From positions 2,758-66,757 of the forward strand of contig CAIVRE010000020.1 of NCBI GenBank assembly GCA_903908245.1: 64,000 nt of DNA, read 5' to 3'. Source of the stretch: Candidatus Omnitrophota bacterium (GTDB taxonomy: Bacteria > Omnitrophota > Gorgyraeia > Zapsychrales > Fredricksoniimonadaceae). The notes below the pieces were generated by a model that was given only the letters and a program-made list of their open reading frames with translations, did not search any database and had not been told where the DNA came from. Shown piece by piece: positions 1 to 64,000 of this stretch (the stretch's first letter is position 1; every line of letters begins with the position of its first letter). Both the position numbers and the translations under genes were made by a program.

Positions 1-228
1 GATGCTGCGCATATCGTCAATAAAACCAATGTATGCCGCGTCCAACTTGACAGGAACAATACTTTTAAACCCCGACAGGCGCCGCTCTTGATCATTAACA
101 CAACGGATCCTCCCCTCCAATTCTGATATTTTCCAGGATAACGACCGCCATTGACTCAATCCCCAAAACCCTTGGAAAAAAGCCCCAAACACGACACACA
201 CCCAAAGAATGCCCCACATCTTTTTCAT
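1..228 (-). CDS. Partial membrane-anchored protein, possible GspM/PilO-like partner. Its 3' end lies outside the window.
   Basis: Minus-strand ATG at 228..226 overlaps the TGA of the upstream gene, giving an ATGA overlap. Translation begins MKKMWGILWVCVVFGAFF, a transmembrane helix, followed by a coiled-coil-like SWKISELEGRIR. It sits in the same coupled operon as the secretin and the GspL-like gene. Confidence 0.4.
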   Translation of the reverse strand, partial: MKKMWGILWVCVVFGAFFQGFWGLSQWRSLSWKISELEGRIRCVNDQERRLSGFKSIVPVKLDAAYIGFIDDMRSI

Positions 229-1424
229 ATATTCTCTCCAAAGCCCTTCAAACCCCTATCAAGACGGCTTTTCTGATAGATAACCCTTAAAGCAGGCTGA
301 CCACCTGCAAGCTCATCAACAACTACCGCTTTCGTATAAATCCCCCGGGCATCAAAGAAACCTTCCTCACCTTTAAGAATAAAAACCGAAACCTTCTCGC
401 CGCCCTCTAACCCCGACTCCCAGATAATATTCTGCAATAACCAACCATTCGGCAAAGAATCCAAAAGACTCAAAAAAGACCCCTGCCAGCTGATCACCTT
501 CAACGAACGAAGATACTCCTGATACGTCAAAAGAGAACGCTCTTTCAAAATGGCTTCCCGAGAAACCACCATACTTTCCATACCTTTCATCCGGCTCAAA
601 GCATCCTCACGCAACGTTAACATGATCACCGAAAACAATACCGCCCCGGCTGTTACCAATAACGGCAGCGAGTATTTCAATGCACCCCGACGCCATTCTT
701 CCTGCTTTTGCTTACGCGCCTCTTCTTCAGGCGATGGAAAATGGACGGAAAAACGAGCTCTTTCCAGCACTTCAAAAACTGAAAGCACCGAGTCAACCGC
801 AACAATATCCTCGTGCCCCCGCTGTTTAATAAACGCCTCAAGGAACGCCCCATGATCAGACACCACCTTGACCGCCCCGCACGACCGCAAGCGCTCCAAC
901 AACCGCTTCTCACTGCGCCTCACTTCCTCGGCGATCCGCTCTCCATCCTGAAAAACAAGCTCGCGCGTTTCCACGATCGATAACCCGTCGATAACTGTAA
1001 CGAACACCCGCGCTCCAACATCATTCACCACAATATGTGCTGCGCCTTCCAGGACAAAGCCCGTAGAAAGCAGATACGCCCGGACCGCCAACCCGTATGG
1101 CACGCAAACCTTGATCGAACCCTTGGGAACAATATCGTAAAACCCGCGCAACATTTCTTCCCGCGCGCCCATCACCAGTCCCACTCCGCCTTTCAATCTT
1201 TCCTGACGCATAATGAACCCGCCAGGGAGCTCTGCACTAATCCCTTTATCCGCTGCTGCCGAAAACTTCACTTGCCGATATTCAATCCCTCCCAATAAAA
1301 CGGCCAACTCCTTCGTCGAGCTGAGATCTGATCCCGCAAACTCTTCCAATGACAGCCATTGCAACCCGCCCTCACCGACACAACAAATGCCTCTATCGGT
1401 TAAAATAATGACTTCCATTGTCAT
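225..1424 (-). CDS. GspL-like protein, a PilM-PilN-type fusion: a cytoplasmic actin-like domain, a single transmembrane helix and a periplasmic domain.
   Basis: 399 aa. The N-terminal ~245 aa are soluble, followed by a hydrophobic helix (LPLLVTAGAVLFSVIMLTL) and a ~130 aa C-terminal domain. The size and topology match GspL. A 4-nt start/stop overlap with the secretin gene indicates coupling. Confidence 0.5.
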   Translation of the reverse strand: MTMEVIILTDRGICCVGEGGLQWLSLEEFAGSDLSSTKELAVLLGGIEYRQVKFSAAADKGISAELPGGFIMRQERLKGGVGLVMGAREEMLRGFYDIVPKGSIKVCVPYGLAVRAYLLSTGFVLEGAAHIVVNDVGARVFVTVIDGLSIVETRELVFQDGERIAEEVRRSEKRLLERLRSCGAVKVVSDHGAFLEAFIKQRGHEDIVAVDSVLSVFEVLERARFSVHFPSPEEEARKQKQEEWRRGALKYSLPLLVTAGAVLFSVIMLTLREDALSRMKGMESMVVSREAILKERSLLTYQEYLRSLKVISWQGSFLSLLDSLPNGWLLQNIIWESGLEGGEKVSVFILKGEEGFFDARGIYTKAVVVDELAGGQPALRVIYQKSRLDRGLKGFGENI

Positions 1425-2806
1425 CCCCTCTTTGGTGTGATCAAAACTACCAGCTCAACCCTTGAATGTTTCTCCGACTCATAAGAAAATAACCTCCCCA
1501 GGAATGGAAGACGGCCAAGGACCGGGATACCAAAATGATCTTTACTGCGACTTTTTGTTATCAACCCGCCGATGACCGCAGTCTCATTCGCCTTTAACCT
1601 GACCATAGTATTCATGGACTTCATGGATGTTTCAGGCGCCTCAAGCCGGCTTCCTCCCCCAAGGGCGATCGAACGGATATCATCCACGCTGCTCACCACG
1701 GGCGTTACATTAAGGAATATTTCATCGCCGACCATATTGCCAACGATCTGCAACGTTACGCCGCCATGAACCTCCCCCAGAGAACCGCTGACGATCGTAC
1801 CCCCCGACTGGGTAGTTTCAATATTCGACGATTCAACATACGATCTTGTCGCTCCAACCTGGATATTGGCAACAGTATTATTCAGCATGGCGATCCGCGG
1901 TTGAGAAACGACCTCCACCTTTCCGTATGAATCCAGGGCACGAAGCAATACCTTGACCCCTGTCTCGGTATCCCCGGACCCCGCCTTATTAACCGAACCT
2001 GACAACGTAAATGTCCCTGCTGCGGGGAGATTCTCAGCGGCCATGGTGCTTACCCCTTTAAAGCCTTTAAGATCTCCCCGCTCCATCAATGCCGACCAGT
2101 CGATCCCCAGACGATTCTCATCCGAAAGCTCCACCTCGATCACCTTTACGTTCACCAGGATCTGCCGGCTGACACGTCGATTAAGTTCATCAATAAAACC
2201 CTCAACTGTTTCAAGGACAACCGGATTATCCGTTACCAGCATCACTCCGCCGACCCGATTTAACGACACACTGCCAGACGGAGAAAGCAAGGCTTTCACA
2301 TTACGTTCGGCATCCTCCCAATAGGAAAGTCGCTGGATGGTATTCTCAACCACCACCTTGGTCCCCACACGCACCTTGGAAGATCTCTTGTCCGATGTCC
2401 CGGAGCTATCGGTCAGGCTCTCATTGCTCGTCAAAGTATCAAGCTGCTGTTCCACTGGCGGCAAAGCCAACCGGAACACCTTGCTTTCAACCGCCAGGAT
2501 CACAAGGTCCTGTCCATTAACCTTAAAACCATACCCGTGTGAATAAAGGATCGTATTAAGGGCACGCAACACCGTTACATCCTTAAGATCAACATTAATA
2601 TCCGCTTCTTCAACGCCCTTGCCCAGAACAACCCCTTTTCCCGTCGCATCTGCTAGGCTCTTGATCGCTTCGGTTAATTTGAACGACCCGGTCATCGAGA
2701 CCTTGCGCATCAGCTCCGGCATAACAACCACCGTCTCCGCTGCCCATAATGCAGAAGCCCCCAGTAAAGACGATATCAACCATAAACATAGCCATTGTCT
2801 TTTCAT
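1421..2806 (-). CDS. Outer-membrane secretin of the GspD/PilQ family.
   Basis: 461 aa with an N-terminal signal peptide (MKRQWLCLWLISSLLGASALWA). The C-terminal secretin signature is GGLITKSRSKDHFGIPVLGRLPFLGRLF...VELVVLITPK. A 4-nt overlap with the flanking genes indicates coupling. Confidence 0.8.
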   Translation of the reverse strand: MKRQWLCLWLISSLLGASALWAAETVVVMPELMRKVSMTGSFKLTEAIKSLADATGKGVVLGKGVEEADINVDLKDVTVLRALNTILYSHGYGFKVNGQDLVILAVESKVFRLALPPVEQQLDTLTSNESLTDSSGTSDKRSSKVRVGTKVVVENTIQRLSYWEDAERNVKALLSPSGSVSLNRVGGVMLVTDNPVVLETVEGFIDELNRRVSRQILVNVKVIEVELSDENRLGIDWSALMERGDLKGFKGVSTMAAENLPAAGTFTLSGSVNKAGSGDTETGVKVLLRALDSYGKVEVVSQPRIAMLNNTVANIQVGATRSYVESSNIETTQSGGTIVSGSLGEVHGGVTLQIVGNMVGDEIFLNVTPVVSSVDDIRSIALGGGSRLEAPETSMKSMNTMVRLKANETAVIGGLITKSRSKDHFGIPVLGRLPFLGRLFSYESEKHSRVELVVLITPKRG

Positions 2807-3237
2807 TTGATCTGCCTTTCATTAGGAATAACCAAAGGTAACGCGGTAATATCGGCAGCCAAAACCTCAACATGCTCAGGATCCGGCCGAATATCAGAAC
2901 GCAAAGGAAACCCACCGGCTTTTATCCATTCACCGGGGGTAATAATAACAAGCTCATTATGTTCAGGATAAAAGGCTCCTCCCTGAACATGCGCCGGAAT
3001 ACGCACCTCCTGCACCAACGGTGCCGCCCAATTACTGCCACCTAAATAGGGGAAGCCGTTGCCGTTCATCCCATCCGCCATCCTGCCTAGATTCTCTTTG
3101 ATCCCCCGCTGGTAACCTTCGTCATATGCCACGCCGTAACGAGGCGTACCGGTCGATACGCAACCACTCAGAGCCCCGGCCATAACGACCAGGATCAATA
3201 ATATTCTAACGAACCCCATAAGGATGCTCCTTTGCAC
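2803..3237 (-). CDS. Small lipoprotein, possibly a pilotin or PilP-like secretin accessory.
   Basis: Lipobox ...VVMAGALSGC follows a hydrophobic leader. The protein is 144 aa. It overlaps the traC 3' end and the secretin 5' end. Confidence 0.5.
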   Translation of the reverse strand: MQRSILMGFVRILLILVVMAGALSGCVSTGTPRYGVAYDEGYQRGIKENLGRMADGMNGNGFPYLGGSNWAAPLVQEVRIPAHVQGGAFYPEHNELVIITPGEWIKAGGFPLRSDIRPDPEHVEVLAADITALPLVIPNERQIK

Positions 3238-5686
3238 ACTGTTTAAGCGCGGCTAACAGGTCTCCGCCCAAACGCTCACGAACAACATTAAGATATTCAT
3301 TGTTTCGCGGCTCAGTATTGGCCGCCCAGTACAAAAAAGGATCCGGTACAAGCCTTATTACACCGGACGATGACGGCGTTATCACCAATGCCTCGGAATA
3401 CTGCCCCTTGACCATATTCAAAGATCGCAAAAGGGCAGTACTCTCCTCACTAAGAGACAGCTCCCTCTTAAAACCTTCGATCAAACTGGGATCCTGTCTT
3501 AAAAATATTTTATTGGAGGTGTTTGCCAGAACAGCTCCCCCTGCTTTCTGCTGAAGAAGGTCGCCAGCCTCCTGCGTAACGGCCACCGCTGAACAACGAT
3601 ACTTCCGGAAGGTCTTGAATGCATTGGCTATAAAATCAGCTGTATTAGACATCTTGAGCAACTGCCATGCTTCATCGATAATGAGAAACTTGCGCTCCGC
3701 GACCACGGCACTCTCGGAGACAAAATTGGTAATAAAGAACATGATATTCAATAACACGACCAGCTGCAGATCAGGATAACGTGACAATTGCGCCAGCTCA
3801 AAGACCGTGAAACGCCCGCAAGACGACAGCTCATTGGGCCCATCGAAGAACTGTCCATACTGCCCATCTTTAGTGAAAGGCGTCAAGCAGAGCGCGAGCC
3901 GTTGCCCCATATCCGCAGGCAATCCCTTCGCTTCACTACAAAAAGGATCTTTAAGCACTTTAACAATATCGCTCAGAATAACCTCTCGGTCCGGGTTTTG
4001 TTCGTACGCCTTGAGAATACTGATCTGAAGCAACCCGCGTTCTTCACGCCCCAAGCGGTCGCGTTCATCGCCACCGGAAGCCATCATGGCAAGCATCTCG
4101 ACCAAGAAAGCTTGGGTTTCCGCTGTAGGTCTTCGATAGAACGGATTAATACACAACGGCTTATCCATCTCGAATGAAACGTACTGCCCGCTTAATACTT
4201 CACATGTCTTGCGATACGAATGCCCCTTGTCCAGTACAAAGAAATATGCGCCGAGACGATAATTCTGATAAATAAGATCGTTGGTCAAAAACGACTTCCC
4301 TGCTCCGGAAGCCCCAATGATCACTGCGTGCGGATTAGTATCAGAGTCGAAGAAATCAATACCTACAGTCTCTGCCCGGCGGTTAAGATACAAAGCCGCC
4401 GGCGTACGCGTACCCCGGAAAGCCCCATACCACGGCAGCAGATCACTAAAGTTATCCGCTAATAACCGACGTGTTCTGCGAACAAAATGATCATAGGCAT
4501 GATCAAAATTCAGCGGAAGGCAGCTCAAGAACAATGAAGGCGCAATAATCTCCTCTTTCAATCCCTCAGCTCCAAGACGGCTGAGGCTGGCTATGAATGC
4601 GTCCGCAGAACGATCCGCTTCATCGGCGGTCGCTGCAAACGGGATAAAATGAACCCGGCCATATACCACCGCCCTGCCGCCTTTAAATGATTCGCTGATC
4701 AAAGAACTAAGCTCTTCTTTCTTCTGGACCGCCTCTTCACTGATATCCCCCAATGAGGAAGTTCTTTGAATAAACGCAAACGCCTTCTGGAATTTAAGAC
4801 GCGCAAGCGCCTGCGATTGATCGGGAATAATAAAATTCATGACAACCAAGAATTCACGACAAACATCTAAAAGAGACGGCCCATTGCCTGAAGAACAGGT
4901 GACCATGCCTGCCCAAGTCCTCGATGGAAGCTCTTTAAGTGTAACCACACGGGTATGCCGGCCATCAAGGACAAACCCCCGTCCTTCAGCTAATGGCGCG
5001 TTATACAGGATCTGATCCCTGATAAAACGCCCCGCGGTTTTCTCTTTTTTCACCTGAAGTGAACGACGCGGATTAAGCACACGATACAAGAAATGGATCA
5101 CATCATCCGCATCCAACACTTTTAACAGCATCCCTGTTGCACGCAAGGCATTCTCGAAAGGGACAACAAGCTTCAAGAACGTTTCATGCTCTTTTTCAAA
5201 AATACCAGGGCCATAGTGACCCCCGACGACAAAATACACACGTGCGCGTCCAGGCCAGGATGGTGCTTGAAATTGAGGAAAATACCGGGCCGTGAGGAAC
5301 ACCCTTAATTCACGGGGAAAAACAGTCTTTTGCAAATGTTCAAGTTTCTCATCGATGGCTGCCCGCACGATCCCGGAGGCCTCTTTCACCCCGGCCATCC
5401 GATAATCGTCCAGGTTCGCACTGATATCCGTATCACTCCAAAGAATAACTTGAAGGCAAAGCCTGGATGAAAGGCGGCTCAGAATGCCCGCAACCTGGGA
5501 AGAAAAATCATCCAACATATCCATGGAAGCGGCCTCTGCCCCAAAGGGCTTGACTTCCCACACCCGGCCAAGGCTGCCATCGACATTCACAAAAACACCT
5601 CCCACCTCATCCGCATACGGTAAATGATCCAGCAGCGATGGCCCCTCATTAAATATCTTCTCAATATCCAAAGCCGTTAAAGCCAT
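3206..5686 (-). CDS. traC: TraC/VirB4-family conjugative type IV secretion ATPase.
   Basis: 826 aa. The Walker A region VIIGASGAGKSFLTNDLI...FVLDKGHSYRKTCEVLSGQYVSF...INPF aligns with F-plasmid TraC (SGAGKT...DMGDGYKSLCENMGGVY...FNPF). Confidence 0.8.
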   Translation of the reverse strand: MALTALDIEKIFNEGPSLLDHLPYADEVGGVFVNVDGSLGRVWEVKPFGAEAASMDMLDDFSSQVAGILSRLSSRLCLQVILWSDTDISANLDDYRMAGVKEASGIVRAAIDEKLEHLQKTVFPRELRVFLTARYFPQFQAPSWPGRARVYFVVGGHYGPGIFEKEHETFLKLVVPFENALRATGMLLKVLDADDVIHFLYRVLNPRRSLQVKKEKTAGRFIRDQILYNAPLAEGRGFVLDGRHTRVVTLKELPSRTWAGMVTCSSGNGPSLLDVCREFLVVMNFIIPDQSQALARLKFQKAFAFIQRTSSLGDISEEAVQKKEELSSLISESFKGGRAVVYGRVHFIPFAATADEADRSADAFIASLSRLGAEGLKEEIIAPSLFLSCLPLNFDHAYDHFVRRTRRLLADNFSDLLPWYGAFRGTRTPAALYLNRRAETVGIDFFDSDTNPHAVIIGASGAGKSFLTNDLIYQNYRLGAYFFVLDKGHSYRKTCEVLSGQYVSFEMDKPLCINPFYRRPTAETQAFLVEMLAMMASGGDERDRLGREERGLLQISILKAYEQNPDREVILSDIVKVLKDPFCSEAKGLPADMGQRLALCLTPFTKDGQYGQFFDGPNELSSCGRFTVFELAQLSRYPDLQLVVLLNIMFFITNFVSESAVVAERKFLIIDEAWQLLKMSNTADFIANAFKTFRKYRCSAVAVTQEAGDLLQQKAGGAVLANTSNKIFLRQDPSLIEGFKRELSLSEESTALLRSLNMVKGQYSEALVITPSSSGVIRLVPDPFLYWAANTEPRNNEYLNVVRERLGGDLLAALKQCAKEHPYGVR

Positions 5687-6042
5687 CAGCGCCCCTCTCC
5701 CTCGATGAACCAGCGCGTTCGTTCAAGCATCACGAACGACCAATGCCCGCCCACCATGATATTCTTGTCCTCTTTAACAATATGGGACGGCACCCAAACC
5801 TTGATAACTCTCGGGAGAAGGATCACCGGAAGATATGGCTTCACCACCCCGAGTGGCGCATCCAGCGAAAGAAGAGGTCTCCCTTCAGCGTCCGTCTTTT
5901 CCGCCTGCTTGGCCTGACGATAAGTCTCCGCGAACGTACGGGCCTTCTTTTCATCAGAAGCCCTCTGTCCCGACGATGAAACAGAAGCGCAGCCGCTAAT
6001 CCAAATAACGAACATTATCAGGCTTATTGCTCTTAAGGCCAT
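5686..6042 (-). CDS. traV: TraV-like outer-membrane lipoprotein of the type IV secretion core.
   Basis: 118 aa. The signal peptide carries a lipobox (IWISGCAS). It sits between the TraB-like and TraC genes, as in F-type operons. Confidence 0.5.
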   Translation of the reverse strand: MALRAISLIMFVIWISGCASVSSSGQRASDEKKARTFAETYRQAKQAEKTDAEGRPLLSLDAPLGVVKPYLPVILLPRVIKVWVPSHIVKEDKNIMVGGHWSFVMLERTRWFIEGEGR

Positions 6043-7132
6043 TGATCCGCACTCCTTCCAGAATGATCAAATATACATCCACCCCCGACTCAACCCGAAC
6101 CGCAGGAATGATGGAACTCAGTTGATCCGCATAATATTTTGATAATTGCGCCGCACTTTGAGAGAGTCCCTGAAATGCGGCATACCTGCCAACACTGCCT
6201 GTCACATTACGTGACACCCGCCCGCTCGATGACCTTACAGCCGTTGTCTCTCCATCCGCAATGGCCCCGGAAGCACCTCCCAAAAAACCGGTCATGAACG
6301 ACGATGCCATCTGCGCCCCCGTATTGCGCACAACGACCCCCCGGATCCCAAGCTCTCCGTTAATATCCGTAACATACCCGATATTACCCTGCTGTTGGAA
6401 CTCCCGGCCATCCGGCAATATCGCAGACAATGTCACTGCCTGGATGAGCGCCCGCTCACTATTAAGCTCGCCAACAGCTTTCCCGATCACAAACGCGCCC
6501 TCGAGAGGAATTCGGGCCTCATTCGGACCATAAAACGCCTCATTCAAACGAATAAGCACCGGCAACGGATTATTCTGGTCCGAAGGAGCATAAACCCCGG
6601 TCAAAAGCGTTCCGCGAACAAAACTTCCCGACGGCAAGAATACGCCCTCTTTCTCCGGTTCCGATACAGGATTAATATTAACGACTTCCAACCGATAACT
6701 TTCAACACGCCCCCCTGCCGGAGAAAGGGAAGGTTTCTCCGCAAATTTTGTTTCCAACCTCATGACGCTATCATTGATCCCTCCCTGGATCTTCAATACT
6801 TCAGCGATCTTTTTATCCAACACTTCAATCTGAACTTCCATCTGATGGCTTCTTTCCTGCGCGCCATGATATTGTTCTTCCAGTCGCCCGACAAAAGCCT
6901 TGCGGTCCACATCCTCGTCAAGAAATAACCCCGACCGTTCCATATTCGACGCCTTTGGCTTATCGATTTCCAATTCACGTTGCCTTGGACTCTCGGAGAT
7001 CTTTTCAACCTTCCTTGGCGCATGATTTGATGAAAAAACAAATAACAGGACAAAAAAAAGAGCACCCCCCACCCACAACCACATACGGCGGTCATTCATC
7101 AATAACTTGAGCCTCTCGAGTATTTCATTCAT
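5996..7132 (-). CDS. traB: TraB/VirB10-like core protein of the type IV secretion system.
   Basis: 378 aa. It has an N-terminal transmembrane segment, a charged linker and a C-terminal TrbI/VirB10-like beta domain. The operon position matches F traB. Confidence 0.6.
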   Translation of the reverse strand: MNEILERLKLLMNDRRMWLWVGGALFFVLLFVFSSNHAPRKVEKISESPRQRELEIDKPKASNMERSGLFLDEDVDRKAFVGRLEEQYHGAQERSHQMEVQIEVLDKKIAEVLKIQGGINDSVMRLETKFAEKPSLSPAGGRVESYRLEVVNINPVSEPEKEGVFLPSGSFVRGTLLTGVYAPSDQNNPLPVLIRLNEAFYGPNEARIPLEGAFVIGKAVGELNSERALIQAVTLSAILPDGREFQQQGNIGYVTDINGELGIRGVVVRNTGAQMASSFMTGFLGGASGAIADGETTAVRSSSGRVSRNVTGSVGRYAAFQGLSQSAAQLSKYYADQLSSIIPAVRVESGVDVYLIILEGVRINGLKSNKPDNVRYLD

Positions 7133-7842
7133 CGCGATGCCACCATATATAAAATGCCCTTCGATCCTGAAGTCCCTGCAGCGGTCAAAATATCTTTCTG
7201 CGACGTCACCGCCAATAAACCCGGAAAATTAAACTGTTCCACCGGTATCACCAGGGACTGCGGCAATAAATTCTCCGCCGTTAGAACATAACCGACGATT
7301 TCCGGCATTTCATACATGAACATTGTCCTGATCCGCACCCGGGCATCTTCAAAGATCACTGTTTCACGCAAGGTTTCCACCGCGCCGGATGGCGCACGCC
7401 CCGCCGCCAGTTCCCGAATAAGGTCAATGCTTGAAAGCGTGCTTGTCTCGGTAATACCTGCCTCCTTCTGGGGCTCAATGACCACTTTCTCATCAAATCC
7501 TTTATCAAAAACAAATTTAAGCCGGTACGAACGCCCGATACCGTCGATAACCACCAGCTCGGCAGGATCCCGCAACAACGGCGTAATGAATAAATGCCCC
7601 GCCACGTGTTCCACTTTTAGACTTGCCGCATCACCCGAACGGACAATATTGGAAACCCCGCCTCCAACGACGACCTCAATGGCCTTTCCCATCTCGGACC
7701 GGACTTCCACCGCCCCCTCCTGCAACACATGTTTCACCTCCTGGGCCTCGGCACACACCACTGCGCCAAAAACAAGGACAAGGACCAACGTGCATCTATT
7801 TTGTCTCAACGGACACCTCTTCTTTCCTGATATCCAACACAC
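7129..7842 (-). CDS. traK: TraK-like (VirB9/secretin-N-like) core protein of the type IV secretion system.
   Basis: 237 aa with a signal peptide. The C-terminal block AENLLPQSLVIPVEQFNFPGLLAV resembles F TraK [24 protein letters not shown]. Confidence 0.55.
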   Translation of the reverse strand: MCWISGKKRCPLRQNRCTLVLVLVFGAVVCAEAQEVKHVLQEGAVEVRSEMGKAIEVVVGGGVSNIVRSGDAASLKVEHVAGHLFITPLLRDPAELVVIDGIGRSYRLKFVFDKGFDEKVVIEPQKEAGITETSTLSSIDLIRELAAGRAPSGAVETLRETVIFEDARVRIRTMFMYEMPEIVGYVLTAENLLPQSLVIPVEQFNFPGLLAVTSQKDILTAAGTSGSKGILYMVASR

Positions 7843-8434
7843 TTAAAGCATATGGATTATCCCCGGTTGATGCCGACCTCAATAACACGACCACAAAACA
7901 TACAGGTTCAACCGACATTTCTTCTTTCCCCATATAGATCCCGCGTTTCCCCTCCATCGCAACCTTAAAAACACCTTTGTCTTCTTCAACCCGCGGCTCA
8001 GCTGTCAACATAAACACACTGGATAATCGATCCCGGCGGATCTTCTCAATCTCATCAGCAGCCCGCGCATGCACCCGGGATAGCAAGCCCGGAGCCATGG
8101 ACTTTGACGAACGCGTATAAACACCCTCGATCGTGTCCGGCGTATAATTCATCCATCCCGTCAACCACATAACAGCAAAACTGCGTACCGAAACCAACGG
8201 GACATTATCCGGATAAGACATGCCGGAAGACACCGCACCGGGAATGTAATACACCGCCTTTGGACGAGTCACAGAATAGGCGAATGCTATCAGCACAACA
8301 ACCAATAGCCCCGACAATAAATATACGCCCCTGCGCATCTGAATGTTTTCATTCTCCGCACGCGCATAACGTTCAAAAAAAATAGTGCTTTTGGACCTCA
8401 GCGGCTTATCCGCATTAACACGTTCATCACCCAT
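7796..8434 (-). CDS. traE: TraE-like (VirB8-like) bitopic inner-membrane protein.
   Basis: 212 aa with a single N-terminal transmembrane helix. It lies between the TraL-like and TraK-like genes, as in F. Confidence 0.5.
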   Translation of the reverse strand: MGDERVNADKPLRSKSTIFFERYARAENENIQMRRGVYLLSGLLVVVLIAFAYSVTRPKAVYYIPGAVSSGMSYPDNVPLVSVRSFAVMWLTGWMNYTPDTIEGVYTRSSKSMAPGLLSRVHARAADEIEKIRRDRLSSVFMLTAEPRVEEDKGVFKVAMEGKRGIYMGKEEMSVEPVCFVVVLLRSASTGDNPYALSVLDIRKEEVSVETK

Positions 8435-8781
8435 TAATAAACCTCTTCCCTGCCATATACCGCATACCGGCCTTCTCCCGGAGGAAGAAGCCCATCGAAT
8501 GGAATGCCCGAACGATATAAAAGATGGACCATAAACCCTTCCGGCCTCCCGCGCTTAAGCGCGGCTAACAAAGGCCAACTAATAAAAAACAAAATAAGCG
8601 GAACCGTTGGCGTTAATATGACGGCAGGAATACCAAAAAGCAGCATAAGCACCGCCACATCCTCCCCCTCAAGCCCAAGAATTAATAATGGCCGATCGAT
8701 CGTCCGCGGGCAATTACGCATAATTAAAATATGTTCAAAAAATTGGGTAAAAATACCAGCGCCAGCAATGCCAGAACACAC
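8434..8781 (-). CDS. traL: TraL-like (VirB3-like) protein. The likely start is the internal Met near 8721.
   Basis: ALKRGRPEGFMVHLLY matches F TraL KLKKGRGSSWLRDLIY. It has two hydrophobic segments and lies directly downstream of the pilin. Confidence 0.6.
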   Translation of the reverse strand: MCSGIAGAGIFTQFFEHILIMRNCPRTIDRPLLILGLEGEDVAVLMLLFGIPAVILTPTVPLILFFISWPLLAALKRGRPEGFMVHLLYRSGIPFDGLLPPGEGRYAVYGREEVY

Positions 8782-9014
8782 CCCACGGCAGCCCCATAAT
8801 CCTTATGGACGATCTTCCAGATCGCTACGATCAGAAAGATCAAGGCCAAAACCTTGGATGCTGGCCCGGTCATCACCTTTACCATAAAACCAGCCAGATT
8901 ATTGAACTCTTCACTGGCCTTGTCCTCTGCTCCAGACGTTTGAGCCCACACCGCTGAGTACGACGATAAACCCGCCCATAAGAAACACAACAGCCATAAT
9001 TTGATCTTTTTCAT
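8724..9014 (-). CDS. TraA/VirB2-type conjugative (pro)pilin.
   Basis: The start MKKIKLW at 9014 overlaps the TGA of the upstream gene (ATGA). There is a ~24 aa signal peptide, followed by a ~70 aa mature protein with two hydrophobic helices. It is the first type IV secretion gene before the TraL-like gene. Confidence 0.55.
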   Translation of the reverse strand: MKKIKLWLLCFLWAGLSSYSAVWAQTSGAEDKASEEFNNLAGFMVKVMTGPASKVLALIFLIVAIWKIVHKDYGAAVGCVLALLALVFLPNFLNIF

Positions 9015-10237
9015 ACAGCTCCCTTTCTTTTGAACATCATCAGAGGCAACAACAATACAGCCATCGCCAACAATCCCACAACACCTACCAGAGGCATATC
9101 CCACAAAAAGACTTTTCCCCCGTATAAAATATTATTAACATCAAACACCAGCGAGGAGACACGATCGATGATCGCCCAAAACAACGGGATCAATTTCAAA
9201 ACAAAAAGATATTTCAAGAAAACCCACAACAAAGAAATATCAGAACTAAAGAACACAAATACCAGAAAAAATGGGAATGCCGCCCATACACTCCAAAGGC
9301 ACGCTCCATACAGGACCGGAAAGACCGACAGCCAGACACGGCTCATCTGGTCCACCATAGCGCCCGCTCTGACATTTAAAGTCATGCTGCGGGCCTGAGC
9401 GGTCTCCTTCTGCCCCGAAAAACTCATGGCCGTATATGCCCATGAAGCATGGGCGGCATCCGCCTCTATTAACGCACGCACTGCCGCGTCTTTTAAGGAA
9501 CTGCCGTCATAATAATCGCGTGAAACCCTTTCAAATAACTCATCCTTGTTGATGAACGTATAAATAGCATCTTCCAACACCCTCCAATCGGATGCAGCCT
9601 GAGACGTATATAACGGAAGAATTTCCTCAGAACCTGGCCATAATGACTGTCCAACCAAAGGATCTTTTTCATTGAGCGTACGCAAGGCCTGAAAATAATG
9701 ATCCTGATAGAAATTAACCAGTTTCTCTTTTAACAACTGATCATTAAGACCCGCCATCAATCGATCCCGTGTCAACAACCAAAACTTAGACGTAGAAAAA
9801 GGCTCTTTCAGGAAACTTGCATTATGACCACGCGCCCGATCAACCACCGAGATCATGCCATTAGTGAAAGCGGACATTCCTTCTGCGAGAAACACTACTA
9901 CGGGACTTGCCAAAAGTTGATCGATCCCGGCCTTCCTTAATATGTCATCAGTCCTGATTTGAACGTACCCGCCCCCTTCCATACCAGAAAGCGGCAGTCT
10001 TAGGGGCGTCCTCGGCATGATCAGCAGAAACAAAAAGGAAAAGAATATCGAACAAAAGAATATGACTGAGGAAAAATTTGCATTCTTCAAAGAACGCGAC
10101 ATAGAAAAAAGAAAACCGGAAACAAAAATAACCTTTCCTGCCAATGTCTCAATAAAAATATACCTCATCAAGGCTGAAGATTGATGAAGCCCAATCAATT
10201 CGAATGCGTTGTCAATTGGTGTTATTCCACAAGTCAT
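9011..10237 (-). CDS. Polytopic membrane protein, first gene of the operon. A VirB6/TraG-N-like role is possible.
   Basis: 408 aa. Transmembrane helices sit at both ends and flank a ~250 aa soluble domain. It is translationally coupled to the pilin gene. Confidence 0.4.
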   Translation of the reverse strand: MTCGITPIDNAFELIGLHQSSALMRYIFIETLAGKVIFVSGFLFSMSRSLKNANFSSVIFFCSIFFSFLFLLIMPRTPLRLPLSGMEGGGYVQIRTDDILRKAGIDQLLASPVVVFLAEGMSAFTNGMISVVDRARGHNASFLKEPFSTSKFWLLTRDRLMAGLNDQLLKEKLVNFYQDHYFQALRTLNEKDPLVGQSLWPGSEEILPLYTSQAASDWRVLEDAIYTFINKDELFERVSRDYYDGSSLKDAAVRALIEADAAHASWAYTAMSFSGQKETAQARSMTLNVRAGAMVDQMSRVWLSVFPVLYGACLWSVWAAFPFFLVFVFFSSDISLLWVFLKYLFVLKLIPLFWAIIDRVSSLVFDVNNILYGGKVFLWDMPLVGVVGLLAMAVLLLPLMMFKRKGAV

Positions 10238-10349
10238 GATTTCCTATCAAATCTTAATTGATTAAACATCAATAGATATACGACAAGAAGCCAAAAAATA
10301 CAAGAACTATTTTTATCTTTCATCAAATTATTTGATTTATTAACAACTA
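10238..10349 (-). promoter_or_regulatory. AT-rich upstream region, the probable promoter of the type IV secretion/secretin operon.
   Basis: This is the only sizeable non-coding gap, about 110 nt and AT-rich, before the 10-kb run of overlapping minus-strand genes. Confidence 0.35.
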
Positions 10350-11645
10350 CTACGAAGTATGCGACGAGGATCGAAGAATTTGCTCACGCAACAAAACGAA
10401 CTCACCGGGGTCTTGAGGAAAAGGAATATAACAAAAATGCAGTCCGCCATGGATCGCGCTCACCGAATGGCCTTTATCATCAAATAACTCTTTTACTTCA
10501 AGCGCAACATTCCTGTCGGGAAGGCAGAGCTCATACGCCTGCCCGCATTTGATCGGATTGCGCGGCTCGACCTTGAGCATTTTCTTGATCTGGTCATACC
10601 CCCTCACAATACCGGTAAAACGATACCCGCTGTACGCTGAATTGCTGTTGGAATACTCAACAGCGCCGGGGCCAGGATCACCGTGCAGGAACCCTTCGGT
10701 AAACCCACGCGCAGAGGTCGCAAAAATATCGCTCATATGCTCTTCATTGAACGGCTGGCCCTTAACAAGATCATCGATCGCCCGGCGATACGCCCGTGTG
10801 ACCATGGCTATATAATAAACCGTCTTGGAACGCCCTTCCACCTTGAACGCACCAATCCCCGCCGCCTGAAGCTCCCCCAGGCACCTGATCGCGCACAGGT
10901 CTTTGGCATTCATCAGGTACGCTCCATGCTCATCCTCCTCGATGGGAAAAAGCATCCCCTTGCGCTCCGACTCCTCCAGGTAAAACTCATCCTTGAGCGG
11001 CACATAATCGTCGCCATGCTTTGTCTTGGCCACCTTATACTGCCAGCGGCAGGAATTGGTGCAAACACCCTGGTTGGAATCGCGATGGGTCAAATAATTG
11101 GAAATAAGGCAGCGCCCGGAATAGGCGATACACACCGCGCCGTGCACGAACGACTCAAGCTCAAGCCCGGGGCAGGCATCGCGAATGACTTTCATTTCAG
11201 CTATCGATATTTCACGGGAAAGGATGATCCGGCTCGCGCCAATGTTCTGCCAGAATTTAGCCGACGCATAGTTGATCACATTAGACTGGACCGAAATATG
11301 AATTGCTTCCGACGGGAAATGCTCACGCATCAGCATGATGAGCCCCGGGTCCGCCATGATCCAGGCATCGGGCTTGCAGGCCGAACAGATATCTTTCACC
11401 AAACGGATAAAACCAGGGACCTTGCTGTTATGGGAAAGAATATTGGCCGTAACATAAACCTTCCGGCCCAGGCGATGCGCGTAAGCCACCGCTTCCGCGA
11501 CTTGCGCAACGTCCTTAAACCCGTTCTCCCTCGCGCGCAGTGAAAAACGCGGGATCCCCAGATACACCGCATCCGCGCCGAACGCGAAAGCATAGCGCAT
11601 CTTTTCCATGTCACCGGCGGGGATCAAAAGCTCGGGGATGCGCAC
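10350..11645 (-). CDS. Peptidase of the U32 family (collagenase-like).
   Basis: 431 aa. It carries U32 motifs: E...GADAVY, and a cysteine-rich CxxxC..C region (GVCTNSCRW). Confidence 0.75.
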   Translation of the reverse strand: MRIPELLIPAGDMEKMRYAFAFGADAVYLGIPRFSLRARENGFKDVAQVAEAVAYAHRLGRKVYVTANILSHNSKVPGFIRLVKDICSACKPDAWIMADPGLIMLMREHFPSEAIHISVQSNVINYASAKFWQNIGASRIILSREISIAEMKVIRDACPGLELESFVHGAVCIAYSGRCLISNYLTHRDSNQGVCTNSCRWQYKVAKTKHGDDYVPLKDEFYLEESERKGMLFPIEEDEHGAYLMNAKDLCAIRCLGELQAAGIGAFKVEGRSKTVYYIAMVTRAYRRAIDDLVKGQPFNEEHMSDIFATSARGFTEGFLHGDPGPGAVEYSNSNSAYSGYRFTGIVRGYDQIKKMLKVEPRNPIKCGQAYELCLPDRNVALEVKELFDDKGHSVSAIHGGLHFCYIPFPQDPGEFVLLREQILRSSSHTS

Positions 11646-11648
11646 AGA

Positions 11649-13592
11649 TCAATCGCCCTTGAACTGCTTGAGAGCCTCCGCCTGAAACCCGGGAGGCATA
11701 TGGTCGAAACGGGTAAAAACACTCATGCTGCTTTTCATGGTCCTGATAAAAGGCGTTCCGTTAACAACGCGAATGCCTTCTTCTTTCTTGGTATCATAAA
11801 CCAGCATACACGGGTCAAATGCCCCTCGGGGAAGCGGCGCGCTGGCTGATGGATTGTCCACCTTGACATGCTCTATCCGTAAATTCCTGACCCCTGCTTC
11901 TTTTATAAAGACCCACATCGGATATTCCCAGGAATCCCCCGTCAAGACCAGTCCGATATCCTTGCACTGGTATTGCGTCACTTGCTGGCTCAAAGCCACG
12001 TATACCGGATACACCGCCGACCAATGGTTGAAATACTGCTGTTCCCTTGAAACATTGAAAATATTCTTCTGTGCGATCAAAGGCCGCACGGAATTGCCGA
12101 ATACCCATGGCAATGCCGCAACCAGTAAAAAGCCCGATACAACGACCGCCGCCTTGCGGCTGACGGCATTCTCAAGGACCAGCGCCGCCCATGGAGCCAG
12201 CAACACAAAGACCGGTAAATGATAACGGCAACTGAATGGAGACCACTGGACCATCACAACAAACAAAACAAATCCCGCTATAACCGCCAATGCATATTCT
12301 TTGGCAACGGACGGAACCTTGCGCGCATACCGCCAGGCCAAAACCCCGGCGATCAAATACAACAGCAAGTGGGCTGCGTTACCCGCCACATCCTCATTAA
12401 GAGGAGAATGCAGGTCAAACGGGGCCGCCTCCCCCATCAAGGCCCGCGCATCATTGCTCTGGCCGATACCCCCAAGGATCCCGTTCACGCCTGATGAAAC
12501 AAACCTGTTCGCGCCATCCCATGGCGTCGAAAGCTGCATACCCGCGCTCCGCACCATATTCCCCAGTGTTCGTCCACCCAGGTCGCTCCAGGAAAGGACA
12601 TGGGCTGATTCAGACGGAGGAATGATCGTCCGGGTCAACGACAGATTACGGGTGTAATAAAACACATTCAACCCCAGCGCCAACAAAAGAATACCTGCCG
12701 CCAACAAGATACCCTTTAGAGCTCCATTTTTCCTGGCGATCATCACAGCAAACCATCCCAACAGCACCAGGCCGTAAAAATATGGGGTCCCCTTTACAAA
12801 GAACGCCAGTCCAAGAGCCACACTAGCGGAAAACAAGAAAAACCGACGGCCCGTGCGGACAAAGAGCAATCCGGAAACAACGAACGCAATAAGTCCCAGC
12901 GCTGCCAGATAATCATTCTGCGTGCTGTTAGACTGAAGGATCCCCATCGGGATCGCTGCCGCTATGGCCACAGACATCACCTGCCCCAACCGCCCTGCTC
13001 CCAAAAGCTGGGCGATCAAAGAAACCCCTGCCAGGCTCAACACCATCGCGCCCCATTGCACCACAGGCGCCCAGCGGTCCCCCCCGGACAGGATCTGAAA
13101 ATGCAGGATACAATAAGACCCGAACGCAGGCAAATTCAACTGTTTGATCATGGATGTCGGATAGTTTGCCACCGTTCCGTCCTGGATCCAATGCATGACC
13201 CTCGCCATATGCGTCGTCATCGAATCCCATGTGTTGGGAGGCGCGACCACAGCAATTAAAAAACTTGCCGCAACGATCCCTGCTGCCCCCCATAACAACC
13301 CCGTTTCAAAACGGTCAAAAGAAACCGCCCCAAAAGACCGGACATCTTTCTTACTGCCACGATACCTGATCCACGATCCCAATCCGGCGCACACCGATAA
13401 CCACCAAACAAACACCGGCCAGAAACTCAACCCCTGGAACATACTTAACAATTCTGTCGCGCATAACAATAAGCCGCCCCACAGGACAGCGCCCAAGAGG
13501 ACAGCCGTACGGCGCATACCGGCCTCCGCCGGCAAAAACTGCCAGCAAAAGAACATGCAGAGGAGCAATGCAACAATAAGGATCCCTGTCAT
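11649..13592 (-). CDS. Membrane glycosyltransferase with a GT-C fold, ArnT/PMT (GT39)-like.
   Basis: 647 aa. About 12 transmembrane helices are followed by a C-terminal soluble domain, the typical architecture of PMT_2 family proteins. Confidence 0.45.
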   Translation of the reverse strand: MTGILIVALLLCMFFCWQFLPAEAGMRRTAVLLGAVLWGGLLLCATELLSMFQGLSFWPVFVWWLSVCAGLGSWIRYRGSKKDVRSFGAVSFDRFETGLLWGAAGIVAASFLIAVVAPPNTWDSMTTHMARVMHWIQDGTVANYPTSMIKQLNLPAFGSYCILHFQILSGGDRWAPVVQWGAMVLSLAGVSLIAQLLGAGRLGQVMSVAIAAAIPMGILQSNSTQNDYLAALGLIAFVVSGLLFVRTGRRFFLFSASVALGLAFFVKGTPYFYGLVLLGWFAVMIARKNGALKGILLAAGILLLALGLNVFYYTRNLSLTRTIIPPSESAHVLSWSDLGGRTLGNMVRSAGMQLSTPWDGANRFVSSGVNGILGGIGQSNDARALMGEAAPFDLHSPLNEDVAGNAAHLLLYLIAGVLAWRYARKVPSVAKEYALAVIAGFVLFVVMVQWSPFSCRYHLPVFVLLAPWAALVLENAVSRKAAVVVSGFLLVAALPWVFGNSVRPLIAQKNIFNVSREQQYFNHWSAVYPVYVALSQQVTQYQCKDIGLVLTGDSWEYPMWVFIKEAGVRNLRIEHVKVDNPSASAPLPRGAFDPCMLVYDTKKEEGIRVVNGTPFIRTMKSSMSVFTRFDHMPPGFQAEALKQFKGD

Positions 13593-13621
13593 AACCTCAA
13601 TCTTTCCTGTTGTAAGTCATC

Positions 13622-14479
13622 TCAACCCAATGACGGCGAAAACCCGTCGAGCGAATCCAGGGTGAACTCAATGCCTGCCGTATCCGTATGCCGCCGGGCC
13701 AGGCCAGCCGGCGGAACAACAACCAGCCTGATCATATACACGCTGCTGGATCCATAATACAGGCGGAATGTTGAACCGGGATGAAAAACAGGGCTTCTTA
13801 AAACCTTTTGCAATTTAGGAAAAAGGCGCTGCAACAGATACTTGACCCGGCCCTGGGCCGCAATATCACGCAATAATATTTCATCGACCAGTATCTCCTC
13901 CCCCAGCCAGCCCTTCCTGAAATCTCCCTCGCCCTGGACAATGACCTTTACACTGATCTCGCCGGCAAAAGACAGGGGGGTCTTTTCGATCAAACGCCCC
14001 ATCAACTGGCCTGTCATATCCCAGGCCTTCACCATATCAAGGAATTCTCCCGCCTGTTGAACAGCCCCCTCTCCCTCCAATACCGGGAACCACTGCAACC
14101 ACGCCGCGCTGATCCTAGCCCAGATATCCCCCAAAGACGGATCCACTCCGACGGCTCTGTGCATTATATTGCTGACCTCGACCCGCGCGTCATAGGGGAT
14201 CTCTTTAATAAAGCGGGCCTCAAGGGCCGAAGAGGGGTCTTTCGGGTGACGATGCCATACATAGAGCATGGTGCCATCACTCCTGATGATCATCCCGCTG
14301 GAAGCGCCAGGCTTCTGCAAAGGCACAACCAGCCCGTCGTCAACGATCACCTCGACCGGATCAATGCCATGGTCCATTGCCGAAGGAAGGCTCATGGTGA
14401 CCGCGTGATGGCTAAGCCGACGGGGAAATCTCCCCTCATCGACAAACCCGAACTCCTGCAACCGGCCTTGAGGGATCAT
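13622..14479 (-). CDS. Hypothetical protein.
   Basis: 285 aa ORF. A 4-nt overlap with the upstream cysteine-rich small ORF indicates coupling. No recognisable motif. Confidence 0.35.
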   Translation of the reverse strand: MIPQGRLQEFGFVDEGRFPRRLSHHAVTMSLPSAMDHGIDPVEVIVDDGLVVPLQKPGASSGMIIRSDGTMLYVWHRHPKDPSSALEARFIKEIPYDARVEVSNIMHRAVGVDPSLGDIWARISAAWLQWFPVLEGEGAVQQAGEFLDMVKAWDMTGQLMGRLIEKTPLSFAGEISVKVIVQGEGDFRKGWLGEEILVDEILLRDIAAQGRVKYLLQRLFPKLQKVLRSPVFHPGSTFRLYYGSSSVYMIRLVVVPPAGLARRHTDTAGIEFTLDSLDGFSPSLG

Positions 14480-14694
14480 CCTTTTACCGACTCCATGAAT
14501 TTGGCTTTGCTGCGGTCAAACGTTTTCTCTGCATCCCGCGGGAAAAAACACCCCGGGATCGCCCCTTTGGCACGGTGGTAAGTCACACATTCACAACAGA
14601 CCCCTTTGCGTGAACATCCCGGATATGTGCATGTGCAATCTTTTAAATTATGCTCTTTCAGGCATTCCATATTCCCCTCACATATCCAGGCCAA
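14476..14694 (-). CDS. Small cysteine-rich protein.
   Basis: 72 aa carrying CxC...C...CCxC...C motifs (DCTCTYPGCSRKGVCCECVTYH), probably metal-binding. Confidence 0.45.
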   Translation of the reverse strand: MAWICEGNMECLKEHNLKDCTCTYPGCSRKGVCCECVTYHRAKGAIPGCFFPRDAEKTFDRSKAKFMESVKG

Positions 14695-14700
14695 GGATTA

Positions 14701-14734
14701 AAACAAAAGCCCCGCTGTCAAAACACGGGGCTTT
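14701..14734 (-). terminator. Rho-independent terminator downstream of fba.
   Basis: GCCCCG(ctgtcaaaaca)CGGGGC hairpin flanked by A- and T-runs. Confidence 0.6.
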
Positions 14735-14753
14735 TGATCATTTCAACCACATC

Positions 14754-15764
14754 TTATACCCTGCCGGCAGAACCAAGAACTTTCTCGTTCTTCTGCTTGT
14801 AAACCGAGACCAACGCGTCACGCGCGGGGCCGAGGTATTTGCGCGGGTCAAATTCCGCGGGAGCTTCCGCAAAAACCTTACGGATGACCGCTGTCATCGC
14901 GAGGCGACCGTCGGAATCGATATTGATCTTGCACACCGCCGACTTGGCCGCGCGGCGCAGCTGCTCTTCAGGGATCCCAACCGCCGCCTGCAGCTTACCG
15001 CCGAATTTATTGATCATCTGCACATATTCCGGCATGACCGAGCTCGACCCGTGCAGGACGATGGGAAAACCGGGGATACGCTTCTCGATCTCTTCAAGGA
15101 TATCAAAACGCAGCGGCGGCGGGACCAGCACACCCGTTTTGGGATCAAGCGTGCACTGGGAAGGCTTGAACTTATAGGCGCCATGCGATGTGCCGATCGA
15201 AATAGCCAGCGAATCAACGCCGGTCTTCTTTACAAAATCCTCAACCTGGTCCGGATGCGTATACACCGACGCCGCGGCCACCACATCATCCTCGATCCCG
15301 GCCAGAACACCCAGCTCGGCTTCCACCGTAACATCATGTTTGTGGGCGAACTCTACCACCTGCTTGGCGAGTTCGACATTCTTCTCGTAGGGATAGTGGG
15401 AACCATCGATCATAACCGACGAGAATCCGGACTCAATACACTGCTTGGCTAATTCAAAAGTGTCTCCATGGTCCAGATGCAGAGCGATCGGGATCTCTTT
15501 AAGATTCTTGGCCTTGGCCATCTCTTTCATCATCTCGACCGCACCTTTGGCCATCCAGGTCAAAAGCGTGGCATTGGCATATTTACGCGCACCCGAAGAA
15601 ACCTGCAGGATCACCGGTGACTGCGTCTCAACGCAGGCCGTAATGACCGCCTGGATCTGCTCCATATTGTTGAAATTATACGCGGGAATGGCATAGCCAC
15701 CCTTGAACGCCTTCTGGAACATTTCTTTTGTATTTGAAAGACCAAGCTCCTTGTACGAAACCAT
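14754..15764 (-). CDS. fba: Fructose-bisphosphate aldolase, class II.
   Basis: 336 aa. Full-length similarity to class II FBA, including the LHLDHG zinc site. Confidence 0.9.
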   Translation of the reverse strand: MVSYKELGLSNTKEMFQKAFKGGYAIPAYNFNNMEQIQAVITACVETQSPVILQVSSGARKYANATLLTWMAKGAVEMMKEMAKAKNLKEIPIALHLDHGDTFELAKQCIESGFSSVMIDGSHYPYEKNVELAKQVVEFAHKHDVTVEAELGVLAGIEDDVVAAASVYTHPDQVEDFVKKTGVDSLAISIGTSHGAYKFKPSQCTLDPKTGVLVPPPLRFDILEEIEKRIPGFPIVLHGSSSVMPEYVQMINKFGGKLQAAVGIPEEQLRRAAKSAVCKINIDSDGRLAMTAVIRKVFAEAPAEFDPRKYLGPARDALVSVYKQKNEKVLGSAGRV

Positions 15765-15795
15765 AAAGACTCCTATCGTTGATTAGTTATTAAGA

Positions 15796-16608
15796 TCAAT
15801 AAAGGCCGTAACCACCCATAATAATATCAATAAGCCGTTCGCCCCAGAAAAGGCTGACCAGCGCCCCGATCACAAGATACGGCCCGTAGGCGATCGTACT
15901 GTCCTTGGTACGGATCTTCTCGATGATCCCCACGACCGCGCCGAAGAACGGAGCAACAAAAAATGTCAACAGCGCCATTTTCCACCCCATGAACGCGCCA
16001 ACCATTGCCATCAGCTTCACATCCCCGCCGCCCATGGCTTCTTTCTTGAAGATCCACTCGCCCAAAAGCCCCATCAGGTAAATGGACCCACCGCCGACCA
16101 GAACCCCGAGCCCGGAATACAGCAGGGCCTGCCACCAGACAGCCGTATGATGCAACTGAGGGACCAAAGGGCTGATAATAAGCCCTGCCACCATCCCCCC
16201 CACACTGACCTCATCGGGGATGATCCGCTCGTCAAAGTCCGTGAACGTCGCCACAATAAAGCAAGACAACATTATCAGATACGGCAAAAGCTCCAGCGTA
16301 AGGCCATAATACATATAAAGGCCAAAGAAAACACAGCCGGTCAGCAGCTCGATAAAGAAATACCTGACAGAGAACGGAGCGCCACACGCGCGGCATCTCC
16401 CGCGCAAAAGCCAATAACTGATCAGCGGAATATTATCATACCACTGGACCGGCTTGCCGCACTTAAAACAATGCGAACCAGGGGAAACAACAGACTGTTC
16501 TTTAGGAAGGCGGACAATGCAGACATTAAGAAAACTGCCGATCATGGCCCCGGACAAAAAGAACAATACACGGTAAAAGAGATCGATCGTCATGACTTCG
16601 TATAACAC
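15796..16608 (-). CDS. pilD: Prepilin peptidase (A24 family), PilD.
   Basis: N-terminal CxxC...CxxC zinc motif (CFKCG...CRACG). Polytopic, with a GGGDVKLM catalytic region. Confidence 0.85.
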   Translation of the reverse strand: MLYEVMTIDLFYRVLFFLSGAMIGSFLNVCIVRLPKEQSVVSPGSHCFKCGKPVQWYDNIPLISYWLLRGRCRACGAPFSVRYFFIELLTGCVFFGLYMYYGLTLELLPYLIMLSCFIVATFTDFDERIIPDEVSVGGMVAGLIISPLVPQLHHTAVWWQALLYSGLGVLVGGGSIYLMGLLGEWIFKKEAMGGGDVKLMAMVGAFMGWKMALLTFFVAPFFGAVVGIIEKIRTKDSTIAYGPYLVIGALVSLFWGERLIDIIMGGYGLY

Positions 16609-17516
16609 GCCTTGTATAGTTCATCCCACATCTTCTTCTTCAGCGGCTCCGACAACTGGATCTCCGCCCAATGCTGGAATGCCAGCACCCCCTGATAAAA
16701 AAGCATTTTAAGGCCGTTGACCGTCTTTGCGCCTTTGGACTTTGCCAGCTTCAGCAACTTTGTTTCCGAAGGATTATACACCAGATCATAAACCATTAAA
16801 TGCGAATGTAATAATTCTTCGTTGACCAGGCATGGATCGGAATTGTTCATCCCTATCGGTGTTGCATTGATCAAAAGGTCCGCCAGCTCAATATTAAGCT
16901 CGTCAATAGTCCCCACCACCTTCACGCAACCGACATCAATACGGGCTCCGAGGTCACGCACCAGGGCATTGACCCTCCGGGGGTCGATATCATAGATCAG
17001 GATCGATGCCGGACGGGTATCAATAAGGCAAAGGCTTGCCACAACAGCCCGCGCCGCGCCACCCGCGCCAAGGATCGACACCCTTTTCCCTGACGGATCA
17101 AACCCTTCTTCGGTCAGATGCGCCAGGAACCCGGGGCCGTCCGTATTATACCCTTTCAAACGGCGGGCGGCATCAATGACCACCGTGTTAACCGCTCCCG
17201 CTTTCTGCGCGAACCCGTCAACAGCATCAAGAAAAGGGATCACCGCCTCTTTATGAGGAACGGTCACATTCAGACCGAAAATATGACTATCTTTTTCCTT
17301 AAGGGCATTGAAGAACGCGCCGAGCTCCTCCTGCTTCATCGGAAAAAGACAGTACTCGGCATCCACCTCCAGCGCCTTGAACGCCGCATTATGCATGACC
17401 GGTGACAAGCTGTGCCCCAACGGATACCCGACAAGGCCATAAGTGGACTTCAATGTCATGGCTGCAACCCGAACGCAATATCGTTCTTCCTGGTCTTCGC
17501 TTTGGCCGCGGCGCAT
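16590..17516 (-). CDS. aroE: Shikimate dehydrogenase. The real start is probably the internal Met near 17459.
   Basis: GYPLGHSLSPVMHNAAF and NVTVPHK motifs. Confidence 0.85.
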   Translation of the reverse strand: MRRGQSEDQEERYCVRVAAMTLKSTYGLVGYPLGHSLSPVMHNAAFKALEVDAEYCLFPMKQEELGAFFNALKEKDSHIFGLNVTVPHKEAVIPFLDAVDGFAQKAGAVNTVVIDAARRLKGYNTDGPGFLAHLTEEGFDPSGKRVSILGAGGAARAVVASLCLIDTRPASILIYDIDPRRVNALVRDLGARIDVGCVKVVGTIDELNIELADLLINATPIGMNNSDPCLVNEELLHSHLMVYDLVYNPSETKLLKLAKSKGAKTVNGLKMLFYQGVLAFQHWAEIQLSEPLKKKMWDELYKACYTKS

Positions 17517-19015
17517 TTCTTGTTCACCGCATTGAGATACGCTTTCACCGATGCTTCAATAACATCCGTCGAAGCCCCGACGCCCGTGATCTCGTCGCCG
17601 TCAAAATCCACACGCACACGCACTTCTCCCTGGGCATCCTGCCCCTCGGTAACCGACTGAATGCCGTAATTGAGCAGTTTGCCCTTCAAACCGGTGATCG
17701 CATCGACCGCCACATAACAGGCGTCAACCGGGCCGTCACCGGTAGCATTGGCGGTAAAACTTTTTGCACCGCACTTCAAGCACACTTCCACTTTAGGCTT
17801 GATCGCCGTCCCGCTGGTGACCACCAGGGACCCCAGCGACCAGACATCTTTCACTTCCTGGACCTCGTCCGCAACGATCGCGATCAGGTCCTCGTCAAAG
17901 ACCTCTTTTTTCTTGTCCGACAGGTCCTTGAACCGCCCGAACGCCTTATCCAGCTCCTGGTCATTGAGTTCTATATTCAGCTGCTTGAGCCTGGCCTTCA
18001 GCGCATGACGGCCGGAATGTTTGCCCATCACCAGGCCCACACCCGTGAACCCCACATCTTCAGGCCTGATGATCTCATAAGTCGTCGGCTCTTTCAATAC
18101 ACCGTCCTGATGGATCCCCGACTCATGCCGAAAAGCATTGGCCCCCACGATCGCCTTGTTCGGCGCGATCACAAAACCCGTATGCTTGCTGACCAGCCGT
18201 GAAACACGGCAGATCTCCTGCGCCTTGATGCCTGTCGATACGCCAAAATAATCCTGGCGGGTCCGCAAGGCCATCACCACCTCTTCCATCGAGGTATTCC
18301 CCGCGCGCTCGCCGATACCATTGACCGTACACTCTATCTGACGGGCACCGCACCTGACCGCCGCCAAAGAATTGGCCACCGATAACCCCAGGTCATCATG
18401 ACAATGCACCGAAATGACCGCCTTGCCGATATTCGGCACATTATTCCTTATATCCAGGATCAACTGGCCATACTGTTCAGGCATCGCGTAACCGACAGTA
18501 TCGGGGATGTTAACGGTTGTTGCTCCAGCTTTTATAACAGCCTCCAGGACACGATACAAAAAGATCTTGTCACTGCGGGAAGCATCCTCCGGCGAGAACT
18601 CGACATCCGCTGCGAACTTCTTCGCGTACTTGACGGCGTCCACCGCGATCTGCACGATCTCGTCAGGTGACTTCCTCAACTTGTGCTCCATATGGATCTT
18701 GGACGTCGCCAGAAAAACATGAATGCGCGGATGCCTCGCGGCTTTCAGCGCCTGGGCCGCGGCATCAATATCTTTCTTGACGGAACGGGCCAATCCGGCC
18801 ACCGACGCCTTCTTTGCCATCCTGGCTACCGACACAACAGAGTCAAAGTCACCCTTTGAAATGACCGGGAACCCGGCTTCAATAATGTCGACGCCCATAC
18901 GCTCCAGCGCCTGCGCCACTTCCATCTTCTCGCGCTGGTTCATGCTGGCGCCCGGAGCCTGCTCTCCGTCGCGCAATGTCGTATCGAATATCAATACTTT
19001 ATCTGTTTTTCCCAT
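17456..19015 (-). CDS. leuA: 2-isopropylmalate synthase.
   Basis: LIFDTTLRDGEQAPG and HCHDDLG motifs. The start is taken at MGKTDKV. Confidence 0.9.
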   Translation of the reverse strand: MGKTDKVLIFDTTLRDGEQAPGASMNQREKMEVAQALERMGVDIIEAGFPVISKGDFDSVVSVARMAKKASVAGLARSVKKDIDAAAQALKAARHPRIHVFLATSKIHMEHKLRKSPDEIVQIAVDAVKYAKKFAADVEFSPEDASRSDKIFLYRVLEAVIKAGATTVNIPDTVGYAMPEQYGQLILDIRNNVPNIGKAVISVHCHDDLGLSVANSLAAVRCGARQIECTVNGIGERAGNTSMEEVVMALRTRQDYFGVSTGIKAQEICRVSRLVSKHTGFVIAPNKAIVGANAFRHESGIHQDGVLKEPTTYEIIRPEDVGFTGVGLVMGKHSGRHALKARLKQLNIELNDQELDKAFGRFKDLSDKKKEVFDEDLIAIVADEVQEVKDVWSLGSLVVTSGTAIKPKVEVCLKCGAKSFTANATGDGPVDACYVAVDAITGLKGKLLNYGIQSVTEGQDAQGEVRVRVDFDGDEITGVGASTDVIEASVKAYLNAVNKKCAAAKAKTRKNDIAFGLQP

Positions 19016-19034
19016 ATCGATCTCCAGTCTATAT

Positions 19035-19067
19035 AAAAACGCCCCGTTATAACGGGGCATTTTTAAA
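19035..19067 (-). terminator. Hairpin terminator between ilvC and leuA.
   Basis: GCCCCGTTATAACGGGGC hairpin flanked by A- and T-runs. Confidence 0.5.
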
Positions 19068-19087
19068 GATCACCCTCAGGTTATAAC

Positions 19088-20080
19088 CTATTTTTTGATC
19101 CAGGACATCATGCCCCGAAGTCGCTTGCCAACTTCTTCGATCTGATGTTTGTCCTGGTCCGCACGCATCTTGAGAAAATCTGCACGGCCCTTCTTGTTCT
19201 CTTTCATCCACTCACGGGCAAACTTCCCGCTCTGGATCTCTTTTAAAATCTTTTGCATTACCTTCTTGGTCTTGTCCGTTACAATGCGCGGGCCGCGGCT
19301 ATAGTCGCCATATTCAGCGGTATCCGACACACGCTTGCGCATCCCGGCAATGCCCTCTTCATAAATAATATCAACAATAAGCTTTAACTCATGTAAACAT
19401 TCAAAATAAGCCATCTCCGGCGCGTAACCAGCCTCGACAAGTGTCTCAAAACCAGCCTTGATCAGCGCGCTGGTTCCGCCGCAAAGGACAACCTGCTCGC
19501 CGAAAAGATCGGTCTCAGTCTCTTCCTTAAATGTTGTCTCAAAAACACCCGCACGGCTTCCGCCCAGACCTTTGGCATAAGCCAAAGCCTCTTTAAGCGC
19601 GTTGCCGGAAGCATTCTGATGGATCGCCACAAGGCACGGGACGCCTTTCCCTTCTTCATACTGACGACGAACAAATGAACCCGGCCCCTTGGGAGCCACC
19701 ATCCAGACATCAATATCCGCCGGAGGCTTGATCTGGCCAAAATGAATGTTAAACCCGTGTGAAAAAACCAGCGCCTTGCCCTTCTTCATATAACGGCGCA
19801 GCTGCTTCTTGTAGATCTCGGCCTGCAAATGATCCTGGGTCAAAATAACAATAATATCGGCTTTCTGCGCGGCTTTCCCGGCATCCATCGGCTTGAACCC
19901 GTCGTCAATAGCCTTCTGATAATTAGGGCCGCCTTCACGCTGTCCGATAATGACATTCAAGCCGCTATCACGCAAATTAAGCGCCTGGCCGCGGCCCTGA
20001 ATGCCATAGCCAATGATCGCAATGGTCTTGTTCTTTAACACATTCAAATCCGCATCCTGATCATAATAGATCTTTGGCAT
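19088..20080 (-). CDS. ilvC: Ketol-acid reductoisomerase.
   Basis: [21 protein letters not shown] Rossmann motif. 330 aa. Confidence 0.9.
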
Positions 20081-20094
20081 AAAACATTCTTTCT

Positions 20095-21078
20095 TTAACG
20101 TAACATGTTGATTAGTCGATACCGTTCCTGATAAATATCATTGATCCGCTTCCTGGCATCCGCCAGCGGAATAATATTGATCTTGTTCTGCATAACGCCT
20201 ATCGCTTTCCCGTAATTTCCCTTCAACAGCTCTTCCACCGCCGCGACACCCAAACGAGTCGACAAGATACGGTCGAACGCGCAGGGATTTCCCCCGCGCT
20301 GAACATGTCCAAGGACAACAGAACGAGCCTCAAAACCGGTCATGTTTGTGATCGTTTCCGCCAGGACATTGGCCTTGATCACCCCTTCGGAAACAACAAC
20401 GATCCAGCTGATCTTGCCTTTCTTCGCACCCTGGGAGATCCTGCTGCACATCTCCTTATAATCCGGCTTGGCTTCCGGGACCACCACATCTTCCGCTCCG
20501 GAGCTTAAAGCAACCTCCATCGCAATGTATCCCGAGCGATTCCCCATCACTTCAACAATAAAAATGCGCTCCATGCTGTGCGCGGTATCCCGGATCTTGT
20601 CGATCGCGTCCACCGCCGTATTGATCGCGGTATTACAACCGATGGTCTGGTCTGTCCCGTGGAGATCATTATCGATCGTCCCCGGAATGCCTACCGTCGG
20701 AACGCCCCATTTGTTATAAAGCTCACTCGCCCCAAGATACGATCCATCCCCACCAACCACCACCAACGCGTCGATCTTGTGCCTCTTCATTGTGTTAAGG
20801 GCTTTCTTCTGCCCGGCCTCGGTCCGGAATTCCGGCGAACGCGCCGTCTTCAGAATAGTACCCCCGCGGCCAATAATACCGGAAACCGAACGACGATCCA
20901 TTTCGATCAGGTCATTATCAATAAGGCCCTGGTAACCCCGCAATATCCCTTCGACTTTAAGGCCACAACTGATCGCCGAACGGACGATCGCCCGTACCGC
21001 CGCATTCATACCCGGGCCATCCCCGCCTGAACACAGAACCCCGATCTTTTTGATTGATGTCTTTTTAATCATGATCAA
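20095..21078 (-). CDS. pfkA: ATP-dependent 6-phosphofructokinase.
   Basis: [21 protein letters not shown] and GGDGS motifs. Confidence 0.9.
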
Positions 21079-22478
21079 TAACGATAATGATCCGGTTTAT
21101 AAGGGCCTTCTGCCGGCACGCCGATATACTTGGCCTGCTTGGCAGTTAATTTTGTAAGTTTAGCACCAACGTTTTCCAAATGCAACCTTGCCACCTCTTC
21201 GTCAAGATTCTTTGGAAGGCGATAAACACCAACATCGTACTTCTTCTGCCAGAGCTCAAGCTGAGCCAATGTCTGGTTCGTGAACGAATTCGACATAACG
21301 AACGATGGATGCCCGGTTGCGCAGCCCAGGTTGACCAAGCGGCCCTCCGCCAGAAGGATAATACAATGCCCGTCAGGGAAAACATACTTGTCCACCTGCG
21401 GCTTGATATTGATCCTTTTGATCCCTTTGACCTTGGCCAGATCATAAACCTGGATCTCATTATCAAAATGACCAATATTGCACACAATGGCGGAATCTTT
21501 CATCTTCGCCATATGAGCAACTGTAACAATATCCGCGTTCCCCGTGCATGTGACATAAAGATTCGCTTCGGGCAATGCATCTTCGATCGTCTTGACCTCG
21601 AAGCCTTCCATCGCGGCCTGAAGCGCACAGATCGGATCGATCTCGGTCACGATCACTCGCGCGCCGTAAGTTCGCAGCGAATGCGCGCAACCTTTACCCA
21701 CATCACCATAGCCGCAAACCACGGCTACTTTGCCTGCCAGCATCACATCCGTGGCGCGCTTGATCCCGTCAGCCAACGATTCACGGCAGCCGTAAAGATT
21801 ATCGAACTTCGACTTTGTCACCGAATCGTTCACATTGAACGCCGGGAAAAGAAGCCTGCCTTCACTCTGCATCTGATACAGACGGTGAACACCGGTCGTG
21901 GTTTCTTCCGAGACACCCTTGATCTTTGGTGTGATCCCGTGCCAAAGCTTTGGTGTTTTTTTCAAGATCGCTTTAAGGCACTTGTATAATTCCTTCTCGT
22001 CTTCACATTCAGCCTTGCGATTCAATACAGACGCATCTTTCTCCGCCGCAAACCCGAGGTGTACCATCATGGTGGCATCCCCGCCATCATCAACAATAAG
22101 GTCCGGACCCTTGCCGTCAGGAAAAACCAGCGCCTGCTTCGTGCACCACCAGTATTCTTCCAGCGTCTCGCCTTTCCAGGCGAATACCGCGATCCCAAGG
22201 TCAGCGATCGCCGCCGCAGCCTGGTCCTGGGTGGAAAAGATATTACAACTTGCCCAGCGGACCTCGGCCCCTAAAGCGGCCAGGGTCTTGATAAGGACCG
22301 CGGTCTCAATGGTCATATGAAGCGAACCCATGATCCGGGCGCCCTTAAGAGGCTTCTTCGCACCATACTTGCGCTGAAGCGACATCAAACCCGGCATTTC
22401 CTTCTCGGCCATCACGATCTGCTTGTGCCCAAGTTCTGCTAAACCGATATCTTTGACTTTATAATCCTGAGAAGCCAT
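21075..22478 (-). CDS. ahcY: Adenosylhomocysteinase.
   Basis: 467 aa. Full-length match to SAH hydrolase, including the NAD-binding GYGDVGKG. Confidence 0.9.
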
Positions 22479-22583
22479 CTTGTCCCCGTTCTTGTTTTAA
22501 AGAATCGGGACATATTGGATTTCCTAAGACCGGAATACAGAAAACCAATATGTCCCGCGTATTATTGCGCCTCTTACCCGATA
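22479..22583 (-). promoter_or_regulatory. Structured 5' leader of ahcY. A 13-bp perfect stem encloses a nested hairpin. Candidate cis-regulatory RNA.
   Basis: CGGGACATATTGG (22506-22518) pairs with CCAATATGTCCCG (22545-22557). The nested stem inside is UUCC-GGUCUUA-GGAA. Confidence 0.35.
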
Positions 22584-23741
22584 TTAAACTCCGGCATCCT
22601 TCTTTAAAGCATTCACCATATCCGTCTTTTCCCAACGGAAGGCGGGATTGCCGAAATGCCCGTAAGCCGCTGTACGACGGAAGACCGGCTTGCGCAGGTC
22701 GAGCTTCTTGATAATACCGGCAGGCGTAAGGTCAAAGTTCTTGCGGATGATCTCGACGATCTTCTGCTCGGAAACCTTGCCCGTACCAAAAGTATCAATA
22801 AAAATACTGAGCGGCTCGGCCTTACCGATAACATAGCTCAACTGGATCAGGCACTTGTTGGCAATGCCGGCAGCCACGATGTTCTTGGTGATATAACGCG
22901 CCATGTACGCCGCGCTACGGTCAACTTTGGTCGGATCCTTGCCGGAGAACGCGCCGCCGCCGTGAGGAACAACCCCGCCGTACGTATCAACGACGATCTT
23001 GCGGCCGGTGACTCCGGTGTCAGACTGCGGGCCGCCCACAACGAATTTACCGGTCTGATTCACATAGAACTTGGTGTTCTTGTCGATCAACTTGCCGACA
23101 ATGGGCATGGCGACCTGTTTGATAATATCATTGCGCGACTTATCCGTGATCTTCATCCCCGTCTTGTCCAGGATCTTCTCGGTATGCTGGCAGGCAAGAA
23201 CGACCGAATCAATACGCTTCGGCTGCCCGTCAACATACTCGACCGTTACCTGGCTTTTGCAGTCGGGCCCAAGGTAATCCAGGATCTTTTTATTACGCAC
23301 TTCTTCAACACGCTTGACCAGCTTATGCGCCAGCGTGATCGGAAGCGGCATCAGCTCTTTTGTCTCATCAGAAGCATAACCGTACATGATCCCCTGATCA
23401 CCGGCGCCGCCCGCATCAACACCCTGAGAAATATCAGGAGACTGGCGGTTAATGGCATTAAGGATCGCACAGGTTGACGCATCAAACCCATAGACCTGGT
23501 TCGTATAACCAATATCGGCGAGAACGCCGCGGACAAGCTTGTGCACATCGACATAAGTGGTAGTGGTGATCTCACCCCCGACAATAACAAGGCCCGCGCT
23601 GATAAACGTTTCACACGCCACACGCCCCTTGGGGTCGTCTTTTAAGACCGCATCCAATACGGAATCGGAGATCTGGTCGCAAACCTTGTCCGGATGGCCG
23701 TTACCAACGGATTCTGATGTAATAAAATAATTACCTTTCAC
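22584..23741 (-). CDS. metK: S-adenosylmethionine synthetase.
   Basis: [20 protein letters not shown] and GGGAFSGKD motifs. Confidence 0.95.
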
Positions 23742-23776
23742 GATCGCCTTCCTTTCGTAATACTTCTTTATGGGAT

Positions 23777-24517
23777 TTAATCCTGAAAACTTTTTTGAGC
23801 CTCATTATACGATTCAACAGAACCAATATCATACCACTTTCCGGAAAAAGTCAACCCAAAAACTGGCTGTTTTTTATACAGCCACTGGACATACCCTCCG
23901 GTCGTGTCCGCGTTATGGGTCTCCTCTACAAACTGCCGTAACTGCGGCAATGAAGCGGCCGGATAGTAATACAAACACATCGAGATCAGGCTGGACTTCG
24001 GAAGCTTGGGCTTTTCCTCAAGAGAAGACATTTGACCATTGCCATCCAACTGAATAACCCCGTATTTACTGGCCCCGGCAATACTTCCAAGATCATAACA
24101 ACCCACCGTAACGGAAGGCGTCTTACCCTTTGCAAAAGAAAAGAACGGCTTAATGTCAAAATCGAAAAGATTGTCGCTGCCCGCCACAACCCAGTCTGAC
24201 ATCGACTTCTCGGACGCTAATACAAAAAGAACATCCCCAATAGCCCCCAGACGCTCTTCAGGCGTATGCGTTCCGTCATTCACGACACGGATCGGACAGG
24301 TCCCGCCGCTCCTGCCTTTTACCCAGCCGGAAAGCATATCAGCGAACTTGGCATTGGTGACAACAACGATCTCGTCGATCCCGGGGACATCCGCGAACTT
24401 GTCGACCGTATGGTCTATCAGCGTTTTTCCGGCGATATTCAGTAAAGCCTTGGGAGTATCTTTAATAAGAGGATATAAGCGCGTGCCGTAACCGCCGGCC
24501 AGGATCAGGACTTTCAT
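23777..24517 (-). CDS. Sugar-phosphate nucleotidyltransferase (NTP_transferase fold).
   Basis: N-terminal [14 protein letters not shown] motif. Confidence 0.7.
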
Positions 24518-26298
24518 TAAAGCTTTGCCTCGTAAGAATAAAAATCCGGCGCCACTTTCTTAAGCGCATTGTTCATGTATTCTTCCACTTCCTGTCCGGT
24601 GCTTAACCGCAAGGCTTCCTTCGCAAACTCCTCGATATCCGCGAACTTGATACTGCGGACAGCCCTCTTGATCTGCGGAATAGAAGAAGGCGACATACTG
24701 AAAGAATCCACCCCAAGCCCCATCAAGACCATGGCCAGGGTCTGGTCACTGGCCATCTCGCCGCAAACGCTCACCTTGATGCCGGCATCATGCGCGGCAT
24801 TGATCGTGCGGCGGATAAGGCGGAGCACCGCCGGATGTCCAGGCTCATAAAACTGAGCCATCTTTTCATTTGTACGGTCAACAGCCAACGTGTACTGGAT
24901 CAGGTCATTGGTACCTATACTAAAAAAATCCGCCTCTTTCGCCAAAAGGTCTGCCGTCATCGCGGCAGCAGGGACCTCGATCATCACACCCACCGGCATT
25001 CTTTCATTAAAAGCAACGCCTTTCTCACGCAAACGGTCTTTGACGCCTTTAAGGATCTCGTTCGCCGCGCGCAACTCTCCGGGCCCGGCGATCATTGGAT
25101 ACATAAGCGCAACATTGCCATGTGCCGTGGCGCGCAGGATCGCCCTAAGCTGGGTACGGAATATCTCCGGCTCTTCCAGGCACAAACGAATGGCCCGGCT
25201 TCCAAGGAAAGGTGTCATTTCTTTCGGAAGCTGGATACTGGACAGAAATTTATCGCCTCCGAGGTCAAGGGTCCTGATAATGACCTGGTTGGGGTTCATC
25301 TCCTCCGCGATCTTCCGGTAGGCCGCATACTGCTCTTCTTCCGTCGGAAGGTCAAGACGGTTCATATAAAAGAACTCGGTCCTGTACAAACCGATCCCTT
25401 CTGCCCCGTATTTCTTTACCCCCGGGATCTCTCCATGGATCTCAAAATTCGCCATCAACCCCACTCGCCGGCCATCCTGCGTCTCGGCAGGGACATCCCG
25501 CGTATTTAAGATCGACCCTTCGTACTGGGCGATCTTGGTTTGTTCCTTTAAATACAGGCGCTTGGTTTCTTCGGTCGGATGGATAATGACCACTCCCTTG
25601 CGGCCGTCAACGATCAAATAATCCTGATTGCTGATACGCAAAGTCGCGTCATTTAACCCCAGGACCGCCGGCACGCCAAGGGATTTGGCAATGATCGCCG
25701 TATGCGCCGTACGCCCGCCGACATCCGTAAGAAAGCTGAGGATCCTCTTGCTGTACATCGTGACCGCGTCAGACGGTGAAATGTCATGCGCAACAATGAT
25801 GATCTCCCCCAGAAGGGTCTCAAAATCATGCAGCCGTGACTCCCCCATCAAATGCTTCAACACCCGCCGGCCCACATCCGACACATCCGACGAACGCTCC
25901 TTGATATATTCATCCTCGATCTTGTCAAAGATCGCGATATAACGGTTCAACACCTGGGAAAAAGCACATTCGGCCCCGCATTGCTCCGACCGGATCCGCT
26001 TCTTGACCTCATCAATAAGCATGCAATCCTCTAGGACCAGAAGATGCGCATCGAAGATCTGCGCATCAGATCCTCCAACCTTGGCCATGATCTTGTCCTT
26101 GACTCCCTGGATCTCGGCCTTTGTCTTTAAGACCGCCTCCTCGAACCTGGCGATCTCAATAAGCACCTCTTCGGGCAAAACCATCCGATCGGAGACAATA
26201 AAGTCCTGCTGATCCAGAAGAAAAGCATGGCCCATGGCAATGCCCGGGGCCGCAGGGATCCCTTTGAGAACAACCTCATTATCAAATTTCTTTGGCAA
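24517..26298 (-). CDS. ptsI: Phosphoenolpyruvate-protein phosphotransferase (PTS enzyme I).
   Basis: 593 aa. GGRTAHTAIIAKSLGVP phosphohistidine region and the PEP-utilising C-terminal domain. Confidence 0.9.
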   Translation of the reverse strand: MPKKFDNEVVLKGIPAAPGIAMGHAFLLDQQDFIVSDRMVLPEEVLIEIARFEEAVLKTKAEIQGVKDKIMAKVGGSDAQIFDAHLLVLEDCMLIDEVKKRIRSEQCGAECAFSQVLNRYIAIFDKIEDEYIKERSSDVSDVGRRVLKHLMGESRLHDFETLLGEIIIVAHDISPSDAVTMYSKRILSFLTDVGGRTAHTAIIAKSLGVPAVLGLNDATLRISNQDYLIVDGRKGVVIIHPTEETKRLYLKEQTKIAQYEGSILNTRDVPAETQDGRRVGLMANFEIHGEIPGVKKYGAEGIGLYRTEFFYMNRLDLPTEEEQYAAYRKIAEEMNPNQVIIRTLDLGGDKFLSSIQLPKEMTPFLGSRAIRLCLEEPEIFRTQLRAILRATAHGNVALMYPMIAGPGELRAANEILKGVKDRLREKGVAFNERMPVGVMIEVPAAAMTADLLAKEADFFSIGTNDLIQYTLAVDRTNEKMAQFYEPGHPAVLRLIRRTINAAHDAGIKVSVCGEMASDQTLAMVLMGLGVDSFSMSPSSIPQIKRAVRSIKFADIEEFAKEALRLSTGQEVEEYMNNALKKVAPDFYSYEAKL

Positions 26299-26545
26299 TG
26301 AAAGCCTCCAACTCTTTTAAAGCTGCCTCGGCATCCGCCCCGTCAACCGCAAGAACGATCTCCGCGTTATGGTCTGCTCCAAGCATCAGGATCCCCATAA
26401 TGAATTTGCCATTGATCTCTTCCGCGCCTTTACGCACAGTGACCTGCGCATCGAATTTATTGGCGATCTGCACGAACATGGCCGCAGGACGCGCATGAAG
26501 ACCCTGCTTGCATGATACTCTGAGAACTTTCGAAATTTTTGGCAT
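26282..26545 (-). CDS. ptsH: Phosphocarrier protein HPr.
   Basis: 87 aa. GLHARPA active-site His15 motif. Confidence 0.9.
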   Translation of the reverse strand: MPKISKVLRVSCKQGLHARPAAMFVQIANKFDAQVTVRKGAEEINGKFIMGILMLGADHNAEIVLAVDGADAEAALKELEAFIAKEI

Positions 26546-26547
26546 AA

Positions 26548-27792
26548 TTAACGCCTGATCACCCTGTTTTTCTCAATAGCTTTTATAAGCGCCTGCGTCA
26601 ACTTGTGCGAATCATGCCGGACATAATCCTTGATCCCGACAATATCTTCTGCGTACACCTTAATGCCCATCTCCCGGATCTCGTCCCCGTCAAAACGGAC
26701 GGGAAAAGAATTCTCTCTCTTGTAACGCTCGAGCGCATCAGGCGCAACGATCTCCCTGTCATTGACCAGGATCGCGTCAACAAGGTCTTTACGGGTATGC
26801 TCAACAATAACCTTCAAATGATCGGCAGCGGAGAAATTCTCGGTCTCGCCCATCTGCGTCATCATGTTACATACGTAGATCTTGAAAGCCGGCGAAGCCG
26901 CGATGGCATCCGCCATCCCTTTAATGACAAGGTTCGGGAGAATACTGGTATAAAGGCTTCCGGGCCCGACAATGACCACATCCGCATCGGCGATCGCTTC
27001 AAGCGCTGCCGGCGTCGGAGCAACCTCCTCCGGATTGAGATACAACTGTTCAATGCCAACCCCGGGACGAGGGATACTCGCCTCCCCCTCGGTAACCCTG
27101 CCATCCTTATACCGCGCCACCAAATGGACACTCTCAACCGTTGAAGGAATGACCCTTCCACGGATGGCAAGGACTTTACTGGTCAGCTCGACCGACTCCT
27201 GAAAGTCACGCTCCGCAACTTCATAAAGAGCCGTCAGGAACAAATTGCCGAAATTATGCCCCTTAAGCTCGGACTTCTCGGGAAAACGATATTGAAAAAG
27301 CTGTCCCATAATGGCGGGAGCATCGGCCAGGGCCACCAGGCAATTGCGGATATCCCCCGGAGCAACAATATTGAACTGCTCCCGCAAACGGCCGGATGAC
27401 CCGCCGCTGTCAGCCACCGTCACAATAGCCGTGATATTCGAGGTGTATTCTTTCAAAGCCAACAGCAGGTTCGAAAGGCCATGTCCGCCGCCGATCGCCA
27501 CGATCTTCGGGCCACGCTCGAGATACCTTTTTTGATACAAAATATTTACAAGATCCTGCTCTCTCTTGGGAAGAAAAAGCGTGATAAGCGATACCGTCAG
27601 CTTCAATATCCCCAGGACAATGAAAATGATCCCGCAAAGAACAATGACCAGACCAAAACCATTAACGAAATGATACGGAGATGCGGAAAAGAAAGCGCCT
27701 AACGCAACGATCCCTATACCCAAAAGCGATGTCAAAACCCATCGCTTTATCTGTATGCCCGGGTACAACCACTTTAGAAAGTTGCTGGACAT
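26548..27792 (-). CDS. YvcK-like gluconeogenesis factor (CofD/UPF0052 family), with an N-terminal membrane anchor.
   Basis: IVAIGGGHGLSNLL...VTVADSGGSSGRLR motifs. Confidence 0.8.
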   Translation of the reverse strand: MSSNFLKWLYPGIQIKRWVLTSLLGIGIVALGAFFSASPYHFVNGFGLVIVLCGIIFIVLGILKLTVSLITLFLPKREQDLVNILYQKRYLERGPKIVAIGGGHGLSNLLLALKEYTSNITAIVTVADSGGSSGRLREQFNIVAPGDIRNCLVALADAPAIMGQLFQYRFPEKSELKGHNFGNLFLTALYEVAERDFQESVELTSKVLAIRGRVIPSTVESVHLVARYKDGRVTEGEASIPRPGVGIEQLYLNPEEVAPTPAALEAIADADVVIVGPGSLYTSILPNLVIKGMADAIAASPAFKIYVCNMMTQMGETENFSAADHLKVIVEHTRKDLVDAILVNDREIVAPDALERYKRENSFPVRFDGDEIREMGIKVYAEDIVGIKDYVRHDSHKLTQALIKAIEKNRVIRR

Positions 27793-27797
27793 TGTCC

Positions 27798-28268
27798 TTA
27801 ACTAAGTTGTGCGTCTTCGCGTAGAACGAGATCAAGGATCTCTTTTTTATCTTTGGCGGATTTCAGGCTTTCGCGGAAATATTTATCCTTGAGGAGGCGG
27901 GAAACACGGGCCAATGCCTTCAAATGAGGTCCGGCAGAATCAACGGGTGCCGCAAGCAGAAAAAATATGTAGGCCGGCTCACCGTCGAGAGCGTCAAAAT
28001 CGATCCCCTTCTTGCTGACACCGAGCCCGGCGATCAGCTTGTCGACACAATCTGTCTTCCCATGCGGAATAGCGATCCCCTGTCCTATCGCAGTAGACCC
28101 AAGCGCTTCACGGGCCATCAGGACATCAATGATCTTCGCCTTATTCTTCTTCTCGAACGCCCCCGCCTCAACCATGGCGGAAACCATCTCTTCGATCAAT
28201 TCTTTCTTGTTTGTTGCCTTCAGATCAGAAATAACAGCGTCGGAACAAAGAAAATCAAGGGTCTTCAT
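27798..28268 (-). CDS. ptsN: PTS EIIA type-2 (nitrogen-related EIIA, PtsN-like).
   Basis: GIAIPHG active-site motif. 156 aa. Confidence 0.8.
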   Translation of the reverse strand: MKTLDFLCSDAVISDLKATNKKELIEEMVSAMVEAGAFEKKNKAKIIDVLMAREALGSTAIGQGIAIPHGKTDCVDKLIAGLGVSKKGIDFDALDGEPAYIFFLLAAPVDSAGPHLKALARVSRLLKDKYFRESLKSAKDKKEILDLVLREDAQLS

Positions 28269-28301
28269 GCAGTGCTACCTCCTGGTGATGAGAACAAAGA
28301 G

Positions 28302-28374
28302 AGCGGCGGATGGGGTTCGAACCCACGACATCGACCTTGGCAAGGTCGCATTCTACCAACTGAATTACCGCCGC
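28302..28374 (-). tRNA. tRNA-Gly (GCC).
   Basis: Reverse complement GCGGCGGTAATTCAGTTGGTAGAATGCGACCTTGCCAAGGTCGATGTCGTGGGTTCGAACCCCATCCGCCGCT. The anticodon loop TTGCCAA gives GCC. Confidence 0.9.
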
Positions 28375-28470
28375 ATTATGTCGAACAAGAGCAATAAAAT
28401 GAAAATTATTTTAACATTAAGCGAAATCGTGTCAACAAATAACGATACCCAATGGAAGTTTTTCTCAAAA

Positions 28471-28551
28471 TGGGCGGGAGAGGACTTGAACCTCCATTCC
28501 TTACGGAACCAGATCCTAAGTCTGGCGCGTCTGCCATTTCGCCACCCGCCC
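28471..28551 (-). tRNA. tRNA-Leu (TAG).
   Basis: Reverse complement GGGCGGGTGGCGAAATGGCAGACGCGCCAGACTTAGGATCTGG...GGTTCAAGTCCTCTCCCGCCCA. It has a long variable arm. Anticodon TAG. Confidence 0.85.
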
Positions 28552-28555
28552 TGAA

Positions 28556-28618
28556 TTTTCAAGAATTCTTGAAAATTCATCCCTTGGCTCTGGTGGGCCC
28601 CTACAGGGCCCCCAGCCA
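28556..28618 (-). repeat. Inter-tRNA spacer with a perfect 20-bp palindrome and an adjacent GC-rich ~18-bp hairpin.
   Basis: TTTTCAAGAATTCTTGAAAA lies at 28556-28575. The hairpin CCCTTGGCTCTGGTGGGCCC-CTACA-GGGCCCCCAGCCAAGGG follows at 28578-28618. Confidence 0.5.
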
Positions 28619-28648
28619 AGGGGGCTTCCTCTCAATAATTCCAAAAAA

Positions 28649-28724
28649 TGGTGACCGACCCGCGACTCGAACGCGGCACGCCAGCCTTAAAAGGGCTGTG
28701 CTCTACCAGATGAGCTAGTCGGTC
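28649..28724 (-). tRNA. tRNA-Lys (TTT), with CCA encoded.
   Basis: Reverse complement GACCGACTAGCTCATCTGGTAGAGCACAGCCCTTTTAAGGCTGGCGTGCCGCGTTCGAGTCGCGGGTCGGTCACCA. Confidence 0.9.
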
Positions 28725-28740
28725 AAAATACTCAAAAGAA

Positions 28741-29301
28741 CTATATCGTCATCAGATCTTTGGTCTTTTTCTCAAGCAAAACATCTACTTCCTTAATAAA
28801 CCTGTCCGTCAGCTTCTGGATCACTTCCTGCCCCTTGAAACTGTCATCCTCGGAAATAACACTGTCTTTCTTAAGCTTGACGATCTTGTCATTCGCTTCA
28901 CGGCGGATCGTACGCAGAGAAACACGCCCTTTCTCCGACATGTCTTTTACAACCTTTGCCATTTCCTTACGACGCTCTTCAGAAAGTGGCGGAACAGCCA
29001 AACGGATGATCTTTCCGTCATTGTTAGGAGTGATCCCAAGCTTCGATGCAAGAATGGCCTTCTCAATATCCGCAAGCGCGGACGGGTCCCAGGGCTGGAT
29101 CACCAGACAGCTGGCATCGGGCGATGAAACGGCCGCCATCTGCTTAAGCTGTGTAGGAACCCCATAATAAAGAACACTCAACTCTTCCACCAGTCCGGGA
29201 TGTGCGCGGCCTGTTCGAACCTCGGCAAATTCGTGATGAACAGATTCCAGTGTCTTCTTCATGATACCTTCTGTCTGCGCAACAACCTCTTTAACGCCCA
29301 T
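28741..29301 (-). CDS. frr: Ribosome recycling factor.
   Basis: 186 aa. Full-length RRF similarity. Confidence 0.9.
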   Translation of the reverse strand: MGVKEVVAQTEGIMKKTLESVHHEFAEVRTGRAHPGLVEELSVLYYGVPTQLKQMAAVSSPDASCLVIQPWDPSALADIEKAILASKLGITPNNDGKIIRLAVPPLSEERRKEMAKVVKDMSEKGRVSLRTIRREANDKIVKLKKDSVISEDDSFKGQEVIQKLTDRFIKEVDVLLEKKTKDLMTI

Positions 29302-29313
29302 AAGATACCTCCC

Positions 29314-30036
29314 TTAGCTGACAATGGTCCCGATAGCTTCACCCAGGACCGCCCTCTTGATATTCCCCTTCTTAAGAAGATTGAATACAAGGATCGGAAG
29401 ACTGTTATCCATACACATGCTGATCGCCGTTGAATCCATGACCTTCAGGTCCTGGTTCAAAACATCGATGAAACGCAACTTGTCGTACTTCTTCGCTTTC
29501 TTGTCTTTCATGGGATCGGCCGTATAAACACCGTCCACCTTCGTCGCCTTCATGATAATATCGGCCTTGATCTCGCTCGCGCGCAAGGCCGCCGCCGTAT
29601 CCGTCGTAAAGTACGGATTTCCGGTGCCGGCCACAAAAATAATAACACGCTTCTTCTCCAGATGCCGCATCGCCCGGCGTACAATATAAGGCTCGGCAAC
29701 AGCCTGCATCTGAATAGCTGTCATCACGCGGGTAGGAACACCCAACTGCTCGAGAGCGTTCTGCAAAGCCAGCCCATTGAGGACCGTCGCCAGCATCCCC
29801 ATATAATCCGCCACCGAACGGTCAAGGCCAAAACGCTTGCTCTCAGCGCCTCCACGGAAAAGATTGCCGCCGCCGACAACGATCGCGACCTGCACCCCCA
29901 TTTCCCAAATATCCTTGATCTGGGAAGCAAATGTCACACAAGTATCAGCGTCAATACCATGCTGCTGACTGCCCTGAAGGGCTTCGCCGCTCAATTTGAG
30001 CAATATCCGTTTGTAACAAGGCGTTTCTTTGATCAT
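29314..30036 (-). CDS. pyrH: UMP kinase.
   Basis: [11 protein letters not shown] and [17 protein letters not shown] motifs. Confidence 0.9.
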
Positions 30037-30048
30037 ACGCTCCGGCTT

Positions 30049-30567
30049 TTATTCCCCGATCTTATAGCGCGTGAACCGGCTGATAATGATATTCTCGCCA
30101 ATCTTGGCTACCAGTTCATTGAGCAGGTCCGCAACAGATTTTGAAGGATCCTTCACATAAGACTGATCCAGAAGGCAATTCGCCTTTAAAAAATCCTTCT
30201 GATCCGCGACAGCGTTGAGAATATCCGCCGGGATCTCTTCCTTCTTGATGTATTTCGGTGCCATTGCCGCGATATGCATGGCAATGTCTTTGGTAAACCT
30301 CATAAAATCATCATTACGGCCGACAAAATCCGTCTCGCAATTGACCTCAACGATCACGCCGATCTTGTTCCCGTTATGAATATACGCCTCGATACGGCCT
30401 TCATTGGCCGCACGACCGCCCTTCTTGATCGCCATCTCCAGGCCGCGCTGACGAAGCAAGTCCTTGGCCTTGTTCATGTCACCATTAGACTCGGCCAGGG
30501 CTCTTTTGCAATCCATGATCCCGCAACCGGTCGCCTCTCTTAACTCTTTAACACTATTAACAGACAT
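30049..30567 (-). CDS. tsf: Elongation factor Ts, an unusually short 172 aa form.
   Basis: N-terminal VKELREATGCGIMDCKRAL UBA-like motif. Confidence 0.85.
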   Translation of the reverse strand: MSVNSVKELREATGCGIMDCKRALAESNGDMNKAKDLLRQRGLEMAIKKGGRAANEGRIEAYIHNGNKIGVIVEVNCETDFVGRNDDFMRFTKDIAMHIAAMAPKYIKKEEIPADILNAVADQKDFLKANCLLDQSYVKDPSKSVADLLNELVAKIGENIIISRFTRYKIGE

Positions 30568-30572
30568 GGGGA

Positions 30573-31463
30573 TTACTCCTTATCAGAAGCGCCCTTTTTG
30601 GCACGCTTTTTATTGTCAGATATCTTCTCGCCGGTAACCAGATCATACTGATCAAGAGCTTCCGACAGACTTTCCTTGATGATCTCGGGGATCGCCGGAT
30701 CGATCACCGGGGCTTCAGGCTCAACAGCCGCAACTTCCACAACGACAGGCGCCTCAACCTTGGCACCGGAAGTACCCATGAACTCCTTGCGCCCTTCGAT
30801 AATACCATCAACGACCATTGACATAACAATGCGAATGGCCTTGACCGCGTCATCATTGGAAGGGATCGGAAGCTGGACCGGATCCGGATCACTGTTGGTA
30901 TCGATCATGGCAATGACCGGGATATTCAAACGGTTCGCTTCACGTACCGCGATCTCTTCATTCTTCACATCCACGACAAATACCGCTTCCGGATACTGGG
31001 TCATCTCACGAATTCCGCCAAGATCCGCCAGCAAACGCTCACGTTCCTTGTTGAGAACAGAAACTTCTTTCTTTGTCAAACGCTCGAAAACGCCTTCTTT
31101 TTCCATGCGCTCGATATCCTGCAGCTTGCGAATGGACTTCTTGACAGTTTCAAAATTGGTCAAAAGCCCGCCCATCCAGCGATTGTTCACATAGAACATC
31201 CCGGAACGCCCGGCCTCTTCCTTGACAACATCCTGCGCCTGTTTCTTTGTGCCGATGAACAGGAATTTTCCGCCCTTGGCCGCGATATCACGCGCGAAAT
31301 CACGGGCCTGCTCCAGGCACTCCCCTGTCTTTTCAAGGTCGATAATATAAATACCGCCCCGTGCGCCAAAGATATACTTCTTCATTTTTGGGTTCCACCG
31401 GCGGGTTTGATGTCCGAAATGGACGCCGGCTTCAAGCAACTTCTTGATCGTTTCTGTGGTCAT
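30573..31463 (-). CDS. rpsB: 30S ribosomal protein S2.
   Basis: LLEAGVHFGHQTRRWNPKM motif. Confidence 0.95.
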   Translation of the reverse strand: MTTETIKKLLEAGVHFGHQTRRWNPKMKKYIFGARGGIYIIDLEKTGECLEQARDFARDIAAKGGKFLFIGTKKQAQDVVKEEAGRSGMFYVNNRWMGGLLTNFETVKKSIRKLQDIERMEKEGVFERLTKKEVSVLNKERERLLADLGGIREMTQYPEAVFVVDVKNEEIAVREANRLNIPVIAMIDTNSDPDPVQLPIPSNDDAVKAIRIVMSMVVDGIIEGRKEFMGTSGAKVEAPVVVEVAAVEPEAPVIDPAIPEIIKESLSEALDQYDLVTGEKISDNKKRAKKGASDKE

Positions 31464-31703
31464 AACTGCTCCTTTTTTAATCCTGGCCGCGCCGTATAGA
31501 CCCTAGAAGTGAAGGCGCACCATCACCCTCGAACTTGACGCCCGAGGAGAAACTGCCGGCATTTCACTTCATTCCCTGCCAACAGCTTCCATTAACTATA
31601 GACGGCCCCGCCTATCGGGACCGGAAAAAATGTTGCGCTAGTATATCCAAGAAATTTTGAAAAAGCAATAAGATTATTAACAACTATGCTATAATTCCAA
31701 CTC

Positions 31704-32507
31704 ATGTTGCCGATCTCCGATTACCATATGCATACCCCCCTGTGTGGTCACGCCTCGGGAGAGCCTGCCGAATATGCCGATGCAGCCCTAAAATCCGGCC
31801 TCCAGGAGATCGGGTTCTCGGATCACGCCCCGCTCTTCTCCCACAAAGACCCGGGCATCGCAATGGACCTTTCCCAACTGCCTGGTTACCATCGCACGAT
31901 CGAGGATATCCGCGAAAAGTTTTCTGCCAGACTGACAGTCCGGATCGGGATCGAGGCTGACTATATGCCCGGCTACGAGAAAGAAACCCGTGCCATGCTG
32001 GCGGCCTATCCTTATGATTATGTGATCGGGTCCGTTCATTTCATTGCCCAATGGGGCTTCGATGACCCTATCCAGCTTATGGAATGGGACAAGAAAGATG
32101 TGAACACCATCTATCGGGAGCACTTTAAACTGATCCGGCAAAGTGCCTTGTCGGGGCTGTTCGACATCCTTGGCCATGTAGACCTTGTAAAGAAATTTGA
32201 CTTTCACCCCACTGAAGACATGTCGGAAGAGATCGAAGAAAATGCCCGCACCTTCAAGAAAGCCGGGGTTGTCGTCGAGATCAATTCTTCCGGACTCCAC
32301 AAGCCGGCGGGTGAAATATATCCGTCACAAGCCCACCTGAAAGCCTATCGCAAACAAGGAGTTCTTATCACCTTCGGATCAGATGCGCATAAACCACAGC
32401 AGGTAGGACGGGACTTTGACAAAGCGCGCGATTGGGCCCTGGCCGCAGGGTATGACAATTATGTAATGTTCGCAAAACGCAAGATCGTCAAAACTGTTAA
32501 ATTATAA
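31704..32507 (+). CDS. hisK: Histidinol-phosphatase of the PHP family.
   Basis: DYHMHTPLCGHA PHP motif. 267 aa. Confidence 0.75.
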   Translation: MLPISDYHMHTPLCGHASGEPAEYADAALKSGLQEIGFSDHAPLFSHKDPGIAMDLSQLPGYHRTIEDIREKFSARLTVRIGIEADYMPGYEKETRAMLAAYPYDYVIGSVHFIAQWGFDDPIQLMEWDKKDVNTIYREHFKLIRQSALSGLFDILGHVDLVKKFDFHPTEDMSEEIEENARTFKKAGVVVEINSSGLHKPAGEIYPSQAHLKAYRKQGVLITFGSDAHKPQQVGRDFDKARDWALAAGYDNYVMFAKRKIVKTVKL

Positions 32508-32518
32508 AAAGTCAGCCC

Positions 32519-33733
32519 CTACTTATATTTGTCGGAAACATATTTTTCTAATATTTCAATGAACTCTTCCTTGATCCTGTCTCCTTTTAAAACTGTCTTT
32601 TTTTCTCCATCGATATAAACAGGCGCTACCGGATCCTCAAAGGCGCCAGGCAGACTGATTCCAATATCCGCGTGCCGGCTCTCTCCCGGGCCATTGACCA
32701 CACACCCCATCACCGCGATCTTGAGCTTTTCAACACCTGGATAAGCCTTGCGCCACTGCGTCATCCGGGAAGAAACATGCTTCTGAATGTCCTGGGCAAG
32801 CGCTTGAAAATAAACGCTCTTGGTGCGCCCGCACCCCGGACAGCTTGCAATGCTCGGAATAAAATACCTGAAGCCCAGCGATTGCAAAAGCTCCTGGCAG
32901 ACTTCCACCTCGCGCGAACGGGGAGCCCCCGGTTCAGGCGTAAGAGAGACCCGGATCGTATCCCCGATCCCTTGTTCAAGCAGGACTCCCAGTGCGGCCG
33001 CACTGGACGTAATGCCTTTCACCCCGCCGCCAGCCTCGGTCAAGCCTAAATGCAACACATAATCGCACTCCCTGGACAACCGGCGGTAAACTTCGATCGT
33101 GTCCTGGACCACTGAAAGCTTGGCGCTAAGCACGAGCTTGCTCCTGGGCAGGCCGAGCTCCAGGGCATACGCGGCGCTGTCCAAAGCGCTCTGGATGACC
33201 GCGTCATACATGATCTGCTTCAAACTTTTTGGATCGGAAGCCCTTTGATTGGAATCCATCATCGTCGATAATATTTCCCTGTCCAAAGAACCCCAATTGA
33301 CCCCGATGCGGACCGCCTTTGAGTTCTTGACCGCGATCCCGATAATACGCGAAAAATTATCATCCGTTCGTGCCGCGCCGCTCACATTACCCGGATTTAT
33401 ACGATACTTATCCAATAATTCCGCAAGCTGCGGATGCTTTGCAAGAATAACATGGCCGTTAAAATGAAAATCACCGATAACAGGCGTTGCAATGCCGTTA
33501 GAGCGCAAATGACCGATGATCTTGATCGCCCCAAGGGCAGCCGCATCATCATTGATGGTCCAGCGGACCATTTCAGAACCCGCTTCGATCAGCAGAAGCG
33601 TTTGCGCCAGAGTGGCGTCCACATCGGCCGTAGGCGTATCGGTCATAGACTGGACCGCGACCGGATGGTCGCTTCCCAGCAAAAGCCCCCCGACCACAAC
33701 AGAAGGGGTTTTACGGCGGATGATTTTATGCAT
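32519..33733 (-). CDS. ispG: 4-hydroxy-3-methylbut-2-en-1-yl diphosphate synthase (GcpE).
   Basis: RINPGN motif and C-terminal CPxCGRT / GCVVNGPGE cluster motifs. Confidence 0.9.
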   Translation of the reverse strand: MHKIIRRKTPSVVVGGLLLGSDHPVAVQSMTDTPTADVDATLAQTLLLIEAGSEMVRWTINDDAAALGAIKIIGHLRSNGIATPVIGDFHFNGHVILAKHPQLAELLDKYRINPGNVSGAARTDDNFSRIIGIAVKNSKAVRIGVNWGSLDREILSTMMDSNQRASDPKSLKQIMYDAVIQSALDSAAYALELGLPRSKLVLSAKLSVVQDTIEVYRRLSRECDYVLHLGLTEAGGGVKGITSSAAALGVLLEQGIGDTIRVSLTPEPGAPRSREVEVCQELLQSLGFRYFIPSIASCPGCGRTKSVYFQALAQDIQKHVSSRMTQWRKAYPGVEKLKIAVMGCVVNGPGESRHADIGISLPGAFEDPVAPVYIDGEKKTVLKGDRIKEEFIEILEKYVSDKYK

Positions 33734-33738
33734 ATCGA

Positions 33739-33766
33739 TTTACTCCATTTTGAACAATGTTATAAT
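33739..33766 (+). promoter_or_regulatory. Sigma70-like promoter for ispH.
   Basis: TTTACT, then a 16-bp spacer, then an extended -10 TGTTATAAT. It lies ~30 nt upstream of the ispH ATG, in the divergent ispG/ispH gap. Confidence 0.45.
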
Positions 33767-33797
33767 CATCATACTAAAAAGAAATGAAATTGTGAAC

Positions 33798-34733
33798 ATG
33801 TTAAAGGGCTCAATGCAAATCTTCCTCGCCAGGACCCAGGGTTTTTGTGCCGGCGTAGCGCGCGCCATCGATATTGTGGAACAGGCGCTCGCCCGGTACG
33901 GCTCACCGCTTTATGTATACCACGAGATCGTGCATAATACAGCGGTCGTAAACGACCTGAAAGGCCGCGGGATCATCTTCGTCGACAACATCGATGCAGT
34001 CCCCGACGGGGCCAGGCTCATCTTCAGCGCTCACGGCGTAGCCCCGGCCATCATCCATCAGACCAGGGTCAAACAGCTCAAAACAATTGATGCCACCTGC
34101 CCCCTCGTGACCAAGGTCCATGATGAAGCCGTCCGTTTCTCGACCGACGGTCTCGACGTTATCCTGATCGGGCATAAAGGCCATGAAGAAGTGGAAGGCA
34201 CCGCCGGCCATGTAACAGCCGGCCGCCTGCACATCGTCCAGAACGCAGGGGATATTGAAAAACTCGATATCCCCGCGCACCGGAAAGTCGCCTTCATCAC
34301 CCAGACCACTCTCTCGCTGGACGAAACCCGGGAACTGATCCTGCGACTGCGTGCCCGGTTCCCGAGGCTCACCGGCCCGGCCAAAGATGACATCTGCTAC
34401 GCCACCCAGAACCGGCAGGACTCCGTCAAAGAGCTCGCCGGCATCTGTGATATCATTATCATTTGCGGCTCGCCGAACAGTTCCAATTCGAACCGCCTCA
34501 GGGAAAAAGGCGAACAGCTTGGCATCCAAAGTATTATTGTCGACAACGCCAATGAACTGGACCCGGCGATCCTGAAAGGAAAACAGAATGTCGGCATCAG
34601 TTCCGGGGCCTCTGTCCCCCGCCACCTGGTAGAGGATATCGTCCACCAGATCCGAAAGGCATTTCCTGAAGCCGTCATTAAAACATTCGATAACCCTGAA
34701 AAGAACATCATCTTCCCGAGGCCGGAAATTTAA
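33798..34733 (+). CDS. ispH: 4-hydroxy-3-methylbut-2-enyl diphosphate reductase (LytB). The start is MLKGSMQIF, or the second Met at 33813.
   Basis: FCAGVARAIDIVE...SAHGV...DATCPLVTKVH motifs. The provided ORF's 5' extension overlaps ispG and is not real. Confidence 0.9.
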   Translation: MLKGSMQIFLARTQGFCAGVARAIDIVEQALARYGSPLYVYHEIVHNTAVVNDLKGRGIIFVDNIDAVPDGARLIFSAHGVAPAIIHQTRVKQLKTIDATCPLVTKVHDEAVRFSTDGLDVILIGHKGHEEVEGTAGHVTAGRLHIVQNAGDIEKLDIPAHRKVAFITQTTLSLDETRELILRLRARFPRLTGPAKDDICYATQNRQDSVKELAGICDIIIICGSPNSSNSNRLREKGEQLGIQSIIVDNANELDPAILKGKQNVGISSGASVPRHLVEDIVHQIRKAFPEAVIKTFDNPEKNIIFPRPEI

Positions 34734-34734
34734 T

Positions 34735-35688
34735 ATGGACCTTTCCTCCCTTACAAACGCAGGGATTCCCGTTGCGCCCAATGCCTTGCTGTCCGACTAC
34801 ACGACGTTCAAGCTCGGCGGCCCCTGCACGGCGCTTGTCACATGCGCCGACCGGGCCCGGTTAACAACCGCGGTCTATGCGCTGCGCAAGCGCAACATCC
34901 CTTTTATCCTGATGGGCTTTGGTTCCAATATCCTTGCCTCGGACAAAGGGATCAACGGTGTCATTATCCGTTACACCAGCGATATCCCCCTCATCACACA
35001 TAACGGCAATACCCTCACCGTTGATGCAGCCACTCAACTCGATGCGCTGGCACAATACGCGGTCAACTCGGGGCTTGACGGGATGACCACGTTTTGCGGG
35101 ATCCCCGGAACAGTAGGTGGCGCCATTGCCGGAAATGCCGGTGCCTATGGAGCGCAGATCAGCGACTCTCTGCAAAAACTGGACTTGCTTGGTCCGGACG
35201 GAAATATCACATCCGTTCCCCGCGACTGCATTCATTTTGAATACCGCGATTCTGATATCAAACATAACGATGCGATCATCCTGTCGGCGCAGTTCAAGCT
35301 TCCGTCAGGCGACATCGGTAAAATGCAGGAACTGCGTATCCATATCATTAAAGAACGGGAAAGCAAACACGGACGCTGGCAGGATAACCCGTGCGCAGGG
35401 TCCTTCTTCCGCAATATCGCGCCGACCTCGAACGCCGGCCAGCGTCAGTCTGCCGGAGGGATCATCGAACGGACCGGAGGAAAAGACCTCCGCATCGGAG
35501 GGGCTCACCCCTATCCCAAGCATGCCAATATCATTACGCGCGATAACAGCGCCAGCGCGCAGGATGTCCTCGATCTCACCTCAAAGATACAGGAACTGGT
35601 CAGGTCAAAGACCGGGATCGAGTTGATCCGCGAAGTGCGGCTGCTGGGGACATTCAACGGCCAGGGGAATGCCGACGGATTCTGGTAA
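34735..35688 (+). CDS. murB: UDP-N-acetylenolpyruvoylglucosamine reductase.
   Basis: FKLGGP...MGFGSNIL FAD-binding motifs. 317 aa. Confidence 0.85.
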   Translation: MDLSSLTNAGIPVAPNALLSDYTTFKLGGPCTALVTCADRARLTTAVYALRKRNIPFILMGFGSNILASDKGINGVIIRYTSDIPLITHNGNTLTVDAATQLDALAQYAVNSGLDGMTTFCGIPGTVGGAIAGNAGAYGAQISDSLQKLDLLGPDGNITSVPRDCIHFEYRDSDIKHNDAIILSAQFKLPSGDIGKMQELRIHIIKERESKHGRWQDNPCAGSFFRNIAPTSNAGQRQSAGGIIERTGGKDLRIGGAHPYPKHANIITRDNSASAQDVLDLTSKIQELVRSKTGIELIREVRLLGTFNGQGNADGFW

Positions 35689-35694
35689 CACGCC

Positions 35695-37614
35695 TTACCT
35701 GCCTGATGCCTGTTTCAGTCCCTCAAGAAATGCCGCATCGATCCTGCCGCCTAATAATTCCGCTTTCTGCACGTCTATCCAGGACTTGTCATATTCTTTA
35801 AAATAATAATAAGCGAACGCCCGGTTATTATAGGCCTCTGCATTCTCGGGGCTTATTTCAATAGCCTTGCTGAAATCAGACACAGCCTGCGTAAAATCAT
35901 CTTGCTTGGCATAACTGATGCCGCGATTGTTATACGCGTCGTAATGATCCGGGATCAACCCGATAGCCTTGTTATAATCAGATATAGCGTGAATAAGATC
36001 GCCTTCTTCATCATAAAGACTGCCGCGCCTGTTATAAGCCTCCGCATAGTCGGGGTTTATTTCAATGGCCTTGTTATAATCAGACATGGCCTGTGCCAAA
36101 TTGCCCTGCTTATCGTAAGCGCTCCCACGGTTATTATACGCTATTGAAGAGCCCGGCTTTATTTCGATAGCCTTGTTAAAATCGGCCATGGCTTGAATAA
36201 AGGCTCCCTGTTTAGCGTAAATGATCCCGCGATTGTTATAAGCATCGTAATAATCAGGGGAAAGTCCAATGGCTTTATTATAATCCGCCATGGCCCGGTT
36301 GAGATCCCCTTCTTTGTCGTAGAAAAGGCCGCGCTGGGCATATGGCCTTGCCTTGTGCGGGGACTTTTGAAGAGTGTCTTCCCATAAGGTCAACTCGTCT
36401 TTCCAGACCATGTTCCGTCGGTAAGTCAATACAGCATTACAGGCCACTATCATCATCAAGGCTACGACCGTCATCTTAATGGTATTCTTCCCAAAAAGAT
36501 AATATATGCCGCTGACCAAGAAAATGCTGTACCCCACCAAGGGCAAATAAAGCCTGTGTTCAAAGATCACATCCTGGATCGGAAGAAAACTGGATTCGGG
36601 CAGTAAAGTCAGGAAAAACCAGAAGATGAAGAAAGAAACAAGCCTGTACCTGAAGAACAAGCGTTGCGCAAAAAACAGAATTGCCGTTAAAAACAAGAAC
36701 CCGAATGCGGTGGACACTTCAAAGGCACTTCTGGAGATCGAATAATCATAATCAAGATTCTGGTTAACAGGCAGGAAAACCAGCCTTATATAGGTGGATA
36801 TGACCCTGAATTGAGTTAAGAAATAATGTATAAGAGAGATCCCCGGCGCACTTTGTAATTCATGTGCCCTCTCCGCCCCTGTTTCAGTCAGTAGCATTGT
36901 TAAAGGAATAATAAATATCGTGAGCAAGAAAGGAACAAGCCGTTTCCAGTTAACACCTTTCTTTGTCTTAAAAAAGCTGAATTCATAGAACAGGATCATC
37001 AACGGCAAGGTTATGGCTATTTCCTTGGTGAACATCGCGGCCATGGCCATTATCAGTGATCCAATAAAGTAAGATCTCCCGGATCCCGCGGCGGATCCTT
37101 CCTCCTGTATCTCCCTCCACTTGATGTAGGAACATAAGGATGCTACATAGAACAAAGTCGCCATCGAAGAAGCCCGTTGCACAATATATGTCACTGACTC
37201 GGTTTGGACCGGGTGCGCAACAAAAACCAGCCCTGCCAATAAAGATATAACATTGGCATGACCTGTTATCTCCTCTTCTTTCATAGCCGGAGTGGCAAGG
37301 GTCAATAGAACAAGCCTCCAGACAAGAACAGCGGTAAGCAAATGAACCGTCAGGTTCACCAGATGATACCCGAACACATCAAGCCGGTTAAAATGATAAT
37401 TCAAAGCAATGGAAAAATAGAGGATGAAGCGCCGTGGAAGAAAATTCCAGATATTAGACAGGTCCGAAACACTTCTTATCGCAAAATTATCAATTATAGA
37501 AGATTGGTCATCCAGATGGAACGAGGAAAGGAAAGTATTGGAATATACAACGATCCCCAAACAACAAATAAAAATGATCGAGAGCGGCCGGATATACAAC
37601 GATCTCAAGATCAA
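35695..37614 (-). CDS. TMTC-like protein. The N-terminal polytopic GT-C-like membrane domain is fused to C-terminal TPR repeats.
   Basis: About 420 aa with around 10 transmembrane helices. Six or more 34-aa TPR units follow, of the form AY.NRG..Y...G....A..D..KAI. Confidence 0.5.
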   Translation of the reverse strand: MILRSLYIRPLSIIFICCLGIVVYSNTFLSSFHLDDQSSIIDNFAIRSVSDLSNIWNFLPRRFILYFSIALNYHFNRLDVFGYHLVNLTVHLLTAVLVWRLVLLTLATPAMKEEEITGHANVISLLAGLVFVAHPVQTESVTYIVQRASSMATLFYVASLCSYIKWREIQEEGSAAGSGRSYFIGSLIMAMAAMFTKEIAITLPLMILFYEFSFFKTKKGVNWKRLVPFLLTIFIIPLTMLLTETGAERAHELQSAPGISLIHYFLTQFRVISTYIRLVFLPVNQNLDYDYSISRSAFEVSTAFGFLFLTAILFFAQRLFFRYRLVSFFIFWFFLTLLPESSFLPIQDVIFEHRLYLPLVGYSIFLVSGIYYLFGKNTIKMTVVALMMIVACNAVLTYRRNMVWKDELTLWEDTLQKSPHKARPYAQRGLFYDKEGDLNRAMADYNKAIGLSPDYYDAYNNRGIIYAKQGAFIQAMADFNKAIEIKPGSSIAYNNRGSAYDKQGNLAQAMSDYNKAIEINPDYAEAYNRRGSLYDEEGDLIHAISDYNKAIGLIPDHYDAYNNRGISYAKQDDFTQAVSDFSKAIEISPENAEAYNNRAFAYYYFKEYDKSWIDVQKAELLGGRIDAAFLEGLKQASGR

Positions 37615-37626
37615 TCCCCCTCACGT

Positions 37627-38082
37627 CTATTCCGTGGCGACCGTCTTTTCCTCATCGAGCGCGCCTTTCATCGTCCTCCACGCCAAAACAGCGCATTTGA
37701 CACGGCTGGGATATTTCCAGATACCGGAAAAAACAGTGAGCTTGCCCAAAGAATGTGCGTCCTTCTCGGGATCCAGCTCTTTGGTCAATAAATGATGGAA
37801 CTCATCGAACAAATGCCGCGCTTCATCAACGGTCTTTCCTTTGATCGAAGCCGTCATCATAGAGGCCGAGGCTTTTGAGATAGCGCAACCGTCACCGAGG
37901 AATGTCACCTCCTCGATAACGCCCCGGGGGCTCACACGCAAATACACATCGAGATGATCCCCGCACAACGGATTGTACCCTTCGGAATGATGGGTACACG
38001 GCTCAAGCTTGACATAATTCTTCGGGCGCCTGTTATGCTCCAGAATAACTTGCTGATAAAGCTCCTCGCTATGAACGCTCAC
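37627..38082 (-). CDS. sufU: SufU/IscU-like Fe-S cluster sulfur-transfer scaffold.
   Basis: YNPLCGD and GDGCAISKAS motifs. Confidence 0.8.
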   Translation of the reverse strand: MSVHSEELYQQVILEHNRRPKNYVKLEPCTHHSEGYNPLCGDHLDVYLRVSPRGVIEEVTFLGDGCAISKASASMMTASIKGKTVDEARHLFDEFHHLLTKELDPEKDAHSLGKLTVFSGIWKYPSRVKCAVLAWRTMKGALDEEKTVATE

Positions 38083-39302
38083 CTGAATACTCCTATCACT
38101 TTCCGCAAAGCTCTCATGAAAATATCCAGCTCTTCTTTCGTATTATAGAACGTCAACGATGCGCGCGAAGTCGCCGGGATGCCGAACCTCTTCATCACCG
38201 GCTGGGTGCAATGATGCCCGGTGCGAATGGCAATGCCTTCACGGTCAAGAAGCGTGCCCACATCATGCGGATGCACATTCTCCAGGACAAAAGAAAAGAT
38301 CGGCGCCTTATCAGCCGCCGTCCCGATCAATTTCAGGCCGTCAACCCCCTCGAACAATTTCGTACCGTAAGTGCAAAGCTCCTTTTTATAAACAATAATA
38401 TCCGCCCAACCAAGGCCCGTCACATAATCAATGGACGCGCCCAGGCCAATAACGCCGGCCACATTGGGTGTGCCAGCCTCGAATTTATGCGGAAGCCGGT
38501 TATAGATCGTTTTTTCAAAAGTCACGCTCAGGATCATGTCGCCACCGCCCTGATAAGGCGGCATGCTGTCAAGTAAATGCTCTTTCCCATAAAGGACCCC
38601 GACACCGGTCGGACCGTAAAGCTTGTGGCCAGAGAAAACACAGAAGTCAACATCCAGATCCTGCACATCGATCGGTTCGTGAGAGATGCCCTGTGCCGAA
38701 TCAAGGACAAAAACAGCTCCGACCGCGTGGGCATCCCGGATCATCCCCTTCACAGGATTGACCGTCCCGAGAGAATTGGACACATGAACGATCGAGACGA
38801 TCTTTGTCCTCGATGACAACAACTTGCGGTATTCTTCAAGAATGATCTCGCCCCGGTCATTGATGGGCGCCACCTTGATAACGCACCCTGTCATCTCCCG
38901 TACCATCTGCCAGGGAACGATATTCGCGTGATGCTCCATGGTTGACAAAAGGATCTCATCTCCGGGCTTCAGGAAAGGACGGGCATAACTCTGCGCCAGC
39001 AAATTCAGCGATTCAGTAGCCCCCTTGGTGAAAACAACCTCCGAAAGGCTTTTGGCATTGAGCAGCCGCCTGACTTTATCGCGCGCTGCCTCATACTCAG
39101 CAGTAGCCTCCTCACTCAAATAATGAACACCACGGTGAATATTGGATGTCCGGTGGCAATAATGATGATGAGTCTGTGAAATGACCTGACAGGGTTTGAA
39201 CGTCGTTGCCGCATTATCAAAATAGATGAGCGGCTTATCGTCCCGGCCTCGCGCCGCAAGGTTCGGAAAATCTTTTCGTACTTTTTCAATATCGAGAGCC
39301 AT
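38079..39302 (-). CDS. sufS: Cysteine desulfurase SufS.
   Basis: FDNAATT, SGHKLYGPTG (pyridoxal phosphate-binding Lys) and the HHC active-site Cys motifs. Confidence 0.85.
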   Translation of the reverse strand: MALDIEKVRKDFPNLAARGRDDKPLIYFDNAATTFKPCQVISQTHHHYCHRTSNIHRGVHYLSEEATAEYEAARDKVRRLLNAKSLSEVVFTKGATESLNLLAQSYARPFLKPGDEILLSTMEHHANIVPWQMVREMTGCVIKVAPINDRGEIILEEYRKLLSSRTKIVSIVHVSNSLGTVNPVKGMIRDAHAVGAVFVLDSAQGISHEPIDVQDLDVDFCVFSGHKLYGPTGVGVLYGKEHLLDSMPPYQGGGDMILSVTFEKTIYNRLPHKFEAGTPNVAGVIGLGASIDYVTGLGWADIIVYKKELCTYGTKLFEGVDGLKLIGTAADKAPIFSFVLENVHPHDVGTLLDREGIAIRTGHHCTQPVMKRFGIPATSRASLTFYNTKEELDIFMRALRKVIGVFR

Positions 39303-39305
39303 GGA

Positions 39306-40595
39306 TCATCCCTTCATTAAAGCTTTACGGATCAGCGGATGGCTGACCGTTGAAAGCACATCATCCATAAAACCACGCACAAGCATGCCCACCGAATCTT
39401 CCCGCCCGACAGCACGGGTCTGCAGATAGAACAACTGCTCTTCGTCAAGCTGACTGATAGTCGCACCGTGGGTACACTTGACATCATCCGCCATGATCTC
39501 CAGCTGAGGCTTGGTATCAACACGGCATTCACGGCTTAAAAGCAGGTTCTTGTTAAGCTGATATGAACTTGTTTTCTGCGCATCCCGACGGACAAAGACC
39601 CTGCCATTAAAAACGGAATGCGCCGCATCATATAAAATGCATTTATACAACTGATCGCTCTTTGTATCCGGCGCAAGATGCTCAAGGAATGTATGGCTGT
39701 CCGCGTGCGCTTCGGCATGAAGATCGTGCAGGCCATTGATCTGCGCCGAAGCTCCTGCACCCTCAAGCATGACACTGATATTACTGCGGAATATCCCGGC
39801 GCCGGTCGTTGACATCATGGACTTGAACGAGCTGTCGCTTTTCTGCCATACCCGCACCGCACCGATATACGATGATCCAACGGACTGGAGGTGGCGTTCG
39901 CCGTATTCCAACCCGCCCCCTGCCTCAAGGACGATATCTGTCACCGGGACATTCAACTGCGGCCCCCCCGTCAATGATGACAGGGACAAGTAAGACTGAA
40001 GAACATTCAATGCAGCCCCCTGGCCGACACGGATGAAAATACGGGGAAAAACAACAACTCCCGGCGATGTAACAACATTAAGGATATGAACAAGGCCTTG
40101 CGCTGTCGTCCCCGGCTTAACAAGAATTGCCAGCGGATCTTGCAAGAACTGACGGTTCAACCGGCAGAAAAGTTCCGCATCATTACGGGTCACCGCGCTG
40201 AAATACTGCCGGCCGTCCTTAAACACATCATAAGCGGCACCCCCGGATAACAGAGTGACCCCTGCGAAGCCCTCCGCCGGCAAAGAAGACACCTCGCCGG
40301 CATAATGACCATTGAGGACCAGGACATTGCGCGCGCCATCGATCAGAAAAGGTTTCAATTGCTCCGGGATAACCCCGTCAAGACGCTCCACCAGATCAAA
40401 AGACCGGCGCCAGAGTGAAGTCAACGGCGTATATTTCCATTCTTCATCCCTGAACGACGGCAACTCAAAGGAATCCAGCCAGCACGCATCGATCCGACGG
40501 GCCTCCTTAAGCCACAACGGAATGTCCTCAAAAGCCCCGGACTCAGAGGCCTTGAACGACGCTAAGAATGGCGTGGACGCAAGCAACTGTGTCAT
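39306..40595 (-). CDS. sufD: Fe-S cluster assembly protein SufD.
   Basis: 429 aa. It sits between sufC and sufS and has SufB/SufD-family C-terminal beta-helix similarity. Confidence 0.7.
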   Translation of the reverse strand: MTQLLASTPFLASFKASESGAFEDIPLWLKEARRIDACWLDSFELPSFRDEEWKYTPLTSLWRRSFDLVERLDGVIPEQLKPFLIDGARNVLVLNGHYAGEVSSLPAEGFAGVTLLSGGAAYDVFKDGRQYFSAVTRNDAELFCRLNRQFLQDPLAILVKPGTTAQGLVHILNVVTSPGVVVFPRIFIRVGQGAALNVLQSYLSLSSLTGGPQLNVPVTDIVLEAGGGLEYGERHLQSVGSSYIGAVRVWQKSDSSFKSMMSTTGAGIFRSNISVMLEGAGASAQINGLHDLHAEAHADSHTFLEHLAPDTKSDQLYKCILYDAAHSVFNGRVFVRRDAQKTSSYQLNKNLLLSRECRVDTKPQLEIMADDVKCTHGATISQLDEEQLFYLQTRAVGREDSVGMLVRGFMDDVLSTVSHPLIRKALMKG

Positions 40596-41344
40596 TTTAC
40601 CAACCAGTCATATCCCCTGTTCTCAACCTCAAGCGCCAGCTCCGGCCCGCCGGACTTGATAATGCGGCCCTTTAAAAGCACATGCACAAAATCCGGCTTA
40701 ATGTAATTAAGCAACCGCTGATAATGTGTAATAACGATCATGGCGTTCGTCTTGTTCCGGAGCTTGTTCACACCGGAAGAGACGATCTTCATCGAATCGA
40801 CATCCAGCCCCGAGTCGGTCTCGTCAAGCACCGCCAGGCGCGGATTAAGGACCGCCATCTGAAGGATCTCGTTGCGCTTTTTCTCACCGCCGGAAAAATC
40901 CACATTGACCGCACGATCGATGAACTTGTCATCCATATCGAGGGCCTTCATCTTTTCATGAAGAAAAACATCAAAGTCCATAGGGTCCATTTCCTCCACG
41001 CCATGATGACGACAGACCGCATTGTACGCCGCGCGAAGGAACATGGACGTCGGAACGCCCGGGACTTCCACCGGATACTGAAAAGCCAGGAACACGCCCT
41101 CCTTGGCACGCACATCAGGCTCAAGGCCAAGCAGATCAAAACTCCTGCCACCCGGATCATATTCGACTGAACCGCTATCCACCGTATACTGCGGATTTCC
41201 CGCCAGGATCTTGGAAAGCGTGCTTTTCCCGGATCCGTTCGGCCCCATGATCGCATGCACCTCGCCGGGATTGACCTGCAACGTCAACCCTTTGAGTATC
41301 TGGGTGCCTTCAACACTCGCGAAAAGGTCCTTGATCTTTAACAT
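40592..41344 (-). CDS. sufC: Fe-S cluster assembly ATPase SufC. The start is MLKIKDL.
   Basis: GPNGSGKSTL Walker A motif and LSGGEKKR ABC signature. Confidence 0.9.
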   Translation of the reverse strand: MLKIKDLFASVEGTQILKGLTLQVNPGEVHAIMGPNGSGKSTLSKILAGNPQYTVDSGSVEYDPGGRSFDLLGLEPDVRAKEGVFLAFQYPVEVPGVPTSMFLRAAYNAVCRHHGVEEMDPMDFDVFLHEKMKALDMDDKFIDRAVNVDFSGGEKKRNEILQMAVLNPRLAVLDETDSGLDVDSMKIVSSGVNKLRNKTNAMIVITHYQRLLNYIKPDFVHVLLKGRIIKSGGPELALEVENRGYDWLVK

Positions 41345-41345
41345 A

Positions 41346-42797
41346 TCAGCCCACACTTCCTTCCAGCTTCATTTCCAGTAATTTTACCGCTTCAACCGCA
41401 AATTCCAACGGTAAAGTCTTAAAGACCTCCTTGCAAAAACCGTTGATCACAAGAGATATCGCTTCTTCCTTCTCCAACCCGCGCGACTGAAGGTAAAAGA
41501 TCTGGTCCGCGCTGATCCGGGACGTCGTCGCTTCATGTTCGGTAGTAGCGGAATTGTTCTCAACCTCGATATACGGGAATGTGTTGGCCGAACAATTATT
41601 ACCGATCAGCATGGAATCGCACTGCGAGAAATTCCTGGCATTGTCCGCAGAAGGCAATATTTTGACCAATCCACGATAACTGTTATGTGCGTAGTCGGAC
41701 GATATGCCCTTGGATATGATCGTACTTGTCGTATTCTTCCCGATGTGGATCATCTTGGTGCCGGTATCTGCAAGCATCCTGTTGTTTGTGAGTGCCACAG
41801 AATAAAACTCACCGACAGAATTATCCCCCTGCAAAATACAGCTGGGATATTTCCAGGTAATGGCACTGCCCGCTTCAACCTGCGTCCAGGAGATCCTGGA
41901 GTTGCGACCCGCACATTTGCCGCGCTTGGTAACAAAGTTGTAGATCCCGCCGCGGCCTTCCTTGTCACCGGCATACCAGTTCTGCACCGTTGAGTATTTG
42001 ATCTCGGCATCATCAAGGGCTATAAGCTCGACCACGGCGGCATGAAGCTGGTTCTCATCACGGACAGGCGCCGTACAACCTTCCAGATAACTCACGTAAG
42101 CCCCTTTATCCGCCACAATAAGCGTTCGTTCAAACTGCCCGGTCTCTTTGGCATTGATCCGGAAATACGTTGAAAGCTCAACAGGACAGCGCACTCCCGG
42201 CGGGATATAACAGAACGAACCATCCGTGAACACCGCGGAATTAAGTGACGCAAAGAAATTGTCCTGATACGGGACAACAGTGCCGATATACTTAGCAACC
42301 AGGTCAGGATGTTTCTGCAGGGCTTCCGAGATCGGACAAAAGATAATGCCCATTTTCTCAAGCTCCGCCTGATGGGTCGTCCCGACCGAAACACTGTCGA
42401 AGACCGCGTCGACCGCCACACCCGTCAGTCGCTTTTGCTCACTAAGCGGAATACCCAGTTTTTCGAAGGTCTTGACCACTTCCGCATCGACCTCGGCCAG
42501 GCTCGCCGGCCCATCCCCCTTCTTTCTGGGCGCGGAATAATAACGGATATCCTGATAGTCGATCGGACGATACTCAAAATTCGGCCAATGCGGCTCTTTC
42601 ATGCCCTGCCAATGGCGAAAAGCTTTCAAACGCCACTCGAGCATGAACGGCGGTTCGCCTTTTTTCAATGAGATAAGGCGGACCACATCCTCGTTAAGCC
42701 CCTTGGGAATGGTATCGGAGTCAACCTCGGACGAAAACCCGTATTTATAATCGCCGGTCAACTTGTTATCACTGGGATATTCACTCGCGTCTTTCAT
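41346..42797 (-). CDS. sufB: Fe-S cluster assembly protein SufB.
   Basis: 483 aa. Full-length SufB similarity. Confidence 0.9.
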
Positions 42798-43195
42798 CCA
42801 ACCATCTCACTGACATTGATCTCTTTGAACATCTTGACCAACCTGGCGTTAAGCCGGGCCATCCCCTCTTTTAACACACAGGCATCAAGCCTGTCGCATT
42901 GGGAATCATCAGACGTACAATCACTGACAGATATGGACCCGACAACCATACGGCTGAGTTCATAAACCGAAACTTTACCAAGATCCCCTGTCAGGCGATA
43001 TCCTCCGTACGCGCCTTGAACAGCCATAAGGATCCCATTCTGGGCCATGACCTGCAGGACCCTGGACGTAGGATCGAACGGGATATTGAACACAGAACAG
43101 ATCTCTTTAGCCGTCGAAAGTTCCCTGGACGGCTTTTTCTTCATATACTTGAGCGCCGTTAAAGCATATTTGACTTTTTTATGGATCTTGAACAT
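42794..43195 (-). CDS. Rrf2-family transcriptional regulator (IscR/SufR-like). The start is the internal Met MFKIHKK.
   Basis: [12 protein letters not shown]...ELSTAKEI and a three-cysteine cluster. It lies directly upstream of sufB. Confidence 0.7.
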
Positions 43196-43199
43196 GACC

Positions 43200-43754
43200 T
43201 TATCCCATTTCAACGACGATTTCAGGGTCATACTGATCCCGTAAAACATTCTGAATGGCATAAAGGGTCCCCATTGCCGCATGTGGACAACAGCCGCAAG
43301 CCCCCTGGTAATTAATGGTAAGCACCTTCCCGTCAAGGCTGACAACCTGAAGATCCCCTCCGTCACGCTGTAACGCCGGGCGGATATTCACATCCAGGAT
43401 CTGCTCGATCCTTCCCAATTCCCCGCCGGGGCCAAAAGCCGGTTTCAAGGCGACTGCTGTATCAAAATCGGGGTCATGCGCTGCAATATTCGCCGCGATC
43501 ACATCCTTCACCTTTAATTCAAGCACATCCCAGTCTGCCTTTCCATCCTGGGTAACCGTAATAAAATGACTCGCGAAATACACTTCCGTCACATTCGGCA
43601 GCTTTAAAATAGCCGCGGCCAAAATATTCTTGCCCATATCTGCGCCGGACTTGTAAACAGCACTGTCCTTGCTCTTGACAACGGCATTAAGAACGAACTT
43701 GAACGCATTAGGATTTGGCGTTGGCTGGACCGTGATCTTATGGTTCATATTCAT
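43200..43754 (-). CDS. Nfu-type Fe-S scaffold, with an Nfu_N domain and a NifU C-terminal domain.
   Basis: C-terminal GACGCCPHA CxxC motif. AAGGAG sits just 5' of ATGAATATG. Confidence 0.7.
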   Translation of the reverse strand: MNMNHKITVQPTPNPNAFKFVLNAVVKSKDSAVYKSGADMGKNILAAAILKLPNVTEVYFASHFITVTQDGKADWDVLELKVKDVIAANIAAHDPDFDTAVALKPAFGPGGELGRIEQILDVNIRPALQRDGGDLQVVSLDGKVLTINYQGACGCCPHAAMGTLYAIQNVLRDQYDPEIVVEMG

Positions 43755-43886
43755 CTCCTTGTTCGATGTTGATATAACTAAGTCAATATATAACTTATTT
43801 AGAAAAAAGTCAACAAATGAAATCCGGGGCGCCTTGAATTGTCCTGGGACATTCAATACACCCCGGCTTTGGAAGATCTTTCCTGG
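43755..43886 (-). promoter_or_regulatory. Upstream region of the nfu-rrf2-suf operon. It contains AGTTATAT direct repeats and a TTGACT box, and is a candidate promoter/operator.
   Basis: Minus-strand ATAAGTTATATATTGACTTAGTTATATCAACATCG lies immediately upstream of the RBS. Confidence 0.3.
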
Positions 43887-44285
43887 TTATTTTACTGGGA
43901 CCAATTCCCCTTTTTCATCGTAGCGCATATGGGCCGTACGGGCGCCATCTTTATACTCGTCACGATAAATGATCGTGCCTTTCTGATCATGGATCTTGAC
44001 AGTGCCATTAAGAAGGCCCTGCGAATATTCCGCCTTCATCTGGATCTTTGCATTAGGATAATACTTCTTCAAAACGCCCTCGAACTTCCCATCCTTGCAA
44101 TGCGCCTTGACATTAAGGCTCCCGCCGGGATAAAACGTCTTCTGATCGAGCTCACCACTTGTCCCCTTACAGAGGTCCTCAACCGCGAGGTCCCCTTTGC
44201 CCGCCTCAAGAGCCGGCAATTCCTGGGCGAAAACGGCAGTACCTGCGAGAACAAAACCCACGAATAAAATACCTATCTTTTTCAT
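43887..44285 (-). CDS. Secreted MORN-repeat protein.
   Basis: Start MKKIGILF sits after a GGAGG RBS. A signal peptide is followed by repeated YxxGxxxG-type motifs. Confidence 0.5.
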   Translation of the reverse strand: MKKIGILFVGFVLAGTAVFAQELPALEAGKGDLAVEDLCKGTSGELDQKTFYPGGSLNVKAHCKDGKFEGVLKKYYPNAKIQMKAEYSQGLLNGTVKIHDQKGTIIYRDEYKDGARTAHMRYDEKGELVPVK

Positions 44286-44310
44286 AAAACCTCCGATAAT
44301 GGTTGGTGTA

Positions 44311-45507
44311 TCATTTATTAATATATTCACGCCAGACAAACTGCGCAAACGGAAAAGCACAGGTAAAAGCAGGCGATACGGCATTAAGGACATGGACCGA
44401 ATCCTTATCAGCCTCGATAACAAAATCCTGGACCAGCAACGATGTCGTCTTGTCCAATAACTGGGCACGGATACCAGGACGGGTAAATTCACCGAAACCC
44501 TTCGGGTCCACCGGGACCATCTTCACCGCCAGGCTGATGAAATGATCCTTGTTATACTTTGCCATCTCCTCGAATGCCAGGTCGCGAAAGCCAAACGCAT
44601 TCGTCGCAAAGAGCTTGGCCTCATAACAACCGGCTTCAAGCATTTCTCCCAAATTGAACCCCTCACGCAAAGTGTAGTTCTCGCGCCAGAACGCGGGGAT
44701 CGCCGTAGGCCCGATCTTGATCGTTCCATCGACTGTCTTGGTGTAATGCACCCCCAGGAAAGGATTCTTCAAATTCGGCACCGGATAAATATTCATCCGG
44801 ACATCCGTTTTATTCTTGGCATATTTCAAATACAGGCCCTTGAAAGGGATCATCGTGTACTTTTTGCCGAACCCGAAATCCTGGGCGACCTTGTCCGCAT
44901 AAAGCCCGGCACAGTTGATCACTTTACCCGCTTGAGCGTCCCCTTTGCTGGTCCGCACCACATTGCCGTGATGGCTCAAAAACCTGGCATTGAACCAGAT
45001 CTGCACACCCTGCGCCATAAGGTCTTTCTTTAAGACCGCCAGGACCTCTTTCGGATCCAGACTGGCCGTCTCGGGGGAATAAAGGGCTTTCTTATACGTA
45101 AAAACAGAAGGCTCCATCTCTTTCGCCTGCGCGGAATCGATCAAACGGATATTGGACCCGTTACGTATCCCGCGACGCTCCAACTCATACAACTGTTCAA
45201 GCTCCCTGTCATCCATCGCCACCACCAGCTTGCCGCAATCATTGAAAGCAATGCCTTTCTGACGGCAATAATCTTTCATCATACGGTTGCCATCAACGGT
45301 AAACCGCGCCTTCAGGCTGTTGGCCGTATAATAGAACCCGCCGTGCAGCACCCCGCTATTGCGGCCGGATGAATGCGCGCCAATATCCGCTTCCTTCTCA
45401 AGAATAAGGACAGAGGCTGAAGGCTTTTCTTCTTTGATAGTTTTGGCGATAGAAAGGCCGATGATCCCGGCCCCGATAATGACAAAATCGAATCTATTCT
45501 GTTCCAT
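44311..45507 (-). CDS. lhgO: FAD-dependent L-2-hydroxyglutarate oxidase-like oxidoreductase.
   Basis: FVIIGAGIIGLSIA FAD motif. 398 aa. Confidence 0.7.
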   Translation of the reverse strand: MEQNRFDFVIIGAGIIGLSIAKTIKEEKPSASVLILEKEADIGAHSSGRNSGVLHGGFYYTANSLKARFTVDGNRMMKDYCRQKGIAFNDCGKLVVAMDDRELEQLYELERRGIRNGSNIRLIDSAQAKEMEPSVFTYKKALYSPETASLDPKEVLAVLKKDLMAQGVQIWFNARFLSHHGNVVRTSKGDAQAGKVINCAGLYADKVAQDFGFGKKYTMIPFKGLYLKYAKNKTDVRMNIYPVPNLKNPFLGVHYTKTVDGTIKIGPTAIPAFWRENYTLREGFNLGEMLEAGCYEAKLFATNAFGFRDLAFEEMAKYNKDHFISLAVKMVPVDPKGFGEFTRPGIRAQLLDKTTSLLVQDFVIEADKDSVHVLNAVSPAFTCAFPFAQFVWREYINK

Positions 45508-45523
45508 CTTTTCCTTTTAATAA

Positions 45524-46108
45524 TTACGCATGACGCAGCACAAAAATGCCGCTGTCCGCAAGCAGATTAGTGCATGCAAAGACTTCCCGACCATTGGCAA
45601 GATACCGCGCCCGCTCAATGGTAATCCCCTTATCCGAGCAAAAATGACGAAAATCCCTCAAACTCAAAAAACGCAAATTCGGCGTGTTATACCATTTGAA
45701 CGGCAAGCGCCTGGTCACAGGCATCTCTCCCAGAAAGAACACCTGAAGACGGGCCTTCCACTGACAGAAATTCGGCACACCGACAATGACCCTTTTACCC
45801 ACCCTGAGAGCCTCATCAAGAGCCTGCTCAATGTTCAAGACCTGCTGAAGGCTTTCATTGAGGATCACAAAATCGAACCGTTTATCGTCGTAAACGCCAA
45901 GGTCGCCGTTAATATTCCCCTGCGCCACCGAAACACCGCGCTCCAGGCACTTGACGACCGCCTTGTTATCGATCTCAATACCCGTCCCGCGGCAGCCTTT
46001 CTTTTCTTTCAGTAACGCCAGAAGGTCGCCGTCACCACAACCGAGGTCAAGGACCTTGGATCCGGGCTCAATAATATCAGCGATAATCGTGTAATCGATC
46101 GGGATCAT
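45524..46108 (-). CDS. metW: Methionine biosynthesis protein MetW.
   Basis: VLDLGCGDGDLL methyltransferase-like motif. It lies downstream of metX with a 4-nt overlap. Confidence 0.8.
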   Translation of the reverse strand: MIPIDYTIIADIIEPGSKVLDLGCGDGDLLALLKEKKGCRGTGIEIDNKAVVKCLERGVSVAQGNINGDLGVYDDKRFDFVILNESLQQVLNIEQALDEALRVGKRVIVGVPNFCQWKARLQVFFLGEMPVTRRLPFKWYNTPNLRFLSLRDFRHFCSDKGITIERARYLANGREVFACTNLLADSGIFVLRHA

Positions 46109-47229
46109 GACACTCGCTCTTTATAAACTTTTGCCAGATAATTTGAAACAGCCTTCGCCTGCTCCTCCATCTCAACCAGGAAGGCATCATGTCCATAATC
46201 GGATGAAAGTTCCACATAGGAGACGTCAACATCATTCGCCTTTAATGCCCTGAGCATGGCCTGCGACTGATAAGACGGATACAGCCAGTCGGATGTAAAG
46301 CTGATGATCAGGATATCCGCAGTCACAACGCTCAAGACCTCGCTTAGTTTACGCCCGTTTTCCGTAAGGTCGAAATAGTCCATGGCTTTCGTAAGATACA
46401 CATAACTGTTCGCGTCGAAACGCTCCACAAAACTCTGCCCGCGATACTCCAGATAACCCTCGACCTCAAACTCCTTGGAAAAATTGTACCCCAGCACATC
46501 TTTCTTTACAAGTTTACGGCCGAATTTCTGCTCCATCGACGATTCACTCATATACGTGATATGCCCGATCATTCGCGCCACGGCAAGCCCGCGCTTGGGC
46601 GTAGTCTTGCCGTAATAATCCCCTCCCTGCCAATCCGGGTCGGCCATGACCGCCTGACGGCCAACCTCATGGAACGCGATCTGCTGGGCTGTATGACGAT
46701 GACACGCGGCAATAATAACCGCCGAATGGATCGCCTGGGGATACATCACCGCCCAGGCAGCAGCCTGCATCCCGCCCATCGACCCGCCAGCCACACTCAA
46801 CAGCGTCTTGATCCCTAAATGATCAATAAGCGATTTCTGCACCGTCACCATATCAGGGATCGTAATAACCGGAAAGGACAGCCCGAACGGCTTGCCGGTC
46901 TTCGGATCAATGGATGCCGGCCCTGTCGTCCCCCGGCAACTTCCAAGGACATTCGAACAAATAATGAAATATTTCTCCGTGTCAAAAGGCCGGCCCGAAC
47001 CGATCATTTCATCCCACCAACCGGGCTTATCATCGCCTTTATGATAGAACGCGGCATGCGCATCACCGGTAAAAGCATGCACGATCAAGATCGCGTTAGA
47101 CTTATCCGCGTTAAGTTTCCCGTAAGTCTCGTAAGCGATGGTAATGGGGCCAAGACGTGCGCCGCTGCGCAAGGCAAGCTCATTAGGGGGATTGGCAACC
47201 GTAATATATTGAGTTTCAACAATGGTCAT
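46105..47229 (-). CDS. metX: Homoserine O-acetyltransferase. The start is MTIVETQ.
   Basis: IVHAFTGDAHAA and SMGGMQA (catalytic Ser) motifs. Confidence 0.85.
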   Translation of the reverse strand: MTIVETQYITVANPPNELALRSGARLGPITIAYETYGKLNADKSNAILIVHAFTGDAHAAFYHKGDDKPGWWDEMIGSGRPFDTEKYFIICSNVLGSCRGTTGPASIDPKTGKPFGLSFPVITIPDMVTVQKSLIDHLGIKTLLSVAGGSMGGMQAAAWAVMYPQAIHSAVIIAACHRHTAQQIAFHEVGRQAVMADPDWQGGDYYGKTTPKRGLAVARMIGHITYMSESSMEQKFGRKLVKKDVLGYNFSKEFEVEGYLEYRGQSFVERFDANSYVYLTKAMDYFDLTENGRKLSEVLSVVTADILIISFTSDWLYPSYQSQAMLRALKANDVDVSYVELSSDYGHDAFLVEMEEQAKAVSNYLAKVYKERVS

Positions 47230-47233
47230 TTTC

Positions 47234-48280
47234 TTATTCACACAAAGGCTGAACAACGCCAGTCTTCGCACCCTGCGCATACTGGAACATCGCCTGCAAT
47301 GACTTCAATGCCTTGAGCCGAGCAGGCTCTTCAATCGTCACGATCTGCCCCTGACGCGGAGCCTTTAAAGCCTGGAGGACATCTTCCAATAAATTCGATT
47401 TCATATACTTACACAAGGTGCAACTTCCGACAAGGTCTTTATCGGGAAATTCAGCCTGCAAACGGGAGGAAAGCCCGCACTCCGTCAGCATCAGGAACTG
47501 TTTGGCCGGGCTTTTCCTCATGTAATCAAGCATCTGCTCGGTCCCTCCCACGAAATCGGAATTCGCCACCACCTGCGCGTTACATTCCGGATGGCTCACG
47601 ATCTTGGCGTCAGGATACTCCAGGCGGATCTTGAACACCTGCTCCTCGGTATATTCTTCATGCACATAGCAACTGCCCGACCAGAACCGCACCTGCTTTG
47701 AACTCTTGCGGCGTTTCATTTCATTGACCAGATTCAGGCCCATGAATTTATCAGGCAGGAAATAGATCTTGTCATTGGGAAGCCGCTCAACGATCGCATA
47801 GACATTCGCCGAAGTCACGCACACATCGCATTCGGCTTTAACATCAACACTGGTATTCACGTAGCAGATGAACGCATGATCCGGGAACTGTTGGCGCAAA
47901 CGGCGGACATCCTCCGCTGTAATGGAATCCGCCAGAGTACAGCCGGGATCACGGGCCGGGACAATGACCTGTTTCCCGGGATTAAGGATCTTGGCCGTTT
48001 CCCCCATAAATCGCACGGCAACAAAAACAATGACATCCGCCGAAGTATTAAGAACGTCACAACTAAGCTTATAAGAATCGCCTACAAAATCCGCCACCCC
48101 GTAAACGATCTCGGGAGTAACATACGAATGTGCCAGGATGACAGCGTTCTTTTCCTTCTTGAGACGCAGGATCTCGTTCACAACAGGTACCAGCTCCTCG
48201 CATTTCTTGAGCGAATACTGGCATACCTGCCCGCCGACACGAATATTCTTTAATTTGATATATAATTCCTGGGCTGTCAT
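47234..48280 (-). CDS. nadA: Quinolinate synthase A.
   Basis: 348 aa. Full-length NadA similarity with conserved Cys ligands. Confidence 0.85.
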   Translation of the reverse strand: MTAQELYIKLKNIRVGGQVCQYSLKKCEELVPVVNEILRLKKEKNAVILAHSYVTPEIVYGVADFVGDSYKLSCDVLNTSADVIVFVAVRFMGETAKILNPGKQVIVPARDPGCTLADSITAEDVRRLRQQFPDHAFICYVNTSVDVKAECDVCVTSANVYAIVERLPNDKIYFLPDKFMGLNLVNEMKRRKSSKQVRFWSGSCYVHEEYTEEQVFKIRLEYPDAKIVSHPECNAQVVANSDFVGGTEQMLDYMRKSPAKQFLMLTECGLSSRLQAEFPDKDLVGSCTLCKYMKSNLLEDVLQALKAPRQGQIVTIEEPARLKALKSLQAMFQYAQGAKTGVVQPLCE

Positions 48281-48314
48281 GATCGGGATACTATATATGA
48301 TTTTATTATTGAAT

Positions 48315-49673
48315 TCAAGGATGAAGCTCGCCCTTTAGCTGATGCGGAGTGGCACGGACAATGCGGGCATGAACGATCTGTCCGGGCGTAAATTCGCCGT
48401 TCGACAAGGTAACGATCTTGTTGGCATCATTACGCCCATAGGCGGCGCCGCTTTTTACCTTACCCGCCTGCTCCATCATGATCGCCTGAACCTGGCCAAC
48501 AAGCAATTGATTCTTCTTTAACGAAATATCCGTTTGCATCACGTTTAACCGTACAATACGCCCGGTCTTCTTGTCCTCCGGGACATCATCTTTAAGGTCC
48601 CGTGCAGCTTTAGTGTTGGGACGTACCGAATATTTAAACATGAACGCGGAATCAAACTCAACCTCGCGCATCACCCTGACCGTATCTTCAAACTCCGCAT
48701 CTGTCTCGGTAGGAAACCCGACAATAACATCCGTACTCAGAGTGATCGACGGGCAAGACTGACGGATCTTGCAGACCAGAGCAATAAATTCTTTCCCTGT
48801 ATATCCACGGCCCATCAACTCCAGGACCCGGTCATTGCCTGCCTGAAGCGGTAAATGGATCTGCTTGCAGATCTTGGGATCCTCCGCCATCACCCGGATA
48901 AGATCATCAGGAAAATCCTTGGGGTGAGGCGACGTGAAACGGATCCGCTTTATACCGTCAACCCTGGCAACAGCCTCAAGAAGCCGGGCAAAATTCTTGC
49001 CCTCATGATGATAGGAATTTACATTCTGCCCGAGTAAAGTGACCTGTTTGAACCCTTCTCCCGCAAGACGTTCAACCTCCGCAATAATATTCTCAACGGA
49101 ACGGCTGCGCTCCCGGCCTCTTGTAAAAGGAACAATACAAAAAGAACAGAAATTATTACACCCGCGCATGACCGCAACCCAGGCGTTAACTCCGTCGGTA
49201 CGGGTAGGATAAATATCCGCATAAGTCTCGAACTCGGAAAGGGTCACATCATAGCCCTGCTGATGCTCCTGCTCCAAAGCGCGCAAAATATGAGGCAACC
49301 GTTTGTAACTGTCCGGGCCTACCACAAAATCCAAAGCCAATTTCTTGTCTTCCAAAAGCTCTTTGCGTAACCCGGTAGCCATGCACCCGAGAATACCGAT
49401 CAAGACCGCCTTGCCCTGCCTGCGATGACGGATCTCGTGAATATTGCCGTAAACCTTGCGATGCGCATTCTCGCGCACGGAACAAGTGTTGAGCATCACA
49501 ATATCAGCCGCAAGTTCATCAGGCGTAAACTCATAGCCGGCATCGATCAGGATCGACTTGACCAGCTCGGAGTCGTATTCATTCATTTGACATCCGTACG
49601 TAACCAAAAGCACACTGAGTTTTCGCTTTCCGTTTCCGTCGGTGTTTTCTCTATTTCTCTCATTTGCATCCAT
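48315..49673 (-). CDS. miaB: tRNA methylthiotransferase MiaB (radical SAM enzyme). The 5' end overlaps the integrated element.
   Basis: TYGCQMNEYDSE N-terminal domain, radical-SAM CNNFCSFCIVP and a C-terminal TRAM domain. An alternative GTG start lies near 49613. Confidence 0.85.
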   Translation of the reverse strand: MDANERNRENTDGNGKRKLSVLLVTYGCQMNEYDSELVKSILIDAGYEFTPDELAADIVMLNTCSVRENAHRKVYGNIHEIRHRRQGKAVLIGILGCMATGLRKELLEDKKLALDFVVGPDSYKRLPHILRALEQEHQQGYDVTLSEFETYADIYPTRTDGVNAWVAVMRGCNNFCSFCIVPFTRGRERSRSVENIIAEVERLAGEGFKQVTLLGQNVNSYHHEGKNFARLLEAVARVDGIKRIRFTSPHPKDFPDDLIRVMAEDPKICKQIHLPLQAGNDRVLELMGRGYTGKEFIALVCKIRQSCPSITLSTDVIVGFPTETDAEFEDTVRVMREVEFDSAFMFKYSVRPNTKAARDLKDDVPEDKKTGRIVRLNVMQTDISLKKNQLLVGQVQAIMMEQAGKVKSGAAYGRNDANKIVTLSNGEFTPGQIVHARIVRATPHQLKGELHP

Positions 49674-51256
49674 TTTGTTCCCTCTTCATAGCACATCTTC
49701 CAGGGCTCATTGAGCTCGAACTTCACGATCTCACGGTCCTGTATTTTGATCTCTTTGAATATGATCCTCATGAAAGTTTTCATGAGAAAACTTCTTCCCT
49801 CATCGTCCGCAGGCTCGGCGCGGAGCCTTAAAAGGAAGTCCTGGACGGCCCTCACGATGTTCATCGAATTGCGCCTGTCGATGATCTTGATCTGCACGTC
49901 CCGAATGTCCTGCTTGAGCCTCTTCTCTTCCTGACGTAAAGCATCAGCCTTGTCCTTGTAAAGTTCAAGGTTGATCTTATCCTCGGAGAAAAGCTCGTAT
50001 AAACCCTTCTGCTTGTCGATGTTCTTTTTAAGCAGATCCTCTTTCTCGGTCAACTGGTCCACATAGACCTTCTCAGGCTCGGAAGCGTTCAACTTAATAG
50101 CGTCCGTCAAGCCCTCAAGAACATGAACATTCTTCCGAATAACATCAATAATGTCCCAAGCCTGCTTTTCGATCTCGTCAGCAGTCACGGACTTATTGTT
50201 ACAGTTTATATGCTTTATCCCTACCGAAGAGCAGCGATACCAGGCACGCTTCTTCCCGATCCGGCGGTTTGAGATGACCATGACCCCGCGATAATTCCCT
50301 CCGCACTCATTGCACTTGAGAATGCCGGAAAGATGATAAATGCTGTTCCGAAACTTAACCACGGCATTGGTCCGGTTTCTGCTAAGAAGCACCTGGACCT
50401 CATCATACTCTTTTTGCGTAATGATCGGCTCGTGGGTGTTCTGGACCTCGATGACCTGGGTCGGGGCATTATTCACATACTTATAACCCTTGCCGAAGCC
50501 GTTCTTCGTCTTCTCTTTGGTGTTATAACGACGACGATTCCAGACAAGACTGCCAAGGTAAACCTTGCTCCGCAGTATGGTCGAAAGGAATTTGTTATAA
50601 AACCGGCCGCCCATCCGTGAAGGAACGCCGAGCGCGTAATAATGCGCGCATATCTGAGGCGTACTCTTACCGCTTAAATACATTGCGAAGATATCTTTGA
50701 CGATCTTTGCCTCTTCAGCGTGGACTTCGAGTTTCTTGGTCTCTTTATTGTAGCGGTAGCCATAAGGCGCATACCGCGCACCCTGCCAACGGCCTTTCTT
50801 GACACCCACGACCATGCCCGGGAACACACGCTCAACAAGCCGGTTGCGCTCGAACTCCGCGCAACTGCCGAGCATCTGGATCGCCATCTTGCCCGCGCTT
50901 GAGGTCGTGTCAAATGGCTCCGTGGCTGACTTATAGCCCACGCCAAGGTTTTCAAACTCTTCAAGCATCCCCAAAAGGTCCTTGAGGCGACGGCTCAAAC
51001 GATCCTGCTTATACACAAGGATCAGATCAAATTGCTTATTTCGCGCGTCCAGAAAAAGCCTCTGCAAGGCCGGCCTGTCCATGTTGCCGCCGGAAAAGCC
51101 GTCATCCATGTAAACATCCCTGTTAGGGATACTGCAAAAGACCTCCCAGCCGAAATTCTTCGCGTACTGCAAAAGAAAGTTCCGTTGAACCTCCAGGGAA
51201 TAACCCTCCCTGGCCTGGTCCTCCGTACTGACCCTTGTATATAACGCGACTCTCAT
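49583..51256 (-). CDS. Large serine recombinase (integrase).
   Basis: N-terminal resolvase domain ALYTRVSTEDQ...GYSL (catalytic Ser). This is followed by a recombinase domain and a CxxC zinc ribbon plus coiled coil. 557 aa. Confidence 0.85.
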   Translation of the reverse strand: MRVALYTRVSTEDQAREGYSLEVQRNFLLQYAKNFGWEVFCSIPNRDVYMDDGFSGGNMDRPALQRLFLDARNKQFDLILVYKQDRLSRRLKDLLGMLEEFENLGVGYKSATEPFDTTSSAGKMAIQMLGSCAEFERNRLVERVFPGMVVGVKKGRWQGARYAPYGYRYNKETKKLEVHAEEAKIVKDIFAMYLSGKSTPQICAHYYALGVPSRMGGRFYNKFLSTILRSKVYLGSLVWNRRRYNTKEKTKNGFGKGYKYVNNAPTQVIEVQNTHEPIITQKEYDEVQVLLSRNRTNAVVKFRNSIYHLSGILKCNECGGNYRGVMVISNRRIGKKRAWYRCSSVGIKHINCNNKSVTADEIEKQAWDIIDVIRKNVHVLEGLTDAIKLNASEPEKVYVDQLTEKEDLLKKNIDKQKGLYELFSEDKINLELYKDKADALRQEEKRLKQDIRDVQIKIIDRRNSMNIVRAVQDFLLRLRAEPADDEGRSFLMKTFMRIIFKEIKIQDREIVKFELNEPWKMCYEEGTKWMQMREIEKTPTETESENSVCFWLRTDVK

Positions 51257-51258
51257 CT

Positions 51259-51462
51259 TTATCCTTTAAGCGTACTGCGCCACGCCTTGATCTTCCTGAT
51301 ACATTCGGGTGTGAAGACCGGCCAATCGCGATAATCGCGCTTTGGCTTGATCCATCCCCGGCGCACCCAGTGGATCATTGTCTGCCGGTGAACGCCCAGC
51401 AACTTTGCTGTTTCAGTCATGGTGTAAGTTTTCATGGAAGCCCCTCGTTTAACAGCCTCCAA
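51259..51462 (-). CDS. HTH excisionase/AlpA-like DNA-binding protein, a candidate recombination directionality factor.
   Basis: TMTETAKLLGVHRQTMIHWVRRGWI helix-turn-helix. It lies immediately upstream of the recombinase. Confidence 0.6.
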   Translation of the reverse strand: MEAVKRGASMKTYTMTETAKLLGVHRQTMIHWVRRGWIKPKRDYRDWPVFTPECIRKIKAWRSTLKG

Positions 51463-51499
51463 TATATCGCGTCATACAGCGTTATACAACCACTTTCTT

Positions 51500-51700
51500 T
51501 CACTTTTCCTTCTCCGCCGGAAAAGACATTTTGAACATCCCGGCAAGAGCCGCCATACCCGCGTGAAAAGACCTCCTGGCCTGCTCAATCTCAACAGCAG
51601 ACAGACCCCGGGCCTTCAGCTTTTCTTCCAAAGCCTCCCAGCCGCGCAAGGGCTTCTCAATTTCGTGTACTTCGGGTATTTTTGCCTTAATCATATTCAA
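51500..51700 (-). CDS. Small hypothetical protein within the element.
   Basis: 66 aa ORF. It is co-oriented with the element genes. Confidence 0.3.
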   Translation of the reverse strand: MNMIKAKIPEVHEIEKPLRGWEALEEKLKARGLSAVEIEQARRSFHAGMAALAGMFKMSFPAEKEK

Positions 51701-52048
51701 AAATGGCTAAAACCTTCGCATTTTACGAACACGAAGTGATGAAAAAAATTTCGTGTCACTGACGACCCGCGGTCGCGCCGACCCGCGCCCGCCGCCCCCC
51801 TGTAAGGACCCGGAAGCACCCCCGGCCCTCACTCTGTGAGGTATGTGAGGGTAAAATCCCTACCCTTTTTTACCTTCACCTTCCACGCCTGTGTTGACCA
51901 CATTCCCGCCCTTCTTTCTCTACTTTTATAGAGAAGAGAAATAGCCTCACACTGCTCACAGCCTGCCCTATCCCTTTGGAGCAGGACGACTTGCCCCTGT
52001 GAGTACGCCTGTGACCAGACGTGAGCATGAACTCCTTTGCTCACGCCT
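51701..52048. promoter_or_regulatory. Non-coding region with repeated CTCAC/GTGAG motifs (TGCTCACAGCC, twice; TGCTCACGCC, twice).
   Basis: About 350 bp with no convincing ORF. Several copies of GCTCAC(A/G)GCC lie in both orientations. Confidence 0.35.
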
Positions 52049-54430
52049 TTAATACGGCCGTTCGCTGAACATATCCGAATCCTCCTCACAAACAGCATCC
52101 TTTCTCACGTCCTGCTCACGCCCATGCTCACAGCCTCCAGGCATCATCTTTCGGATGATGAACAGACGCCTTCCTGTGCCGCCTTCGCGCTTGTCCTGCT
52201 TGATGACATCAACACCCACATTTCGCATGACCGGGGCAATTCGCAGTAATTCCGTGGAAAGCCATTTGGCTGTTTTTGGCAGTCCATGTTCTTCACTGTC
52301 CCGGGGCGTTATCTCATAAAGCAGTTCCGTTGCTGATCCTGCCCAGTGCCCGGCGTGCCTATCCATAAGTGTAAGAAGTTTCTTGGCGAGGGCGCTATCC
52401 TCGGCCGTTTCCTGCCACTTTCGGTCAACAGACTCCTGATACTTGCGGAAGAACTCTTCCCTGGAATACCCCAGCGCCTCGGCCAATGCCGCACCCCACT
52501 GGGCAAAGTCTGACATCCGGAACTTTTCATGACCGGTTACAGACGACACCATGCCCATGGCTCTGGATACTGCCGTAATAAACCCACCGAAAATACCTGG
52601 CAAAGCAGTTTTCCAATCCTCCTCCATTGCCCTCTCAGAGCGTGTGTTCCTGAGGACCGGAATATCAAAGATGATCGCCCGATCCAACAGGTCTGCCCGC
52701 CACATCGAAGATCCAATGCCATTAAGGACAAAACAGCGACGGTATGAACGGATGAATTCATCGTCATTGGTATAAAGACTGCGCTTCATATCGCCTTCAC
52801 CGGTCACACCCCGGCAAAGGAAATCGCTGAACCATTCGATGATCTTGGAGATATTGTCAAAAGTGCTGAGCCAATGCTTCTCGGCAGTCATCTGCGCCTG
52901 TTCAAGGTCTTTGGGTGTTGAGATGAGCATGACGCGTGACGGATCACACAGCGCCTTGATCTTTCGGGAATTGTTCGACTTACCCGAACCCTGCTCCCCG
53001 GTCTGACTGATGATGACATGAGGAAAATTGGGAATAAAGAATGACGCCACAGCCACCATGAAAAGGCAATGGTCTAAAGGACTGACATTGCAGAATCGAA
53101 GAAGATCCCGGGCATTCCCGCCAGCAACTGGAATGACCTGCTCGGCCTGATGCAGATATCTCCGGAAGACCGGAGGCAGTTGGACTACGTTCCATCCATT
53201 CGCTGTTATCTCAACGCCCCGATGGTCAGGCGTGGTGAGGTCGTAATATATCTTTCCATCCGCCCATCCGACCCGATTGAACAGCTCAACCTGCCGGGAT
53301 GCTCCACACCTGGCCTCTATCTGAACACGCGCCTGGGTTAAAGCCTCGGTCTTGGGAGGAAGTCCGTAACGGTTACGGAACCGGATCGCCTTCCAGTTGC
53401 GGAACCTCATGCTTGATGTGGGGCAAACCTCAACATGCTCATCCACCGGCAGGACCACGAACGAACCGGCATGTTGATCCCGGAAAAAGTCTTTAATGTT
53501 CTCTTCGCAGTCCCGGGTGATGATCTCCCCCTGGCTCAGCTTACCCTTACCGGCTGGCCCCGGCGCCCTACCTTCACCATATGCCTCCTGACATCCACTA
53601 ATGGCCTTATCAATGACCGCTTGGCCATAGGTGCGCCCATCCGAGAAATGCTTCTCATCCCATTTAGGACGCATTAGACCCGATGCGCGGAACATCTCAT
53701 CCATAAGCGCCGCGTCCTTGCCTGTCCAGAAAGCCAGTTTCGCGCAAAAGGCCAGGTCAGCCTCAGACTGCGACGGATAATCGCCCTGCCAGTTCCCAGC
53801 CTTCAGCTTGGCAAAAGCTCCAGAATCTTTGCTCTTCTCGATCTTCTCAAGAATATCCTGACGGTGCTTGATCAGCGACTCTTTACGCTCACACTCATCG
53901 TAAAACGCAAGCACCTGTGACGCGCGATCTTCAATAGTTACCGCGTAACCCGGGACCAGGTCGCCGGTGACGGTCCAAAATCTTGTTTTTTGGTAGATCT
54001 CGATATCAAGCGTGCTGAATTTCCGCCCTTTTTCAAGAACGCCTTTGCAAAGAATATGAAGCCCGGTCTTTGATGGTGAAAATTCCGTGTAGCTGTTAAA
54101 GGCCTCGATGATCCTCCTGGCCCACGGCTGAATAACGCCATCAATGACCGAATGATCCAGATCTATCCCTACATAAGGCGGTTCTAGTCCGATCCCAACG
54201 GCATCGATCCCAGGCTTCCCGGCTCTCTTCATTGCCTCATCGAAAGAAGCCCACGTCCCCAGCTTATTGGACATGGCCTTGCCGCCGGTCCTAACATTGA
54301 CAGGCTCTTTCTTTGGTTTCTTGCCTTCCTGGGGAATGAACTTAAAGCCTATCCAGTTCGGCAGGTCTTTCAATTCCTGTGGAATGTTCTCAACGATCCA
54401 TCTCTTCTCTGTTCTTCTCTCGGTAACCAT
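52049..54430 (-). CDS. Primase-helicase, made of a bifunctional Prim-Pol N-terminal domain and a D5/P4-type SF3 helicase. The start is MVTERR.
   Basis: Prim-Pol motifs VGIDLDH and SPSKTGLHILCKG. Walker A GEQGSGKS sits in the middle. Confidence 0.7.
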   Translation of the reverse strand: MVTERRTEKRWIVENIPQELKDLPNWIGFKFIPQEGKKPKKEPVNVRTGGKAMSNKLGTWASFDEAMKRAGKPGIDAVGIGLEPPYVGIDLDHSVIDGVIQPWARRIIEAFNSYTEFSPSKTGLHILCKGVLEKGRKFSTLDIEIYQKTRFWTVTGDLVPGYAVTIEDRASQVLAFYDECERKESLIKHRQDILEKIEKSKDSGAFAKLKAGNWQGDYPSQSEADLAFCAKLAFWTGKDAALMDEMFRASGLMRPKWDEKHFSDGRTYGQAVIDKAISGCQEAYGEGRAPGPAGKGKLSQGEIITRDCEENIKDFFRDQHAGSFVVLPVDEHVEVCPTSSMRFRNWKAIRFRNRYGLPPKTEALTQARVQIEARCGASRQVELFNRVGWADGKIYYDLTTPDHRGVEITANGWNVVQLPPVFRRYLHQAEQVIPVAGGNARDLLRFCNVSPLDHCLFMVAVASFFIPNFPHVIISQTGEQGSGKSNNSRKIKALCDPSRVMLISTPKDLEQAQMTAEKHWLSTFDNISKIIEWFSDFLCRGVTGEGDMKRSLYTNDDEFIRSYRRCFVLNGIGSSMWRADLLDRAIIFDIPVLRNTRSERAMEEDWKTALPGIFGGFITAVSRAMGMVSSVTGHEKFRMSDFAQWGAALAEALGYSREEFFRKYQESVDRKWQETAEDSALAKKLLTLMDRHAGHWAGSATELLYEITPRDSEEHGLPKTAKWLSTELLRIAPVMRNVGVDVIKQDKREGGTGRRLFIIRKMMPGGCEHGREQDVRKDAVCEEDSDMFSERPY

Positions 54431-54432
54431 TT

Positions 54433-54663
54433 TTATACTCCGTTCTGAAAAATGAAATCCTTGACCTTTCGATAGCACTGGAAGAGCCGCTCTTCCTGGG
54501 AATTGTTAAAAAATCGTTCAGCGAGGATTCGAACTTCCCGGGTATCCTCAAAAAGAACCCTCTTCTGCCGGCCAACACCAGCCATACCCTTAATGACGCA
54601 TCCCTTGGACACCAGATACGCCGCCAGATAAATGTTGCCTGCTTCAAAATGTTGATCTTCCAT
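54433..54663 (-). CDS. Small hypothetical protein directly upstream of the primase-helicase.
   Basis: 76 aa. Its stop lies 2 nt before the primase ATG. Confidence 0.4.
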   Translation of the reverse strand: MEDQHFEAGNIYLAAYLVSKGCVIKGMAGVGRQKRVLFEDTREVRILAERFFNNSQEERLFQCYRKVKDFIFQNGV

Positions 54664-54775
54664 ATTTGCCCTTTCTCTTGCCTGAACAGGTCTTCTACCC
54701 TCTCCGTTAGACCTATACAGAGAAAATCTTCAAACTGCCGAAAATATTTTCAAAAATCTTTCAAACACCGTCTAT

Positions 54776-55480
54776 CTCTAGGGCGTACATACAGGAAATT
54801 CTTTGAAAGTGTCGGGATGATCGTAAAAATATTTTGTCTGCCCCCCTAAGGCGTATATAGCGCTAATTTCATAAAAGTGTTACAGGTCATCTTGAGAATT
54901 TTTACTTCTAATGCGTACATACCGCGAAATTCACGAAAGTGTCGGAGGGTTCATCACTTTTCTGACCTATACTCGTACATACCGCCTTTTCCCCGAGAAT
55001 GTCGCGCGAAATCCTAACTTTTCATGCCCCTCTTAGGGATATATCCGAAAAACCTCAAAACTGTGCCCAATTACCTCAAGAATTTTTCCACTCACTAAGA
55101 CATATGCGGAAAAACCCAAAAGTGTTGCATGATTGCTGAAAATAACCTGCTCAAGGGTCTTCATCTTGGATATAGCCCGAGAAAGCCAAAAATGTGTTAG
55201 GGCAATTCAATAATCCCTCACCATTGATATACCGGCAAATTTGACAAACTGTTACACACGAGCAAAGCCTTTTTTGCCTCTCAATGCGTATATATGCGAA
55301 GAATGGCAAAAGTGTATCCATGAATCTGCCGATATTCGCGCAACCCCTAAGGCGGATATATGCGAAACAATGCAAAAACTTGTACGCCATATCAGAAATC
55401 TCTACGGAAAAGCGCGCGAAGCCCCTTACTGCTGATATACCGGAAAATATGAGGAATTGTCGGAGGGTAATCGAGGAAAC
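54776..55480. repeat. Array of about 11 degenerate direct repeats with a ~62-bp period, iteron-like. Each unit has a palindromic GCGTATATACGC-like box followed by a GAAA...AAAGTGT box.
   Basis: Units start near 54781, 54848, 54910, 54972, 55035, 55098, 55168, 55226, 55286, 55349 and 55432. Examples are GGCGTATATAGCGC, TGCGTATATATGCG and GGCGGATATATGCG. Confidence 0.7.
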
Positions 55481-55578
55481 AAAAAAAGCCTGCCTCCGCA
55501 ATTAAGCGAAAGCAGACTTAACAAAAGCACCCAATAATTTATTATGAACGCTTAGAGCAAGCCAACCCTAACCACTCT

Positions 55579-55965
55579 TCACTTTTTACTATCTGACTTC
55601 ACATTCGCCTTAATGCAGGCGAGCAAATCCTCCAAACTCACCGGCTTGGCCAGACAGGGATAGTCATTAACCTTCGTTTTATGGCCGTCGCCTGCTTTAC
55701 GCTTGGCCACAAGGGCTGTTATATACACAATCGGAATGTCCTGGCAAATGGGGCAATCTTTCAACTCGTGTGCGACCTGGCATCCATCCATATCAGGCAT
55801 CATAACATCGAGCAAAATCAGATCAGGACGAAATTCCTTAACAATATCGCAAACACGACTTCCTTTATTCTCGACCCTGACATTATAAAGAGTTTTCAGA
55901 TTCGCCTTCACTCCCCGCGTGAAAGCCTCTTCATCATCAACAACCAGTATTCTTTTCCTGTTCAT
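55579..55965 (-). CDS. Stand-alone response-regulator receiver domain (CheY-like).
   Basis: ILVVDDEE...LILLDVMMPDMDG...K motifs. There is no output domain. Confidence 0.8.
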   Translation of the reverse strand: MNRKRILVVDDEEAFTRGVKANLKTLYNVRVENKGSRVCDIVKEFRPDLILLDVMMPDMDGCQVAHELKDCPICQDIPIVYITALVAKRKAGDGHKTKVNDYPCLAKPVSLEDLLACIKANVKSDSKK

Positions 55966-55978
55966 ACCCGCCCTCCAG

Positions 55979-57727
55979 TTATATCTTAAACCACAACGTT
56001 GCACGAACGCCCCGCCCGTTTGTCTTATTCTCCAACGCGATCCTGCCCTCATGCATCTCCATAATATTTCTTACAATCGATAATCCCAGCCCCGTACCAC
56101 CTACAGCGCGTTTCGTCGTTACGAAAGGAACAAACAAATCCTTAAGAATGCTCTCCGGCATTCCTGAACCATTGTCTTCGATCTGAACCATCACCATTTG
56201 CCGCTTGTCACTTGAGCCTGCCCGAAAAGTCCTGATCTGAAGATCCCCTCCGGATGGCATAGCCTGAATGGCATTCATAAAAAGATTTACAAAAACCTGT
56301 TCAATCTTGTTCCTGTCAATGCTCACTTCAGGAATGTCTTTTCCAAAATTCCTTATCACACGAACATTGCTTTTTTCGCGAGAATGCTTCACCAACGACA
56401 AAGATCTGTCAATCAGCACATGAACATCCTGTGTTTTAATTTCAAGCTCTGAGCTGGCTGAGAAATCCAAAAGCCCCTTGATGATCGTATCCGCACGATT
56501 AATCGCGTTCTCAGCATCCGCCAAACTGGCACTTACGTCCTCATCCTGGGATTTAACATTATTCTTGAGGTAATCCACGCTCATTTGGATCACAGCCAGC
56601 GGATTCTTTACCTCGTGAGCCACCCCGGCAGCTAATTTGCCAATAACCTCCAGTTTCGCCGACTGGATAAGCAATGACTGTGTCGCCCTTAATTCTGCGT
56701 TCTTTCTTTTTTGATCCCGATAAAAGATAAGCGCCGACAAGAACAGTGCGCCGAGAACAAGTCCAGCGAAGCTGATATTGTTTCTGGTGTTCCTTCTGAC
56801 CGGACCAGCGATCGTATTATAATCTATTGCGCTGACCAAAGACCATGTATTCCCTCCAAATGACACCGGCGAGAAAGCCACAATGACTTCCGCTGTCTTA
56901 TATGAATCATCCAAAGAAAACAACTGACATAATCCAGAACCGTCCTCTCCTCTGTGGATCCTCGCCATCAGCGCTTTAAATCGGATTTCCTCAAGAGATA
57001 AGTGCTTGTCCTGAAGGATCGTTAATAAACTCTGACCGAGATAATGATTATCGGGATAACTCAAAAGACGATCTTTCTGATCGAGAAGAAAGAAATGTCG
57101 GCCACCTTTTTCATTGCGACTCACAACGGCCTGCAAGTCTTCCAGGCTAATAACAGCACGCAACAGACCAACAAACTTGTCCTTACTGAATACCGGCTGA
57201 TCAAAAATCAGAACAGGCGTGCCCGAGGCCGTATTGACTATCCCGCTGGCATACACTCGATGATCCGCCGATTCCTTTTGAATATCATTCTCTGAAAAAG
57301 AAGCCTTTCCGACACTACTCCTGGGAGGAACTTCATAAATAATCCTGCCCTTATCATCAACCATGCTTAAAGAAGTCGCCAAGGATTTAACATCTTTATA
57401 GGAATCATCCAAGAAAGGAAACCCGGCTTCTTTTTCCCTGCCGTAACCATAAGAGAAGGCATCCTGGACGACCTTATCCTCGGAAAGAATTTCTAGTTCC
57501 TGCGTCAAATCAGAAATGCGTCGATTTAGCGATCGAGATTCTGAAGATACCGTTTCCAAAAGCTGCCGACGAGCGTTATCAACAATCGTTCTTTCAAAAT
57601 TATTGTGGTCTTGCCAAACAAAATAGCCGACAACGATCACCACAATGATCATGCCCGTGTATGGCAGTATTTTCTTTAGAAAAGTATCCATTGCTTGCCT
57701 TGAAAAGCACTCTCTGTGATTAGACAA
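55979..57727 (-). CDS. Sensor histidine kinase with an N-terminal transmembrane anchor and a periplasmic sensor domain.
   Basis: H-box AAGVAHEVKNPL, with N, G1 and G2 boxes (GGTGLGLSIV). Confidence 0.85.
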   Translation of the reverse strand: MSNHRECFSRQAMDTFLKKILPYTGMIIVVIVVGYFVWQDHNNFERTIVDNARRQLLETVSSESRSLNRRISDLTQELEILSEDKVVQDAFSYGYGREKEAGFPFLDDSYKDVKSLATSLSMVDDKGRIIYEVPPRSSVGKASFSENDIQKESADHRVYASGIVNTASGTPVLIFDQPVFSKDKFVGLLRAVISLEDLQAVVSRNEKGGRHFFLLDQKDRLLSYPDNHYLGQSLLTILQDKHLSLEEIRFKALMARIHRGEDGSGLCQLFSLDDSYKTAEVIVAFSPVSFGGNTWSLVSAIDYNTIAGPVRRNTRNNISFAGLVLGALFLSALIFYRDQKRKNAELRATQSLLIQSAKLEVIGKLAAGVAHEVKNPLAVIQMSVDYLKNNVKSQDEDVSASLADAENAINRADTIIKGLLDFSASSELEIKTQDVHVLIDRSLSLVKHSREKSNVRVIRNFGKDIPEVSIDRNKIEQVFVNLFMNAIQAMPSGGDLQIRTFRAGSSDKRQMVMVQIEDNGSGMPESILKDLFVPFVTTKRAVGGTGLGLSIVRNIMEMHEGRIALENKTNGRGVRATLWFKI

Positions 57728-57801
57728 TCAAACGCTATCAGGAGTTCCCTAATAAAATCGAAAATCCCATCGAAAAAAATCGCATTCGAATCAACTCTTT
57801 A

Positions 57802-57984
57802 CTACTTAATTCCCAGCCTTTGCAATATCCACATCATAGGACACCAATTGGTAAACGCTGACTGAAACAGGTTCAGCCCAATAAAGGCCGTGAACCAGAG
57901 CCACAACGGACTAACATAATGCGCCAACAACAAACTGATCAATAAAAAGACCCCTGCTATACCTCTTAATGTTCTTTCCATCAT
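57802..57984 (-). CDS. DUF2892-family small inner-membrane protein.
   Basis: 60 aa with two transmembrane helices. It overlaps the RND gene 3' end. Confidence 0.5.
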   Translation of the reverse strand: MMERTLRGIAGVFLLISLLLAHYVSPLWLWFTAFIGLNLFQSAFTNWCPMMWILQRLGIK

Positions 57985-60900
57985 TTCGCCCTCCTTGGAT
58001 TGACGCGCAACCGACCTAATGCTGCCAGCATAGACTGCACGCTTGATTTCATCCGGGACAAAAACGACCCGGATGTTTTTGGTAAACCTGAATGACCATT
58101 TTTCGGCCTCATAACCATGTAATAAACGACCGGTATAGCGGTGCGTGCCAAGAGCGTTGAGGCGATCTCCCCGGCCATCAAGGACAATGCGAGCCCCTGA
58201 AAGATCGGATCGAACAGGATAACCGAAGCACCAACGACAACCGCCGCCGCTGTCAAAAGCATAGGGCGGAATCTCTTGGCCCCGGCATCAATGACAGCCT
58301 CTTCCAACGGCATCCCTTCCCTGACGCGCAGTTCGATAAAATCCACAAGGATGATCGAGTTGCGCACAACGATCCCTGCCCCCGCGATCATGCCGATCAT
58401 AGACGTAGCTGTAAAGAACATCCCCGTCATCCAGTGCGCTGGTAAGATACCGACCAGCGTCAGAGGAATAGGTAGCATGATGATGAACGGCGTCTTGAAC
58501 GACTGGAACCATCCCACAACAAGCGTAAAGATCAGGATCAGTACAATCGCGAAAGCAATCCCGAGATCACGGAATACTTCAAATGTAATCTGCCATTCTC
58601 CGTCCCATTTGATCGACCAGCGGTCATTGGTTTCCGGCTGGTTCGTGAACAAGAGATCCGGCTTCTTTTGCGCTTCAAGTTTCGGCTCCGGAAGTGACAA
58701 CTTTTCAAGTCCGCCGTTCAGATCCATCATGGCATACACGGGGCTATCAAACCGGCCCTGAACATCTCCGATCACATATGACACCCGTTCAAGATTCTTG
58801 TGATAGATCGTATAGTCCTTAAATGTCTTCTCGACAGTGACGAGATCTTTGATCGGTATCCGGTTGCCGAACCTGGATAAGACAGTCATGTCTAAAGTCG
58901 CGTCTAAAGTTTCACGCTTTTCTTTCGGCAACCTCATAACGATCTCCAGAGGTTCATTCTCACCAGAAAGATGCGCGAGATCAGTCTTGCTCCCCTGGAT
59001 CGTGCCGGAAATAATCGCTGCCACAGAATCCACCGGAACCCCGTTCAAAGAACATTTCTGTTTGTCGATTTTTAAACTATCCAGCTTCTCCTGACGCCCG
59101 ACATAACTGTCAACGTCCGTAACGCCAGAGTTGCTATTAAAAAGAGCCTCGACATCACCGGCAAGCTTGCGCTGACCTTCTAATGTCGGACCGTATACCT
59201 CCAACACCAGCGTCGAGAGCACCGGTGGGCCCGGCGGGACTTCCGCGACCTGAACATGTCCGTTGTATTTTGAAACGATCTCATGCACCTTGGAACGAAC
59301 AGAAGTCGCGATCGCATGACTCTGGCGCTTACGCTCATCCTTCCCAACTAAATTAACCTGAAGATCGGCCTGCCATGGTTTGGAGCGCAGAAAATAATAA
59401 CGGACCAGTCCATTAAAATTGTACGGCGCACTCGTCCCAACATAAGCCGTGATATTCTTCACTTCCGGCGTTGCGCTGATATAGGTCGCCAGTTCATTGA
59501 TAGCCGCCTTGGTCTGATCCAAAGACGCGCCTTCCGGCATGTCCAACACCACCTGGAACTCATTCTTGTTATCAAACGGCAGCATCTTAACCTTGACCAG
59601 TTTAAGCGGAACAAGCATGATCGCAGCGGCCAGCATCACCAAAAGCACGATGATAAACCCTTTACGAACCTTCGAACTATAGATCAACGGCTTCATGTAC
59701 GAACGATAGATCCTCGTCAAAAGATCGTCTTGTTCCCCATGCTCACCATGATCCTTGAGCTTTCCCTGCCGTTGTGCATGCCCAAGTATCCTGTAGGCAG
59801 CCCACGGTGTAGCGACAAACGCCACCATCATAGAAAAGACCATGGCCATGCTGGCCCCAATCGGAATCGGACGCATGTACGGCCCCATCAGGCCGCTGAC
59901 AAACGCCATGGGCAAGATTGCCGCAATTACTGTGAGCGTGGCGAGGATAAGCGGACTTTGAACTTCCTTGAAAGCCTCAATCGTTACATCCAATAGATCG
60001 CGCCCCTTGTTCTTCGCCATGCGAAGATGCCGGACGATATTCTCAACTCCAACTATAGGATCATCGACCAGAATACCGATAGAGAATATAAGCGCAAAAA
60101 GCGTGATCCGGTTCAGCGTGAAGCCAAGAAAATAGAACCCCGCCAACGTCAAAGACAGCGTCATTGGGATCGCGATAGCCACAACCCCTGATTCACGCCA
60201 ACCCAGCGCAAACGCCATCAGGAGAGTCACGGCAACAACCGCGATCAGCATGTGAAAAAGAAGCTCGTTGGACTTCTCATCCGCCGTTGCACCATAATTA
60301 CGAGTGACGGTATAGGTAACATCACCGGGGATCACCTCTCCCTGTAAGCCTTCGACCCTTTTCAATATCTTTTCACACAGCCGTGAAGCGTTGGAACCTT
60401 TCCTTTTCGAGACCGAAAGCGTCACTGCATCGAACGGCCCTTTAGCACTGGACTTGTCCGCCGCACCAAAACGGATATCAACCGCGTTTTCCTCTTCATC
60501 AGGACCGTCGACAATCCTGGCAATGTCCTTCAAATAAACCTGTCCACCCTGGCTGACGCTGATCACAAGGTTCTCTAGATCTTCTTTAGACCGGAAGAAC
60601 CCGTCAGCTTCAACATTCACAAGCTCCGGGCTGCTTTCCAGATGCCCTGCCGATGTCTTCACATTGGCTTGCTGGATCAAACGGCTTATTTCAAGAGGGT
60701 TCAGGAACCGCTCGTTCAATTTCGCTTCATCAAGATACACATGAAACTGTCTCTTGCGACCGCCTGTGATGCCGGTTTCAGATACATCCGGGATCGCGCT
60801 AATACTATTCTGAACATCAGACACAACCTTTCGCAGGCGCACCTGATCGGCTTTCTCGCCATGGAACGTCAATGTCATCACTGGGACATCATCGATCGAC

Positions 60901-61316
60901 CGGATCTTGATGAACGGCTGAGAACCGCCTTTGGCAAGCACATCAAGATTAGAGTGAACCTTTGTGTAAAGCTTGATCAGGCTCTTCTCAACATCTTCAC
61001 CAACCTTAAACCGGACGGTGATAACCGCGCCTTCAGCCTGAGTAATGGAATAGACATACTCAACGCCATTGATCTCCCAAAGCTTGCGTTCACCAACGTT
61101 GACGATACGACGTTCGACCTCTTCCGCCGTAGCCCCCGGATAGGAAACAAAAATATCAAACATCGGCACGGATATCTGCGGCTCCTCTTCCCTCGGCAGG
61201 TTGATGACGGCCATCACACCCAGAAAGATCGAAAAGCCGATAATAAGGGGCGTGACCTTTGACTTAACAAAGACCCCGACAACCCGGGCGATAAAACCTT
61301 CTTGCGGTGTGCTCAT
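57981..61316 (-). CDS. RND efflux permease (AcrB/CzcA family).
   Basis: 1111 aa with 12 transmembrane helices and two large periplasmic loops. N-terminal AcrB-like motif. Confidence 0.9.
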   Translation of the reverse strand: MSTPQEGFIARVVGVFVKSKVTPLIIGFSIFLGVMAVINLPREEEPQISVPMFDIFVSYPGATAEEVERRIVNVGERKLWEINGVEYVYSITQAEGAVITVRFKVGEDVEKSLIKLYTKVHSNLDVLAKGGSQPFIKIRSIDDVPVMTLTFHGEKADQVRLRKVVSDVQNSISAIPDVSETGITGGRKRQFHVYLDEAKLNERFLNPLEISRLIQQANVKTSAGHLESSPELVNVEADGFFRSKEDLENLVISVSQGGQVYLKDIARIVDGPDEEENAVDIRFGAADKSSAKGPFDAVTLSVSKRKGSNASRLCEKILKRVEGLQGEVIPGDVTYTVTRNYGATADEKSNELLFHMLIAVVAVTLLMAFALGWRESGVVAIAIPMTLSLTLAGFYFLGFTLNRITLFALIFSIGILVDDPIVGVENIVRHLRMAKNKGRDLLDVTIEAFKEVQSPLILATLTVIAAILPMAFVSGLMGPYMRPIPIGASMAMVFSMMVAFVATPWAAYRILGHAQRQGKLKDHGEHGEQDDLLTRIYRSYMKPLIYSSKVRKGFIIVLLVMLAAAIMLVPLKLVKVKMLPFDNKNEFQVVLDMPEGASLDQTKAAINELATYISATPEVKNITAYVGTSAPYNFNGLVRYYFLRSKPWQADLQVNLVGKDERKRQSHAIATSVRSKVHEIVSKYNGHVQVAEVPPGPPVLSTLVLEVYGPTLEGQRKLAGDVEALFNSNSGVTDVDSYVGRQEKLDSLKIDKQKCSLNGVPVDSVAAIISGTIQGSKTDLAHLSGENEPLEIVMRLPKEKRETLDATLDMTVLSRFGNRIPIKDLVTVEKTFKDYTIYHKNLERVSYVIGDVQGRFDSPVYAMMDLNGGLEKLSLPEPKLEAQKKPDLLFTNQPETNDRWSIKWDGEWQITFEVFRDLGIAFAIVLILIFTLVVGWFQSFKTPFIIMLPIPLTLVGILPAHWMTGMFFTATSMIGMIAGAGIVVRNSIILVDFIELRVREGMPLEEAVIDAGAKRFRPMLLTAAAVVVGASVILFDPIFQGLALSLMAGEIASTLLARTAIPVVYYMVMRPKNGHSGLPKTSGSFLSRMKSSVQSMLAALGRLRVNPRRAK

Positions 61317-62695
61317 AGCCCGGCTCCTTCTGCTAATTTCTTCATTTCATCTTCATTGAGTTGACCGGTCAAGAAAAGCAATCGCGCCTCTGACAACCAA
61401 ATTCCCATCAAAGCCTTGTTATATGATTGTGCTGACTGTAAATAGGCCCGACGGACTTCTAACAGGTCCGCGATTGACTTGCGCCCTTCACTATAAAGCG
61501 GTACCACAAGGGTCACCGCCTCTTTTGCATCATCGGTCATGCCTTTTAGAACAGCCATGTTATCCCGGAGCGTGTCATAACGTGCGGTTTCTTCGGTAAT
61601 GTCGCGTCCGATAGAATCTTTGAGAATCTGAACATTGTGTTCCAGCTGATCTTTTCTGGCTTTCGCCTCTTTAACCCGTCCCTCACGCGAAGGATCAAAG
61701 AGCGGCAATTCAGCCTTAACGCCGACGGTATAGTTATTCCCGCCTGATTCTCCGACATTGTTCCTGTCATTGGTCGCATCACCAAATGCGCTTAAAGTCG
61801 GTAATACCGTCGATTTCTCACGGGACAGTTCGAAATCAAAAGCCTGAAGACGAGCGTTAAGCGAAGACAAATCAGGACGATTGGCCAATGCCATTTCCAT
61901 TAACTTCTGCTGATCCTGTAATGGCGCTTCTGCCTCTTTGATCGTACTGGTAAGCGTCCAGGCCTTATCCACTGACTCGCCCATCAAGATATTCAAAAGT
62001 GCTGTCATAGCGATCTTCTGACGAGCGATCTCATTCTTCATCCGCGTAAAATCGCCGAACATAACACGAGCTGAATAGTAGTCTGCGCCCAAAATCATGC
62101 CCTTGTCCTTCAGATCCTTTGCCTTTTGAAGATCATCATCAGAGTTCTTCTGCACCTCATTGATAATAGCTGATAGTTTTTCCAATGTCAGCGCGTTCAA
62201 ATAAGCGTCTTGCGCCATCAGCAGCGCTTCCATTTTTGTGTACACCTCATCCGCTTGGGATGCTTTCACAAACTCTCTGGCTGAACGCGCCCGACCAATC
62301 GTCTGCATGGCATCAAAGAGCGGCCATTCCGCATGAACCCCGGCAGAAAAGTCCTGATGATGGTCTGGCGTATTCAATCGCTTGAGATCAAAGTCAGCCG
62401 ATGTGAAACGTTCCTGACGAAGAAGCATGCCAAACACATTCACCGGATCATCGCTGACCTTATATCCGGCTGACAAGTCCAAAGAAGGCCAAAACCCTGA
62501 CTGTGCCTGCATCTTCTTTGCCAATGCAATATCAACATCGCTATGAGCGGCTTTAAGCTTTGGATAATACGCGAGAACTTTCTGGGAGAATGCCTGAAAC
62601 GATAAGGCGGGCGCGCTGGACGACACTTCACCGGCGAATGACGCCGTTGTAAAAAGGATTCCAGTAAAAACAGCCAAGAGTAGTCGAGATAGCAT
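61313..62695 (-). CDS. TolC-family outer-membrane efflux factor. The start is MLSRLLL.
   Basis: Signal peptide plus a duplicated OEP coiled-coil/beta repeat architecture. About 460 aa. Confidence 0.75.
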   Translation of the reverse strand: MLSRLLLAVFTGILFTTASFAGEVSSSAPALSFQAFSQKVLAYYPKLKAAHSDVDIALAKKMQAQSGFWPSLDLSAGYKVSDDPVNVFGMLLRQERFTSADFDLKRLNTPDHHQDFSAGVHAEWPLFDAMQTIGRARSAREFVKASQADEVYTKMEALLMAQDAYLNALTLEKLSAIINEVQKNSDDDLQKAKDLKDKGMILGADYYSARVMFGDFTRMKNEIARQKIAMTALLNILMGESVDKAWTLTSTIKEAEAPLQDQQKLMEMALANRPDLSSLNARLQAFDFELSREKSTVLPTLSAFGDATNDRNNVGESGGNNYTVGVKAELPLFDPSREGRVKEAKARKDQLEHNVQILKDSIGRDITEETARYDTLRDNMAVLKGMTDDAKEAVTLVVPLYSEGRKSIADLLEVRRAYLQSAQSYNKALMGIWLSEARLLFLTGQLNEDEMKKLAEGAGL

Positions 62696-62706
62696 CTTTA
62701 TTCTCC

Positions 62707-63624
62707 TTATAAAATACTTCGTACAACCAATAAAGAAACAACAGAGATCAGCACCCATAAGATAACGCCCTGGACAACCGGTTTTACTCCAACGGTCTTC
62801 AATGTTTCCCGAGACAAACCAGCCCCGATCAAAAATAGCGTAATCGTTAATCCGATCTTGGAAACATTTACAACCCCTGCATATACTACCTTAAAGTCAG
62901 GAAGAAACGTCACGATCAAAGATGCCCCAATAAACCCAAGAATAAAATACGGAAATTGTATCTTTACTGCCTTGTTCTTTACGGCGATCGCCGTCCCCAA
63001 AGCGACCGGAATGATCCATAAGGCCCTGGTCAATTTTACTGTTGTCGCGATCTTGAGGGCTTCATCTCCATATCGAGCCGCCGCGCCAACGACTGAACTA
63101 GTGTCATGGATCGCGATCGCTGACCACATCCCAAACTGTTTCATTGTTAACCCTAAATAATGCCCCATGGGCGGAAACAAAAAGAGCGCGACCGAATTAA
63201 GAATAAATACCGTACCAAGCGAGATCGCCACTTCGTTCTCATCCGCATCGATTACCGGAGCAATAGCAGCAATAGCGCTCCCACCACAGATAGCTGTTCC
63301 GGTAGCTATCAAATAAGATGTTTTCTTGTTTATCGACATCCATTGCCCGATTAGATAGCCAACGATCAATGTGCCAAGGATCGAAACAATCGTAAAAAGA
63401 ACACCCGTCTTTCCTGCATTAACAACCTCGCCAAAATTCAACCCAAACCCCAGCCCAATGACAGATACCTGGAGAAGATACTTAATAACCCGTCCGTTAA
63501 ACTGCTTAAACGGATGGCCCACCGTAAATGCTATAACCAACCCCAATGCCAGCGCCAACGGCGGTGACGCCCAGGGCGTCAAACAAAAGAAAAGACCAGC
63601 AATGAAAATTATCTGCGGCATCAC
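62707..63624 (-). CDS. YeiH/UPF0324-family membrane transporter.
   Basis: 305 aa and polytopic, with YeiH-like conserved blocks. Confidence 0.6.
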   Translation of the reverse strand: MMPQIIFIAGLFFCLTPWASPPLALALGLVIAFTVGHPFKQFNGRVIKYLLQVSVIGLGFGLNFGEVVNAGKTGVLFTIVSILGTLIVGYLIGQWMSINKKTSYLIATGTAICGGSAIAAIAPVIDADENEVAISLGTVFILNSVALFLFPPMGHYLGLTMKQFGMWSAIAIHDTSSVVGAAARYGDEALKIATTVKLTRALWIIPVALGTAIAVKNKAVKIQFPYFILGFIGASLIVTFLPDFKVVYAGVVNVSKIGLTITLFLIGAGLSRETLKTVGVKPVVQGVILWVLISVVSLLVVRSIL

Positions 63625-63625
63625 T

Positions 63626-64000
63626 TTACCCTTTTCGCCCGGTTACCAAGAAGACATCAAACACCCTGTCCTGGCCATCTGCCCCTGTCTTCTTCATTTG
63701 TGCGGCAGTCATAAAATGAACATCCGTGAATCCTGCGTCTACGAACAATCCACCAAGCTTCTCCCGGTTAAAGCCAAAATGAAAGACTCCGTCGTTATTA
63801 TCATGAAACCGACCACCTTCTTCATCCAGGTCAGCAATGGCGATCTGCCCGCCCGGAAGCAATGCCCCATAAAAATGTTCAAGAAGCTTTTGAGTATCTT
63901 TAACATGATGAAGTGTCATGCTGCTTACGACCGCATGATAATGATCGCCGACGACATCGCCCTTGGTTAAATCAAGATAACGCGTCTTAACATTATCTAC
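63626..64000 (-). CDS. Class I SAM-dependent methyltransferase. It is truncated by the window edge.
   Basis: The reading frame stays open to position 64000. The C-terminal methyltransferase region is LLPGGQIAIADL. Confidence 0.5.
   Translation of the reverse strand, partial: VDNVKTRYLDLTKGDVVGDHYHAVVSSMTLHHVKDTQKLLEHFYGALLPGGQIAIADLDEEGGRFHDNNDGVFHFGFNREKLGGLFVDAGFTDVHFMTAAQMKKTGADGQDRVFDVFLVTGRKG

What the first reader, a model, noticed from the sequence alone, without database searches (positions are those of the whole stretch)
49583..49700. Integrative element inserted at the extreme 5' end of miaB, with the recombinase 3' end overlapping the miaB start
The large serine recombinase ORF ends at 49583. 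The miaB ATG is at 49673, so the two overlap by 91 nt. With the alternative GTG start near 49613 they overlap by 31 nt.

The att junction is therefore at or within the first codons of miaB, and the element supplies the promoter and 5' coding end of a conserved tRNA-modification gene.

The small HTH protein upstream of the recombinase is a plausible recombination directionality factor. A large serine recombinase of this type typically needs such a factor for excision.
Basis: partly seen in the sequence, partly recalled or inferred. Interest (0 to 1): 0.65.

Follow-up and report, generated by a model that had tools for sequence, protein, structure and literature searches.

The report
Serine-recombinase element rebuilding the miaB start
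A 6-kb mobile element has inserted into the tenth-or-so codon of the tRNA-modification gene miaB and supplies that gene with a new ribosome-binding site, start codon and first 27 codons, all written inside the tail of its own recombinase gene, and the same design recurs in a large, apparently undescribed family of elements.

Summary
A 557-aa large serine recombinase (LSR) ORF (51256-49583, minus strand) and a 452-aa MiaB ORF (49673-48315) overlap by 91 nt.

The reading as an integrative element at the 5' end of miaB is supported and can be refined. Comparisons from the element side (L252, P0253) and the host side (L256, L257) place the junction at the TG of the Cys28 codon (49592-49591).

The element supplies the Shine-Dalgarno (SD) sequence (GAAGAGGG, which also encodes recombinase residues E-E-G), the ATG, a 20-aa extension and a copy of the first strand (VLLVTYG). 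The host supplies everything from Cys28 onward, including the recombinase's TGA stop, which lies inside the Met30-Asn31 codons.

This is a family trait. Nearly all of the top 120 homologues end in the +1-frame translation of T[YF]GCQMN. Of 59 metagenome loci, 46 sit in MiaB-family genes and 11 carry an intact attP across which the recombinase ORF runs on. Bona fide attR sites and many empty sites exist.

The element is about 5.99 kb: iterons, DUF5659, primase-polymerase, orf64, an excisionase-like helix-turn-helix (HTH) protein and the LSR. Its far end is only weakly defined: a P'-like arm at 55581-55566 abuts a response-regulator gene, with no displaced miaB 5' end.

Verdict: a new variant of known kinds (dusA 5'-end islands; Mx8 and SSV integrases that span attP).

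The parts
49591..49592 (-). attL crossover dinucleotide TG. It is the first two bases of the MiaB Cys28 codon TGT; the T is also the third base of recombinase codon GAT.
   Evidence: Element-side comparisons (for L252; for P0253) and host-side comparisons (for L256 and L257) both break here. attP, attL, attR and attB of the family diverge after GGnTG. The L137 attP palindrome AACCTTCGGCT|GGCCGGTGGTT is centred on this TG.
49593..49687 (-). P arm of attL, which is element DNA. It holds the SD GAAGAGGG (49687-49680), the new miaB ATG (49673-49671), a 20-codon low-complexity extension and the VLLVTYG codons. In the +1 frame the same DNA encodes the recombinase C-terminal tail.
   Evidence: About 95% identical to L252 up to the junction. 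The encoded 27 aa are identical in P0253, which is fused to a MiaB only 74% identical. An SD 6-9 nt before the ATG is present in nearly all of the 50 integrated loci.
49583..49590 (-). Start of the B' arm, which is host DNA: T-CAA-ATG-A. It contains the recombinase stop codon TGA (49585-49583).
   Evidence: Read directly from the sequence. The same arrangement is seen in 44-46 metagenome loci.
49583..51256 (-). Large serine recombinase, 557 aa, with catalytic Ser10 in YTRVSTEDQ.
   Evidence: Pfam; PHROG integrase at 8e-113; homologue family.
48315..49673 (-). Chimeric miaB, 452 aa. Residues 1-27 come from the element and residues 28-452 from the host.
   Evidence: TIGR01574 at 455 bits, with the profile match starting at residue 23. 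Pfam.
51259..51435 (-). 58-aa HTH_17/MerR-type (excisionase-like) protein. Its stop codon lies 2 nt before the recombinase ATG. It is the candidate RDF or regulator.
   Evidence: Translation. PHROGs MerR-like and excisionase matches at 8e-5 to 7e-4. DNA 70-80% conserved in more than 40 related loci. Homologues are called HTH_17 in L252 and L088.
51500..51694 (-). orf64, a conserved small protein of unknown function.
   Evidence: tblastn hits in more than 40 related loci.
52049..54430 (-). NrS-1-like primase-polymerase with a C-terminal helicase-like region. It is 793 aa as called in the public assemblies, or 809 aa from the GTG at 54478.
   Evidence: Pfam NrS1-1_pol-like_HBD at 6.8e-29. PHROG DNA primase/helicase at 5.6e-71. 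Orthologues at 60-73% identity in L133, L118, L105 and L093.
54433..54663 (-). DUF5659 protein, 76 aa.
   Evidence: Pfam. Conserved next to the primase in L147, L105, L133, L118, L113 and L106.
54779..55468 (.). About 11 iteron-like repeats spaced 57-78 bp apart. The unit on the minus strand is GACACTTT-N12-14-CGTATATACGC. This is the putative replication origin.
   Evidence: Repeat families D1-D6. The same repeats lie upstream of DUF5659 in L118, L113 and L106. Tandem Repeats Finder found nothing because the copies are too diverged.
55486..55519 (-). Intrinsic-terminator-like hairpin: 14 pairs followed by a T run.
   Evidence: The same layout (P' arm, then short tail, then terminator, then repeats) follows attP in L100 and L110.
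55566..55581 (-). Putative attR. The TG (55581-55580) belongs to the response-regulator stop codon TGA and is followed by the P'-like inner arm AAGAG-TGG-TTAGGG. Weak evidence.
   Evidence: It fits the family pattern TG-N5-TGG-TT. It matches the L168 P' at 12 of 14 bases. A rebuilt attP would give the recombinase tail ..RTD-EEWLGLACSKRS*, compared with ..SD-DEWV/DDWL/DEWL in P0003, P0017 and L168. A profile of P' arms found nothing significant. The host-side arm is the regulator's 3' end, not miaB codons.

Best explanation
The region 55580-49593 is a roughly 5.99-kb integrative, probably self-replicating element.

**Content.** On the minus strand it reads: P' arm, terminator, iteron origin, DUF5659, primase-polymerase, orf64, excisionase-like HTH, large serine recombinase.

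**Integration site.** It integrated by serine-recombinase attP x attB exchange into the 5' end of miaB. The crossover lies at the TG of the codon for the first cluster-ligand cysteine (T-Y-G-C-Q-M-N).

**What attP carries.** The attP site lies inside the 3' end of the recombinase gene. Its P arm carries, in the other reading frame, a Shine-Dalgarno sequence (the codons for recombinase residues E-E-G), an ATG, a 20-aa spacer and a copy of the first beta strand of MiaB (VLLVTYG).

**Result of integration.** Integration does not inactivate miaB. It creates a chimeric gene that must be transcribed from within the element and translated from a start 91 nt inside the recombinase ORF. Integration also replaces the recombinase's attP-encoded C-terminal extension with three host-encoded codons and a host TGA.

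**Shown versus inferred.** Shown here: the anatomy, the junction position, the family-wide conservation, and the existence of attP, attR and attB forms. Inferred: the exact crossover dinucleotide, the promoter supply, the function of the origin, the RDF role of the HTH, and whether this copy is still mobile.
For: **ORFs and domains:**

**Empty versus occupied sites:**
- 77 of 80 reference MiaB loci are empty with short native starts; 3 are occupied and have extensions.
- The hosts of occupied sites are each closer to an empty-site genome than to one another.

**Family signature:**
- The C-terminal tails of nearly all of the top 120 homologues are the +1-frame reading of V-L-L-x-T-[YF]-G-C-Q-M-N.
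- 44 (+2) of 59 metagenome loci are integrated in MiaB equivalogs.
- 11 loci are attP-like, with the recombinase ORF running on.
- A phage-like IMG/VR contig carries an intact attP.

**attR sites with native ATG-bearing B arms:** L160, L138 and L257.

**Junction mapping:**
- The L252 element is about 95% identical up to ATGAA, then sits in a different MiaB paralogue.
- P0253 has an identical 27-aa N-terminus on a MiaB that is 74% identical.
- L256 and L257 host DNA is homologous only from the TG onward.

**Expression signals:**
- The SD is conserved 6-9 nt before the new ATG.
- No terminator lies between the recombinase and miaB.

**Conserved replication/recombination module in relatives:**
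Against: - No empty site and no circular junction was found for this species. All 10 or more contigs from its population are occupied and identical.
- The far end lacks a canonical attR. There is no displaced miaB 5' fragment anywhere in the 14 kb upstream, and a P'-arm profile gives no significant hit.
- The P'-like match at the regulator stop codon is only modestly better than chance. My rough estimate, not computed by any tool, is p of about 0.005-0.01.
- No promoter is identified.
- The crossover dinucleotide is inferred from homology breakpoints and palindrome symmetry, not measured.
Confidence: 0.85

Rival explanations
1. The insertion is real, but this copy is now fixed. Its far end was rearranged, so precise excision can no longer restore miaB, and the host depends on the element's P arm for MiaB expression. 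This rival concerns present activity, not origin.
For: - The host-side arm of the putative attR is the 3' end of a response-regulator gene, not miaB codons.
- The AcrB-YgaP-HK-RR block is host DNA, 88% identical (AcrB region) to a related genome, L253. Synteny with L253 ends within about 20 nt of the regulator stop.
- All population contigs are occupied.
- L019 shows the end state: only the last 123 recombinase codons survive, together with the rebuilt miaB start.
Against: - The recombinase, HTH and primase ORFs are all intact.
- Near-identical P arms occur in two other MiaB genes (L252, P0253), so the lineage moved recently.
- The absence of empty sites may reflect sampling of one population.
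Confidence: 0.4
2. The 91-nt overlap is an ORF-calling artefact. Real MiaB would start at GTG 49613 (31-nt overlap) or at ATG 49586, as the public gene callers chose, and the upstream ATG would be meaningless.
For: Public assemblies call a 423-aa MiaB starting at Met30. GTG 49613 would give MLLVTYGC, about one to two residues shorter than the shortest native starts seen.
Against: - A Met30 start deletes Cys28 and the first strand, which the UPF0004 and TIGR01574 profiles cover from residue 21-23.
- No SD precedes GTG 49613, whereas GAAGAGGG lies 6 nt before ATG 49673.
- The SD-ATG pair is conserved in nearly all of the 50 integrated loci.
- Either start still leaves an overlap and the same junction.
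Confidence: 0.1
3. The crossover is at the 9-bp direct repeat GTGCTTTTG (49613-49605 and 55530-55522). The element would then be bounded by that repeat and native miaB would start at the GTG.
For: An exact 9-bp repeat lies at both ends. An attP rebuilt on this assumption would carry an 8-bp inverted repeat, AAGCGAAA/TTTCGCTT, symmetric about the repeat (read).
Against: - L252 and P0253 keep window-identical sequence through GTTACGTWCGGA although they sit in different MiaB genes.
- Sister hosts L256 and L257 are not homologous to the window in that stretch.
- Family attR and attP arms break at the TG, not about 20 nt upstream.
Confidence: 0.03
4. The recombinase belongs to a larger prophage that extends elsewhere in the window.
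For: One family member on an IMG/VR contig (L172) carries an internal-virion-protein and an endolysin-like gene. Other members carry more than 10 kb of cargo.
Against: - No structural or packaging genes lie between the regulator gene and miaB.
- The conserved module ends at the iterons.
- The flanking HK-RR-AcrB genes are host genes, syntenic in a relative.
Confidence: 0.03

Closest known systems
dusA-associated integrase (DAI) islands and prophages (Farrugia et al. 2015, PMC4482086)
   Same: A site-specific element targets the 5' end of a conserved tRNA-modification gene and replaces that 5' end with sequence carried by the island, so the gene stays intact.
   Different: DAI are tyrosine recombinases and this is a large serine recombinase. 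The target gene differs (dusA versus miaB). Here the replacement 5' end is overprinted on the recombinase ORF itself.
Myxophage Mx8 IntP/IntX and fusellovirus SSV integrases
   Same: attP lies inside the integrase coding sequence, so integration changes the 3' end of the gene and the C-terminus of the protein (PMC6070905; PMC4383910).
   Different: Those are tyrosine recombinases. Mx8's targets are the chromosomal attB1/attB2 sites, which my own recollection places in tRNA genes. By my recollection, not checked here, Mx8 swaps about 112 residues and SSV splits the gene in two. Here only a short tail changes and the new stop codon lies inside a protein-coding target.
Characterised phage large serine integrases (TP901-1, SPbeta SprA, A118, phiC31, Bxb1, phiRv1)
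   Same: Same domain architecture. The nearest solved structures are the TP901-1 catalytic domain (3e-29) and SPbeta SprA (2.6e-19). Integration into protein-coding genes is common in this group, and phiRv1 uses an excisionase-type HTH RDF (both from my own knowledge).
   Different: At most 35% identity, and only over residues 1-451. The roughly 100-aa C-terminal region is family-specific. By my recollection, not checked here, the known examples place attP outside int and mostly disrupt or tail-modify the target rather than rebuilding its 5' end.
SCCmec/CcrAB at rlmH (orfX) (from my own knowledge)
   Same: Serine recombinases use the conserved end of a housekeeping RNA-modification gene as attB without destroying it. 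Tandem arrays of elements accumulate at the site, as in L160 here.
   Different: The 3' end of the target rather than the 5' end. No overprinting on the recombinase gene.
Phage satellites and integrative plasmids carrying int, xis, a primase-replicase and an iteron origin (PICI-like) (from my own knowledge)
   Same: A small element with integrase, excisionase-like HTH, primase-polymerase and adjacent iterons, and no structural genes.
   Different: No packaging or capsid-redirecting genes were recognised. A helper phage is not known. The integrase is a serine rather than a tyrosine recombinase.

Membership tests
Large serine recombinase (serine integrase) | N-terminal resolvase catalytic domain with the nucleophilic Ser | tested here: met
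   PF00239 at 1.1e-33 over residues 3-157. Ser10 in YTRVSTEDQ is invariant across 30 homologues.
Large serine recombinase (serine integrase) | Recombinase domain plus zinc-ribbon domain C-terminal to the catalytic domain | tested here: met
   PF07508 at 4.9e-21 and PF13408 at 1.3e-10.
Large serine recombinase (serine integrase) | Short attP and attB sites of imperfect dyad symmetry around a central dinucleotide, with attL and attR as hybrids | tested here: inconclusive
   Family attP sites are palindromic about the TG (for example L137). attL, attR, attP and attB share only about T[TA]YGGnTG. The crossover was not measured, and the window's own attR is weak.
Large serine recombinase (serine integrase) | Excision requires a separate recombination directionality factor | not testable with these tools
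   The only candidate is a conserved 58-aa HTH_17-like ORF immediately upstream.
MiaB (tRNA i6A37 methylthiotransferase) | Equivalog-level profile match plus the UPF0004, radical SAM and TRAM domains | tested here: met
   TIGR01574 at 455 bits against a cutoff of 355. Pfam.
MiaB (tRNA i6A37 methylthiotransferase) | Three N-terminal cluster cysteines and the CxxxCxxC radical-SAM motif | tested here: met
   Read from the translation: Cys28 (host-encoded, at the junction), the Cys in LNTCSVRE, the Cys in ILGCMA, and CNNFCSFC.
Gene-restoring integrative element (the island carries a replacement for the target-gene end) | The integrated target stays full length because the element contributes the displaced end | tested here: met
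   Residues 1-27 are element-encoded, and the profile match is continuous from residue 21-23.
Gene-restoring integrative element (the island carries a replacement for the target-gene end) | A displaced native gene fragment at the other end of the element | tested here: not met
   Absent in the window. Present in relatives L160, L138 and L257.
Phage satellite (PICI-like) | Genes that hijack a helper phage (packaging, capsid size redirection) | tested here: not met
   Nothing of the kind was found in PHROGs or Pfam scans of the element's ORFs.

The most novel reading that the evidence does not exclude
The recombinase exists in two state-dependent isoforms. In the free (attP) form, a conserved C-terminal extension is encoded across attP (for example ..SDDEWV/LxAYxxxLxFLKELF). 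The frame of this extension is preserved between recombinases that are themselves distantly related, each only 42-75% identical to the window's. In the integrated form, a host stop codon inside miaB cuts the protein 3 codons after the crossover. This switch could tune directionality or activity, as reported for Mx8 IntP/IntX. Meanwhile the essential-motif target and the element-supplied start make MiaB expression dependent on the element, which is a form of addiction. The site would also serve as a landing pad for recombinase-less hitchhikers (L160, L257).
Probability: 0.2. Interest if true: 0.75.

Novelty: new variant of a known kind. Interest (0 to 1): 0.6.

Why it matters
It defines a large, mostly Omnitrophota-associated family of serine integrases. 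Their attB is a roughly 30-bp stretch of one of the most conserved coding motifs in bacteria, the first cluster cysteine of MiaB. That makes their natural target easy to predict in very many genomes and makes them candidates for broad-host-range integration tools.

It is also a compact example of overprinting: one 91-nt stretch encodes a recombinase tail, half of a recombination site, a ribosome-binding site and the N-terminus of a host enzyme.

It also shows that automatic annotation mis-calls MiaB at such sites. The public assemblies start it at Met30, which deletes a cluster ligand. About 12 of the 59 closest MiaB homologues listed are annotated with the same truncated MNE[YS]D start.

Finally, it extends the idea of an integrase that spans attP from tyrosine to serine recombinases. 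I found no paper describing this.

Tried and rejected
**1. The 9-bp repeat as the att core.** I first took GTGCTTTTG (49613-49605 and 55530-55522), with its symmetric 8-bp inverted repeat in a rebuilt attP, to be the att core. I rejected this after the element-side and host-side comparisons.

**2. An empty site or circular junction for this species.** Exact-protein look-ups of NadA, the response regulator, DUF5659 and the closest recombinase returned only occupied, identical contigs. A scan of viral contigs for the lineage's P arm found nothing.

**3. A canonical attR in the window.** All of these were negative between 51256 and 64000:
- a search for a second GGnTGYCARATG motif;
- ACnTWYGGnTG on both strands;
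- a translated [TS][FYW]G-stop motif;
- a palindrome-based scan;
- an nhmmer profile of 20 P' arms.

**4. Synteny upstream of miaB.** In distant relatives it is not conserved and so gave no information. The HK orthologue route showed that HK-RR is host DNA and that the synteny break falls at the element end.

**5. Tandem Repeats Finder on the iteron region.** It returned nothing. The repeats are visible only through the repeat finder.

**6. The sigma-70 promoter scan.** It gave no more sites than shuffled sequence.
Full report
**1. The observation**

On the minus strand, ORF 51256-49583 (557 aa) and ORF 49673-48315 (452 aa) overlap by 91 nt. An in-frame GTG at 49613 would reduce the overlap to 31 nt.

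The first ORF has Resolvase, Recombinase and Zn_ribbon_recom domains. The second has UPF0004, Radical_SAM and TRAM domains and scores as a MiaB equivalog (TIGR01574, 455 bits against a cutoff of 355).

Read directly from the sequence, the recombinase stop TGA (49585-49583) sits inside the codons ATG-AAT for Met30-Asn31 of the conserved TYGCQMN motif. The recombinase ORF therefore runs into sequence that any MiaB gene must have.

**2. It is an insertion, and the overlap is a family hallmark**

A scan of one genome per species with MiaB returned 80 loci. The best is only 71% identical, from an Omnitrophota MAG.

- 77 loci have short native starts such as MKKVFLETYGCQMN and no recombinase.
- Three loci have a homologous recombinase ending inside miaB: L005 (64% identity), L018 (61%) and L019 (a remnant).
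- Exactly these three have a long N-terminal extension on MiaB.
- Each occupied host is closer to an empty-site genome than to the other occupied hosts. The distribution is therefore patchy, as expected for a mobile element.

The recombinase has hundreds of homologues: 714 at E<=1e-30 among the candidates scored. Nearly all of the top 120, down to 43% identity, end in ..[CFY][FCW][WCV]xP[ST][DA][VA][KR]*. That tail is the +1-frame translation of V-L-L-x-T-[YF]-G-C-Q-M-N, with the stop in ATGAAY.

In 59 metagenome loci where the recombinase 3' end is on the contig:

| Class | Loci |
|---|---|
| End inside a MiaB-family ORF | 44, plus 2 variants |
| Intact attP-like site | 11 |
| Truncated | 2 |

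The targets are several MiaB paralogues (NEYDSE, NxRDSE and NxYDS types). Three of the four tested pass the MiaB equivalog cutoff, and the fourth falls just under it.

**3. Where the junction is**

*Element-side comparison.* L252 carries a recombinase 91% identical to the window's. Its DNA is about 95% identical to the window through ...GTGTGCTTTTGGTTACGT[A/T]CGGATGTCAAATGAA. It then diverges abruptly, because it sits in a different MiaB paralogue (NFRDSEII instead of NEYDSELV).

P0253 has an N-terminus identical to the window's first 27 residues (MDANERNRENTDGNGKRKLSVLLVTYG). That N-terminus is fused to a MiaB only 74% identical.

*Host-side comparison.* L256 (MiaB 85%, same downstream synteny) carries a different element of the family. 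L257 (81%) carries a recombinase-less one. Both are homologous to the window only from about 49603-49601 downstream. They match at 38 of 40 bases right after the TG and at about 50% before it.

*Family-wide comparison.* attP-like, attL, attR and attB sequences share T[TA]YGGnTG and diverge after it.
- The P' arms of independent attR and attP sites are homologous from the TG onward, while their left arms are not.
- attP sites are palindromic about this TG (L137: AACCTTCGGCT|GGCCGGTGGTT).

I therefore place the crossover at the TG of the Cys28 codon (49592-49591). This is inferred from breakpoints and symmetry, not measured.

**4. What the element contributes to miaB**

Upstream of the TG, element DNA provides four things:
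- GAAGAGGG (49687-49680), which also encodes recombinase residues E-E-G of the conserved CYEEGxK motif;
- the ATG, 6 nt later (49673);
- 20 low-complexity codons;
- VLLVTYG, a replacement for the native first strand.

An SD-like sequence 6-9 nt before the new ATG is present in nearly all of the 50 integrated loci. The MiaB profile match starts at residue 21-23, so the extension is extra and the strand is replaced like for like.

The host provides everything from Cys28 onward, including the recombinase stop codon.

No terminator separates the recombinase from miaB, and no convincing promoter is detectable. Transcription from the element's HTH-recombinase operon is therefore an inference.

The public gene calls start MiaB at Met30. 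That start would remove a cluster ligand and is almost certainly wrong.

**5. The free form**

In attP-like loci (L088, L091, L092, L100, L110, L113, L137 and others), the recombinase ORF continues across attP for 10-50 more codons. Downstream lie cargo genes, as expected for a circular permutation:
- a Gabija-like OLD nuclease plus UvrD helicase, a TIR protein and type I R-M genes in L091;
- an ORF resembling an AbiE-type antitoxin in L100, by my reading of the sequence, with no domain search run.

One IMG/VR contig (L172) with an intact attP has phage-like genes.

Integration therefore shortens the recombinase tail. This resembles Mx8 IntP/IntX and the SSV integrases, which span attP. Those are tyrosine recombinases.

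**6. The element in the window**

Reading along the minus strand from the regulator gene:

| Feature | Coordinates | Evidence |
|---|---|---|
| Strong terminator hairpin | 55519-55486 | |
| About 11 iteron-like repeats | 54779-55468 | |
| DUF5659 | 54663-54433 | |
| NrS-1-like primase-polymerase | 54430-52049 | |
| Conserved orf64 | 51694-51500 | |
| 58-aa HTH_17/MerR-like ORF | 51435-51259 | |
| Large serine recombinase | 51256-49583 | |

The public gene callers missed the HTH ORF. The module from iterons to recombinase is conserved in L133, L118, L105, L147, L113 and L106. No structural genes are present.

**7. The far end is the weak point**

There is no displaced miaB 5' fragment upstream, and a profile of P' arms finds nothing significant.

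The best candidate is at the response-regulator stop codon: TG (55581-55580) followed by AAGAG-TGG-TTAGGG.
- It fits the family pattern TG-N5-TGG-TT.
- It matches the L168 P' arm at 12 of 14 bases.
- It would rebuild a recombinase tail ..RTD-EEWLGLACSKRS*, which resembles ..SD-DEWV..SD-DDWL and ..SD-DEWL in attP forms.
- It is followed by the same order of tail, terminator and repeats seen after attP in L100 and L110.

Its host-side arm, however, is the regulator's own 3' end. The AcrB-YgaP-HK-RR block is host DNA. A related genome (L253) is 88% identical over AcrB and 70% over HK-RR, and its synteny with the window stops about 20 nt before the regulator stop. After that point L253 has DUF347-TetR instead. 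The regulator's last six residues (KSDSKK) are absent from its orthologues.

The element's far end therefore coincides with a chromosomal rearrangement breakpoint. Possible causes are recombination between two element copies, or recombinase action at a secondary site. This is unresolved.

One consequence follows. Precise excision at these sites would not restore a native miaB, so this copy may be locked in.

**8. Comparison with known systems and novelty**

The closest functional analogue is the dusA 5'-end islands, which replace the gene's 5' end but use tyrosine integrases. An integrase that spans attP is known for Mx8 and SSV.

The enzyme is at most 35% identical to any cultured-phage serine integrase, and only over residues 1-451. 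The nearest solved structures are TP901-1 and SPbeta SprA.

Full-text searches for miaB with serine recombinase and attB, for miaB with prophage and integrase, for LSRs in Omnitrophota, and for serine integrases overlapping attP found no description of this arrangement. That covers only the open-access library.

I rate it a new variant of a known kind, with interest about 0.6.

Noticed in passing
window 46094-48364: This 2271-bp segment holds the last 50 nt of miaB, nadA and an abhydrolase gene. It occurs 100% identical in other contigs with a different upstream context: nuoL/M/N-glyoxalase in L083, and also in L084 and L085. All of these break at 46094. The segment encodes the end of the MiaB profile, so the L083 arrangement looks derived. 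This suggests strain-level rearrangement or a repeat.
   Followed up: partly
window 55599-57692 versus 57806-64000; L253: A related genome is 88% identical over the AcrB/OEP region but only 70% over HK-RR. That interval coincides with a GC dip (0.41-0.47 against about 0.50). Synteny ends about 20 nt before the regulator stop, exactly at the element's far end.
   Followed up: partly
L160 86, 1987, 5993, 11650 (also L124 3973): A tandem array lies at one miaB site. It has a true attR with a native start (MNETKILLKTFG), then two internal att-like sites whose left arms have their own ATG (MNKQNKPLKVSIKSFG) but no recombinase, then the recombinase-bearing element. The recombinase-less segments may be hitchhiking elements mobilised in trans.
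   Followed up: no
L257 3502-6028: A sister genome (MiaB 81%) has a clean attR (MNKKVFLTTFG + TGA + P') 2.5 kb upstream of miaB. Between them lie only Bro-N, SLT and Imm-NTF2 genes, with no recombinase. This is either a recombinase-less occupant or a decayed element.
   Followed up: partly
L019 9660-10031: A decayed element. Only the last 123 codons of the recombinase survive, abutting a truncated radC-like ORF (my reading of the translation, not domain-checked). The element-derived miaB start and extension are kept, which suggests the rebuilt 5' end is retained by selection after the element dies.
   Followed up: partly
L017 203-300 and 1211-1240; L001 about 100 nt upstream of miaB; L257 about 5960: Partial copies of the miaB 5' end or of the B' arm (CAGATGAATGARTATGA) lie just upstream of apparently native miaB genes. 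These look like scars of earlier integration events, so the site is a hot spot.
   Followed up: no
L137 11106 and 17365: An intact attP-like site lies 6 kb upstream of a MiaB-family gene with an apparently native start, on the same contig and in the same orientation. Unexplained: it could be a tandem composite, an element-borne miaB, or a misassembly.
   Followed up: no
P0009, P0019, P0022, P0026, P0028, P0029, P0031; L019: Several recombinase tails contain an inserted ..D[APS]RFRG[NDH]D.. stretch. In L019 it is encoded by the palindromic DNA ttcccgctttcgcgggaa, sitting in the linker between CYEEGxK and the att arm. It looks like a small palindromic repeat element, and it is tolerated in both overlapping reading frames.
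   Followed up: no
L005 1-8200; L091 2976-12632; L088 1-4100: Larger family members carry defence-type cargo: type I R-M, TIR-domain proteins, an OLD nuclease plus UvrD helicase (Gabija-like), and SIR2.
   Followed up: no
window about 52038-52071: Contigs from several independent assemblies of the same population end within about 35 nt of the primase stop codon (L081 starts at 52056, L247 ends at 52038, L249 ends at 52071). This hints at a second, partly identical element copy or variant in the community.
   Followed up: no

What the first reader, a model, noticed from the sequence alone, without database searches (positions are those of the whole stretch)
54776..55480. About 11 iteron-like direct repeats with a ~62-bp period, each carrying a palindromic GCGTATATACGC-type box
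Over about 700 bp with no convincing ORF, a degenerate unit of about 35 bp recurs every 58-70 bp. That spacing is about six helical turns. The consensus is TA(A/G)GGCGTAtATAcGCGAAAa...AAAAGTGT.

Box A is a dyad-symmetric 12-mer suited to a dimeric HTH protein. Box B is asymmetric.

The array sits immediately upstream of a small ORF and the primase-helicase in the integrated element. It is best explained as an iteron-type replication origin, a centromere-like site or an operator array.

It is not a CRISPR array. The repeats diverge, the spacing varies and there are no cas genes.
Basis: seen in the sequence. Interest (0 to 1): 0.7.

Follow-up and report, generated by a model that had tools for sequence, protein, structure and literature searches.

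The report
Tandem array of phage-sigma promoters
The repeats are twelve diverged copies of a promoter type that otherwise sits singly beside the sigma-factor genes of temperate phages. Here they are stacked in front of the replication genes of a small integrated element that has no sigma factor, so they probably let the element switch on when such a phage is active.

Summary
The repeat array is real. All have the same orientation and start 57-79 bp apart.

The iteron, centromere and dimeric-HTH readings are not supported. Each unit is a three-box module. On the gene strand it reads CGACAC-N15-(C/G)GTATRTAC-GC-TTAGGGG.

The same module occurs as a single copy directly upstream of SD+ATG and oriented with the gene. 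It flanks an ECF-type sigma-70-family gene in about 60 phage or mobile-element loci. A model built only from those phage promoters finds the window units (E down to 1e-10) and nothing else in the 64 kb. Unit 1 is 88% identical to both promoters of one phage contig.

Sigma-encoding relatives never have tandem arrays. Sigma-less relatives of this element have clusters of 2-10 detectable units. Their arrays mix promoter classes that track different sigma clades.

A better origin candidate lies at the end of the primase gene (51828-52132). It consists of TGTGAG/CTCACA iterons around an AT-rich core, and the repeated word changes with the primase lineage.

Best reading: a trans-activated promoter array on a satellite-like element in Omnitrophota. 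Whether it acts as amplifier, multi-helper sensor or sigma sink is unresolved.

The parts
54703..54740 (-). Unit 0. This is the gene-proximal promoter module (E-type, CGGCAGTTT...CTGTATAGG on the - strand).
   Evidence: It is homologous to the proximal E-type units of L001, L003 and L025. Its best phage match is L202, score 14, p about 0.005.
54777..54814 (-). Unit 1. On the - strand it reads CGACACTTTCAAAGAATTTCCTGTATGTACGCCCTAGA.
   Evidence: Phage-only HMM E=2.7e-8. It is 88% identical over 42-43 nt to both sigma-flanking promoters of phage contig L226/L202.
54845..54882 (-). Unit 2.
   Evidence: Phage-only HMM E=7e-6.
54907..54944 (-). Unit 3. It is the best match to the phage class I promoter (CCGACACTTT...GGTATGTACGC).
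   Evidence: Phage-only HMM E=1.1e-10, 37.5 bits. Local score 23 against L199.
54967..55004 (-). Unit 4, with a GCGACATT-type -35-like box.
   Evidence: The best phage match is L212, score 17.
55029..55066 (-). Unit 5. Box A is GGATATATCC, one of the three truly palindromic boxes.
   Evidence: weak phage-HMM hit.
55091..55127 (-). Unit 6.
   Evidence: family D1; score 15, none of 200 shuffles reached it.
55160..55199 (-). Unit 7, the most degenerate unit.
   Evidence: It is not significant on its own against the phage promoters (p about 0.23).
55217..55254 (-). Unit 8. Its -35-like box is GTGTGTAACAGTTT, resembling phage class VII.
   Evidence: family D4; best match L185, weak.
55280..55317 (-). 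Unit 9.
   Evidence: Phage-only HMM E=2e-3; (family D3).
55346..55383 (-). Unit 10.
   Evidence: (family D3).
55425..55462 (-). Unit 11, the distal unit.
   Evidence: Phage-only HMM E=0.04; (families D2, D4).
55486..55519 (-). Terminator-like hairpin followed by a T run on the - strand. It bounds the array on the distal side. An A-run plus hairpin occupies the same position in relatives. It probably insulates the array from read-through of the upstream response-regulator gene.
   Evidence: 14-pair stem, T tail; the positional equivalents in relatives are.
54433..54663 (-). DUF5659 gene (76 aa), the first gene downstream of the array.
   Evidence: Pfam PF18903. It is present in all array-bearing relatives except L005. 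The AF2 model has pLDDT 90, with no PDB fold match at E<0.5.
52049..54478 (-). Primase-polymerase (AEP, NrS-1-type with HBD) fused to a P-loop helicase. The true start is probably at about 54430, two bases after the DUF5659 stop codon.
   Evidence: Pfam PF22763. PDB 6a9w and 6k9a (NrS-1 N300), E about 1e-29. PHROG primase families.
51828..52132 (.). Candidate replication origin. TGTGAG/CTCACA words occur in both orientations around an AT-rich palindromic stretch (51912-51945) and span the primase stop codon.
   Evidence: 7 of the 15 hexamer copies in the 64 kb lie here. The same architecture is seen in relatives (11-12 copies in most, 5-6 in two), and the word changes with the primase lineage.
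51721..51812 (-). A second phage-like control region just upstream of the 66-aa gene. It contains two copies of CGCGGGTCG plus TTCGTGTTCGTAAAA.
   Evidence: 83% identity over 93 nt to L226 9337-9428, upstream of that phage's ParB-like gene.
49583..51700 (-). The 66-aa gene (51500-51700), the MerR/HTH_17 excisionase-like gene (51259-51462) and the large serine recombinase (49583-51256). These form the rest of the element, which abuts miaB.
   Evidence: Gene order is conserved and relatives are also integrated at miaB.

Best explanation
**What it is.** The array is a head-to-tail stack of 12 promoter modules. They are of the type recognised by a family of ECF-like sigma-70-family factors encoded by temperate phages and related integrative elements.

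**Anatomy of a unit, read on the - strand (the strand of the downstream genes).**
- A -35-like box, (C)CGACACTTT.
- A spacer of about 15 nt.
- A -10-like box, (C/G)GTAT(A/G)TACGC.
- A short G-rich start/Shine-Dalgarno-like box, TTAGGGG.

**How it most likely works.** All units point into DUF5659 and the primase-helicase, followed by the 66-aa gene, the excisionase-like gene and the serine integrase. This roughly 6-kb element encodes no sigma factor. The units are poor housekeeping sigma-70 promoters, so the element is probably silent on its own. When a co-resident or infecting phage of the sigma-encoding family makes its sigma factor, holoenzyme fires from the array and turns on element replication. 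The replication origin is probably the TGTGAG iteron cluster at 51828-52132, not the array.

**Shown.**
- The units are homologous to sigma-flanking promoters.
- Single-copy units sit at promoter positions and are oriented with their genes.
- Arrays and sigma genes are inversely associated.
- Arrays mix several promoter classes.

**Inferred.**
- The sigma factor is what recognises the units.
- Activation is in trans.
- Multiplicity serves as an antenna or amplifier, as a way to respond to several different sigmas, or as a sigma sink.
For: **1. Conserved in the same position in relatives.** The motif lies just upstream of DUF5659-primase in 17 related Omnitrophota loci, in the same orientation.

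**2. Single units sit at promoter positions.**
- L006 and L018 carry single units exactly between an upstream gene and the SD+start of DUF5659. They carry another unit, inverted, before the divergent integrase operon.
- In L016 and L017, inverted units face the divergent gene.

**3. The neighbouring gene is a sigma factor.** The gene upstream of DUF5659 in L006 and L018 matches Pfam Sigma70_r2 and r4_2, and TIGR02937 above its cutoff. Its PDB matches are SigA and RpoS.

**4. Units flank sigma homologues in viral contigs.**
- In the first set of 16 viral contigs, 12 carry two isolated units, one upstream of the sigma operon and one right after the sigma stop codon. Each is followed within about 10-20 nt by SD+ATG.
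- A wider search found 43 viral loci. About 29 have a unit directly after the sigma stop codon.
- L104 also carries TerL. L226 carries a phage replication module.

**5. Independent model.** An HMM built from the 23 non-redundant phage promoters alone finds the window units (best E=1e-10) and nothing else in the window at E<0.2. Unit 1 is 88% identical over 42-43 nt to both promoters of L226.

**6. Inverse association with sigma.**
- 18 sigma-encoding loci and 44 viral sigma loci, partly the same contigs, never have tandem arrays. The largest cluster is 2, and almost all such pairs are divergent.
- 17 sigma-less DUF5659 loci plus the window have clusters of 2-10 detectable units.
- No sigma homologue is found in the 64-kb window.

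**7. Promoter classes track sigma clades.** Mean sigma identity is 78% within a promoter class and 47% between classes, and the region 4.2 helix differs by class. The arrays of relatives contain several classes, for example L001 with L183, L222, L191 and L165 types.

**8. Not housekeeping promoters.** The sigma-70 consensus scan finds none of the units.
Against: - No transcription data exist. Sigma-promoter recognition is inferred from adjacency and co-variation only.
- No sigma-encoding phage is known from this host. Only 64 kb of the genome could be examined.
- Many units in relatives are only 38-45 bp apart, too close for simultaneous occupancy by RNA polymerase. That fits binding by a smaller factor, or alternative use, better than simple additive promoter strength.
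- Several window units (7, 10, 5) are weak matches and may be dead copies.
- The G-rich SD-like box is kept in internal units that have no ORF to translate. A pure promoter model explains this only loosely.
- No packaging or capsid-hijack gene is recognisable, so 'satellite' in the strict sense is unproven.
- A second phage-like control region upstream of the 66-aa gene suggests that excision and integration may be controlled separately from the array.
Confidence: 0.6

Rival explanations
1. One reading: an iteron-type replication origin. The units are binding sites for the element's initiator (the primase-helicase or DUF5659), and replication starts in or next to the array.
For: - The array consists of tandem direct repeats immediately upstream of the replication genes.
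- It is more AT-rich (about 40-41% GC) than the element (about 50-55%).
- Proximal repeats overlapping the rep promoter would resemble autoregulated iteron plasmids (my knowledge).
Against: - The same unit occurs singly next to sigma genes in phages that lack DUF5659 and this primase.
- It occurs with a DnaG-type primase (L175), with a Prim-Pol/D5_N primase (L226), with a primase whose C-terminal half differs (L019-L025), and before integrase operons.
- No DnaA boxes and no strongly AT-rich stretch are present.
- Spacing is not phased.
- L009 and L010 keep a homologous primase (55-59% identical) but have no array.
- A separate iteron cluster around an AT-rich core at the primase 3' end follows the primase and co-varies with it.
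Confidence: 0.1
2. The units are real promoters but are read by a host sigma factor, either housekeeping or a chromosomal ECF. The array is then simply a strong or stress-responsive promoter cluster with no helper phage involved.
For: - The -35 box CCGACA and the -10 box TATATA/TATGTA partly resemble TTGACA/TATAAT (by eye).
- The sigma family is large (630 proteins at E<1e-10) and occurs in long MAG contigs of up to 340 kb, so host-resident copies may exist.
- Only 64 kb of this genome was examined.
Against: - None of the units passes a sigma-70 consensus scan. The invariant T at position 6 of the -10 hexamer is A.
- No similar motif occurs anywhere else in 64 kb of host DNA.
- Where its context was examined, the sigma gene lies in a mobile element or phage next to a serine recombinase.
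- Unit 1 is nearly identical to the promoters of one phage contig, including the non-contacted spacer.
Confidence: 0.15
3. The units form an array of priming sites. The HBD-type primase-polymerase recognises the GTG inside box B (AAAGTGTCG) on the + strand and starts DNA synthesis at each unit.
For: - Residues 53-300 of the primase are homologous to NrS-1 N300.
- NrS-1 polymerase recognises 5'-GTG-3' in the template through its HBD and starts at the base just 5' of it. pRN1 ORF904 also binds its recognition site through its HBD (PMC8718748).
- The divergent unit orientation in L016 and L017 would give bidirectional priming.
Against: - GTG is too short to explain a 38-45-nt three-box unit.
- The unit occurs in phages and elements that have other primases or none nearby.
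- Box B varies between promoter classes (GCGAAAC, GACAGTT, GCGACATT), and some versions lose the GTG, in step with the sigma clade.
Confidence: 0.04
4. Only the proximal unit works. The other units are decaying relics of tandem duplications of the promoter region and have no function.
For: - Units 7, 10 and 5 are weak matches.
- In some lineages whole units, including their 'spacers', look duplicated (L005; window).
Against: - The three boxes and the A-B spacing are kept in distal units while the intervening sequence has diverged to 60-75% identity.
- Clusters are present in all 17 sigma-less DUF5659 relatives and in no sigma-encoding relative.
- Arrays have different unit lengths in different lineages: 38-45, 57-79 and about 100 bp.
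- Individual unit subtypes are conserved between loci and match different phage promoter classes.
Confidence: 0.07
5. A degenerate CRISPR-like array or an array of small RNA genes.
For: The period of about 65 bp is in the range of a CRISPR repeat plus spacer.
Against: - The repeats are only 60-75% alike and the 'spacers' are related to each other.
- There is no Rfam hit in the region.
- The element's five genes include no cas gene.
- The units are homologous to promoters that sit directly before SD+ATG.
Confidence: 0.01

Closest known systems
ECF-type sigma factor promoters and autoregulated sigma operons, for example B. subtilis sigma-W (TGAAAC-N16-CGTA; from my own knowledge)
   Same: - Bipartite -35/-10 boxes with a fixed spacer of about 15-16 nt and a CGTA-like -10.
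- The sigma gene is preceded and followed by its own promoter type.
- The sigma factor is a two-domain (r2 + r4) protein that passes TIGR02937.
   Different: - Here the promoter is multiplied 12 times in tandem.
- It sits on an element that lacks the sigma factor.
- The -35 core is CAC rather than AAC.
- The sigma family is carried by phages and mobile elements, not by the host envelope-stress system.
Satellite-helper transcriptional cross-talk: P4 late promoters activated by P2 Ogr, and P2 late promoters activated by P4 Delta (from my own knowledge)
   Same: A small integrative element with its own primase-helicase and integrase, but no structural genes, carries promoters that respond to a transcription factor made by a helper phage.
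   Different: - P4 uses single promoters with an activator site at about -55, not sigma-specific core promoters and not arrays.
- Helper dependence here is inferred, not shown.
- No packaging functions were identified.
Iteron arrays that also titrate their binding protein, such as P1 incC/incA, RK2 and R6K, and PICI/SaPI origins (from my own knowledge)
   Same: Tandem, co-oriented, diverged repeats lie next to replication genes. Multiplicity could serve to titrate the binding factor.
   Different: - The units are 38-45 nt with three boxes, and they are homologous to promoters.
- They are independent of the initiator family.
- The real iteron-like cluster of this element is elsewhere, at 51828-52132.
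Repeated decoy transcription-factor binding sites (Lee & Maheshri 2012, PMC3322331; seen) and 6S RNA as a sigma-70 holoenzyme sink (from my own knowledge)
   Same: Many tandem recognition sites can sequester a limiting transcription factor and sharpen or delay the response of its other targets.
   Different: Those cases are synthetic or eukaryotic DNA decoys, or an RNA mimic. A natural bacterial DNA array of sigma-specific promoters on a mobile element has not been described in the literature I could search.
Tandem early promoters of phages (T7 A1-A2-A3) and rrn P1-P2 (from my own knowledge)
   Same: Several co-oriented promoters are stacked upstream of one transcription unit.
   Different: - Those cases have two or three promoters for the host housekeeping sigma, not a dozen.
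- Those promoters do not belong to several specificity classes for foreign sigma factors.

Membership tests
Iteron-type replication origin | The repeats are specific to, and co-vary with, the cognate initiator protein. | tested here: not met
   - The same unit occurs with four different primase/helicase modules and before integrase operons.
- L009 and L010 keep a homologous primase (55-59% identical) without the array.
- The TGTGAG cluster at the primase 3' end is what co-varies with the primase.
Iteron-type replication origin | An adjacent AT-rich unwinding element and/or DnaA boxes. | tested here: not met
   There is no TTATCCACA (1 mismatch or fewer) between 51018 and 57575. No 40-nt window in 54600-55600 reaches 77.5% AT.
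Iteron-type replication origin | Short units (about 17-22 bp) with regular, helically phased spacing. | tested here: not met
   The units are 38-45 nt. Spacing is 57-79 bp in the window and about 38-110 bp in relatives.
Iteron-type replication origin | The initiator binds the repeats and replication starts there. | not testable with these tools
   This needs EMSA or footprinting and mapping of replication starts.
Sigma-70-family (ECF-type) promoter | Two conserved boxes with a fixed spacer. | tested here: met
   Box A and box B are the most informative columns, and their distance is constant in the units where the simple pattern finds both boxes. The phage consensus is CGACAC-N15-CGTAT/GGAAT.
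Sigma-70-family (ECF-type) promoter | Located upstream of genes, oriented with them, at a short fixed distance from SD and start codon. | tested here: met
   - Single-copy units in L006, L018, L104, L175 and about 40 viral loci are followed by SD+ATG within about 10-25 nt.
- Inverted units face divergent genes.
- In the window all 12 units point into the operon.
Sigma-70-family (ECF-type) promoter | A cognate sigma factor is present. | tested here: inconclusive
   The sigma gene lies next to the units in about 60 related loci. No homologue is found in the 64-kb window or in the sigma-less relatives. The rest of the host genome could not be examined.
Sigma-70-family (ECF-type) promoter | Promoter sequence co-varies with the sigma DNA-recognition regions. 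| tested here: met
   Promoter classes map onto sigma clades (78% identity within a class, 47% between), and the region 4.2 helices are class-specific. Shared ancestry is not controlled for.
Sigma-70-family (ECF-type) promoter | Transcription starts a few bases downstream of the -10 box and depends on the sigma factor. | not testable with these tools
   This needs in-vitro transcription or start-site mapping.
Phage satellite (P4, PICI or PLE type) | A small integrated element with integrase and its own replication module but no virion genes. | tested here: met
   A roughly 6-kb element carries a serine recombinase, an Xis-like gene, a primase-helicase and two small ORFs. It is conserved at miaB in at least 13 genomes.
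Phage satellite (P4, PICI or PLE type) | Induced by, and packaged with the help of, a specific helper phage. | not testable with these tools
   Only indirect hints exist: the units match phage promoters, and a 93-nt non-coding stretch is shared with phage contig L226. No packaging gene or cos/pac site was identified.
CRISPR array | Near-identical repeats, unrelated spacers and cas genes. | tested here: not met
   Unit identity is 60-75% and TRF finds nothing. The spacers are related to each other. No cas gene is among the element's genes.
Partition centromere (parS/parC) | Partner ParA/ParB-type genes on the same element. | tested here: not met
   None among the element's five genes.

The most novel reading that the evidence does not exclude
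The array is a multi-specificity sigma 'antenna and sponge'. A sigma-less satellite stacks a dozen core promoters, each matched to the sigma factor of a different temperate-phage lineage. Induction or infection by any of these phages then switches on satellite replication early. At the same time the array soaks up the phage's limiting sigma factor, which delays or weakens the helper's own sigma-dependent replication and late programme. This would be a new way for a mobile element both to sense and to interfere with phages.
Probability: 0.3. Interest if true: 0.85.

Novelty: new variant of a known kind. Interest (0 to 1): 0.68.

Why it matters
- **A new kind of element in an unstudied phylum.** If the reading is right, this is a family of minimal integrative replicons in Omnitrophota, a phylum with no studied mobile elements. 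Their only regulatory input would be a stack of promoters for sigma factors that they do not encode.
- **A new sensing route.** That would add a sigma-based route to the known ways satellites sense helpers, alongside helper anti-repressors and late activators such as Ogr.
- **A possible natural titration array.** The array could be a natural example of transcription-machinery titration by DNA.
- **Easy to test.** ECF-type sigma-promoter pairs usually work in E. coli. The specificity matrix (sigma clade against unit class), the dependence on unit number, and the sponge effect can all be tested with reporters, without culturing the host.
- **Practical by-products.** The work yields a set of about 10 co-varying sigma/promoter classes from uncultured phages. 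It also yields a separately located, primase-specific iteron origin for an NrS-1-type primase-polymerase.

Tried and rejected
- **TRF** on the region found nothing because the units are too diverged.
- **Rfam** gave no RNA family in the region.
- **DUF5659 as the array binder.** The AF2 model is good (pLDDT 90), but Foldseek against the PDB gave nothing below E=0.5 and no HTH or winged-helix similarity. PHROGs and NCBIfam have no entry, and no paper mentions the domain. Its role stays unknown.
- **Window primase against viral contigs** gave only distant relatives (33-39% identity) without arrays.
- **First loose DNA pattern in viral contigs** gave about 120 chance hits, of which only L104 was real.
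- **Strict two-unit patterns** in metagenome contigs (one chance hit, L177) and in viral contigs found no further arrays.
- **Other contigs carrying the identical DUF5659 protein** hold the identical array, so there is no micro-variation to exploit.
- **Apparent unit hits inside the primase gene of L020-L024** are conserved coding sequence, not units.
- **Small ORFs after each SD-like box** are neither consistent nor conserved (read by eye).
- **A sigma-54 reading and a T7/SP6-type single-subunit polymerase promoter reading** were considered by eye and dropped. The spacing is wrong for sigma-54, and no such polymerase is present.
- **Literature searches** for a precedent (satellite + sigma factor + tandem promoters; decoy arrays) found none that is specific.
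Full report
**Observation**

Reading 54300-56000 shows a series of degenerate direct repeats.
- The repeat finder groups them into families D1-D4. TRF reports nothing.
- Start-to-start distances are 57-79 bp (mean 65.6), so the period is loose.
- Three blocks of columns carry the information: a C-rich box, box A (GCGTAYATAC) and box B (AAAGTGTCG). The A-B distance is fixed.
- Box A is self-complementary at 10 or more of 12 positions in only three units.

**Context**

All neighbouring genes are on the - strand. In order they are:
- the array;
- DUF5659 (76 aa);
- an 809-aa primase-polymerase/helicase, whose residues 53-300 match NrS-1 N300 at E about 1e-29;
- a 66-aa ORF;
- a MerR/HTH_17 excisionase-like protein;
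- a large serine recombinase, which abuts miaB.

On the far side of the array there is a terminator-like hairpin (55486-55519) and then a host response-regulator gene. The whole is a roughly 6-kb integrated element.

**Relatives**

The primase retrieves 28 loci, mostly from Omnitrophota MAGs. Many have the same gene order and the same insertion next to miaB.
- A unit HMM finds the motif clustered just upstream of DUF5659 in these loci, in the same relative orientation.
- A model built from relatives only finds window units 1-4 and nothing else convincing in the 64 kb.
- In relatives the units are often packed at 38-45 bp. They fall into conserved subtypes, and the arrays end at a hairpin, as in the window.

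**The turning point**

- L006 and L018 have single units, not arrays. One lies exactly between an upstream gene and the SD+start of DUF5659. Another, inverted, lies before the divergent integrase operon.
- The upstream gene encodes a 190-aa sigma-70-family factor. It matches Pfam r2 and r4_2, passes TIGR02937 above its cutoff, and its PDB hits are SigA and RpoS.
- L016 and L017 have units in both orientations, each set facing its flanking gene.
- L005 has an XRE-type gene instead of DUF5659 but still carries about seven units in gene orientation.
- L009 and L010 keep the primase but have neither DUF5659 nor units.

**Phages**

- A DNA-pattern scan of viral contigs turned up L104. It carries a serine recombinase, a sigma homologue, a ParB-methylase and a large terminase, with two single units.
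- Searching viral contigs with sigma alignments gave 16 and then 43 loci.
- In the first set, 12 of 16 contigs carry two isolated units, one before the sigma operon and one right after the sigma stop codon. Both are in gene orientation and each is followed within about 10-20 nt by SD+ATG.
- In the larger set, about 29 of 43 show a unit directly after the sigma stop codon. In the rest the next gene is directly coupled to the sigma gene.
- L175 shows the same layout with a DnaG-type primase. L226 shows it with an SNF2 helicase, Pam3 gp33/34-like genes and a Prim-Pol/D5_N primase.
- The unit is therefore tied to the sigma factor, not to any replication protein.

**Link back to the window**

- An HMM made only from 23 non-redundant phage units hits window units 3, 1, 2 and 9 at E = 1e-10, 3e-8, 7e-6 and 2e-3. 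It hits seven more units weakly, and nothing else in the window at E<0.2.
- Unit 1 is 88% identical over 42-43 nt to both promoters of phage contig L226/L202, spacer included.
- A sigma-70 consensus scan finds none of the units.
- No sigma homologue is encoded in the window.

**Association with sigma**

- With one uniform criterion, 18 sigma-encoding loci have only isolated units. A further check on 44 viral sigma loci, partly the same contigs, gives clusters of at most two, and almost all of those pairs are divergent.
- All 17 sigma-less DUF5659 loci and the window have clusters of 2-10 detectable units.

**Heterogeneity of the arrays**

- Promoters after the sigma gene fall into classes that differ in both boxes. 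Examples are CCGACAC...GGAATGTACGC, GTGTGACAG...GATATACAC, GCGACATT...GATATACAT and GCGAAAC...CGTAATAC.
- Sigma proteins are 78% identical within a class and 47% between classes, with class-specific region 4.2 helices.
- The arrays of relatives contain units that best match different classes. L001 holds L183, L222, L191 and L165 types. L008 holds L222, L199 and L185 types. L005 holds the L165 type with score 32.
- In the window, unit 1 matches L202, unit 3 matches class I and unit 4 matches the L212 class.
- This mixture explains why the units are diverged yet individually conserved.

**Where the origin probably is**

- Around the primase stop codon (51828-52132) lie 7 of the 15 TGTGAG/CTCACA hexamers in the whole window. 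They occur in both orientations and flank an AT-rich palindromic stretch.
- Relatives with the full-length primase show the same layout, with 11-12 copies in about 330 bp in most loci and 5-6 in L004 and L009. In the 11-12-copy loci, that is most or nearly all of the copies in the locus.
- The repeated word changes with the primase lineage: GTGAAC in L008 and L010, and mixed TGTGAAG in L004 and L009.
- The cluster follows the primase even where DUF5659 and the array are absent (L009).
- This is what an iteron origin is expected to look like, and it is not the array.

**Interpretation**

The array is a stack of sigma-specific core promoters pointing into the element's replication genes, on an element that has lost or never had the sigma factor.
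- The most economical mechanism is activation in trans by a sigma-encoding phage or element.
- Multiplicity could provide sensitivity, responsiveness to several sigma specificities, or titration of sigma.

None of this is shown experimentally. The main weaknesses are:
- there are no transcription data;
- no sigma-encoding phage is known for this host;
- the 38-45-bp packing in relatives is too tight for simultaneous polymerase occupancy;
- internal units keep an SD-like box without any ORF to translate.

The priming-site idea (GTG in box B) and the iteron idea are both weakened by the unit's independence from the primase.

**Novelty**

I found no description of sigma-promoter arrays on sigma-less mobile elements in the searchable literature. 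The logic resembles P4/P2 trans-activation and decoy-site titration, so I rate it a new variant of a known kind.

Noticed in passing
window 51828-52132: A cluster of TGTGAG/CTCACA words in both orientations lies around an AT-rich palindromic stretch (51912-51945) and spans the primase stop codon. The first copies lie inside the coding sequence for the primase C-terminal tail. The layout is conserved in relatives, and the repeated word changes with the primase lineage. This is the likely replication origin of the element.
   Followed up: partly
window 51721-51812: A non-coding stretch just upstream of the 66-aa gene is 83% identical over 93 nt to phage contig L226 (9337-9428), where it sits upstream of a ParB-like gene. 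It contains two copies of CGCGGGTCG and TTCGTGTTCGTAAAA. It may be a second phage-type control region or a shared cis site such as pac. It is a second nucleotide-level link to the same phage that matches unit 1.
   Followed up: partly
L006 4380-5100 (also L018); single copies at L104 about 3360-3410, L175 about 9960-10000 and L006 about 5150-5185: Long hairpins with the core GAGACACC-N13-GGTGTCTC and apparently compensatory stem changes. A single copy covers the SD and start codon of the sigma gene in phages and elements. L006 and L018 carry an array of about six copies (period about 115 bp), apparently downstream of a leftward-facing unit. This is another phage control element multiplied in a small element.
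   Followed up: partly
window 49583-49673, and the int/miaB junction of L001-L004, L008-L010, L012, L013, L021, L024 and L025: The 3' end of the serine recombinase ORF overlaps the 5' end of the miaB ORF by about 90 nt, in the window and in nearly all miaB-integrated relatives. MiaB aligns from residue 1 even between distant hosts. The element may therefore supply or reshape the miaB 5' end, and read-through from the element could drive miaB.
   Followed up: no
L001 191-5138; L008 387-4867; L016 9938-14375: Relatives carry defence-like genes next to or inside the element: type I restriction-modification subunits, a TPR protein with the PIN domain of the TPR-GreAB-C-PIN system, and Fic. The window element has no such cargo.
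   Followed up: partly
L001 about 5150-5330, L003 about 5100-5330, L008 about 5000-5230 and L025 about 5000-5130 (beyond the hairpin that ends the array): A different repeated promoter-like sequence (TTGACAATGGGGTCGTTACC..., or TCTCAAGRKGGTCNTTAC with AAAATAG) occurs in 1-3 copies before a divergent gene. A conserved ACAGTGATCAGCTGTCCCG lies right after the hairpin and may be part of the attachment site.
   Followed up: no
viral loci L183-L225, first gene after the sigma gene: The gene that follows the sigma gene, with or without an intervening promoter, always begins M(T/Q)(D/E)VC(K/R)FKF. This small protein is conserved and has no family match (L104 4044-4334). It could be a partner or antagonist of the sigma factor.
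   Followed up: no
window 54433-54663: DUF5659 folds confidently (pLDDT 90) into a beta-alpha-beta-beta-alpha-alpha domain with no significant match among solved structures. It is translationally coupled to the primase gene, whose likely start is two bases after the DUF5659 stop codon.
   Followed up: partly
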